32,000 nucleotides of DNA, taken from positions 1,440,001 through 1,472,000 of the forward strand of contig OY776328.1 of the NCBI GenBank assembly GCA_963675515.1, in the 5' to 3' direction. The notes beneath the pieces are model-generated. The model searched no databases. It worked only from the letters and a program-made list of their open reading frames with translations, and was not told where the DNA came from. Origin of the DNA: Coprobacillaceae bacterium. GTDB lineage: Bacteria > Bacillota_I > Bacilli_A > Erysipelotrichales > Coprobacillaceae. Both the position numbers and the translations under genes were made by a program. Shown here one piece after another: positions 1-32,000 of the stretch; positions within the stretch are counted from its first letter, which is position 1; each line of letters begins with the position of its first letter.

Positions 1-2
1 TG

Positions 3-308
3 CTCGAATACCTGGCCGCTATCCAGACCGGTTTGCATGAGGCTTTTTTGAAGCCTTACGGGGATCCGGCCCATCATATGGCCGAGGTGCTAAGAAACCA
101 GGATACCGAAATCATCTATGTCAATGAAGTGGAGAACATGACCGCGGCCCTTCTGGAATTGGCCAAGCGGATACCCCCAAGCCTGGTAAAAGGGACCAAA
201 GCCCTCAAACATATGGAGGTTGCCCTGTACAATCTGGACGAAGCATTGGAGTGTCTTATCGACAAGACCGAAGAAGAACAGGAAGAAGTGGCGCACCAGG
301 TAGCATAG
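3..308 (+). CDS. hypothetical protein, C-terminal part only (5' end outside the window)
   Basis: The frame is open from the window edge to TAG at 306-308 and is followed by tandem hairpins and a T-run (415-480). I recognised no family by eye. Confidence 0.5.
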   Translation, partial: LEYLAAIQTGLHEAFLKPYGDPAHHMAEVLRNQDTEIIYVNEVENMTAALLELAKRIPPSLVKGTKALKHMEVALYNLDEALECLIDKTEEEQEEVAHQVA

Positions 309-454
309 AGCATCATTGGCTTGATGTTCGACTTTTAAAATGGTACTGGAAAATGGATGATAAAACCTTGCCTCAGTGATTCGGGAAGTCAAGAGTGGTA
401 ACGACTAATAATTCATGATACGGCAAAAACGACAGGCCGTATCATCATTCCATG

Positions 455-480
455 AAAGCTGTCTGACCGGCAGCTTTTTT
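455..480 (+). terminator. rho-independent terminator
   Basis: Stem aaagctg (455-461) pairs with cagcttt (471-477) and is followed by a T-run to 480. A perfect 10-bp hairpin precedes it: atgatacggc (415-424) / gccgtatcat (436-445). Confidence 0.6.
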
Positions 481-668
481 CACCGCTATGGAGTGAGACA
501 TGACAGGTTATCACTAAGTCGTATTGAGCTCTTTCAATGATTTTGATCCGCTGAGGGTGGACAATAATCCATATCGGATTTTTCAAGGACGGATTGCGCA
601 ATTTTGATGTCTTAATCGATTCACGGGACGTTTGGAGGGATTTGGAATGTTCATCCGGAGCTGAATCA

Positions 669-698
669 AAAATTTTAAAATAATGAAATAATATTTCA
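669..698. promoter_or_regulatory. candidate MurR operator upstream of murR
   Basis: The 14-mer aaaattttaaaata (669-682) is followed by the near-palindrome tgaaataatatttca (684-698). The same 14-mer and the reverse complement of the 15-mer recur upstream of murQ (1687-1728). Confidence 0.4.
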
Positions 699-818
699 GT
701 GATGTTGCTATTATCTGGCGGGTGGGGTAGAATGAAAGTAAGAATATTACGAAGGAGCAGGGGCTTGAATTTTTTGTTTCATAGTTTTGATGAAATATCG
801 CCAAGCCTGGATGGGTAG

Positions 819-1658
819 ATGAGCTGCATACTAAGGATAAATGAAAATCGCAATGCCTTGACCAATACGGAAGTGCTGTTGGCCGACTATATAATTGCCA
901 ATAAGGACAAGATAGTGGAGTATTCCTCGCAAAAACTGGCCAGCCTGACAAAGACGTCGCCGGCGTCGGTGGTCCGTTTCGCCAAGAAAATCGGTTATGA
1001 GGGCTTTACGGAACTGAAGCTGGATCTTGTCCTGGACATTAAAAGTGATGTCCGGCAGTACAACAATATCCTCGATGTCAACGATGATATCAAGACCCTG
1101 ATTTCAAAAACCAAACAAAGCGACATGAGGACAATTGATGCGACCTACGACCTGTTAGATGACCACTTGATAGCGGCAGTAATAGATGAAATCGTCAAAG
1201 CGCGCAAGGTCTATCTCTTTGGAATCGGCGGTTCCGGGCTGGTATGTCAGGATTTCCAATACAAGCTGCTGCGCATCGGCAAGGATGTTTATTATTATCT
1301 CGACACCCACTTGCAACTGACGGCAGTGCCAAATATCCAGAGTGACGACTTGGCTTTTTTTGTCAGCTACAGCGGGAGCACCAAGGAACTTTTGATTGGC
1401 GCGAAATGGCTCAATGAACAAGGCGTCAAGGTGGTCTCGATCACCAACTCTAAATACAACGAACTGGCCAAGCTCAGCGATTATGTCATCACAATCCCTT
1501 CAGAGGAGCAGGCGCTGCGGATCGGAGCGATGTCTTCAAGGCTGTCATCCCTGATAGTCATCGATATCCTCTACTACGGGTTGGCCAAGAACGACATCGA
1601 AAATACGAACAACAAAATCATCGCAACCAGAAAGATTATTGACGAAATAGAAAAGTAG
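819..1658 (+). CDS. murR: RpiR/MurR-family transcriptional regulator (N-terminal HTH plus SIS domain)
   Basis: The N-terminus (LLADYIIANKDKIV...SPASVVRFAKKIGYEGFTELKL) is a typical RpiR HTH. The SIS-type segment is VYLFGIGGSG...FFVSYSGSTKE. It lies next to murQ. Confidence 0.85.
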   Translation: MSCILRINENRNALTNTEVLLADYIIANKDKIVEYSSQKLASLTKTSPASVVRFAKKIGYEGFTELKLDLVLDIKSDVRQYNNILDVNDDIKTLISKTKQSDMRTIDATYDLLDDHLIAAVIDEIVKARKVYLFGIGGSGLVCQDFQYKLLRIGKDVYYYLDTHLQLTAVPNIQSDDLAFFVSYSGSTKELLIGAKWLNEQGVKVVSITNSKYNELAKLSDYVITIPSEEQALRIGAMSSRLSSLIVIDILYYGLAKNDIENTNNKIIATRKIIDEIEK

Positions 1659-1686
1659 TCAATAATTTTTTTATGTTCTATGAAAC

Positions 1687-1728
1687 AAAATTTTAAAATA
1701 TTTATTTTTATATTGAAATATTATTTCA
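1687..1728. promoter_or_regulatory. candidate MurR operator overlapping the murQ promoter
   Basis: aaaattttaaaata (1687-1700) and tgaaatattatttca (1714-1728) are present. The latter overlaps a TTGAAA -35-like hexamer (1713-1718), with tattat/tataat -10 candidates 17-20 nt downstream. Confidence 0.4.
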
Positions 1729-1763
1729 AATAGTTTATTATAATATCGAAGGGAGGGAACTAA

Positions 1764-2672
1764 ATGCCAAGTGAATTAAATTCGTTGCTGACCGAACAAA
1801 AGAATCCTGACACGACTCATATCGATGAGATGGATACTGGGGCGATTTTGAAGGCAATCAACAATGAAGACAAGAAAGTGGCTCTGGCAGTGGAAAAAGC
1901 ATTGCCATGGATTGAAAAGGCGGTGGAAGCCGTCTATCAGGCCCTAAAAAGCGGAGGGCGACTTATCTACCTGGGGGCTGGCACTTCGGGTCGGCTCGGG
2001 GTCCTGGATGCCTCGGAATGTCCGCCGACTTTCGGGGTTGACCGATCGTTGGTCCAGGGTCTTATCGCCGGGGGTACAAGTGCCCTGTATGAAGCCAAGG
2101 AAGGGGCGGAAGACCGGCCGGAGTTGGCAGTCGCGGATCTCAAGGCAATCAACTTAACGGATCGGGATTTCCTTTTCGGGTTGGCGGCTTCGGGTCGCAC
2201 GCCCTATGTGGTGGGAGGATTGGAGTATGCCAAGGCAATCGGTGCGACTACCGGATCGATCTGTTGTGTGGGTGACGGCCTGATCTCGCGCCATGCCTCT
2301 TTTCCAATCGAAGTGTTGACCGGGCCGGAAGCTGTGACAGGTTCGACACGATTGAAGGCCGGGACGGCCCAAAAAATGGTGCTCAACATGATCACCACCA
2401 CGGTGATGATCAAGCTCGGCAAGATTTATCGCAATCTGATGGTCGATGTCAAGCCGACCAACGAGAAGTTGGTCAAAAGGGCGATCACTATTGTCCAGGA
2501 AAGCACGGGAGTTGATCGAGAGGGTGCGGCAGCTCTTCTGGTCCGGGCTGACAACCAGGTCAAGATCGCCATTTTGATGGCTCTGACTGGATGTGAGGCC
2601 GACGAATGTTACGAGCTGTTGGAACGAAGTGGCGAAAACATTTCGAAGGCGATAAAATCAGTGAAGGAGTAG
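1764..2672 (+). CDS. murQ: N-acetylmuramic acid 6-phosphate etherase
   Basis: 302 aa with a SIS fold and characteristic MurQ motifs: GGRLIYLGAGTSGRLGVLDASECPPTFG and TGSTRLKAGTAQKMVLNM. Strong RBS gaagggaggga. Confidence 0.93.
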   Translation: MPSELNSLLTEQKNPDTTHIDEMDTGAILKAINNEDKKVALAVEKALPWIEKAVEAVYQALKSGGRLIYLGAGTSGRLGVLDASECPPTFGVDRSLVQGLIAGGTSALYEAKEGAEDRPELAVADLKAINLTDRDFLFGLAASGRTPYVVGGLEYAKAIGATTGSICCVGDGLISRHASFPIEVLTGPEAVTGSTRLKAGTAQKMVLNMITTTVMIKLGKIYRNLMVDVKPTNEKLVKRAITIVQESTGVDREGAAALLVRADNQVKIAILMALTGCEADECYELLERSGENISKAIKSVKE

Positions 2673-2675
2673 CTT

Positions 2676-3812
2676 ATGGTTGGAGTTGGAATTATGTCAG
2701 GCACCTCCCTGGACGGGGTGGATACGGTGTTGGTCGAGATTACCGGTGTTGGCCTGGATACGAAAATCTACGTGCTAGGGTACAATGAATATCCCATCAG
2801 TGAAAAGCTGCGGGCGAAGATCAAGGAGGTTTCCCTTGAAGAAACATCGCGGGTCGATCTGATTTGCAGCCTTAATTTTGAGCTGGGTCAGCTTTTCAGC
2901 GATGCGGTTACGGCGCTACTCAAAAGGACGGGTTATCGCGACGAGGATCTCGATTTCATTGCCAGCCACGGCCAGACGATCTGCCATCTGCCTTATGGCG
3001 GTAAGGACCTGGTGGCTTCATCACTCCAGATCGGGGAGCCGGCGGTAATCGCCTATGATCACAACACCCAGGTCATATCCGATTTCCGGGTAATGGATGT
3101 GGCGGCAAAGGGGCAAGGGGCTCCGCTTGTTCCTTTCAGCGAGTACGTGCTCTATGGCCAGGAGGGGAAAAACATCGCCCTGCAAAACATCGGCGGTATC
3201 TCCAATGTCACATTCTTGCCTGGTAGACTTGATGGAATCCTGGCTTTCGATACTGGTCCGGGCAACATGATGATCAATGAAGCCTGCAACCGGCTTTATG
3301 ACATTCCCTATGACGATCAGGGCAAAATCGCCAAAAGGGGCCGGGTCATTGACAAGATGCTCGAAGAGCTGCTGAGTCATCCCTATTTCCATAAACTGCC
3401 CCCTAAATCGACGGGACGGGAGGAATTCGGGGAGCAGTTTACGGCCGGACTGCTGGAAAGATATCAGGATTGTTCAAAGAAAGATATTGTCGCAACATTG
3501 ACGATGTTCACGGCAAAAAGTATTGCGTTTCATTATAAACGGGATATTCTAAGCAGGTTTCCCATTGACGAGATGATCATCGGCGGGGGCGGCAGCCATA
3601 ATCTAACTTTGGTTGGCTGGATAAAGGATGAACTCAAGGACATCAAGGTTCTTACCCAGGACGAAATCGGTTATTCTTCCGATGCCAAGGAGGCCATCGC
3701 GTTTGCAATCCTGGGCAACGAGACACTCCACGGCAACCCGGCCAATGTGATTGGCGCCACCGGGGCGAAGCGGCCGGTGGTCCTGGGCAAGATCACCCCG
3801 AAACCATTTTAA
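2676..3812 (+). CDS. anmK: anhydro-N-acetylmuramic acid kinase
   Basis: 378 aa with the N-terminal GIMSGTSLDGVD motif typical of AnmK and a C-terminal IGGGGSHN motif. RBS aaggag. The start is 4 nt after the murQ stop. Confidence 0.88.
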   Translation: MVGVGIMSGTSLDGVDTVLVEITGVGLDTKIYVLGYNEYPISEKLRAKIKEVSLEETSRVDLICSLNFELGQLFSDAVTALLKRTGYRDEDLDFIASHGQTICHLPYGGKDLVASSLQIGEPAVIAYDHNTQVISDFRVMDVAAKGQGAPLVPFSEYVLYGQEGKNIALQNIGGISNVTFLPGRLDGILAFDTGPGNMMINEACNRLYDIPYDDQGKIAKRGRVIDKMLEELLSHPYFHKLPPKSTGREEFGEQFTAGLLERYQDCSKKDIVATLTMFTAKSIAFHYKRDILSRFPIDEMIIGGGGSHNLTLVGWIKDELKDIKVLTQDEIGYSSDAKEAIAFAILGNETLHGNPANVIGATGAKRPVVLGKITPKPF

Positions 3813-3822
3813 GGAGATTGTT

Positions 3823-4170
3823 ATGGCAGGTAAGACAACAACATACAACTACAAAAAAAGAAACCAAAACCGGCCCAAAGGCCATGGCGGCCTGGAGAAG
3901 TTCGGTTTCAAAAGTTCACTGATAATCGTATTGACGGCGGCCCTTTCCAGTCTGGTCATTCCCTATGCCTTGTCCAATCTGGGGATATCAGCCAAGGCGG
4001 TAACCGTCATCGCCAATGCCTTGATGATTTCGCTGGCTGTTTGCTATGTCCAGTATTTCGTAGAAACCAACCGTGGTTTCCGGTTAAACATAGTCAAGGT
4101 TTATTTGGGATTGTTTTTCACAATTGGAGTTATTAGTTATTTCTGGATGTACGTGGGATTATATATCTAA
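3823..4170 (+). CDS. small integral membrane protein, function unknown
   Basis: ATG at 3823 sits 6 nt after AAGGAG. The product is 115 aa with a basic N-terminus followed by about 3 hydrophobic helices. The track ORF start at 3751 overlaps anmK and lacks an RBS. Confidence 0.6.
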   Translation: MAGKTTTYNYKKRNQNRPKGHGGLEKFGFKSSLIIVLTAALSSLVIPYALSNLGISAKAVTVIANALMISLAVCYVQYFVETNRGFRLNIVKVYLGLFFTIGVISYFWMYVGLYI

Positions 4171-4189
4171 AGAAGGAGAAGAGTTAATT

Positions 4190-5512
4190 ATGTTGGACAA
4201 AATAACTAAATTATTGGAAACTAAATTGCAAAAGCCAATGGAAAAATTGGCACAACAACGACATCTGCAAGCTGTTCGGGATGGTATCGTGGCGACTTTG
4301 CCATTGATCATTGTGGGATCATTCTTCCTGATTGTGGCCTTTCCGCCGCTGCCTCAGGATTGGGGCATCTATCAGTTCCTTTCTGCCAATGTGGCTAAAA
4401 TACTGCTGCCATATCGGATGACAATGTATATCATGACACTCTACGCGACATTTGGCATCGGTTATTCCCTGGCTCGTTCATACAAGCTTGATGGAGTTAC
4501 GGGAGGGATTTTAGCGGAAATCGCATTTCTTTTGACAATCACTCCGGTAATCGTATCACCAGATTTGAATGCCGGGGTTTCAGGTTTCGTAATGCCGATG
4601 GCCAACCTTGGGGGCGGAGGGCTTTTTGTCTCAATCGTCGTGGCGATAATCGCAGTTGAGATTTATCGAATGACTGACAAGTCAAGATTCAAAATCAAAA
4701 TGCCCGACCAAGTGCCTCCGGCAGTTGCCCGCTCATTTGAAGCGTTGACACCGACAGCTATCGTGATATTATTGATCGGCAGCATCACTTATTTTGTCGG
4801 TTTCAATTGGCATAGCGCTGTAGCGACAGTTGTTTCACCCTTGGTTAAAGCGGCAGACAGCTTACCTAGCGTGTTGTTATTGGTGTTATTGATCACAGGT
4901 TTCTGGTCATTTGGGATTCATGGGGTATCAATTGTCGGATCCCTAGCTAGACCAATCTGGTTGCAATTGCTTGATGTGAACACTACTGCACTGGCTTCGG
5001 GGGGAACACCTACTGCCATTGCAGCTGAACCGTTCTTCCAATGGTTCATCTGGATTGGTGGATCTGGATGTACGATTGGCCTGGCGATTCTGTTGGCATT
5101 CACAAGCAAATCCGCATACGGGAAATCACTAGGAAAAACAGCGTTTTTACCGGCAGTATTCAATATCAACGAACCTTTGATTTTCGGAACACCAATCGTC
5201 TTGAATCCGGTATTGATGATTCCATTTATCCTGACTCCTATGGCTTGTGCGATTATCGCTTGGGTTGCGACATCATTGGGATTGGTTGGCAAGGTTGTCT
5301 TTACCGCGCCATGGACTTTGCCAGGGCCGATTGGCGCATATCTGGCAACTGGCGGAGACTGGCGGGCAATTGTCCTTTCGGTCATTCTGATTGCGGTTTC
5401 TGTTGTAATTTACCTGCCATTTGTTAGAATGTATGATAAAGAGCAGTTGGACCTGGAAAAAGGCGAAGCTGATTCTGCTAAAGAGTCACAAACCGTTTTG
5501 GTTAAAGAATAA
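4190..5512 (+). CDS. PTS sugar transporter subunit IIC (lactose/cellobiose-type EIIC)
   Basis: ATG at 4190 follows gaaggagaag. The product is 440 aa and polytopic, with an N-terminus (LEKLAQQRHLQAVRDGIVATLPLIIVGSFFL) typical of Lac/Cel-family EIIC. No EIIA or EIIB gene is in the window. Confidence 0.85.
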   Translation: MLDKITKLLETKLQKPMEKLAQQRHLQAVRDGIVATLPLIIVGSFFLIVAFPPLPQDWGIYQFLSANVAKILLPYRMTMYIMTLYATFGIGYSLARSYKLDGVTGGILAEIAFLLTITPVIVSPDLNAGVSGFVMPMANLGGGGLFVSIVVAIIAVEIYRMTDKSRFKIKMPDQVPPAVARSFEALTPTAIVILLIGSITYFVGFNWHSAVATVVSPLVKAADSLPSVLLLVLLITGFWSFGIHGVSIVGSLARPIWLQLLDVNTTALASGGTPTAIAAEPFFQWFIWIGGSGCTIGLAILLAFTSKSAYGKSLGKTAFLPAVFNINEPLIFGTPIVLNPVLMIPFILTPMACAIIAWVATSLGLVGKVVFTAPWTLPGPIGAYLATGGDWRAIVLSVILIAVSVVIYLPFVRMYDKEQLDLEKGEADSAKESQTVLVKE

Positions 5513-5517
5513 ATATC

Positions 5518-5543
5518 AGGCCTGTTATTGACAGGTCTTTTTT
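5518..5543 (+). terminator. intra-operon hairpin plus T-run between EIIC and mupG
   Basis: Stem aggcctgt (5518-5525) pairs with acaggtct (5531-5538), with a 5-nt loop, followed by tttttt. Confidence 0.5.
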
Positions 5544-5555
5544 AAAGGAGCGAAT

Positions 5556-6653
5556 ATGAGAAAATTAGGAATTTCCCTTTACCCTGAGAAAGCTTCAGTC
5601 AAGGAGCTGGAAGACTATATCGATGTGGCTGCCAGTGCAGGATTCTCCAGAATCTTTTCCTGTCTGCTTTCGGTAAATGAGGATATCGCCAAAATCAAAG
5701 CTGATTTTTTTAGGGTCAACAGCTATGCGAAGTCAAAAGGGTTTGAAGTGTTTGTCGATGTCAGCCCAAGGGTGTTCGACAAGCTGGCAATAAGCTACCA
5801 AAATCTCCAGTTTTTCAAGGATATCCAGGCTGATGGGATCCGCCTCGATGCAGGATTCACCGGGAATGAAGAAGCACTGATGACTTACAATCCCCAGGGG
5901 TTGAAAATTGAAATAAACATGTCAAACAATACCCATTACATCGATACAATCATGGACTATCAGCCCAATATCTATAATCTGGTTGGCTGCCACAATTTCT
6001 ACCCCCACAGGTATTCAGGGCTGTCATTGGATCATTTCAATGATTGCACTGGCAGTTTCAAGCGTCATGGTTTGCGCACTGCGGCCTTTGTGACCGCCAC
6101 TGACCCCAAAGCTTTTGGTCCGTGGCCGGTAAGCGAAGGTTTGCCGAGTCTGGAAATGCATCGGAATATGCCATTGAGCGCCCAGATAAAACATCTCATC
6201 GCATTGGGGAATATCGATGATATCATAATCTCGAATTGCTACCCAACGGCACAGGAGCTTGGTGAAATAGCCAAAATAAGGCTCGATCTGGTATCGTTCA
6301 AAGCGGAACTGATTCCCGGAATCCCAGAGATAGAAGAAAAAATCGTTCTGGAAGAACTCCACTTCAATCGGGGCGATTTCAATGAGGGAATGATTCGGTC
6401 CACTCAAAGCCGGGTCAAATACAAGGGCCATGAATTTCAGGTGTTCAATGCGCCCGAGACTATTAAAAGAGGGGATATCATAGTCGAGAGTTCCCTGTAT
6501 GGTCACTATGCCGGGGAATTGCAGATCGCCAAACAAGATATGCAAAACAGCGGTAAAACCAATGTCGTAGGTCGGATAGTCGAAGAAGAACTGTTTTTGA
6601 TCGACTATATCAAACCATGGCAAAAATTCACCTTTATGAAAGCGGGAGACTGA
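5556..6653 (+). CDS. mupG: DUF871 family protein, probable 6-phospho-N-acetylmuramidase
   Basis: 365 aa. The N-terminus MRKLGISLYPEK...FSRIFSCLL is typical of DUF871. The MurQ/PTS context matches the Staphylococcus aureus mupG operon (established knowledge). Confidence 0.8.
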   Translation: MRKLGISLYPEKASVKELEDYIDVAASAGFSRIFSCLLSVNEDIAKIKADFFRVNSYAKSKGFEVFVDVSPRVFDKLAISYQNLQFFKDIQADGIRLDAGFTGNEEALMTYNPQGLKIEINMSNNTHYIDTIMDYQPNIYNLVGCHNFYPHRYSGLSLDHFNDCTGSFKRHGLRTAAFVTATDPKAFGPWPVSEGLPSLEMHRNMPLSAQIKHLIALGNIDDIIISNCYPTAQELGEIAKIRLDLVSFKAELIPGIPEIEEKIVLEELHFNRGDFNEGMIRSTQSRVKYKGHEFQVFNAPETIKRGDIIVESSLYGHYAGELQIAKQDMQNSGKTNVVGRIVEEELFLIDYIKPWQKFTFMKAGD

Positions 6654-6654
6654 C

Positions 6655-7539
6655 ATGAATTACATAGGCATTGATGGGGGTGGCACAAAGACCGCCTTTG
6701 GATTGTTTGAAGAGGACCGGCTAATCGATACCTTGAAACTGCCGACCTGTCATTTCAATCAGGTGGGCTTCAATGAGGGAGCCAAAATACTCAAATCGGA
6801 AATCGAACAACTTATCAACAGCCATGATATTGACGTTACCAAACTGAGAATCGGCATTGGAATGGCTGGTTATGGCAAAGATGCAACAATCAACCGGAAA
6901 ATAGAAGAGACGTTTAAAAAAGAGTTAAGCGGTTATGATTATGTCCTGACCAGTGATATCCATATTGCCTTGATTGGCGCCCTGGACAACCGTGATGGCA
7001 TTGTGGTTATTGCGGGAACCGGGACAATTGCCATGGCCCTCAACAAAGGTAAGATCAGCCGATGTGGTGGTTGGGGCTACCAGTTAGGTGACGAAGGTTC
7101 GGCATATTGGATCGGCAAGCAGTCGTTGGGTGTCTTCACGAAAATGGCCGATGGCCGCCTGAGAAAAACCGATTTTTACGGGGCGATAAAAAGCGAACTG
7201 ATGCTGGCAAATGATTACGAATTGATCGGCTATGTCAGCGATCTGGAAAATAAGCGGACCTCGATAGCCGATCTGGCGAAAACAGTCGGCGAGCTGGCAA
7301 AACAAAATGACCGCCATGCTAAGGAAATATTGAACCTTGCCGCCAAAGAGGTTAGTCTGTTGGCAAAAACATTGGCAGATAGCTTTGAGGAGAAGCCGAT
7401 AATAACTTATTACGGTGGGGTTTTTGCCAGTGACTATTTCAAGGACAATTTTGAGGACAACCTGGAAGGATTCAAAATTCATCCACCTGTAAAAAATGCT
7501 CTCCAGGGAGCGTGCATATTGGTGCGAAATGACCATTGA
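6655..7539 (+). CDS. BadF/BadG/BcrA/BcrD-type ATPase, N-acetylglucosamine/MurNAc kinase-like
   Basis: 294 aa with an N-terminal IGIDGGGTKT phosphate-1 motif and GGWGYQLGDEGSAYWIG. The start is 2 nt after the mupG stop. Confidence 0.8.
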   Translation: MNYIGIDGGGTKTAFGLFEEDRLIDTLKLPTCHFNQVGFNEGAKILKSEIEQLINSHDIDVTKLRIGIGMAGYGKDATINRKIEETFKKELSGYDYVLTSDIHIALIGALDNRDGIVVIAGTGTIAMALNKGKISRCGGWGYQLGDEGSAYWIGKQSLGVFTKMADGRLRKTDFYGAIKSELMLANDYELIGYVSDLENKRTSIADLAKTVGELAKQNDRHAKEILNLAAKEVSLLAKTLADSFEEKPIITYYGGVFASDYFKDNFEDNLEGFKIHPPVKNALQGACILVRNDH

Positions 7540-7676
7540 TCAACTCGCGTTTTTATCTTCATTAGATATTATCAAAAACTTTCGTGAATTAGACACTAGA
7601 GAATTACTAAACTATATTATTAATTTATGTATATTTAGATATTGACATTTAGGCTGATGTTTAGTAAGATGTAGCT

Positions 7677-7911
7677 GTTAGGACATTCAATAATCTACTA
7701 CGTTATTGATAATCTAATTTCCCTTTTTTAGATGAAAAATATCTTTGTTCTAACCTGCAATCGGGAGTCTTGATGATCCTTTTCTCCAATTAGAAGTCAT
7801 TTGCTGTCCCGGTTGCATCCCCAATTTGTTTGATCATGAAATCCTTGAACTTCGTGTTCGTGGAATTAAAACAGGAATAGCACATCTTTTGGATGTCTTT
7901 CCTTTTTTTTT
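7677..7911 (+). ncRNA. candidate structured small RNA or orphan leader, copy 1
   Basis: Promoter TTGACA (7642-7647), 17 nt spacer, TAAGAT (7665-7670). Helix gttaggaca (7677-7685) / tgttctaac (7746-7754). Helix tgcaatcggga (7756-7766) / tcccggttgca (7807-7817). Terminator aggaa..acatc/gatgt..ttcct plus T9 (7873-7911). Paralogous to 8723-8951. No credible CDS follows. Confidence 0.4.
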
Positions 7912-8060
7912 GTCAGAAAACTTCAAATCAGTTCGTTTTGATTTCTATCCCGTCGATGGCAGGAAAGGGGACAACGCTATAGCGTGTCAGACGATAGCTT
8001 ACTTGAATGTGCAACCGGATCGGGGTGTTACGATATTGACTCGCAAATAGATTCATAAAT

Positions 8061-8095
8061 GAATACCCCTTTATCGAAATGATAACGGGGTATTC
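8061..8095 (-). terminator. hairpin downstream of the histidine-kinase remnant
   Basis: A 9-bp stem gaatacccc (8061-8069) / ggggtattc (8087-8095) with a 17-nt loop. On the minus strand it lies about 50 nt after the kinase stop. The T-tract is weak. Confidence 0.35.
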
Positions 8096-8144
8096 TGCTG
8101 CAAATTTGCCGGGTTTAAAAACTTGCCCGGTTTACAATCGGGGA

Positions 8145-8397
8145 TCAAAGCCTTGATCGGGTGATGGTGAATGTGGTTCCTTTTTCAATCTCGCTTGCAA
8201 TCGCAATTGTACCCTGGCGGGCGGTGATGGTTGACTTTACGATGGCCGGACCCAAGCCCGATCCGCCGCTGTTGCGGTTTGCCGACTTGCCGGTGCGATA
8301 GAACCGCTCTAAGATGAAGGGGAGTTCATCCTTGGCGATCCCGATGCCGTTGGCAAGCGGGTTGACTATGACCTGGGTGATTAGCTGACTTTCACCG
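8145..8397 (-). pseudogene. sensor histidine kinase remnant (C-terminal HATPase_c only, internally deleted)
   Basis: Minus-strand frame reads ..ESQLITQVIVNPLANGIGIAKDELPFILERFYRTGKSANRNSGGSGLGPAIVKSTITARQGTIAIASEIEKGTTFTITRSRL*. An N-box-like motif is fused directly to the G1/G2 boxes. There is no start codon, HisKA domain or sensor part. Confidence 0.7.
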
Positions 8398-8503
8398 CGG
8401 TGATGCCCGGCCTGGTCTCAAGAGCCCGGGCGATTGTCCTGGCGCAGCTTTTACAGGTCATTCCGGTTATTTTCATCCTGATATCAATGTGAGAATTATC
8501 CAT
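8381..8503 (-). pseudogene. truncated heavy-metal-associated (HMA, CopZ/CopA N-terminal type) domain ORF
   Basis: AGGAGG, 6 nt, then ATG at 8503 (minus strand). The 40 codons read MDNSHIDIRMKITGMTCKSCARTIARALETRPGITAVKVS*. It carries the GMTCxxC metal-binding motif but stops after the second strand and abuts the kinase remnant. Confidence 0.6.
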
Positions 8504-8722
8504 AAGTTGCCTCCTGTGACCTGTCTTACAATTTCCGCTATGATAACAGGCAATTGTGGAGAATTCATGGAGACACGTAAACGAGCTCGATATTGCCAAA
8601 ATAAGCGCACGACGAGGCTCAAATCCCATAATGTTACACATATGAGAAGTAATAAACCTTTATTGTTGTAAGCGTATATCATAATTGTTGACATAAGAGC
8701 GACTATCTAGTATGATTAAACA

Positions 8723-8951
8723 AGTTAGAACATCTCTACCACATACCATTCTGATTCCCTTTTAGATGTAATGATATACTCCTGTTCTAACTTGCATTCG
8801 GGGCTTTCTTGATAATCCTTCTTTTTGGTAAGCTAAGCTGTTCGCCCCGGATGTATCCCCGGTGGATTTTTTCTCGACATGCCACGGGAATACAACTGCA
8901 TATTTGATCAAGCGCAGGCAATTGGGCTTACCTGGGCTTGATTTTTATTTT
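8723..8951 (+). ncRNA. candidate structured small RNA or orphan leader, copy 2
   Basis: Promoter TTGACA (8688-8693), 17 nt spacer, TATGAT (8711-8716). Helix gttagaaca (8724-8732) / tgttctaac (8783-8791). Helix gcattcgggg (8794-8803) / ccccggatgt (8845-8854). Terminator atcaagc-g-cagg / cctg-g-gcttgat plus tttttatttt (8907-8951). No CDS follows. Confidence 0.4.
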
Positions 8952-9941
8952 AGGGGCCGCCTCTAATGGTATAAGCGGCCGGTTCTAGGATCCTGGTCAG
9001 CTCGAAAGATCGAATCCATAGCGCTGGATAGAAGCGATTGCTGCTTCCTGGCGCTTGATTTGAAATTCCTTGAAAAAACTTGTGATTTTATCGTTTTGAA
9101 AAAGTGACGATGGAATCGATGCTTTTCAAAAAGTCGGTGCAGTTCATGAAAAAAAATAAAAAAATAATGAGAAAAAATAAAGTAATCGTCATTATCCCCA
9201 AGCATAGATAACAGGAGGATGAATAAACCGGTAAAATTGCCCCCTGGTTTTCCAGGTAAAACAGTTGGAGACAGCGACCATGAAAGATCCAGCCAGCTGG
9301 CCAGCAAGGGTTATTGATTATCGGGATTGCATCACTCCTAAATGACGGGACCTTAGCTAAAAACCGATCTATGACATTTGGACAAGGAGGATAGAAATGG
9401 ATGATTACAACGCATGTGAAGCTATGAATTGCCATTGGCGGATTGAGCCAACGCCATTGCCACCATGAAAGATGATTGCCTGATTGAGGGATGCGGGGCA
9501 ACATGCTTTTAAGACCATCCCTGTTCGTGCCTGCAAGATGGCGACATGGACTGGAGACTGGGTTTTGCAGCCTTAGCCGGCCGGGATTAAAGGCGATACC
9601 GGATATCGGGCCGGTTGGTGCAGGCGGGAACAGATCGGTTTGACTGGTATGGTCGGTCTATAGTATACTGGAAACAGTGTGGCTAAGCAGGCTGGAGCCA
9701 TTGAAGATGATGAATAATAAAAATATCGTGCAGGACACGGTCGGGAGTTGATAGTTGATAGATGATATTGAAAGATAAATAAACCACCTGGTTGCAACAC
9801 TACACTACCAGGGATGGAGACGGGTTCGATTATGCAACCCGGTAAAAAACAGTCGGATATGAAAAATCGGGATTGGGGCCAGGGGCTACAATCGTAGATA
9901 GATGAACAAGAAAACAGGGCAAAGGCCCAGAGGAGAAGAAA

Positions 9942-10463
9942 ATGGAAAACAACAAAATGGAACAGAAAGAATTCGAAGAGAGAATGGCAAGAACCCGGGA
10001 AATGGTGGTCAATATGACCAATGAGGCGGCAGCCAATGTCGAACAGCTCAATGGCCTGATCGAATCGGATCATTTCATGAATATGGAAGCCAACGAAGTA
10101 GCCGGTACGGCGGTGATCATGGAGTTCATCGTAAGGCTGCAAAACAAGATGTTATGGAATATCGAGAATATGGACCTGACCTCAAAGCTGATTCTTAAAG
10201 AAGCGATGGAAGAGATCGCCATCGAAGGAGTCATCGGCGGGGAAATGCGCGATACTATTTCACGACTCAACAACCTGCAGCTGCTTATCAAAGCGACCCT
10301 TGATGACGGGGAGGGTTACCGCAAGAAAATCAACGTGGCCATCGGAGCTTTGGAAGAGGCTTTCGACGAGCTCAAGGAAGAAATCATCGAAAAGGGTGAA
10401 CAGGATCCCGGGTCTCAGGAAATCAATTCACTGATCCGGATGATGACCCATTCCAACTGGTAA
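9942..10463 (+). CDS. family-B acidic helical protein (copy B0), function unknown
   Basis: 173 aa with RBS aggagaag. It is alignable by eye with 15233..15709 and 16196..16651: NMTNEAAANVEQLNGLIESDHFMNMEANEV versus DLAKKAAINGTDLFKMIDDDYLDSLEVDEI. A strong terminator follows. Confidence 0.7.
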   Translation: MENNKMEQKEFEERMARTREMVVNMTNEAAANVEQLNGLIESDHFMNMEANEVAGTAVIMEFIVRLQNKMLWNIENMDLTSKLILKEAMEEIAIEGVIGGEMRDTISRLNNLQLLIKATLDDGEGYRKKINVAIGALEEAFDELKEEIIEKGEQDPGSQEINSLIRMMTHSNW

Positions 10464-10468
10464 TCGGG

Positions 10469-10503
10469 TAACTGGCTCCAAACAAGGAGTCAGTTATTTT
10501 TTT
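10469..10503 (+). terminator. rho-independent terminator after B0
   Basis: 10-bp stem aactggctcc (10469-10478) / ggagtcagtt (10485-10494), loop aaacaa, then a T8 run. Confidence 0.75.
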
Positions 10504-10641
10504 GTGCCCGCACATATGGTGAAATTTCCCAAGGACAAGCACATCCGCAAATTAAACGGTGCTGGTTATTGGCGACACATCGTGGTATCCTTTCACTATG
10601 AACTATGGATAAGAAAACCAGGTCAATGGAAGGATAAAAAA

Positions 10642-12036
10642 ATGCCAAAAAAACCGCGATTGAGTTTCGATATGGAAAAAGAGCTGGATCAGCTGACCGC
10701 AGGCCAGCTCAAAGAATTCGTGAAGCTGGTCTGCACTAGTGAGCCGCGAATCAAAGAACTTTTAAGGGACTTTGTGACAGTCAAGCCGGCGCAACTCGTA
10801 CTTGATGATTACCGGCACAAGTACCAGAGCATAATCATCAACGCCCTGGACGATGATGACCGGCTTGACTGGTATCAAGCCGAGACCTTGCATAAGGAGC
10901 TGCTTGACTTCATTTCCTTTGATGTGACGGGCCTGGTGGCCCAGGGAAAATACGACGATGTTTTCGAACTGACGCTGGGTCTGCTTCTCGAGCTCTATGA
11001 ACTAGGTGAGGACTATGATGAACTTGATCCCGGAGTCATCCTCGAGCGCTGCTCGAAGATATGGAAAAGGGCAATCGGGAAGCTGAATCCGCTCCAGAAG
11101 CACAAGGTTCTTGAAAGCATCATGAAGAGTCTGGTTAATTGCCATTACTACAACACCGGGGATTTCCAAGCCGGTCTCAAGGACCTGCTTATCAGCCGTT
11201 TCAAGGATAAAAAGTTCCACGGCAAGCTCAGGGATTTTTTCAAAGCGGAACTTATGGCGGCACAGCAAAAGGATGGCAACCAGGTAAGTCGCCATCAGTT
11301 GCAGGCCCTGGATTACCTGCGCCTGCTTGAAGCGATATCCAAAGATGACAAAGAGATTGGTGATTTCATCGCCAGGTACTGGCATTGTTTCACCATCAGG
11401 GAGCATGTTGCCAATCAGGCTTTAGCCAACAAGGATTATGACAGAGCGGCTTTGATTTTGGAAGCCAACCTGAAAGAAGGCGGCCTGACCAGACGGCAGA
11501 TAGATGATCAGGTAACGGCTTTGAAGGAGATCTATCTAAAAACAGGCAATGTCAAGGACTTGCTTGGTCTTTTGGAGCGAATCGTGGTCGAATACACGCC
11601 CGGTAATCTCGAAGCCTACCGGGAACTCAAGGGTCACTTTACTCCAAGCGAGTGGGAGAAAAAAAGCCGGTCGATCATAGCCCGGCTGCCCAAATTAGCC
11701 AATATTGCCAGGATCTTCAGGGAAGATGAGCGCTACGATGATCTTATGGCCTATGTGATCAAGAAGGACGGTCTAAATGATCTGATCAAATACGAGGCCA
11801 TCCTCGGTCCCCTTTACCCCAACCAGGTCGTGGCCAAGTATGTCCAGGAGATAACCAGGCAGGTGGCTAATGCCAAAAGCCGCAATCAGTACAAGGATCT
11901 TGCCAAGCTGCTTGGACGACTGGGAAAATATGATAAAGGCAAAGCAGAGGCAAGCAAAATCATCGCTTCATGGCAGGAAACATACAGCTTTAAACCGGCT
12001 CTGATGGAAGAAATCGCAAAGGTAAAGATCGACTGA
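10642..12036 (+). CDS. alpha-helical repeat protein (protein C), function unknown
   Basis: ATG at 10642 follows ggaagga with a 7-nt spacer. The product is 464 aa, all-helical by composition, with TPR-like segments (ANQALANKDYDRAALILEANL). I saw no catalytic motif. The track start at 10504 (GTG) has no RBS. Confidence 0.7.
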   Translation: MPKKPRLSFDMEKELDQLTAGQLKEFVKLVCTSEPRIKELLRDFVTVKPAQLVLDDYRHKYQSIIINALDDDDRLDWYQAETLHKELLDFISFDVTGLVAQGKYDDVFELTLGLLLELYELGEDYDELDPGVILERCSKIWKRAIGKLNPLQKHKVLESIMKSLVNCHYYNTGDFQAGLKDLLISRFKDKKFHGKLRDFFKAELMAAQQKDGNQVSRHQLQALDYLRLLEAISKDDKEIGDFIARYWHCFTIREHVANQALANKDYDRAALILEANLKEGGLTRRQIDDQVTALKEIYLKTGNVKDLLGLLERIVVEYTPGNLEAYRELKGHFTPSEWEKKSRSIIARLPKLANIARIFREDERYDDLMAYVIKKDGLNDLIKYEAILGPLYPNQVVAKYVQEITRQVANAKSRNQYKDLAKLLGRLGKYDKGKAEASKIIASWQETYSFKPALMEEIAKVKID

Positions 12037-12206
12037 TGCCTTTAAGAACCCAACCGAAGATCGCGTCACAGGATGAATGTTCGAAAAAGCCGGAAGCATC
12101 GACCTTATTGGCACCAATTGAAGAGTTCAAGCAGGTTTCGGTAAGATTTGGCGACATCTGCCATTGGCGGTTATCCCGGTTAACATCCAATAATATTGAT
12201 TAATGA

Positions 12207-12233
12207 GTCCACCTTATAGCGGTGGGCTTTTTT
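12207..12233 (+). terminator. rho-independent terminator
   Basis: Stem gtccacc (12207-12213) / ggtgggc (12221-12227), a 7-nt loop, then tttttt. Confidence 0.6.
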
Positions 12234-13642
12234 AACGGGTGCAAGATGGTGCGGTCTAAAAAAATGAGGAAGCGAACAACCATTAATTCATCCGAAGTCA
12301 ATGATATCAAACAATCAGCAAACCGATCAACCGGGTTTCAAGGAGGGTAATCAGGGATAATCCAAATCCGGATTGGCTGGTGTAATCAGCCGGGTCGCAA
12401 CACTCAGGTGGCTATACTCCTGAAACATCCCGGCTTTTGATTCAAGCGTAAGTTGGGATGGTGGAAGAACCTGTTCAATCCGGGCGGGGCTCTTTTTCTT
12501 GGCGCTGATGATCGGATGGTGAATAATCGAGAAGCAAGGGAGCGGACAGTGTGATATGAGCTGATTTGGGATTGCAATAACAGCTCATATTTCCATTCTA
12601 AGAGCGGTTTGAGAAAGTTGGGTATATCGATATCCGTATAACGCTAAAGCGGCGTGAAGACCATGTGATGATGATTTGGGTGCTATCAAGCGTTCAGGTA
12701 TTCATGGAACGCCACAAGAACTCCACTTTCACCAAGTGGCATTCAAGGTCTGGTGAAAACAGGATGACGCATTACTGAATTATTCGCGCCGGATGCAAAC
12801 CGAGTATCAGTGCTGGTTTCGCAATTTTGGTTACTGGATTCAAGGTTGATGTCCAGGAAAAGTCTGGGAATTATTCCAATGAGCATTAAATTACTTTCTA
12901 ATTTTGAAACGTTTAGTGAGATCCTTGACATTGGTGGTGGACTCACGTACAATTTATCCCTGTTAGGGCAACCGTCCCGAGTCCCCAATAGGAAATTTGT
13001 AATAATAAATCCAGGTTGTTCTAGCGCCAGTCAGAAAAGCAACTGATAAACATTGCTCAATAGTTTTATGTGTTAGTTGCTTTTCTGGCTGATTCCCCAA
13101 ATCAATGGCCACAAGCAGCTTTTTCTTTGCGGTCATTATCATAACGGATAAAATCAAGGTGAAGTAATTTGGTTTTTAAATTACGCTCCTTGATTTTTTA
13201 ATAGCGTCTCCATAAGGAGAAAACGAGTTGATTGGCGAATTGGCGTTTTTTAAGACGGAATCTGAAAATTCGCAGGAGGCGAACTTTTTAAGAATGTCGT
13301 CATGGTCGATGTTAGTGTGTCTTGATATTTCCAGACTGATGGAAGCGAAGAAAAGGCGATGAAAAATAATGGGACTGGAAACTGGATGGCCCCAGGGGAT
13401 TCCGTAAGCGGCAGTGGCGCTGAAAGCTTTGCGCGAATGTTTTTCTGGCTTGGCTAGCCTATCCGATGATTTCAACTGGCTGGCAATCAAAATAGAAAAG
13501 GGTGCGATTTTCAGCTGAACTTGATTGTGGCCACACACCAGGAAGTTCCTGCCCGCAAATCAAAACGGCGCTATCATGCCTTAAGGCTTAAAGATCCACC
13601 GGTTGATAAATGCTTCAGAATTCCAAATAAGAGGAGATGACA

Positions 13643-14917
13643 ATGACAATCCACATAGTAGACCCAATCGAATCGCTAGACTTTCCCAAAACTGTTACCA
13701 ATGCCCTGGTAAGATTTGGGATCCTCACTGTTGGTGACCTGCTTGGGCATCGCCGGGATGAGATTTGGGAAATCAAGGATTTCGGGCCGCTTGGCAAGGA
13801 AAGCGTCAATTCCTTCCTGCGCCGGATAGTTGAAAAGCAAATTGTCATTGTCGACCTGGGTGATATGAGCAACTATAATGCGCTAATGGAAATGGCTCCA
13901 AGGACTTTCTTTCATATCGACGGGCTTTACTACCGCGATGTATTTGTAAGAAATTTGGGTCTTGGTCCGATTGTCACCAACAGTCTTAAGAATGAAGGAT
14001 ACCTGTGGCTTTCACAGATTATCCATCTGGATCAAAGCGATCTGGCAGGACTGCCAAACATGGGAAAAAAAACAGTCAAGGATGCCTTGGAGGCCATCGG
14101 GCGGATAGTCCTGGTGCTCGATGTCTTGGCCCATGAAAACTTCACCATAACGCCTGAGTTGATCGCGAACAAGTTCCGGCTGGAATTTAATGAAACAATG
14201 GATATCGACCTGGTTGAACACTTTCAGGCGATGATTGGTTTTTATCGGGAGTTGTTTGATGAATTTGGCTTAGATCACGACTACCTAAATGACCTGACAA
14301 TCCGGGAGCGGCTGCGCCAAGAGAGCTATGTAAGATTAAAATACCAGGAGTTCTTGTTTGATTCCATCCGGAATTCCGGTTACGGTCTTGATCTGGATAT
14401 GATCATCGAGAAGACCCCGGAAGTCTTGCGCGGTGTGAACTATATCCGGGAAAATGTCCAAGTCCTGCACAACAGCAAGAAGATAAGGTACCTTGACGGC
14501 CGGACAATGGTTCAAAACGGTCCGTCATTCATCACGGGAGCCAAAAGACATTTGAGTGAATTGCAGTATGCCATCCTGATGAAGTATGTCGAAGGCAGTT
14601 CGATTGAGGCCATTGCCAGTGATCAGGCTCATTCCTGGAAGTGGGCTGTGGAGCATATCGAAGCGCTTTTTAAAAGCATCAAAGACGCTGATCTGAATTT
14701 CGCTGAGGATGTTTACCTGGAGCTTATGCTTAACTACGATATCTCCTATAAGCAGTTCGCCAAGGTTGTGGCCGATCCAAGGATCTACCGCTACCTTGAC
14801 CTGAATTGCCGCTATGGTGCAAACAAATATAAAAATAACCGCTTGCCCCTGGAGAAGATCAGAGAGGACAATGAAATGCCACAATATTACAAAGGACTGT
14901 TCAGTCCGTTTTTATAA
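13643..14917 (+). CDS. family-A protein (copy A1): two RpoA alpha-CTD-like HhH modules plus a sigma-70 region-4-like HTH
   Basis: GAGGAG (13631-13636) sits 6 nt before ATG 13643; the track ATG at 13637 has zero spacing. IESLDFPKTVTNALVRFGILTVGDLLGHRRDEIWEIKDFGPLGKESVNSFL aligns with B. subtilis-type alpha-CTD ([32 protein letters not shown]). The second module is LGLGPIVTNSLKNEGYLWLSQI..LPNMGKKTVKDALEAI. The C-terminal part LSELQYAILMKYVEGSSIEAIAS..HIEALFKSI resembles sigma region 4.2. Confidence 0.8.
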   Translation: MTIHIVDPIESLDFPKTVTNALVRFGILTVGDLLGHRRDEIWEIKDFGPLGKESVNSFLRRIVEKQIVIVDLGDMSNYNALMEMAPRTFFHIDGLYYRDVFVRNLGLGPIVTNSLKNEGYLWLSQIIHLDQSDLAGLPNMGKKTVKDALEAIGRIVLVLDVLAHENFTITPELIANKFRLEFNETMDIDLVEHFQAMIGFYRELFDEFGLDHDYLNDLTIRERLRQESYVRLKYQEFLFDSIRNSGYGLDLDMIIEKTPEVLRGVNYIRENVQVLHNSKKIRYLDGRTMVQNGPSFITGAKRHLSELQYAILMKYVEGSSIEAIASDQAHSWKWAVEHIEALFKSIKDADLNFAEDVYLELMLNYDISYKQFAKVVADPRIYRYLDLNCRYGANKYKNNRLPLEKIREDNEMPQYYKGLFSPFL

Positions 14918-15232
14918 CAAGTGGATGAACGCCAAATGGTGCTTATTAGTTGCTGGTAACCGGTTATGTGGTGGTCCTGGTCGTAGTCGCAAAAGTAAAA
15001 ATTTCGCTCTGACACTAAACCGGTAAAGATCCAGACTGAAATGGATCCGGTCCTGGAATTGTGAAGAGCAAATACCTTCAAATCTGAACATCTTGGGATT
15101 GTTCAAGGGGTTATGGGGTAATGGAAGTACAATAAACAAGAAGGCAGAAATGATGGCTTTTGTGCCGGTAGTGCTTGCCATTGAAATATGTTGTATAGAA
15201 GTATTATATTAAGAGATGAGAGGAAAAGAAAA

Positions 15233-15709
15233 ATGAAACAAACGAAAATAAAGCGAAATAATGTTGAATTTACAGTAGGAGAAGCCAAGGCTGCAGTCAA
15301 TGACCTAGCAAAAAAAGCCGCCATTAACGGTACGGATTTATTCAAAATGATCGATGATGATTATCTTGATAGTCTTGAAGTTGATGAGATACTATCTGCA
15401 GGATTCTTACTGACTTCTATCGTTGAAAGCCAGGATCAGATGTTTGATAGCATCAAAGAAAAGTGTGTCATGCCACCTGAAGCTAATGAGGAACCTGAGA
15501 ATTTTTCAATGCAAGTAAAAGAAGTGATAATGGATAAATTGCTGGAAATCATAAGCGACTTGGAGATATTTCAATCGGCCCTGGTCGATCATCTCGATAA
15601 CGATGATGGTGTAAGTGCAATCCTGGAAAATTCGACCAAACCATTGCATCAAGTCATCAACTATCTCAAGGAACATGAAGGCGTGGTTGATACAAAAGGG
15701 GTAAGCTAG
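15233..15709 (+). CDS. family-B acidic helical protein (copy B1)
   Basis: ATG at 15233 lies 9 nt after gagagga. The product is 158 aa and a clear paralogue of 16196..16651: AAINGTDLFKMIDDDYLDSL versus AAINSVDFNAMIDDGYLDSL. Confidence 0.75.
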   Translation: MKQTKIKRNNVEFTVGEAKAAVNDLAKKAAINGTDLFKMIDDDYLDSLEVDEILSAGFLLTSIVESQDQMFDSIKEKCVMPPEANEEPENFSMQVKEVIMDKLLEIISDLEIFQSALVDHLDNDDGVSAILENSTKPLHQVINYLKEHEGVVDTKGVS

Positions 15710-16061
15710 AGAAGTCAGACAATCCAATGTGCTTTTGGTATGCAAAGCATTTATTTGCATCGCATTTTCACATCCCGGGATGTAATTGGGATTGTGGTAA
15801 GAGTAAATGGGCACTTGCTTTTACTGCGGTAATTACAAAAACTTCCTGTAGTGTCTAGCTGACGTGGATAATTGGAACAGAAACATTTCTTGGGGTGCTT
15901 ACAAAATCGGCGCTGTCTTCAAGTGCTAGAGATGGTTCTAAATGGCCACTACAAGTTGAGTCTTGTTGAACTTATGAAACAGCGGAATAATTTCCAATCA
16001 ATCAGCTATATGGTCCAGGATTGTCACATCGACATTCCAAGATCATGTTCACTCTCTTGAG

Positions 16062-16090
16062 TTGAGAATGGAGTGTTAATTATTTATAGT
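16062..16090 (+). promoter_or_regulatory. sigma-A-type promoter duplicated from the vanZ-like gene promoter
   Basis: TTGAGA (16062-16067), 17 nt spacer, TATAGT (16085-16090). It is homologous in sequence and spacing to TTGACA-17-TAAAGT at 25318-25346. Confidence 0.5.
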
Positions 16091-16122
16091 TTATATAACG
16101 AATTTGGGGTGGGGGAAAACTT

Positions 16123-16185
16123 ATGGTTGTTTTGGAAGTTGTAGCTTTTATAATCAGGGATATCGGCTTGTCAATGAGAAACTGA
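16123..16185 (+). pseudogene. 5' remnant of a vanZ-like paralogue (20 codons then stop)
   Basis: The 21-nt string atggttgttttggaagttgta is identical to 25379-25399. The remnant MVVLEVVAFIIRDIGLSMRN* compares with MVVLEVVFVIFKEIALSLFS in the full gene. Confidence 0.7.
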
Positions 16186-16195
16186 AAGGAAAAGG

Positions 16196-16651
16196 ATGAA
16201 ACAAATGAAATATGAAAATGATGGAATCAAGAAGCAAATAGCGGACTTGGCAAGACAAGCTGCAATCAACAGTGTGGATTTTAACGCGATGATAGATGAT
16301 GGTTATCTTGATTCCTTATCAAAAGAAGACGCGCAAGCGACCCTGGCCTTCATGACCTTCATCGTGGATAACCATGAAAGGATGATGGTATCTGTCGATG
16401 ATTCTCGCAAATTGGCCCCGGAGGCTCCGGCTGATCCCAAGAAACTGGAAAAAATGGTTAAGGCGGCGATGATGGCGAAGATCGATGGCGCGATCGATGA
16501 ACTGATGGAAATTCAGGCGGCTTTGAGGGATCGCCTGGAAAGAAATGACATCATCAATGCCATGATTGAAGAATCAATCGAGCCGCTGATCGAGGCCATC
16601 ACCCTGCTTGGTGAAAGAGAAACTTTTGCAACTGGAAGGGAAGTTCACTGA
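16196..16651 (+). CDS. family-B acidic helical protein (copy B2)
   Basis: 151 aa and a paralogue of B1 along its whole length. RBS-like aaaggaaaagg. An alternative ATG lies at 16205. Confidence 0.75.
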   Translation: MKQMKYENDGIKKQIADLARQAAINSVDFNAMIDDGYLDSLSKEDAQATLAFMTFIVDNHERMMVSVDDSRKLAPEAPADPKKLEKMVKAAMMAKIDGAIDELMEIQAALRDRLERNDIINAMIEESIEPLIEAITLLGERETFATGREVH

Positions 16652-17135
16652 TTTCCGGGGCCTTTGATTGTCGTTTTTTCGATGATAATCCAAATTGGCC
16701 AGAAGGACGCTATGGTCTAAGGATGAAGTCCAGACAAGGCGGATCTGGATAAGATAGTGGATGAGGATGATTTCGAGGCGGTGGAAGATCAAATGCGGTA
16801 TTCTAGCGTTGACCCCGTTCTTTTCCGGGTGGATATCCCGGACTGGATCTTTGACTGGTAATGCAAATCTGACATGGATATGGATAAGGCAGACCGCGAC
16901 CTAACAATAGCACCCACGACTTAAACCGAATCATCAGGCTGGAGTTGGTCCTGGAGGTAAAATGGGGTGATCTAATTCGGGTATCTTAGATGTGGCGAGT
17001 AAAGTTTAGGCGATTCAGGTGAAGATGTTGGATTATTAGTCATCAAATTTGAAGGTCAGACATAATTAATATTAATGAATAGACGATGGATGTTCTTTAT
17101 TGGTGAGGCAAAATATTTGCTTTTAAAGATCCGTT

Positions 17136-18092
17136 GTGAAGACGCCGATTAAGCGGCGTGAGAGGACAAAGAAATTGGAACTTAAAAAAGAATACGGGCT
17201 TGAGTGTCTACCTTTGCCGATCAGTACAAAGTGTCAATTGGATTATTCGGGAATCGTCAATGTGGGCGACTTCATCAATAGTGATATTGATGAAATCATC
17301 AATTCGGGACTGCATGATGAGCAAGGTGTAGAGTATATTATAAGATGCCGCCAGCAAATGGCTAACGGAGAAATAAAAATACTTGGCCACTATCTTCATC
17401 GGGATTTTGAGGCTGGAGCTGATATGGGAGGCAAGTATTTCCGCCACAAAGATGGTTTGCGCTATCAAGACAAGGCGCTAAAAGAAATAATCGACGACGA
17501 GCATGACTTGAAAGAGTTGAAAGATTCCGGATTTTCATTACTTTCCCAATTGATCGGTTTTAAAACGAGTGATTATAAAGCATCGACCAAGCTGGAAGCA
17601 AAAAACAGAGCAAAAGTGATGAAGATGATCGCCAAAGTGGATCTCGTTCCAGCAACAACGCCCGACCCGGTCGAATCGTCAATGGGGGAAAGACTTTTCT
17701 ACAAGATATGGAACTGTCTTAATGAACTGGTAGGAGTGGAACTGGTAAACCATTACAAAGAGACAATCGATCTTTACGACGATTACATTGCAAACAACGG
17801 AGATGATTATAACCTGCTTGAATGCTATAATGACAAGAAACTGGGAAGTTACCTATTCAAGGAGAGATGCTTCCAGGAAATTATGCAAAGGTATATGTTT
17901 AAACTTCTCAAATCACACCAGTACGGATTGTCATTTGAAGAGATATCAGCCATGGTTCCGGTACTTTTCCAAGATTCGAGTGAATTAGGCGGATACATGA
18001 ATACGCTGATAGATCAACAGTTGATATCGCAGTTGATTCCAGGTCACTTTGTAGCTGGTGCACCGGATTTGATAAGTGGAATTTCTCGCCTG
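17136..18092 (+). pseudogene. family-A gene copy A2, N-terminal 319 codons, interrupted by an IS6-family insertion
   Basis: It aligns with A1, sharing the alpha-CTD-like modules, the YFRHKDGLRYQD versus FFHIDGLYYRD segment, and QYGLSFEEISAMVPVLF versus GYGLDLDMIIEKTPEVL. The frame runs into the IS inverted repeat and stops at 18125. The start is uncertain: GTG 17136, or TTG 17175 which lies 8 nt after gagagga. Confidence 0.8.
18085..18092. repeat. 8-bp target-site duplication (left copy) of the IS6-family element
   Basis: ctcgcctg at 18085-18092 is identical to 24072-24079 and lies immediately outside the IRs. Confidence 0.85.
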
Positions 18093-18130
18093 GGTAGTGT
18101 CAAATTCGTTATGGAAAAACAGTGATTTTT

Positions 18131-18391
18131 TCATAATAGAGTTTCGTGTTCGTTTTGTCGGTAATACCTAAGCGCTTCTTCCATGAGGATGTTCCACTTG
18201 TTTGGCATGTTATGAGTTTTCTTCAAACAATCCAATTCAACTGGTGGCTTGTATCCCAGGGAGGTGTGATTTCTTAGGAAATTGAAATATGTTGTGAACA
18301 GACACATGAAATCATTTGCGCCATCCAATGAGTTGAAGCCATTTTTGATCGCGTAGGTTTCTCCAAATGTTCTATTCAAACGCTCTATTAT
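18131..18391 (-). pseudogene. IS6-family transposase, C-terminal 86 codons (separated by the nested insertion)
   Basis: Reads IIERLNRTFGETY...FNFLRNHTSLGYKPPVE, which contains the catalytic E region. It joins in frame to 22693..23883 once the nested IS and one TTAT copy are removed. Confidence 0.8.
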
Positions 18392-18419
18392 CCGTAGTTC
18401 CCGGGTAGAGTTTCTAACC
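18392..18419. repeat. left terminal inverted repeat of the IS1634-like element
   Basis: See the element entry. The inner end carries the TTCTAACC motif. That motif is repeated in the internal palindrome gtggttagaagatattctaaccac (18517-18540), just downstream of an extended -10 (tgtggtataat). Confidence 0.75.
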
Positions 18420-18555
18420 ACTCTGCCTTTGCATTAGCCTGAATACGCGGAAACCCTTATATTTACTTGATTTTTTGACTTACGAACACTTCCTTTTTAT
18501 GCCAAATGTGGTATAATGTGGTTAGAAGATATTCTAACCACGAAGGGAGAAAACC

Positions 18556-19207
18556 ATGTTTATCGCTTATGATATCAAAAACGGAATTGAATATGGCAAG
18601 GTTTGCACCTCGATCCGTGAGGGAAAGAAAGTCAAGAAAACGTATACCAATCTAGGACGCGTTCTTGATAAAGAACGCGGAATCTTTCAGAACCGATCAC
18701 TTGGTGTGTTCACCTATTCCGTTGAAAACGGGTATGGCAAATCACCTGTGGATTTTGTACCCGATTCAAACGGAGACAGAGGAAAGATGAAACTTATCCT
18801 GGACTTCGGAGACAGCTTCTTCATCGATGAATATCTAAAACAAACAGGCTTGGACAAAGTAGTGGATGAGATCGGATACGGAAATCCGGATACCCTTAAA
18901 GCGATGCTTTCCTACTACATATTATGCAGCATGGCTAACTGCAACGCTATCGACTGGTTCGAAGGCAACTATGCGAGGATCCTGTATCCAAAGGCAAACC
19001 TTACCAGCCAGCGGATCAGTGATTTTCTTACCGCTATCGGGGATGAATATTCAGAGCGTGAATTCTTCAAGGCGTATTTGGAATTCCTGTTCAGTAAAGA
19101 CAACACGATCAAGGAAACCGGGATACTGATCGACAGTACCGGATTACCTAACGATATCCACTTTCCTCTGACTGCTATCAGTAACCATAACGGTCAGATA
19201 AGCAATG
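18556..19207 (+). CDS. IS1634-family DDE transposase, exon 1 (upstream of the group II intron)
   Basis: RBS gaagggag. The N-terminus MFIAYDIKNGIEYGKVCTSIREGKKVKKTYTNLGRV is typical of IS1634 transposases. The first catalytic D is in GILIDSTG. The frame is broken exactly where GTGCG begins at 19208. Confidence 0.8.
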
Positions 19208-21801
19208 GTGCGAAACGTTTCCCTATAAATGCCTAGGCATGAAATGGGAGGATTTTCCAATTGGAAAATCACAACTGAATATTCAACACTTGGAATGATG
19301 GCTGTCATGTTAGCCTGAAACAAGTAGTCTGATACTCCTACACGCATGAGGTTATAACAGTAAAATCATGTGTGAAGCTAGGTGAAGTCGGCTGAACGAT
19401 ACCTAAGTGATATTTCATATGGTAAAGGATAGGCCGGGACGCTATAAATTATCTATGGTGAGAATGTCCGTGTAAGGACTGACGAAACTGCGAATGTACG
19501 GGTCTAGAATATCGTGCTATTGAAAGATAGTATGTTGCGTGCGCAACGATGAATATCGAAAAGTAAGAGTCATTGCTATGAAATTCGAGATACTCAACGA
19601 TGAGGGTATAATTCATCAGGCTCATAGTAGTAACCTAAGGATAAATGTAAAGCTAGAATATTTGGAACGTTGTAAGCGAGAAACGTCTATCAAACGACTG
19701 TTATCGGGACGGTAACTATAAGTGGAAACGAAATGTTTTTATTCTCGTGAAAGTAGGGGCACAGTACCGATGAAGCCACGAAAAATGGTGGAGGGATAGC
19801 CCCAAGTCTGGTTCTTTAAAAATCAGTTACAGTTAAATGAAGCTCACAGGGTCTGGTAAGATGATGGGAAACAATTGTTCTAAATGAAAGGAATAATCCA
19901 TCGGTGAGCACGGAATTACGAAACAACGAATATTACAGTATGCAGGAAACTTTTGACTGGTTGTATCAAATGAGTTTAAACAATGATACTTACGGGATAG
20001 ATCTTTATGATCTGGTCATATCCAGGAATAATATACTTCTCGCCTATCGAAACATCAAAAGCAATACCGGAAGCCACACAAAAGGCACTGACGGCCTTAC
20101 TATTGATGATTACAAGATAGAAAATGTTGAGAGATTTATTCAGGATATTAGACTATCGCTATTGGACTATAAGCCAAAGACGGTAAGAAGAGTAGAAATA
20201 CCCAAACCTAATGGGAAATTACGACCATTGGGAATACCGACGATGCATGACAGACTGATTCAACAGATGTTCAAACAGATACTTGAACCAATCTGCGAAG
20301 CGAAGTTTCATAAGTATTCATACGGTTTTAGAGCCAATCGCTCAACCCATAATGCTTTGTCAAGATGTTGCCATATCGCCAATATGACGCACAATCACTA
20401 TGTTGTTGATTTGGATATCGAATCGTTCTTTGACAATGTCAATCATACCAAGTTAATCAAACAACTTTGGAATATCGGCATCAAGGACAATCAGGTACTG
20501 ACGATTATAAGTAAAATGCTGAAAGCTCCCATAAAAGGAGTAGGTGTCCCACACTGTGGGACACCACAGGGCAGGAGTGCTTTCGCCATTACTTTCAAAC
20601 GTAGTGTTGAACGATCTGGACTGGTGGATAAGCAACCAATGGGAAACATTCAATGCGAATTACAAATATCCCTCAAATAAGTATAGTGCACTCAAGAAAA
20701 CCAATCTAAAAGAAATGTATGCGGTAAGGTATGCCGATGACGCGCGGATTTACACTTGCAGTTATAAAAATGCGGTAAGGATATATCATGCGGTCAAGGA
20801 ATATCTGAAGAAAGAACTTAAACTTAATGTTTCACCTGAAAAGTCAAAGATTACCAATCTAAGGAAACGTAGGTCGGACTATTTGGGGTTTGAAATGAAG
20901 CTGGTACCAAAGCGCAAGAAGTACGTTGCGAATACCTTTGTATCAGCGAAAAGTAAAAGAAAAATCAAAGCGGAAATAAGGAAAAGAGTTAAAGAGATAC
21001 AGCGTCAAACAATTTCCAAGAATATCCACAATTATAATTCATATATACTTGGGATAAGAAATTATTTTGAAGCTGCAACACATGTAAATATAGATTTTAG
21101 AAATGTTTACCATCAGACGCTCAAGACCTTATACAACCGATTGAAACCAATAGCCAAATATGAAGTACCCAGGAGTCCCCCACCGTTGTATAGGAAGTTG
21201 TTTAAGAATAACTATCGCACATTCACAATTGGAGCTATTTCATTGTTTCCGCTAGTCGATACGCAGTGGAAATTAAAAATGAACTTCAATCAGAACATAT
21301 GCAACTATACCCAAGAGGGGCGCAAATTAGTTTATAAACGATTAGAAAACAATGTAACCTCAGTTATGAAGAGGTTGTTGGAACTGCCAATTGAAGATGG
21401 AAGCGTGGAGTACCGGGATAACACAATCTCAAAGTATTCAATGCAAAAAGGGCGTTGTGGAATCACCCAATTGTTTCTAACGGCCGAGGAAATACACTGT
21501 CATCACATTGTTCCCATTGCAGATGGTGGAACCGATAATTTTGATAACCTAATCATTATTCACAAAGAAGTACATAAACTAATACACGGTAATAATCAGG
21601 AAACTGATAAAACGCTATTGAAAAAGTTCAATCTAAACCAAACACAGCTTAAAAAGATGAACATGTTGCGTAAGAGATGTAATTTAACTGAAATTAATTA
21701 AAAGAAGAATTAGATGGAACGCCGTGTGCGGTGAAAGTCGCATGCACGGTGTGGAGCGGGGGAAAAGATGGAGATAACATCAAAATCTTACCTATCGTTA
21801 T
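19208..21801 (+). mobile_element. bacterial group II intron (about 2.6 kb) with RT/maturase/HNH ORF in domain IV
   Basis: The 5' end is GTGCG (19208-19212). A domain V-like 34-mer gccgtgtgcggtgaaagtcgcatgcacggt lies around 21719-21752. The 3' end reads ..cgttat (AY) at 21801. Removing it joins the two transposase exons in frame (652+854 nt = 501 codons plus a stop codon) to give ..GQISNEVRLIYVTQQDTGMPIYF. Confidence 0.85.
19904..21701 (+). pseudogene. group II intron-encoded RT/maturase/HNH endonuclease, disrupted by a +1 frameshift near 20573
   Basis: RT motifs include RPLGIPTMHDRLIQQ and YADD (RYADDARIY). The C-terminal HNH part is HHIVPIADGGTDNFDNLIIIHKEVHKLIH. The conserved GTPQGGVLSPLLSN block is split: frame 1 reads GTPQGRSAF and frame 2 reads AGVLSPLLSN, with an extra nt in ggc-a-gga. 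Confidence 0.8.
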
Positions 21802-22655
21802 AGGTAAGGCTGATCTATGTGACCCAGCAGGATACCGGAATGCCGATATACTTCCGGTATTGTCCAGGCAACGTCATCGATACGCCTACATTGGTCAGAA
21901 CCATAGCTGAGTTGAAGGAAAGTGGCGTCAACACTAAATTTGCCATTCTTGATGCCGGATACTATTCGGATGGTAATCTCCTGCACTTATATGAGAACAA
22001 GATATCATTCGTCACAAGACTCAAGGAAAACCTGAAGCTGTACAAGCAGCTGGTAAATAACCATCTCGATGGTATCCAGGATAAAGAGAATTTCGTAAGC
22101 TATAACACCCGTTATGCCTATATCAAACGGGTTGAGTGCGAACTTGTTGAAGGGTATACCGGATATGCCTACATCGGTCTTGACCTTGATCGGAAATCGA
22201 GCGAAAGCCATAAGTTGTTCCAGAAGGCAAAAGATCAAAAACTCAGTGATGAAGACGTTTACGAGAAGATGAAAAACAAAGGAATATTCATTTTGGTCTC
22301 ATCGAGGCGCATAGCGAAGGATAAAATTTTACCGCTTTACTATACCCGGCAACAGGTAGAACAGATTTTCGACATCAGCAAGAACTACGCTGATCTATTG
22401 CCGTTGCGGGTACAAAATGAGGATACCTTCAGAGGTCATCTATTATTGACGTTCATCGCAACTGTGTTTTGTAAGATGGTTCAGGACAAGCTGAAGGGGA
22501 CCAAAATGAATCCTCAATCCTTGTTCCTGAACTTGCGAAACCAAAAATGCAAAGTATATGATAATGCCGTAATCACCCAAGAAGCTTTCAAGAAGGCGAA
22601 TGATTGCTACAAAACATTCGGTATTGAATGCCCGGTCAGAATACCGAGAACCTGA
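21802..22655 (+). CDS. IS1634-family DDE transposase, exon 2
   Basis: Continues as (E)VRLIYVTQQDTGMPIYFRYCPGNVIDTPTL...AILDAGYYSDGN, which holds the second catalytic D. It ends 6 nt before the right IR. Confidence 0.8.
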
Positions 22656-22660
22656 TTTGT

Positions 22661-22688
22661 GGTTAGAAAAGCCACCCGGGAACTAAGG
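22661..22688. repeat. right terminal inverted repeat of the IS1634-like element
   Basis: It is the reverse complement of 18392-18419 with 4 mismatches. Confidence 0.75.
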
Positions 22689-22692
22689 TTAT

Positions 22693-23883
22693 TTGTTTGG
22701 CAGGGCGATGTTCTTTTGATACAGGATCATCATTCGTAAGTCCAATTACTTGAGTCACTTTAAAAAATACTCTTTTGATTTGAAAATACTGTTGAGCGGC
22801 TTTATATATCGGATTTCCGTCAACAACGATCTCAAAGTCAGTCGGTAACTTTTTGAATTTTCTCATGACTGAATAAAAGGCATTTATAGCCGCAAAGGTA
22901 TCTCTTTTCATGAAAATTCGATACGAAGTTATTATTTTTTTCCTAACATCGCACATGAAAAATACATAGGCTTTTTTTCCTAAAACTTTGACGTATGTTT
23001 CGTCTCCGCAATGATACGAGTTCAAATCGTGCTTGTAGTTATCCATCCACGGAAATAGGAGATGGCTGGCTGCCTGAGCGTAGTTAGCTATTGTTTGATG
23101 GGATATTTTGATATCGTGAATCTCGTATAAAACCAAAGCGGTTTTTCTAAGAGACAGGCCATAATTAACGTAATACGTCAACGCTAGGCCTAAAACATGC
23201 TTAGAATTGTGGATTCTGGAGAGATCAACTTTTGATGGTGCTATTTTCAGCTGGATGCTTTCAAGTTTTTCGATTGAAGCATCGAAGACGCGGGTTATGT
23301 AGTGAAGCGAGAATTTAGAAGGATTTACCTTGTATTTCTTTTTATCTTCTTTTGTTAGTTTCTTCAACTCACTCTTATAGTGAGAACATCTAGAGTTTTG
23401 ACATTTATAGACATCAAAACCATCACGTGATTTGATCAACGTCAACTTGCGGCCGCAGTGAGGACACTTGCGGATCAATTGTTGCGAATAACTCTTATTA
23501 AGTGAGAAAGTCGTATCACAAACTTTGCACTTAACTTGGGATTTCTTGATTCCGTTGTTGAAAGTCAGGTATTCATGAGTGGCGCCGCAATGTGGGCAAA
23601 CAGTATCTTCAGATGGATAGTCTTTGCCTTCATGTCTAAACACCGGTTTCAAAGGTCGTTTATGTTTGGATTCATACTCATCCCTGGCCTGTTGAAATGG
23701 GATGGGGATTAATTGCGGTTCAATAACAGGAAGCGGATGCATTTTGAAACGACGATATGGTTCACTCTTACTTGAATCCGTACCATCACTGGGAAGATGC
23801 TTTAGCAGGAAACACTCAAATTTGTACAAAAATCTACGAATGATATTTAAAAAATTGATTATTAATGATATAATTTTGACCAT
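22693..23883 (-). pseudogene. IS6-family transposase, N-terminal 397 codons (two zinc-ribbon motifs plus first part of the DDE domain)
   Basis: CPHCG..CKVCD and CPHCG..CQNSRC motifs are present. HCGDETYVKVLGKKAYVF is the IS6 hallmark DETY(V/I)K, and VVDGNPIY holds the second D. The track ORF (22663..23883) ends inside the IR of the inserted element. Confidence 0.8.
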
Positions 23884-24071
23884 GGTAACAGTCCTCCTTA
23901 TTGTGGTTTAGACACTTACAATTATGAGGCTGTTACCTTTTTTTGTAAACAAAATGGTCAAATTATAGGGTGAAATCCGGGGGAATTCACCTAAATATAT
24001 AAAAAACCAAGGTAGAATGCGGTTTTCCAGTTAATTATGGTTGTAAATAACTAACTGGTTTTGACACTACC

Positions 24072-24079
24072 CTCGCCTG
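24072..24079. repeat. 8-bp target-site duplication (right copy) of the IS6-family element
   Basis: ctcgcctg, identical to 18085-18092. Confidence 0.85.
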
Positions 24080-24439
24080 TTGAACGAATCGGAAATGGAA
24101 GCGTTCATGCTCCGTCTTGAAAATATTGAAGTTAGAGACATTGCCGCCAAGTTGAATGTGAGCAAGTCACGCATCCACTACCTGCTAAGAAGGAGTTTCA
24201 ATAAAATCAAAGACAGTCAACCTGTTTTGATGATAGATGCATACATTGATATATTAAATAGATATGAGTTGTCTAAAGAAAAGTGGGAAGAAATCCTTGG
24301 TGGCGAACTTAATTATAACTACATGGAGTTGCGGCTTAAGTATGGAGGTTTTTATTACAGGTACGGTTATCCGATAAGTGAAATATCCCGCGCTTATTGG
24401 ATTCCAGAACCAATCAGGCAACATTTAATGAATTCTTAA
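24080..24439 (+). pseudogene. family-A gene copy A2, C-terminal 119 codons (sigma region-4-like HTH part)
   Basis: The first codon follows the TSD in the same frame as 17136..18092. LNESEMEAFMLRLENIEVRDIAAKLNVSKSRIHYLLRRSFNKIKD aligns with A1 LSELQYAILMKYVEGSSIEAIAS...ALFKSIKD. The downstream segment LNYNYMELRLKYGG aligns with RIYRYLDLNCRYGA. Confidence 0.8.
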
Positions 24440-24529
24440 GTGATTTCTAGTTGAAAATAATATAAAAGCAAACCAACTCACACTCATGTAATTATGCTGT
24501 TTAGAAAAAGAGGCTGGTTATTGGCATCC

Positions 24530-24739
24530 TTATAGGCTCGTCCCATCCGTTCGCTCATCAATGACAATTATCGTGATTTCATCATGAATGAAATTGCCGA
24601 TGTCACTGCTGAAGATCTTTAGGTGATTACCCCGCCACTGCTCCAGAATCATTGCTTTGAAGAAGCGGGGATCTTGGAGCTGGTGGTTGATAGGAAAATT
24701 GTCGAATCGAAAGAAGGAGGCGATGGTTTCAATATCCCT
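24530..24739 (-). pseudogene. startless ORF remnant with a Walker-B-like hhhhDE segment
   Basis: Minus frame reads RDIETIASFFRFDNFPINHQLQDPRFFKAMILEQWRGNHLKIFSSDIGNFIHDEITIIVIDERTDGTSL*. There is no start or RBS. Its protein-like composition suggests a fragment of a larger gene. Confidence 0.3.
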
Positions 24740-24920
24740 TCATTTATAGACTGTCCGGTAGACTGCTTGGACGAGCAGTATGGCAATTATGCCAAGGCGC
24801 ACACCAAAATGTCAAGTACGAAACAATCGCTCAAGAATTAAATTTTTCGCGCCGGCTAGTCGATGATAGTGATTAGAAAGCCTAGAGAAAACTTAGTTGG
24901 CAACGGTAATTCTTTAAAAA

Positions 24921-24944
24921 GGAGGCAGCGATATCGCTGCCTCC
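24921..24944. repeat. perfect 24-nt palindrome (hairpin), terminator-like on the minus strand
   Basis: ggaggcagcgat/atcgctgcctcc is flanked by A5 on both sides on the plus strand, which gives a T5 run after the stem on the minus strand. Confidence 0.5.
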
Positions 24945-25317
24945 AAAAATGGAAATTGGAGCGTATCCAGGGAATCCAGGCGAGGATTGGCGAAAAGATC
25001 GGGGAATAATATTAAAACAACCGAGCGGAGCAAATGCGGGTGAAAAGGTAATCCGGGACGCAATAAATGTTCCTGGCTGAAATGAAAACTTGATAGACTG
25101 TCTTGACATTGCACCAATCCTAAGTGATTCGATTGCCTTTAGTTGGGATTAGGACTTGCTTGAGGGAATGATGGAAAATGAGCTAAGTGTCAAACTGAAC
25201 GCTAGAGCGGGCCAGCAATCCCATCAACCATGATTGATTGGCAGTCCGTCAATCACTTGGACCTAAATAAATGAGACTCCAACAATGGTTATTGCCAGCC
25301 TTGTTTGCCTGATTTAG

Positions 25318-25346
25318 TTGACAAGACGACCTGTTTTCTTTAAAGT
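25318..25346 (+). promoter_or_regulatory. sigma-A-type promoter of the VanZ-like gene
   Basis: TTGACA (25318-25323), 17 nt spacer, TAAAGT (25341-25346), about 30 nt upstream of the RBS agggggaa. Confidence 0.55.
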
Positions 25347-25378
25347 TTACTTAACAAAATTGGTTAGGGGGAAACCTG

Positions 25379-25966
25379 ATGGTTGTTTTGGAAGTTGTAT
25401 TTGTGATATTCAAGGAAATCGCTTTATCGTTATTTAGTTATTTGAGCCAGTCGATTATCTTTGCGATCCTGATGGTGGTGGCGACTGTCTATTTTTATGA
25501 GCATGGTTTCAAGTCTGGTATCACCAAGGTATGGGGAATGGTTAAATCCAGCAGCCACTACCGTTATCTTGCTGCGTTCTATCTTTACATCTATTTGATG
25601 GCATTGCAGACAATCATCTCCAGGGAGGCTGAGTGGTGTGGCTGGTGCTATATCATGAATGACTGGTGGTTTTACTATTCCAACGGCGAGCTCAACTGCA
25701 ACTGGTTGTTGAACTATCTGCTTTTCGTTCCTTATGGCTATCTGCTGCTGGGGACGTTCGAGAAACTGGTGAAACAAGCAAGCTTGAAGAAGGTGATTAA
25801 GGTCAGCCTGAAATTTTCGTTTTTGACTTCTTTGGGGATTGAGGTCATACAATTGTTGTTTAGTGTTGGAACATTCCAATTGGCGGATCTGTGTTACAAC
25901 ACCTTGGGCGGGCTGAGCGGAGCAGTCCTGTACTGGTTTCTAAAAAGCCGAAAGAGCCAAGCCTAA
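25379..25966 (+). CDS. VanZ-like family membrane protein
   Basis: 195 aa with several TM helices. NYLLFVPYGYLL and SLGIEVIQLLFSVGTFQLADLCYNTLGGLSGAVLYW are typical VanZ-family segments. Confidence 0.8.
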   Translation: MVVLEVVFVIFKEIALSLFSYLSQSIIFAILMVVATVYFYEHGFKSGITKVWGMVKSSSHYRYLAAFYLYIYLMALQTIISREAEWCGWCYIMNDWWFYYSNGELNCNWLLNYLLFVPYGYLLLGTFEKLVKQASLKKVIKVSLKFSFLTSLGIEVIQLLFSVGTFQLADLCYNTLGGLSGAVLYWFLKSRKSQA

Positions 25967-26103
25967 CCATAAACGAATCGACCTTGTACTTTGATATATT
26001 AGAAATGAAACTCGACTATCGTTCGAAAAATTACAACAAATACCACTCATAAGCCTATAATTAACCGTATGTGTAATTATTTTCATGTATATCCCAAACG
26101 TTA

Positions 26104-26132
26104 TTGACTTTACAGGTGTGAAGTGGTAATAT
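26104..26132 (+). promoter_or_regulatory. candidate promoter of the EPS/CPS locus, followed by a leader of about 470 nt
   Basis: TTGACT (26104-26109), 17 nt spacer, TAATAT (26127-26132). No credible CDS lies between it and 26607. Confidence 0.45.
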
Positions 26133-26606
26133 CACCTAGTAATTTCACATGTTAAACCAATTTTCAAATATTGAAAACATGGTGGAATTAACTATTGTTT
26201 GAGAAGAGTTTTAAAAGCAGTAATGGGGAAAATTTGATTGGATGTCGGTTTTAAAAGGGACAAGACAGGCATCGGAATTGTTTGTGATGTGAAATTCATC
26301 TAATTGCCTTGTAGTAGGGGTATTGGAAGAGCAATCACCGCATCATTCCATAAGTGAATCAGGGCAATATTTTGTCAACACAACATCATATTAAATCGCC
26401 AATCAACCCGAACTGGACTGTTTTTAACGACAATTTGAGGGGATAATTATGAGAGAAATCAAGGCGACACATAAGTTATTGAATATGGGATAGGAAGATA
26501 ATCGGACAACACCGGGATAAGGTTGGGGTTCGGGAGATTTTGCTATCCCTTTTGATTATATATGGATTGGCTTGACTAGAGTATTACAAAGAGAAGAGGG
26601 GAGATT

Positions 26607-28055
26607 ATGTATCATCGCAGTGCCCAGGGCTGGTTGAAGCATCTGGATTTCATGGTCATTGACATGCTTTGTCTGCATTTGGCATTTCTACTTGCCTATA
26701 TCATCAGACAAGGTCTCAGTGATCCTTATGTAGATTTTCGTTATCGAAATATGATTATTGTCATCACTTTGATCGAGTTCATGGTATTGGTGTTCTTCAA
26801 TTCCTTCAAGAATGTCTTGAAGAGGGGGTATTATCAGGAATTCTTAGCCACGGTAAGACATGCATTCCTGGTAATTGTATTTACGACCTTCTATCTCTTT
26901 GCGGTTCAGGATGGACTGGCTTATTCAAGAATCATGATTGGGGTAATGGCAATCTTGTTTACACTGACAAGCTACCTATGTCGGGTAGGATGGAAATATT
27001 ATCTGCAAAATAATGTCATCAAGGACAAGAAACGATCATTGTTGATAGTGACCAATGACTTGATAGCAAAAAGAGTAGTTGATAACATTTTAGGTACTAA
27101 TCATGAAAAGTATTATCTTGCCGGGTTGGCTATTCTAAACAAGGATTTGATAAATCAGGAAATCAACGGGGTTCCGGTAGTCGCTTCAAGTGCAACTGTT
27201 ACGGAATATGTATGTAGGGAGTGGGTTGACGAGGTTATCATTAACCTGCAAAACAACGTTCCTTTCCCGGATAATTTGATTAATGACTTTGTGGTGATGG
27301 GGATTACTGTCCATCTTGAACTGGTTAAATCAGCAAGAATCGAAGGAAAAAAACAGTTTATTGAACGGATTGGAAACTATTCGGTGCTCACTACCAGCAT
27401 TAACACAGCCAAAACATACGAACTTGCATTGAAAAGACTAGTTGATATCGGAGCAGGTTTAGTTGGTTGCCTGATCACTGGTATTCTATATGTTATTATG
27501 GGACCAATGATTTACTTTCAATCACCTGGACCAGTATTGTTTTCCCAAGAACGGGTTGGAAAAAACGGGAAGAAGTTTAAAATATATAAGTTTCGATCAA
27601 TGTACCTTGATGCGGAACAACGCAAACAAGAATTGATGGAGCAAAACCGGGTCAAGGATGGCATGATGTTTAAACTTGACTTCGACCCAAGAATCATCGG
27701 TTCAAAACAAATCAACGGAAAAACAAAAAAAGGCATCGGCAACTACATCCGCGACTTAAGCCTTGATGAATTCCCACAATTCTATAATATCCTTAAGGGG
27801 GAAATGAGCCTGATAGGGACTAGACCACCAACTCTCGATGAGTGGAAAAAATATGACCTTCATCATCGTGCCAGACTAGCAACCAAACCTGGGTTAACTG
27901 GAATGTGGCAAGTTAGTGGGCGATCAAATATAACTGATTTCGAGGAAGTTGTGCGACTTGATAAACAATATATTACTAACTGGACATTGGGATTGGATGT
28001 TAGGATATTAATAAAAACTATACAAGTAGTATTAACAAAAGATGGGTCAATGTGA
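26607..28055 (+). CDS. polyprenyl-phosphate glycosyl-1-phosphate transferase (WbaP/CpsE/EpsE-type priming enzyme)
   Basis: 482 aa with N-terminal TM helices, a central domain, and a C-terminal bacterial sugar transferase domain (PGPVLFSQERVGKNGKKFKIYKFRSM, SLDEFPQFYNILKGEMSLIGTRPP, KPGLTGMWQVSGRS). Confidence 0.9.
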   Translation: MYHRSAQGWLKHLDFMVIDMLCLHLAFLLAYIIRQGLSDPYVDFRYRNMIIVITLIEFMVLVFFNSFKNVLKRGYYQEFLATVRHAFLVIVFTTFYLFAVQDGLAYSRIMIGVMAILFTLTSYLCRVGWKYYLQNNVIKDKKRSLLIVTNDLIAKRVVDNILGTNHEKYYLAGLAILNKDLINQEINGVPVVASSATVTEYVCREWVDEVIINLQNNVPFPDNLINDFVVMGITVHLELVKSARIEGKKQFIERIGNYSVLTTSINTAKTYELALKRLVDIGAGLVGCLITGILYVIMGPMIYFQSPGPVLFSQERVGKNGKKFKIYKFRSMYLDAEQRKQELMEQNRVKDGMMFKLDFDPRIIGSKQINGKTKKGIGNYIRDLSLDEFPQFYNILKGEMSLIGTRPPTLDEWKKYDLHHRARLATKPGLTGMWQVSGRSNITDFEEVVRLDKQYITNWTLGLDVRILIKTIQVVLTKDGSM

Positions 28056-28599
28056 AAATTTGATCTGAAATTTTTTATATTTATAAATTTCTTGCAGTAT
28101 TGCAGATAACGCATTTTTTGCAATGATATATAAAAATATGTTGTTATACACTAATAGGTAGAAATAATAATATTTTGAGGCCATTTTTATTGCATCCATA
28201 AATGTCAATTTTGAAGCTTATAATAGTATAGTTTCCGACATTATATGATTATTTGAGTTAGTAAATATTTGGTGATAAATTTGATTTTATATATTCTTGA
28301 TGAGTTTTTATTCAAATTGTAATTTCTGTATTATTGTTTTGAATGACCATAAAAAAACAGGAAGCGAATATTTTGGATTGCGAAAAGTTGATATATGTTC
28401 TGAAATGCTGAAATTTCTCGGATTTATAGCGAGCAGATTTTGACATACCAGTATTATAATTTACAACCTGAGATATGCGGTCATTATAAATTATTCTTGG
28501 AGTATTAATATAATTTTCTAAGTACCAAAATAATGGCTTGTTTCAATACTGTGTACTGTAGAAATAGCGGTTTTTCCACTTGTAGGAGGAAAAAGTGAA

Positions 28600-29070
28600 A
28601 TGGATAAAAAGAAATTAAAAGTATGTTTTGCTGCATCGTCGGGAGGGCATTTTGAACAATTGATGATGTTGCGCCCTTTAATGGAAGAGTATGACAGTTT
28701 TATATTAACTGAAAAAACAATATATGATATTGATACCGATAATATAAAAACTCATCATGTCATCCAGATAAATAGAAAAGAGAAATTGTTTCCATTGAAA
28801 TTTATTATTTGTTTCGTTGAGTCTTTTGTTATTTTTATTAAGGAAAAACCGGACATAATTATTTCAACAGGCGTTTTGGCATGTGTTCCAATGTGTTTGA
28901 TAATTAAAGCTTTTGGAAAAAAGTTAATATACATTGAATCATTTGCTAAGGTTTCAACTCCAACTGTTAGCGGTAAATTTCTATACAAACATGCAGACCA
29001 ATTTTATGTTCAGTGGGAGAGTATGAAGGGAGTATATCCTGAAGCAATCTATAGAGGGGGGATATACTAG
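28600..29070 (+). CDS. Alg14-like membrane subunit of a split glycosyltransferase (Cps14F/PssD type)
   Basis: 156 aa. The N-terminus KVCFAASSGGHFEQLMML and the ending ..ESFAKVSTPTVSGK are typical of this type. An Alg13-like partner follows directly. Confidence 0.8.
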   Translation: MDKKKLKVCFAASSGGHFEQLMMLRPLMEEYDSFILTEKTIYDIDTDNIKTHHVIQINRKEKLFPLKFIICFVESFVIFIKEKPDIIISTGVLACVPMCLIIKAFGKKLIYIESFAKVSTPTVSGKFLYKHADQFYVQWESMKGVYPEAIYRGGIY

Positions 29071-29093
29071 ATAATATGAAAGGATAGCGTGCA

Positions 29094-29573
29094 ATGATAT
29101 TTGTAATAGTTGGGTCTCAAAAGTTTCAGTTTAATAGACTTTTGAAAAAAATAGACGAGCTTATAGATAATAATATTATTAAAGATGAAGTTTTTGCTCA
29201 AGTTGGAGCAAGTGATTATGAACCAGTAAACTACAAGTTCAAAAATTATTTAAACCAGGTCGAATTCAAAAAGTTGCTCAGTAATAGTAATCTCGTTATA
29301 ACCCATGGGGGAACAGGAGCGATAGTGGGAGCATTGCGGGAAAATTGTAAAGTTTTAGCGATCCCACGTTTAGCAAAATTTGGTGAACATGTTGATAATC
29401 ATCAGAGACAAATACTTTCTGAATTTGAGTCTATGGGTTACATAGAGGTTTGCGAAGATTTGGCCAGCCTTGAAGGTTCATATAATAGGATACTAAATAA
29501 AGACTATAGAGAATATAAATCTAATACAGAGAATATAATGAAAAATATTAATGAGTTCTTGAAAAATCAGTGA
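29094..29573 (+). CDS. Alg13-like catalytic subunit (Glyco_tran_28_C; Cps14G/PssE type)
   Basis: 159 aa with MIFVIVGSQKFQFNRLL and ITHGGTGAIVGAL...HQRQ. Confidence 0.8.
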   Translation: MIFVIVGSQKFQFNRLLKKIDELIDNNIIKDEVFAQVGASDYEPVNYKFKNYLNQVEFKKLLSNSNLVITHGGTGAIVGALRENCKVLAIPRLAKFGEHVDNHQRQILSEFESMGYIEVCEDLASLEGSYNRILNKDYREYKSNTENIMKNINEFLKNQ

Positions 29574-29589
29574 TCGTGGAGTATACAAG

Positions 29590-30669
29590 ATGGAAAAAGT
29601 TAAAGTATTGATGATTGGCAATAGTCTTTCGGTAAGAGGCGGAATAACCAGCGTTATTGATCAATTATTGTCATTTGATTGGGAAAAAAATAATGTAAAA
29701 GTGAGATTTGTTCCTACTTATATTGATAGTGGAAAAGCAATTAAATCTTTATTTTATTTGATTGCCTACTTTAAAATAATTTTTATTTTTTTATTTGATT
29801 GCCCTGATATTTTGCATATTCATATGTCATATAAGGGTAGCTTTTATCGAAAGTTGTATATTCAGAATCTGGCGAAAGTGTTTAAAGTTCCCAATATTAT
29901 CCATCTTCACGGTTCTGAGTTTGAAAAATGGTATTATGAAAGTAGTGAAGAGACACAAATCAAAATAAGAAAACTTTTAATTAATTCTGATTCTTTTATA
30001 GTTTTAGGTAATAAATGGAATGACATCATAAAAAGAATAGAACCAAATACAAATACCTTAGTTGTTAGCAATGCGGTCAAAATACCATCAGAAACAGCAA
30101 AGTGGAATTTTGTTTCATTTCAAGTTGTATTTCTAGGTGTTCTTATCAAAAGAAAGGGCGTAGCTGATTTACTGCAGGCGATCAGTATTATTAAAAAAAA
30201 TAACAATGTTGGAAATTTGAGATTTGTCATAGCGGGAACTGGAGAAGATGAATTAGAATTAAAGGAATTGGCTGTTTCCTTGGACATCAGTGAATGCGTT
30301 GATTTTATTGGATGGATAGACGGTATCGAAAAAAAGGAATTATTAAAAGATAGCCAATTGATGGTTTTGCCTTCTTATAATGAAGGTTTGCCAATTGCGA
30401 TTCTTGAAGCACTTAGCTATGGCTTGCCTATTATTGCATCGGATGTTGGGGATATTTCTTCAGCAGTTATTGACGGTAAAAACGGTTTTTTAATTGAGGC
30501 GGGTAATTATGAAAAATTAGCAAGTAGTATAGTGAAGATTGCTATGGATCAGACAATGTTTGAAAAACAAAGCATTGTGTCTAGAAAATTGGCCACTAGT
30601 AATTTTTCTGATGACAAATATCAAGATTTATTAGGATTGTGTTACCATAAATTTGGAGGGATAAATTAA
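29590..30669 (+). CDS. GT4-family glycosyltransferase
   Basis: 359 aa with the C-terminal retaining-GT4 signature LPSYNEGLPIAILEALSYGLPIIASDVG (E-x7-E). Confidence 0.85.
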   Translation: MEKVKVLMIGNSLSVRGGITSVIDQLLSFDWEKNNVKVRFVPTYIDSGKAIKSLFYLIAYFKIIFIFLFDCPDILHIHMSYKGSFYRKLYIQNLAKVFKVPNIIHLHGSEFEKWYYESSEETQIKIRKLLINSDSFIVLGNKWNDIIKRIEPNTNTLVVSNAVKIPSETAKWNFVSFQVVFLGVLIKRKGVADLLQAISIIKKNNNVGNLRFVIAGTGEDELELKELAVSLDISECVDFIGWIDGIEKKELLKDSQLMVLPSYNEGLPIAILEALSYGLPIIASDVGDISSAVIDGKNGFLIEAGNYEKLASSIVKIAMDQTMFEKQSIVSRKLATSNFSDDKYQDLLGLCYHKFGGIN

Positions 30670-31826
30670 TGAAAAAAATTGGTTTAAGTGTGTGTTATGA
30701 TACAAAAAACTTTGGGAGTCAACTTCAAGTATTAGCAACAGATATAAAGATAAAATCTTTAGGATTCGATACTGAGATAATTGTTTATAAAAAAAGGATT
30801 TCACCTGTTTTTATATATCATTCTATACCGAGGTTATTTAATCCATATTTTATTAATGGGAAAATAACAAAAATTAAGAAAAAAAGAAAACTTTCAGCAA
30901 ATCAAGATATCAAGCAGTTGATAGCAACAAGAAATGGGAGGTTTGATAAATTTGTGAATGAGACCTTCACCAATTTGTCGAAACCATACTATGGGTGGAG
31001 TGCTTTAAAAGAGGGTGCAAAATCCAATTATGATGCTTTTTTGTGCGGTAGTGACCAGCTGTGGTTGCCCAGTAATCTAGGTAGTCATTTCTATACTTTG
31101 GAATTTGCACCTGATAATAAACCTAAAATTGCTTATGCAACTAGCTTTGGGGTTGGACAAATTCCATGGTATCAAAAGGGGAAAACTAAATATTTTCTAA
31201 GTCGTTTTAGTTCACTTAGCAGTCGTGAAGTTCGCGGGTCAGAGTTAGTTAGAGAACTTGTTGGATTTGATATTCCAGTTGTATGTGACCCGACACTTTT
31301 GTTAAGTACGAGTGAGTGGGAGAAAGTAATTCCTAATAATGTTGTTATCGATGAAAAATACGTTTTTTGTTATTTTCTTGGTACTAACTCTGAGCATCGT
31401 GAATTAGCAAATGATTTGAAGAAGAAAACAGGATATAAAATTGTAACGATACCATTTTTGGATAATTTTGTTGATAGTGATCAACATTTTGGAGATTATA
31501 AACTATTCGATATTGATACATATGATTTTGTAAATCTAATTAGAAATGCGGAGTATGTACTTACAGACTCGTTCCATGGAAGCATATTTTCAATATTAAG
31601 TCATAAGAAATTCACAATTTTCAATAGATTTGAAGAGGGGAGTAAGAATTCGAGGAATTCGAGAATTGATAGTCTTTGCTCTATACTTGAGTTGAACAAT
31701 AGAAGGTTTAATTATAGCAATGAAATATTAGAGCAAATAAATGAAGATATTGATTATTGTAAAGTAGATAAATGTTTGAAAAATTTAAGGGATGAATCAA
31801 TTTCATATCTGAAGGGATCTCTATAA
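30669..31826 (+). CDS. polysaccharide pyruvyl transferase family protein
   Basis: 385 aa with N-terminal YDTKNFGSQLQVLA and a CGSDQLW motif. Its start overlaps the GT4 stop (TAATG). Confidence 0.8.
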   Translation: MKKIGLSVCYDTKNFGSQLQVLATDIKIKSLGFDTEIIVYKKRISPVFIYHSIPRLFNPYFINGKITKIKKKRKLSANQDIKQLIATRNGRFDKFVNETFTNLSKPYYGWSALKEGAKSNYDAFLCGSDQLWLPSNLGSHFYTLEFAPDNKPKIAYATSFGVGQIPWYQKGKTKYFLSRFSSLSSREVRGSELVRELVGFDIPVVCDPTLLLSTSEWEKVIPNNVVIDEKYVFCYFLGTNSEHRELANDLKKKTGYKIVTIPFLDNFVDSDQHFGDYKLFDIDTYDFVNLIRNAEYVLTDSFHGSIFSILSHKKFTIFNRFEEGSKNSRNSRIDSLCSILELNNRRFNYSNEILEQINEDIDYCKVDKCLKNLRDESISYLKGSL

Positions 31827-31860
31827 GATTGTTTATACAGTTTGTTTGAGCGGGTAAATT

Positions 31861-32000
31861 ATGATAAGTTGTGTAGAAAAGAACAAATGTTGCGGATGTA
31901 CAGCATGTGAAAGTATTTGTCCTAGGAATTGTATAAAAATGATTCCAGATGATGAGGGATTCTCATACCCGTCAGTAGATGAAACACTTTGTATTGAGTG
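31861..32000 (+). CDS. 4Fe-4S cluster protein, N-terminal part (FrhB/F420-dehydrogenase-beta-like partner of pyruvyl transferases), truncated by the window end
   Basis: MISCVEKNKCCGCTACESICPRNCIKMIPDDEGFSYP carries a CxxCxxCxxxCP ferredoxin motif. The frame is still open at nt 32000. Confidence 0.6.
   Translation, partial: MISCVEKNKCCGCTACESICPRNCIKMIPDDEGFSYPSVDETLCIE

Follow-up and report, generated by a model that had tools for sequence, protein, structure and literature searches.

Locally duplicated genes for promoter-recognition-type and small acidic helical proteins 5' of a polysaccharide operon

Introduction

In sigma/anti-sigma pairs, region 4 of sigma-70 is bound by Rsd or by phage T4 AsiA. 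In Bacteroides, paralogous UpxY/UpxZ pairs head capsular polysaccharide operons with a long leader; UpxY is a NusG-like antiterminator and the UpxZ-type partner is a small protein of ~150 aa. The locus described here resembles the first of these systems in that a protein with a sigma region-4-type helix-turn-helix (HTH) is encoded beside a small all-helical acidic protein. It was analysed in a window (the whole stretch of DNA under study) of 32,000 nt, starting from an original prediction of six plus-strand genes in the order B0, C, A1, B1, B2, A2.

Results

Cluster layout and flanking genes

All six predicted ORFs were confirmed in this order and their coordinates matched:

9942–10463, plus strand: B0, acidic helical protein of 173 aa (pI 4.5), a distant B paralogue
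10466–10499, plus strand: intrinsic-terminator-like hairpin (14-bp stem and T-run) that closes the B0 unit
10642–12036, plus strand: C, 464 aa, with weak helical-repeat-type matches
13643–14917, plus strand: A1, 424 aa, matching Pfam RNA_pol_A_CTD twice (E=4e-15)
15233–15709, plus strand: B1, acidic helical protein of 158 aa, 34% identical to B2
16196–16651, plus strand: B2, acidic protein of 151 aa, a four-helix bundle in the AF2 model
17136–18092, plus strand: N-terminal 319 codons of A2, 76% aa identity to the orthologue A2' in the related contig L001, no Pfam match
24080–24439, plus strand: C-terminal 119 codons of A2 with a sigma-r4-like HTH, 78% aa identity to A2'

The neighbouring gene content agreed with the predicted position between a core sugar operon and an EPS locus. 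The left flank was a MurNAc utilisation operon (RpiR, SIS etherase-like, AnmK, PTS EIIC, MupG and BadF-type kinase) and the right flank was VanZ followed by a Bac_transf-led EPS locus. No enzyme, toxin or defence domain was found in any cluster member, and the predicted lack of enzyme motifs held in that no member had an enzyme-type Pfam or NCBIfam match. Searches of NCBIfam, PADLOC and PHROGs likewise gave no named system, and the original prediction had assigned none. IS elements and gene fragments accumulated across the region, and the following additional features were located:

3–305: putative B-like fragment at the extreme left end of the window, away from the EPS locus (E=8e-4)
8381–8641: HMA-domain fragment, an example of the gene fragments of the region
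16080–16172, plus strand: 93-nt duplicate (direct repeat D1) covering the promoter and 5' end of VanZ, 77% identical to 25336–25428
18093–24079, no strand assigned: nested mobile-element insertion within A2
~24530–24850, plus strand: remains of the winged-helix/HTH region of a third A paralogue, containing stop codons and weakly matched by the A profile in a six-frame search (E=0.009)

The VanZ-promoter copy directly precedes B2 and marks a local rearrangement.

A proteins

The original prediction had seen a union of two promoter-recognition folds in A, and this was upheld by Pfam, Foldseek and a PDB profile search, which identified alpha-CTD-like and sigma region-4-like modules. The N-terminal part of A1 comprised two alpha-CTD-like domains (~residues 8–65 and ~100–158) followed by a helical linker, and the C-terminal part a winged helix (~residues 246–296), a degenerate sigma-r4-like HTH (~residues 298–351) and a helical tail. 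The AF2 model of A1 (pLDDT 65) matched alpha-CTD chains in Foldseek at an rmsd of 1.1–1.6 A over 55–59 residues and winged-helix proteins weakly, at low confidence, while the PDB chains matched by the A family profile were the RpoA alpha-CTD and SigA region 4. The start at ATG 13643 had better Shine-Dalgarno spacing than ATG 13637 and agreed with database entry P0001 (424 aa). A1 shared 56% identity with its orthologue P0002 (dN/dS 0.27) and 23% with the N-terminal piece of A2 (297 aa aligned, E=5e-18); once both A2 pieces were joined, A1 and A2 aligned almost gap-free from end to end, as predicted.

The DNA-contact residues of the alpha-CTD-like domains were largely eroded. In the '265 determinant' of A1, R265, K298 and S299 were replaced by T, L and G in domain 1, and R265 by I in domain 2. 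DNA-contact residues were gone from both alpha-CTD-like domains of A2', and in A2 both domains were degenerate and below Pfam detection. In the r4-like HTH of the window A proteins, the recognition helix also departed from the family consensus. Pfam and NCBIfam searches found neither sigma region 2 nor 3 in A, which rules A out as a sigma factor.

The two A2 pieces belong to one gene that an IS6-type element has recently interrupted. Its intact 434-aa orthologue A2' lies at 8079–9383 of L001, and the A2 reading frame was restored across the target-site duplication. The outer IS6-family element carried perfect inverted repeats, GGTAGTGTCAAA (18093–18104) and TTTGACACTACC (24060–24071), flanked by an 8-bp target duplication CTCGCCTG (18085–18092 and 24072–24079). 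This element was interrupted by a second IS, itself interrupted by a group II intron (19270–21801). The perfect repeats, the target duplication and the intactness of both A2 halves indicate that the insertion is recent. The C-terminal piece matched Sigma70_r4 and r4_2 of Pfam weakly (E ~6e-5, below gathering score). An alternative A2 start is possible at 17175.

By alignment, A is a short, truncated branch of a ~900-aa family that is widespread and uncharacterised. A (~420 aa) aligned to the N-terminal half of that family (two alpha-CTD, helical linker, winged helix, sigma region 4 and tail), and 67 of the best 150 matches in the profile search were full-length over this module. The window A proteins lacked the ~480-aa C-terminal half, of which no remnant was found in the window. 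They were also degenerate where the long forms retained TRERVRQIE and the equivalents of R265, N268, G296, K298 and S299. RefSeq gives some relatives on Enterococcus plasmids (e.g. WP_002362439.1) the name 'sigma factor-like helix-turn-helix DNA-binding protein'; the plasmid protein aligned to A only from the winged-helix region onward, with no alpha-CTD match. In both long-form loci checked, a ParB-like gene came next after the A relative, joined there in the plasmid locus by an SNF2 helicase, and neither a B partner nor an adjoining polysaccharide locus was present. One short-form A adjoined an integrase. No paper on the function of the ~900-aa family was found.

B and C proteins

The B copies are mutual paralogues as originally proposed, BLASTP giving 34% identity for B1/B2 (E=5e-25), 22.5% over 151 aa for B0/B1 (E=1e-6) and E=1e-4 for B0/B2. 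Their description as small acidic helical proteins also stood, with pI values of 4.2–4.9 and a B2 model (pLDDT 66) of four helices at residues 2–34, 43–72, 81–113 and 118–138. A PDB fold search with this model gave no informative match (best E 1.1), and no sequence or fold similarity of B to known anti-sigma or regulator families was detected in Pfam, NCBIfam or PDB. B0 orthologues in L001 and L003 showed 63% aa identity (dN/dS 0.26–0.31) and the B2 orthologue in L001 showed 44% (dN/dS 0.14). B1 and B0 shared a ribosome-binding site/start motif (repeat D3).

For C, Pfam gave HEAT/TPR-type matches only, all sub-threshold, and PDB and plasmid searches gave no relatives. L001 carried a 61-aa C remnant (49% identity) at a different position, and no match was detected in L003 or L004. 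C, which had been counted as a module member, is not conserved with the module and is probably a passenger.

Conserved non-coding blocks

Two non-coding blocks were conserved in L001 and L003:

8632–8861, plus strand: block 1, 81–85% nt identity with L001 and L003
12806–13199, plus strand: block 2, 80–85% nt identity with L001 and L003

Block 1 lies ~1 kb 5' of B0 and exceeded B0 in nt identity (71–72% for B0). It contained a sigma-A-type promoter (TTGACA 8689–8694, 17-nt spacer, TATGAT 8712–8717) and, downstream, a structured RNA comprising two long hairpins and a T-run. RNAalifold showed four pairs with compensatory changes, from three sequences only, and an Rfam search with the block gave no match. 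Block 1 probably belongs to the A/B module. Block 2 precedes an A gene in three genomes and contained the top promoter match of the region (11/12; TTGACA 12925–12930, 17-nt spacer, TACAAT 12948–12953), a 17-bp stem (13028–13044/13075–13091, inverted repeat I9) and a terminator-like hairpin with a T-run at its end (13155–13199); Rfam gave no credible family. The interval between C and A1, originally taken for ~1.4 kb of decayed DNA, was in fact 1.6 kb long and contained this 390-nt block of promoter and structured RNA, which was better conserved than the genes.

A-B pairing and polysaccharide-operon context

The repeated A-B neighbourhood was recovered outside the window. A B-like gene lay directly 3' of a short-form A in three of the four other metagenomic contigs (L001, L004 and L007), so the absence of a conserved neighbourhood, which would have spoken against the original prediction, was not observed. 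The B-profile match had E=1e-22 in L007 and E=2e-7 in L004 (hhalign E=4e-5); L003 carried at this position only an acidic ORF of similar size that the B profile did not detect. The A of L004 was only ~25% identical to A1, which shows that the adjacency survives deep divergence, and the A-B order was retained there despite different upstream genes and a different first polysaccharide gene. The A and B ORFs (~425 and ~150 aa) were open across several species at 25–76% aa identity; between species at 43–76% aa identity the ORFs were intact, and the dN/dS of cluster genes (0.14–0.31) was well below neutral. Judged by these measures, the A and B genes are maintained. Their rate of change is far above that of the adjacent EPS gene (dN 0.13–0.44 vs 0.07), with local duplication and with copy number and gene order varying between relatives. 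A set of 1.8 billion representative proteins yielded only about five contigs for the A-with-B clade, so few that both the adjacency and the EPS context may be synteny by descent. Overall, the A-B pair is real, rare and undescribed.

The polysaccharide-operon context of the pairs had been overlooked in the first reading. At each of the four loci for which flanks were available, the A/B genes were co-directional with and immediately 5' of a polysaccharide operon, which opened with a Bac_transf gene at three of them and with a CapD-like gene in L004. The operon promoter region was also conserved:

26022–26133, plus strand: conserved polysaccharide-operon promoter region, 74% identical across 111 nt to its counterpart in the very divergent L004

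This promoter (−35 TTGACT 26104–26109, TG-extended −10 TAATAT 26127–26132, ~80 nt conserved upstream) was common to the window, L001, L003 and L004. In 80 related EPS loci A, B and the conserved promoter were all absent, hence EPS loci generally do not need them.

Discussion

The preferred reading, held tentatively at a probability of about 0.4, is that the cluster consists of lineage-specific, locally duplicated regulator/antagonist gene pairs acting on transcription, possibly that of the EPS operon. A would bind promoter DNA and/or RNA polymerase via its HTH and winged helix, and its alpha-CTD-like domains may be protein-docking surfaces, since most of their DNA-contact residues are lost in these copies. 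B may bind A and block it like a small anti-sigma-type antagonist, an idea drawn from the analogy with sigma/anti-sigma pairs. The most likely target would be the conserved EPS-operon promoter just downstream and co-directional (26022–26133), a candidate for A/B control, and the two promoter/leader-RNA blocks within the cluster may be further targets. On this reading C would be a passenger and A2 recently inactivated by its IS. In its favour are the domain make-up of A, the full-length paralogy of A1 and A2, the A-B adjacency across deep divergence, the maintenance of the genes and the shared polysaccharide-operon setting. The disrupted A2, the third A remnant and the variable gene order count against regulator pairs and fit a decaying island. 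Also unfavourable are the tiny clade, the 80 related EPS loci lacking A, B and the promoter, the eroded alpha-CTD residues and diverged r4-like recognition helix, the long forms with neither B nor a polysaccharide locus beside them, and the dissimilarity of B to known anti-sigma or regulator families.

Decay as the whole explanation is nevertheless unlikely. A would then be a functionless truncated ~900-aa mobile-element gene, B and C fast-drifting orphan ORFs, and the gene order inherited synteny in a narrow lineage. The missing C-terminal half of the short A forms, the eroded functional motifs, the IS-split A2, the remnants of the third A and of C in L001 and the fragments throughout the region, such as the HMA-domain one, all agree with this account, but the A and B ORFs stay open across several species at low dN/dS, the A2 insertion is recent with both halves intact, and L004 keeps the A-B order in changed surroundings. 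It is about equally doubtful that the pairs are autonomous regulators and antagonists with targets elsewhere in the genome, e.g. a non-EPS regulon, their EPS proximity being a mere by-product of an insertion hot spot in this region. The DNA-binding-type domains of A, the possible B-like fragment far from the EPS locus and the gathering of IS elements and gene fragments are in keeping with such targets; against them, all four flanked loci, including the divergent L004, place the pair directly 5' of a polysaccharide operon with a conserved promoter.

Still less probable is a conflict module, in which A, as a mimic of the surfaces by which RNA polymerase recognises promoters, titrates or detects transcription factors belonging to phages or other mobile elements, with B as inhibitor or sensor; if true, the cluster would protect against mobile elements or control them. 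The rapid evolution of A and B relative to the EPS gene, their local duplication with variable copy number and order, the parent family on Enterococcus plasmids beside ParB-like and SNF2 genes and the short form by an integrase are points in its favour, as is the presence of sigma-r4 and alpha-CTD-like pieces in MzaA and PglW, both of them defence proteins, a likeness at the domain level only. However, PADLOC and PHROGs yielded no significant family for A, B or C, the cluster has no effector or enzyme, IMG/VR held no relatives and phage records no full-length ones, and the flanks are the sugar operon and the EPS locus, with no defence-island or prophage context found. The IS elements are inserted into the cluster and are not its targets. 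The defence or mobile-element-control role of the original prediction is thus unsupported, and the polysaccharide context speaks for ordinary regulation at the locus no less than for conflict.

Regulator/antagonist pairs at a polysaccharide operon can be set against three known systems. Both N-terminal domains of A1 share the helix-hairpin-helix fold and sequence signature of the RpoA alpha-CTD, whereas the '265 determinant', through which DNA is bound, has been eroded in A1 and lost in A2', and A lacks the alpha N-terminal assembly domain (Pfam, NCBIfam). Compared with sigma/anti-sigma pairs, A lacks sigma regions 2 and 3 and B lacks similarity to known anti-sigma families. UpxY/UpxZ show no homology to the pairs, A having no NGN or KOW domain (Pfam, NCBIfam), and they belong to Bacteroides, whereas the window organism is Firmicute-type (best EPS-gene match in an Erysipelotrichaceae MAG) with a single polysaccharide locus visible in the window. 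The likeness to UpxY/UpxZ lies in the arrangement: locus-associated paralogous pairs of a transcription-machinery-related factor and a ~150-aa partner, placed 5' of a long-leader polysaccharide operon.

Gene organization of the cluster

The six genes that the original prediction had placed on the plus strand were all present in the window, arranged as below.

Genes of the cluster (window positions, strand, feature)
9942-10463, plus, B0, 173 aa
10642-12036, plus, C, 464 aa
13643-14917, plus, A1, 424 aa
15233-15709, plus, B1, 158 aa
16196-16651, plus, B2, 151 aa
17136-18092 and 24080-24439, plus, A2, split by an insertion sequence (IS)

The ATG start codon of A1 at 13643 showed proper spacing to AGGAG at 13632-13636 and agreed with the 424-aa database entry P0001. 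The B copies were confirmed as paralogues, with 34% identity between B1 and B2 (E=5e-25) and a more distant relation of B0 to B1 (E=1e-6) and B2 (E=1e-4). The end-to-end alignment claimed for A1 and A2 was also recovered and was nearly gapless once both A2 pieces were joined; A1 and the N-terminal part of A2 shared 23% identity (E=5e-18). The flanks were as previously noted, with a sugar operon for MurNAc utilisation on the left and VanZ followed by a Bac_transf-led polysaccharide (EPS) locus on the right.

Several fragments were found around these genes. A 93-nt, 77% identical copy of the promoter and initial codons of VanZ (25336-25428) abutted the 5' side of B2 at 16080-16172 and is a rearrangement footprint; in the related contig L001 the B genes stand directly before VanZ. 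A remnant of a third A-family paralogue covering the winged-helix/HTH region, interrupted by stop codons and closest by eye to the type of database proteins P0007 and P0011, was located at 24530-24850. The C-terminal part of a possible extra B-like protein (B-profile E=8e-4) was found at 3-305, cut by the left window edge and upstream of the MurNAc operon. Finally, a fragment of a gene with a heavy-metal-associated (HMA) domain (Pfam E=5e-7) was present on the minus strand at 8381-8641, where few genes lie between the sugar operon and B0.

Domains of the A proteins

The prediction that A joins two RNA-polymerase promoter-recognition folds held in Pfam searches, with alpha-CTD-like domains in A1 and a sigma-region-4-like domain that is weak in A2. 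A1 matched RNA_pol_A_CTD twice (E=4e-15) and, marginally, an HTH. The alpha-CTD copies of A2 were not detected by Pfam, and its C-terminal part matched Sigma70_r4 at E=6e-5, under the cut-off. The A family profile matched region 4 chains of SigA/RpoD in the PDB with E values of about 1e-6 to 2e-7. The AF2 model of A1 (pLDDT 65) showed two alpha-CTD-like domains, a helical linker, a winged-helix-like unit and a further HTH, with a poorly modelled tail. Foldseek superposed the first domains of A1 on solved alpha-CTD chains with rmsd of 1.1-1.6 A and gave weak, low-confidence matches to winged-helix proteins. No Sigma70_r2 or Sigma70_r3 match was found in A1, A2 or their long-form relatives, in which region 4 alone was matched, and the NCBIfam rpoA models matched through their C-terminal 50-60 positions alone with scores far under the cut-off. 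The recognition helix of the region-4-like HTH has drifted in the A proteins of the window.

A family of longer proteins

Word-indexed searches with A1, the A alignment and the B alignment produced nothing from outside this locus family; for A they found just three relatives in 5.8 billion clusters. The wider family was reached by exhaustive HMMER profile search only, which yielded 650 representatives with E values up to 1e-3. The whole A module of about 420 aa was matched in 67 of the top 150 hits, and most of those 67 were about 900 aa long with the module as their N-terminal half (E down to 5e-54). A1 and A2 stop after the module and do not have the C-terminal half of about 480 aa; the alignment to the N-terminal half of the longer proteins therefore marks the A proteins of the window as short members of a larger family that is uncharacterised. 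The long forms had two strong alpha-CTD matches each and Sigma70_r4 matches of E=2e-11 to 3e-5, most of those tested above the gathering score, with the canonical motif TRERVRQIE. Their C-terminal half had no match in Pfam, NCBIfam or PDB, and an HMM built from 45 such halves had no match to B, to C or to any of the six reading frames of the window.

Relatives of 864 aa on Enterococcus plasmids, in which the alignment begins at the winged-helix region, had 'sigma factor-like helix-turn-helix DNA-binding protein' as their sole annotation. Two loci with long forms were as follows.

Loci with long-form relatives (locus, positions, gene order)
L002, Enterococcus faecalis plasmid pQZ076-2, 6197-11872, 864-aa sigma-region-4 protein, then ParB-like, then SNF2 helicase
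L005, metagenomic contig, 561-3955, alpha-CTD/sigma-region-4 protein of about 900 aa, then ParB-like gene

The ParB-like protein of L005, an unrelated contig, was 54% identical to the plasmid one, which showed a weak ddrB-ParB match and a DGNRR motif. The long form, ParB-like and SNF2 genes may form a conserved operon; none of them matched a specific PADLOC defence model. A literature search for the family name, accession and domain combination found no description of the family, and the polyvalent-protein paper that defines ddrB-ParB contained no mention of 'sigma' and, in the passages retrieved, described no such protein. Scans of GTDB representative genomes (the window's own genome is not among the representatives), JGI metagenomes and IMG/VR with the A alignment gave no match, exact look-ups of P0001 and C returned no record, and a cluster look-up yielded neither names nor accessions.

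B and C proteins

All B proteins were acidic (pI 4.2-4.9), and the B2 model was a four-helix bundle (pLDDT 66) for which Foldseek returned generic helical bundles only (best E 1.1). No significant family was found for B in Pfam, NCBIfam, PHROGs or PADLOC, and the latter three gave none for A or C either. In the PDB the B profile matched designed repeat (armadillo) and coiled-coil proteins only; this likeness was dismissed as helical or compositional similarity, most likely compositional.

C showed sub-threshold HEAT/TPR-type Pfam matches only, with no other relatives in the collections searched. It had been proposed as part of the module. In L001, C was reduced to a 61-aa remnant at a different position, and none was detected in the related contigs L003 and L004, so it was not counted as a member. 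C was also considered as the missing C-terminal half of the longer relatives, for which the lengths fit (426 + 464 aa), and was rejected together with B since neither BLASTP nor the HMM of the 45 halves showed similarity. Nor was C similar to the 427-aa gene that precedes the long form in Enterococcus.

Related loci and selection

Four further contigs carried a short-form A of this clade. Primes denote orthologues of the window genes.

Contigs with short-form A (gene order)
L001, B0', A2', C remnant, A1', B, B, B, VanZ, Bac_transf
L003, B0', A (split), 147-aa ORF, A, Bac_transf
L004, B fragments, A, B, CapD-like, with different upstream genes
L007, A, B, on a 2-kb contig

The claimed pairing of A with B was upheld by the B-profile HMM, which matched the genes that follow A in L007 (E=1e-22) and L004 (E=2e-7); the L004 gene was also matched by hhalign over its full length (E=4e-5). 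In L003, a 147-aa ORF separates the two A genes, and B-likeness could not be shown for it. The A protein of L004 was only about 25% identical to A1, which indicates that the A-then-B order was maintained over deep divergence. Orthologue pairs had dN/dS of 0.14-0.31, which indicates purifying selection on the A and B genes, and their protein sequences evolve several-fold faster than the neighbouring EPS gene (dN 0.13-0.44 vs 0.07). Two other short forms, P0026 and P0038, had a more canonical region 4 motif; P0026 adjoins an integrase, and neither contig showed a B-like ORF. Overall, both the domain claims and the A-B pairing were supported.

Polysaccharide operon and conserved non-coding blocks

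In each of the four loci with flanks (window, L001, L003 and L004), a polysaccharide operon follows immediately after the A/B genes and runs in the same direction. The four operons had a common promoter region, TTGACT, 17 nt and a TG-extended TAATAT (26104-26132 in the window), which the window and L004 share with 74% identity over 111 nt despite the first gene of L004 being CapD-like and not Bac_transf. The stretch at 26022-26553 comprised this promoter (TTGACT-17-TGgTAATAT) and a leader of about 450 nt. About 50 nt upstream of Bac_transf, the leader ends in a terminator-like hairpin at 26487-26553 (GGGATAG...CTATCCC and a T-run), which suggests antitermination control. A search of GTDB representatives for EPS loci of the Bac_transf type found neither A, B nor this promoter in any of the 80 best matches, led by an Erysipelotrichaceae MAG with 72% aa identity. 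This makes the association a narrow one that is confounded with phylogeny.

Two non-coding blocks were conserved more strongly than the surrounding genes.

Conserved non-coding blocks (positions in each contig)
Block 1, window 8632-8861, L001 4833-5067, L003 1517-1751, upstream of B0
Block 2, window 12806-13199, L001 7224-7614, L003 3961-4302, weak match in L004 6680-6732

In both blocks, a promoter close to the consensus precedes a strongly structured RNA and a hairpin that carries a T-run, and neither had a credible Rfam match. Block 1 was 81-85% identical across the three genomes, above the adjacent B0 gene. Its TTGACA-17-TATGAT promoter is conserved, a few compensatory changes occur in its two long hairpins, and it includes a T-run; it is a candidate small RNA or leader. 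Block 2, with a TTGACA-17-TACAAT promoter, a 17-bp stem and a terminator-like hairpin, precedes an A gene by 440-1400 nt in each genome and is a candidate leader or attenuator RNA.

Interruption of A2

A2 is one gene that was recently interrupted. An intact 434-aa orthologue was present in L001, and the element that breaks A2 in the window was of the IS6 type (DDE_Tnp_IS240 transposase), with perfect inverted repeats GGTAGTGTCAAA / TTTGACACTACC and an 8-bp target duplication CTCGCCTG on both sides.

Components of the insertion in A2 (window positions, feature)
18093-24079, three-level nested insertion of an IS6-family element containing a second IS containing a group II intron
22663-23883 and 18131-18421, minus, IS6-family transposase, split by the second IS
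18556-19236 and 21819-22655, second IS transposase, split by the group II intron
19270-19448 and 21717-21801, Rfam matches of the group II intron inside the second IS
19904-21701, intron RT/maturase ORF with a frameshift near 20544-20680

A comparison of A2 (17214-18092 and 24080-24439) with L001 gave a dS of about 0.55, with much higher values for A1, B0 and B2 (1.0-3.1). The A2 value was also below that of the EPS gene, for which the method saturates. The low dS may reflect a recent event of exchange or gene conversion in A2.

Functional interpretation

The A and B genes may be lineage-specific regulator and antagonist pairs acting on transcription, a reading to which we give a probability of about 0.4. 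A would act as the regulator and B would antagonise it by binding. The most likely targets would be the promoter of the downstream polysaccharide operon and, within the cluster, the promoter/leader blocks. The main null explanation is that the cluster is a decaying island, as the IS insertion in A2, the gene remnants and the eroded motifs would suggest; however, dN/dS was well under 1 and the ORFs are intact across species. The original prediction had put forward a regulator/anti-regulator or RNA polymerase decoy module, for instance for control of, or defence against, mobile elements. Fast evolution and local duplication of A/B and the plasmid-borne relatives of A are in line with a defence, decoy or anti-mobile-element role, but no significant PADLOC-DB v2 match was found for A1, B0, B1, B2 or C of the window, nor for A2' and two B-like ORFs of L001, and the cluster was without an effector, viral relatives or island context. 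The defence, decoy or anti-mobile-element reading was thus not supported and is a minority option.

A wider proposal, which we regard as improbable, is that the combination of two alpha-CTDs with sigma region 4 constitutes an undescribed class of 'promoter-recognition mimic'. The forms of about 900 aa, some plasmid-borne and next to ParB-like and SNF2 genes, would act on host or rival transcription, and short A with B would be a chromosomal derivative, with B as a new kind of antagonist perhaps recruited to switch a surface polysaccharide operon.

The window's own A and B copies are a rare, partly degenerate offshoot with a putative function. If they are a regulator and antagonist pair, they would represent a new way to build transcription control, from free-standing copies of the two RNA polymerase promoter-recognition modules, and a foothold on a sizeable family without known function. 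Their link to the conserved exopolysaccharide promoter points to a part in how gut Firmicutes express surface polysaccharides, which could be tested. Should the cluster instead be a decaying island, its value would be limited to a worked example of nested IS and intron insertion in a fast-evolving gene family.

Comparison with known systems

The A family has the region 4 HTH in common with sigma factors of the sigma-70 family, weakly in the copies of the window, whereas region 2, responsible for core binding and -10 recognition, is absent. A1 has the alpha-CTD fold of RpoA but not its N-terminal dimerisation/assembly domain. In E. coli RpoA, the 265 determinant that contacts DNA consists of R265, N268, C269, G296, K298 and S299; part of it was lost in A1 and nearly all in the A2 orthologue of L001, while it was largely retained in the long forms. 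The long forms differ in adjoining ParB-like (L002 and L005) and SNF2 (L002) genes, neither of which was among the ORFs of the window. B had no sequence or fold similarity to known anti-sigma factors in Pfam, NCBIfam, PHROGs, PADLOC, the PDB profile search or Foldseek. Regulators of the UpxY/UpxZ type are located at the 5' end of polysaccharide operons on the same strand, as are A/B in the window, L001, L003 and L004, but their NusG-like (NGN/KOW) antiterminator component was absent from every cluster member. Overall, the A-B pair and its parent family are undescribed; the pair is built from known transcription-factor domains and follows the known logic of a regulator with a small partner.

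Follow-up and report, generated by a model that had tools for sequence, protein, structure and literature searches.

The question raised by this locus is how the two parts of a regulator gene came to lie on either side of several mobile elements, in which order these elements arrived and whether they have silenced one another. In the 32,000-nucleotide stretch of Coprobacillaceae DNA analysed here, called the window throughout, the segment 17136-24439 is, with observed and deduced parts taken jointly, very probably a chromosomal regulator gene, A2, that three nested mobile elements have disrupted. A2 encloses an IS6-family IS, which encloses an IS1634-family IS, which encloses a group II intron, and each junction can be restored in frame (Table 1). 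The nest itself is ordinary, as nesting of IS elements and introns within IS transposase genes are well known, while the unexpected part is that the intron protein gene contains a conserved frame shift of one base, which the cell appears to read through on purpose. The sequence strings, coordinates and in silico excisions of a preliminary description of the locus are all correct, as is its nest anatomy at each level, which uninterrupted relatives corroborate. Excision and translation layer by layer gives open frames of 438, 483 and 501 aa, and each layer is borne out by independent copies that lack the interruption.

Table 1. Features of the nested insertion in A2 (window positions).
Feature	Position	Strand	Remarks
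A2, 5' part	17136..18092	+	Codons 1-319 counted from GTG 17136; from ORF list, excision and translation
A2, 3' part	24080..24439	+	Codons 320-438; encodes LuxR/GerE / sigma-70 region 4-like HTH
8-bp TSD CTCGCCTG, left copy	18085..18092		Flanks IS6-family element
8-bp TSD CTCGCCTG, right copy	24072..24079		
IS6-family element, long-transposase type	18093..24071	-	Own sequence 1,678 bp (18093-18391 + 22693-24071); 4,301-bp insert
Terminal IR GGTAGTGTCAAA	18093..18104	+	Partner 24060-24071 (-)
Second terminal IR of IS6-family element	24060..24071	-	Reverse copy of GGTAGTGTCAAA
IS6-family transposase, 5' part	22693..23883	-	Codons 1-397; Zn-ribbon motifs and most of DDE domain
IS6-family transposase, 3' part	18131..18391	-	Codons 398-483 and stop codon
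TTAT 4-bp direct repeat	18388..18391 (left), 22689-22692 (right)		Flanks IS1634-family element
IS1634-family element	18392..22688	+	Own sequence 1,703 bp; interrupted by intron
IS1634-family IRs	18392-18421 and 22659-22688		26/30 positions match
IS1634-family transposase, exon 1	18556..19207	+	Ends after base 1 of codon 218
IS1634-family transposase, exon 2	21802..22655	+	
Group II intron	19208..21801	+	2,594 nt; 5' GTGCG ... AT 3'; sense orientation in IS1634 transposase gene
EBS2 loop ATATCG	19509..19514	+	TATC alone pairs, with exon positions -11 to -8 (4 bp)
EBS1 CATTGCT	19571..19577	+	Pairs 7/7 with exon positions -7 to -1 (AGCAATG)
IEP N half, frame 0	19904..20572	+	RT blocks 0-4, ends ...GTPQG; Pfam RVT_1, TIGR04416
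Perfect 10-bp hairpin GGTGTCCCAC-ACT-GTGGGACACC	20543..20565	+	Ends 1 nt 5' of codon preceding shift site
Candidate +1 shift site CAG GGC A GGA	20567..20576	+	Extra A 20573
IEP C half, +1 frame	20574..21701	+	RT blocks 5-7 with YADD, X/thumb, HNH endonuclease domain; Pfam RVT_1, HNH
Intron domains V + VI	21717..21801	+	RF00029, 61.1 bits, full model 1-77; end is exactly the 3' splice site

A2, a regulator paralogue of rare occurrence whose HTH is of the LuxR/GerE type, is split after codon 319. Removal of 18093-24079 yields a 438-aa open frame that is indeed collinear with its paralogue A1, as had been proposed (gapless junction, 23% identity, E 7e-24). The junction is equally gapless against P0254, an uninterrupted orthologue, syntenic in L007, which is the only close homologue of A2 among the matches listed. 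The public gene call for A2 (P0253, 17175-18125) starts at TTG 17175, not at GTG 17136. Local structural matches of the 3' part to GerE, NarL and VpsT, weak Sigma70_r4 matches at residues 320-363 and PF00196 GerE on the orthologue characterize the C-terminal HTH domain, which the IS6-family insertion severs from A2.

The terminal IR of the outermost element occurs twice in the window against 0.13 matches expected by chance (two or more in 0/100 shuffles), and all 12 bp stand at both ends of the related copies L088, L089 and L090. The element aligns end to end (1-1678), with 72.7% identity to these three and 88% to L092, and L088 is also flanked by an 8-bp TSD, TTAAATTG. Once 18392-22692 is excised, the minus strand again encodes a transposase of 483 aa, with Pfam DDE_Tnp_IS240 and NCBIfam IS6 as best family matches, which is identical to P0241, encoded elsewhere on the same 2,881,239-bp contig. 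The product of the interrupted gene is truncated to 406 aa (P0242), and as the IS1634-family element sits after codon 397, in the catalytic domain, the outer IS is unable to make its own transposase. That A2 was intact until recently had been concluded from the perfect TSD; the perfection of an 8-bp TSD speaks only weakly for recency, and better evidence comes from the identity of the restored transposase to an intact same-genome copy at 483/483 residues and from both A2 halves still being open.

The IRs of the IS1634-family element, previously given as 28 bp, are present as located but imperfect (24/28 match over that length), and their core pattern has two occurrences against 0.00 expected. 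Excising 19208-21801 restores a 501-aa transposase that scores 126 bits on NCBIfam NF033559 (cutoff 100), shares 98% identity with P0001 and has over 100 full-length homologues; the interrupted gene gives a truncated product of 226 aa (P0248). The element aligns end to end (1-1703) with L001 at 93.5%, L007 at 93% and L002-L006 at 75%, and the intron site is empty and gapless in all seven of these related uninterrupted copies. While four related copies have 5-bp AT-rich TSDs (TTAAT, ATTAG, CTTAA, ATAAT), the window copy is flanked by the 4-bp TTAT. This reflects either an unusually short duplication or the loss of a base at the right junction, the restored sequence being the same both ways. At least two intact IS1634-like transposases (P0246, P0249) are encoded in the same genome, and with 7-8 residue differences and three private substitutions the window copy is not a fresh copy of either.

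The ribozyme domains of the intron are intact, with Rfam matches for domains I-IV (RF02004 at 19270-19448, 106.7 bits) and V-VI, domain V lying at about 21719-21752. Homologous introns align end to end at 73-75% (L008-L010 and L093-L096) and 94% (L173), and two further ones at about 94% (L175, L176) align from intron base 1 to contig ends at about base 2,540-2,560. The ligated-exon junction expected upon splicing is AGCAATG/AGGTAAGG. Over 27 distinct exon contexts compared, the EBS1 column covaries with the own 5' exon of each intron, and the covariation scan finds pairing of the EBS2 column in 20/27. Five copies of the close intron lineage, from an NCBI/ENA genome, an ENA metagenome assembly and two Logan assemblies, occupy four different targets, an IS1634 transposase gene, an IS66 transposase gene and two different GH1 genes, with EBS1 and EBS2 that vary between copies and match the 5' exon where available, which speaks for continued mobility of the lineage. 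Only the window copy among the five sits in IS1634, and no close relative was found inside another IS1634 copy in the fetched loci; judged from the pairing of EBS2 over 4 bp, the site may be ectopic, not a preferred home. Sense orientation, intact ribozyme, 7/7 pairing of EBS1 and a protein gene under purifying selection suggest that splicing could restore the IS1634 transposase mRNA, and the intron, probably still able to splice, need not inactivate the transposase of its host. The earlier view that the insertions have inactivated each other is correct for A2 and for the IS6-like transposase, which is cut short within its catalytic domain, but not clearly so for the intron layer.

The gene for the intron-encoded protein (IEP) is in two frames via an extra A at 20573, where homologues read CAA GGC GGA. 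This two-frame ORF (19904-20572, 20574-21701) is absent from the preliminary description. Omitting A20573 restores the RT motif GTPQGGVLSPLLSN, aligned to PDB 6ar1, and the repaired IEP scores 348 bits on TIGR04416 (cutoff 300); the expected trans-frame junction is ...CGTPQGGVLSPLL... and the full-length IEP would have about 70 kDa. Among the matches listed, 158 of 164 IEP homologue loci are unsplit, two are cut by a contig end and four are split, the latter being only the close relatives L173-L176; a relative above 90% identity without the shift may lie outside these matches. These four copies, 92-96% identical and at other insertion sites, share the extra A (5/5 lineage copies, four samples) and the perfect 10-bp hairpin with the window. 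The free energy of the hairpin is -19.2 kcal/mol in 4/4 copies folded, L176 having the same stem, compared with a mean of -5.8 and a minimum of -15.9 kcal/mol at the equivalent site in 149 unshifted homologues. Among the five copies dN/dS is 0.06-0.13 for the N half and 0.11-0.19 for the C half, with no stop codons in either at dS up to 0.28; variable sites per codon position (12/5/47 and 27/26/96 in the two halves) show a third-position bias, and in the 35-codon overlap of the frames selection is on the +1 frame only. Judged by these substitution patterns, strong purifying selection acts on the two halves alike (dN/dS 0.06-0.19). The shared extra A, the hairpin, the purifying selection and the covariation of the EBS with their targets point to a programmed +1 ribosomal frameshift, by which the IEP would be made at GGC-A-GGA, aided by the upstream hairpin. 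In the literature searched, no group II intron ORF was found described as recoded.

Frameshifted IEP genes are ordinarily taken as decay. If a disabling mutation or a sequencing error lay behind the frame shift, this copy of the intron would be dead and the elements mutually inactivated, which would fit the two overlapping ORFs in place of one and the split IEP products given by gene callers. This reading is very improbable, as the same extra A, which is not a homopolymer extension (GGC-A-GGA), recurs in five copies from independent projects, the lineage copies sit at different sites with co-adapted EBS and both halves have kept their low dN/dS without stop codons. More conceivable, though still unlikely, is that the IEP is made as two polypeptides without a frameshift, the C half from an internal start at GTG 20544 or further downstream. 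This GTG opens the +1 frame right after a TAG, has an SD-like AAAGGAG at 20534-20540 and is kept in 5/5 copies, and selection on both halves fits separate polypeptides as well as frameshifting. The GTG lies, however, in the 5' arm of the hairpin with an SD gap of just 3 nt, the 0-frame tail lacks conservation and differs in its end point from copy to copy, and the split would cut the conserved RT motif GTPQG/GVLSPLL, which the +1 shift restores exactly.

The most parsimonious order of events, though not the only one, would be A2, then the IS6 element, then the IS1634 element, then the intron, the latter arriving by reverse splicing and target-primed reverse transcription (retrohoming or retrotransposition) and, as it would still splice, not representing a dead end. 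The relative chronology of the preliminary description stands to this extent; the insertion order is not proven because intact same-genome copies could move composites in trans. A preformed composite, IS1634::intron or IS6::IS1634::intron, may have moved as a unit, with transposase supplied in trans or, for IS1634, from spliced mRNA, in which case nesting depth gives no arrival order at A2. Intact IS6-like transposases on the contig number at least three (P0121, P0241, P0244), in addition to the IS1634-like ones, the terminal IRs of both elements are all intact and the window IS1634 copy is, as noted, not a fresh copy of the same-genome ones. Against this scenario, which has a small probability, no second copy of either composite occurs in any fetched locus, the intron is absent from 7/7 related IS1634 copies examined, and the plain elements would be likelier substrates than a 6-kb IS6 or 4.3-kb IS1634 composite. 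Chimeric joins mostly stem from multi-copy sequences, as all three elements are in this genome, and the nest could be an assembly artefact joining reads of separate repeats. This is highly implausible, as chimeric joins would not create target duplications, every layer has a short direct repeat of its own on either side, excising each restores the frame exactly and restoration of the outer layer reproduces the independently encoded P0241 residue for residue.

Among known systems, long-transposase IS6 elements correspond to clade VIII of Harmer & Hall 2019 (ISTet2, ISHahy6, ISHco2) and clade i of Varani et al. 2021. The window element resembles clade VIII in its length of about 1.7 kb (1,678 bp versus 1,713-1,761 bp in the literature), its occurrence in Firmicutes, its 8-bp TSD and its short IRs beginning with GG (PMC6807381, PMC7986276), and in a transposase of about 450-480 aa in which a Zn-finger region and an additional N-terminal extension precede the IS6-type DDE domain. 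The likeness drawn here is one of described features, and the window transposase is longer (483 aa versus 453-454 aa) and falls under the NCBIfam IS6 cutoff (82.8 versus 125 bits). The long elements, none of which has been studied experimentally, may not belong to the IS6/IS26 family (Harmer & Hall, PMC6807381). In the case of the IS1634 family (1.5-2.0 kb; De Palmenaer et al. 2008, PMC2266710), the window element fits with its 1,703 bp, its large DDE transposase and ends that agree with C-----YT (CCGTAGTT), and departs from the 5 bp customary in the family by the 4-bp flank discussed above. IS15, an IS6-family element inside another, likewise has one IS within another and a disrupted transposase gene (PMC7986276), while the window nest is three deep and combines elements of three unrelated kinds; the opposite arrangement, an IS6-like element within an IS1634-like one, is found in another sample (L092).

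IS targeting is a recognised intron strategy, E. coli E.c.I1, I3, I4 and I9 homing into IS elements (PMC4238363, PMC3522654). A close parallel for the placement is RmInt1 in ISRm2011-2 of Sinorhizobium meliloti, also inserted in sense orientation into an IS transposase gene, where splicing can restore the transposase mRNA (PMC4238363), so that splicing decides whether transposase can be made. RmInt1 lacks an endonuclease domain and has ISRm2011-2 as its regular home, whereas the window IEP has HNH. With respect to recoding, a retroelement polymerase downstream of a +1 shift recalls the Ty elements, in which, however, the shift lies between gag and pol and not inside the RT domain. As in E. coli prfB (SD duplex, 3 nt, CUU_UGA_C), the duplex stops immediately 5' of the E-site codon, a place from which an upstream hairpin stimulates 70S ribosomes to shift by +1 (PMC5009743, PMC6321510). 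As in Ty1 (CUU_AGG_C), the 0-frame codon is AGG and the +1 codon a Gly codon at the shift. AGG is not rare in the genes of the window (7.3 per 1000), which does not support a Ty1-type "hungry codon", and as the P-site tRNA-Gly would be unable to re-pair in the +1 frame (GGC to GCA), the candidate site is more like that of Ty3 (GCG_AGU_U).

The nest of mobile elements that splits the regulator gene A2 (17136-24439), with an IS6-family element in A2, an IS1634-family element in the IS6-family element and a group II intron innermost, is as such ordinary, as IS-in-IS insertion (IS15; PMC7986276) and introns lodged in the transposase gene of an IS (RmInt1, E.c.I1 and related; PMC4238363, PMC3522654) are already textbook cases, and the elements, judged by their sequences, belong to known families without having names of their own. 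As a case of elements landing in one another the nest is clean and can be resolved in full; it disables a rare regulator beside a polysaccharide cluster, in a chromosome that is probably Erysipelotrichaceae-like. The IS1634 family gains un-named members, as does the long-transposase branch of the IS6 family, on which little work exists. The region merits further attention for the selected, conserved frame shift in the gene for the intron-encoded protein (IEP).

Features of the nested elements and of the innermost intron (window positions)
Feature	Position	Context	Evidence
IS6-family IR GGTAGTGTCAAA	18093-18104 (+), 24060-24071 (-)		exact match, twice in the window
8-bp TSD CTCGCCTG	18085-18092, 24072-24079	adjoins outer side of both IS6-family IRs
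IS1634-family IRs	18392-18421, 22659-22688		26/30 positions match; chance expectation 0.00
TTAT direct repeat	18388-18391, 22689-22692	both sides of IS1634-family element
Group II intron	19208-21801	sense strand of IS1634 transposase gene	boundaries GTGCG...AT, agreeing with GUGYG/AY
Intron domains I-IV	19270-19448		Rfam RF02004 (group-II-D1D4-5), 106.7 bits (gathering threshold 34.5), full model
Intron domains V-VI	21717-21801	right end coincides exactly with the proposed 3' splice site	RF00029, 61.1 bits (gathering threshold 40)
EBS1	19571-19577 (CATTGCT)	pairs 7/7 with AGCAATG	column varies with each intron's 5' exon
EBS2	loop 19509-19514	4 bp pair here	covariation scan over 27 exon contexts
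IEP ORF halves	19904-20572 (frame 0), 20574-21701 (+1)	extra A at 20573

The outer element possesses the short IRs starting with GG that characterize the IS6 family; GGTAGTGTCAAA matches at 12/12 positions at each end, is identical in three related loci (L088-L090) and compares, with two matches in the window, to a chance expectation of 0.13. The 8-bp target site duplication of the family is present as two occurrences of CTCGCCTG in the window, while the related copy in L088, with 73% identity to the window element and the same 12-bp IRs, has its own 8-bp duplication, TTAAATTG, twice around the element. The IR furthermore resembles that of IS26, GGCACTGTTGCAAA. As the preliminary description had it, both strings are in place, and excising 18093-24079 in a scripted check joins ISGISRL to LNESEMEAF in a single 438-aa frame. 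The outer transposase matches Pfam DDE_Tnp_IS240 (34 bits, cutoff 27), and its best NCBIfam match, NF033587 (IS6), extends over model positions 2-201 of 202 with 82.8 bits, below the cutoff of 125. The element measures 1,678 bp and its restored 483-aa transposase has CxxC motifs and weak Zn-ribbon matches at residues 86-179, preceded by an N-terminal extension of about 85 residues, while the long IS6 elements of clade VIII or clade i are described as about 1.7 kb long with a Zn-finger region and an extra N-terminal extension (PMC6807381, PMC7986276). Length, Zn-ribbon transposase, N-terminal extension and 8-bp duplication place the outer element in this group, with the long ISTet2, ISHahy6 and ISHco2; by its profile matches it appears closest to IS6. 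Harmer and Hall doubt the IS6-family membership of such long elements, of which no member has been studied so far for cointegrate transposition (PMC6807381).

The middle element is recognized by the NCBIfam IS1634 profile NF033559 (126.1 bits, cutoff 100) and Pfam DDE_Tnp_1 (63.9 bits), and without the intron is 1,703 bp long with the ends CCGTAGTT and CCTTAGTT, in agreement with the 1.5-2.0 kb and C-----YT ends described for the IS1634 family (PMC2266710); the target duplication of the family is AT-rich and 5-6 bp long. Over its full intron-free length of 1,703 bp the element can be aligned to each of seven copies (L001-L007), in all of which the intron site is empty and gapless, and excision of 19208-21801 restores a 501-aa transposase ORF with more than 100 full-length homologues, the best (98% identical) from an Erysipelotrichaceae MAG. 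Excising 18392-22692 in turn restores the 483-aa minus-strand ORF of the outer transposase with the junction EHRPAKQIIERLNRTF. Four independent related insertions are flanked by 5-bp AT-rich duplications (TTAAT, ATTAG, CTTAA, ATAAT), in line with the family description (PMC2266710), versus the 4-bp TTAT in the window, which would represent either a shorter duplication or the loss of one base (A) at the right junction; both readings yield the identical restored IS6 sequence. As the insertion, after codon 397 of the IS6-like transposase, lies within the region matched by the catalytic-domain profiles (residues 222-447), no complete enzyme can be left in the 406-aa remnant. Three residues of the window IS1634-like transposase (18556-22655), S125, T320 and R500, are absent from all eight close homologues.

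Cumulatively, the anatomy of the preliminary description, including the excisions of the middle and inner layers and the TTAT on both sides, was confirmed as written, and comparison of each layer with uninterrupted relatives supported its identity. Of the mutual inactivation it had claimed, the truncation of the IS6-like transposase stands, and the claim as a whole was over-stated. At the level of sequence, each layer is shown to carry the duplication and ends typical of its own family, with just 4 bp at the IS1634-like flank, and an insertion order equal to the nesting order is the most parsimonious reading. The truncated products of the window (database proteins P0242, P0248, P0253, P0289 and P0295) are all encoded on one 2,881,239-bp contig and identical to the window ORFs. 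Uninterrupted copies occur on the same contig, where at least three IS6-like transposases are intact, P0241 being equal to the restored sequence at 483/483 residues, along with at least two intact intron-less IS1634-like transposases; additional copies of the intron protein halves are encoded there too. These intact copies could supply movement in trans, so that a strict chronology claims too much: a composite moved as a whole by them could mean a different order, a course of events that we consider improbable.

Within the source genome, the window IS1634-like transposase differs by 7-8 residues from its two intact copies, and the IS6-like transposase surrounding it is identical to another copy. 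Reverse nesting is found in L092 (1-2122; Logan SRR11702756), a locus where an IS6-like element 88% identical to that of the window ends at position 1657 and adjoins a fragment of an IS1634-like transposase (aa 416-493, 83% identity), which indicates that in that sample the IS6-like element landed in an IS1634-like element.

The interrupted gene A2 and its neighbour A1 (13637-14917) are paralogues with 23% identity, the alignment being gapless across the restored junction. A single real homologue of A2, P0254 (49% identity), was recovered from 5.8 billion proteins, and its gene in L007 is uninterrupted, with gene order preserved around it. The A1/A2 family is very rare, with 36 hits among 1.84 billion cluster representatives. 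A1 contains RNA polymerase alpha-CTD-like repeats, the family carries a LuxR/GerE-type HTH at its C-terminal end, and the IS cut A2 after codon 319, just ahead of this HTH. A fold search of the PDB with a model of the A2 orthologue (pLDDT 77.7) gave no significant full-length match and locally the LuxR/GerE-type HTH only. A 510-aa ORF (10504-12036), considered as a third paralogue, is unrelated to A2.

A MurNAc-utilisation operon lies on one side of the locus and a polysaccharide cluster of low GC content on the other, and tandem paralogues upstream of a polysaccharide gene cluster are seen in two organisms, as A1/A2 in the window and at positions 2-3461 of L007. The GC content is 27-33% in the glycosyltransferase and pyruvyl-transferase genes (28001-32000) versus 44-54% in the MurNAc operon (1-7500), whereby the polysaccharide cluster looks compositionally foreign. 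No protein-family match was obtained for the approximately 6 kb between 7540 and 13600, which include the 510-aa ORF and ORFs of 173 aa and 189 aa, and no tRNA or Rfam match was found across the window outside the intron. A promoter and terminator scan of 17000-24600 gave counts no higher than shuffled controls. About 480 bp downstream of A2, a perfect 24-bp palindrome (24921-24944; halves GGAGGCAGCGAT and ATCGCTGCCTCC) with A runs on its flanks looks like a terminator. An 86-bp direct repeat, 79% identical (16080-16165 and 25336-25421), is located just 5' of two unrelated genes, a 151-aa ORF at 16196 and a VanZ-like gene at 25379, and could be a shared regulatory region.

With respect to the innermost layer, homologous introns from other genomes and metagenomes match bases 1-2594 of the intron end to end. 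The exon-binding sites were located by covariation over 27 distinct exon contexts, not by eye; as this places EBS2 in its loop, a first candidate, TTATCT at 19449-19454, which pairs with exon positions -12 to -7 and lies in a motif conserved regardless of the exon, was dropped. The predicted ligated exon junction of the IS1634 transposase gene is GATAAGCAATG joined to AGGTAAGGCTG. The intron would have arrived by reverse splicing into its present site followed by target-primed reverse transcription, and sister copies in different sites with EBS matching their exons give indirect support for a lineage that splices and retrohomes. Matches of the IEP to solved IEPs are ambiguous for the intron class (IIA, IIB, bacterial). 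No close copy was found in plasmid and phage collections, where introns of Bacillus cereus-group plasmids gave the best full-length match (66.6% identity). Genome and metagenome scans with the IEP repaired by skipping the extra A recovered nearest relatives of 71% protein identity, none within an IS1634 element; four close relatives (L173-L176) came solely from cluster look-ups.

The gene for the IEP, with RVT_1 and HNH domains, is shared between two frames, as the window reads CAG GGC A GGA where homologues read CAA GGC GGA. Domain IV holds an RT/maturase ORF that exceeds the TIGR04416 cutoff only with the extra A skipped: the RT motif GTPQGGVLSPLLSN is then restored, the predicted trans-frame peptide is GVGVPHCGTPQGGVLSPLLSNVVLNDLDWWISNQWETFNANYK, and the repaired protein scores 348 bits (cutoff 300) versus 211 and 119 bits for the halves alone. 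The split ORF had at first been read as a pseudogene. However, the 90% clusters of both halves, drawn from the source genome, a second genome of 2.57 Mb and several metagenome assemblies, consist of split products alone, with the N halves finishing in the same out-of-frame tail, and together with the dN/dS ratios this led to rejection of a dead gene. In the four relatives for which DNA was fetched (L173-L176; 92-96% identity to the window intron) and the window copy, CAR GGC A GGA is present and both halves are open in 5/5. Among these five copies the N half, read in frame 0, shows a dN/dS of 0.06-0.13 and the C half, read in frame +1, one of 0.11-0.19, with dS up to 0.28, and variable sites by codon position count 12/5/47 and 27/26/96, mostly third positions; purifying selection is clear for the two halves alike. 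In the 35 codons just past the shift, the +1 frame is clean and constrained, whereas the 0 frame gains stop codons. Of the 164 IEP homologue loci gathered in this analysis, 158 are unsplit and two are cut by the contig end, the split being found only in L173-L176.

The five diverged copies occupy four different target sites, namely the transposase genes of an IS1634-family and of an IS66-family element plus two distinct GH1 genes, and EBS1 and EBS2 vary between copies, matching the 5' exon in the four copies that have one (L174, truncated at both ends, was left out). Different sites with matching EBS, together with selection, indicate that the lineage kept moving and needing its protein after the shift arose. 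The copy in L175 (2656-3633 and 3605 onward; Logan SRR23823845) lies on the sense strand of the IS66-family gene, so that the lineage has landed in transposase genes belonging to two IS families, and stems from the same sample as the uninterrupted A2 orthologue in L007. Two proteins of the source genome suggest further intron copies that look rearranged: P0299 begins with MCGESRMHGVERG, the translated intron domain V, fused to the IEP residues KLKTNFNQ, and P0292 leaves the IEP directly after GTPQGG into LCGYRHNPPCG; an intron, or a different element, may be lodged within that ORF.

How the protein is expressed from two frames can be approached from the surroundings of the shift. On balance we lean towards a programmed, hairpin-stimulated +1 frameshift at GGC-A-GGA (20570-20576) within the RT domain, which would be the only route of this lineage to its RT/maturase. 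A perfect 10-bp hairpin (20543-20565; -19.2 kcal/mol) ends 1 nt upstream of CAG-GGC-AGG, that is, 1 nt before the E-site codon, while equivalent sites in 149 unshifted homologues have a mean of -5.8 and a minimum of -15.9, with 0/149 as strong. An upstream duplex at such a position stimulates +1 frameshifting on 70S ribosomes and likewise AGG-mediated +1 shifting in yeast (PMC6321510), and this lineage-specific hairpin would act correspondingly. The main rival dispenses with frameshifting and has the C half start internally at GTG 20544, which is preceded by AAAGGAG but is buried in the very hairpin; moreover, a split at this start would break a conserved motif. If the programmed frameshift is true, group II intron ORFs would gain their first described recoding signal; a search of the literature found no report of recoding in such an ORF. 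The site would also extend a very short list of bacterial +1 frameshift sites and would act as a translational throttle of the intron on its own mobility.

Among known systems, the candidate shift site resembles CUU_AGG_C of Ty1 and GCG_AGU_U of Ty3 (PMC5009743). Two points speak against a Ty1-type model: re-pairing of tRNA-Gly on GCA is impossible, and AGG is no rare codon among the window genes, with 7.3 per 1000 codons in the host genes and 9 occurrences in the IEP. Codon usage does not mark AGG as a slow 0-frame A-site codon, and the idea of a hungry AGG codon, to which it gives no support, was rejected. If the ribosome does bypass the shift, intron ORFs routinely annotated as frameshifted pseudogenes may have to be re-examined, the site would offer a new and compact +1 signal from bacteria for study, and group II introns would rank with IS elements, Ty elements and retroviruses, which control by recoding how much of their mobility enzyme is made.
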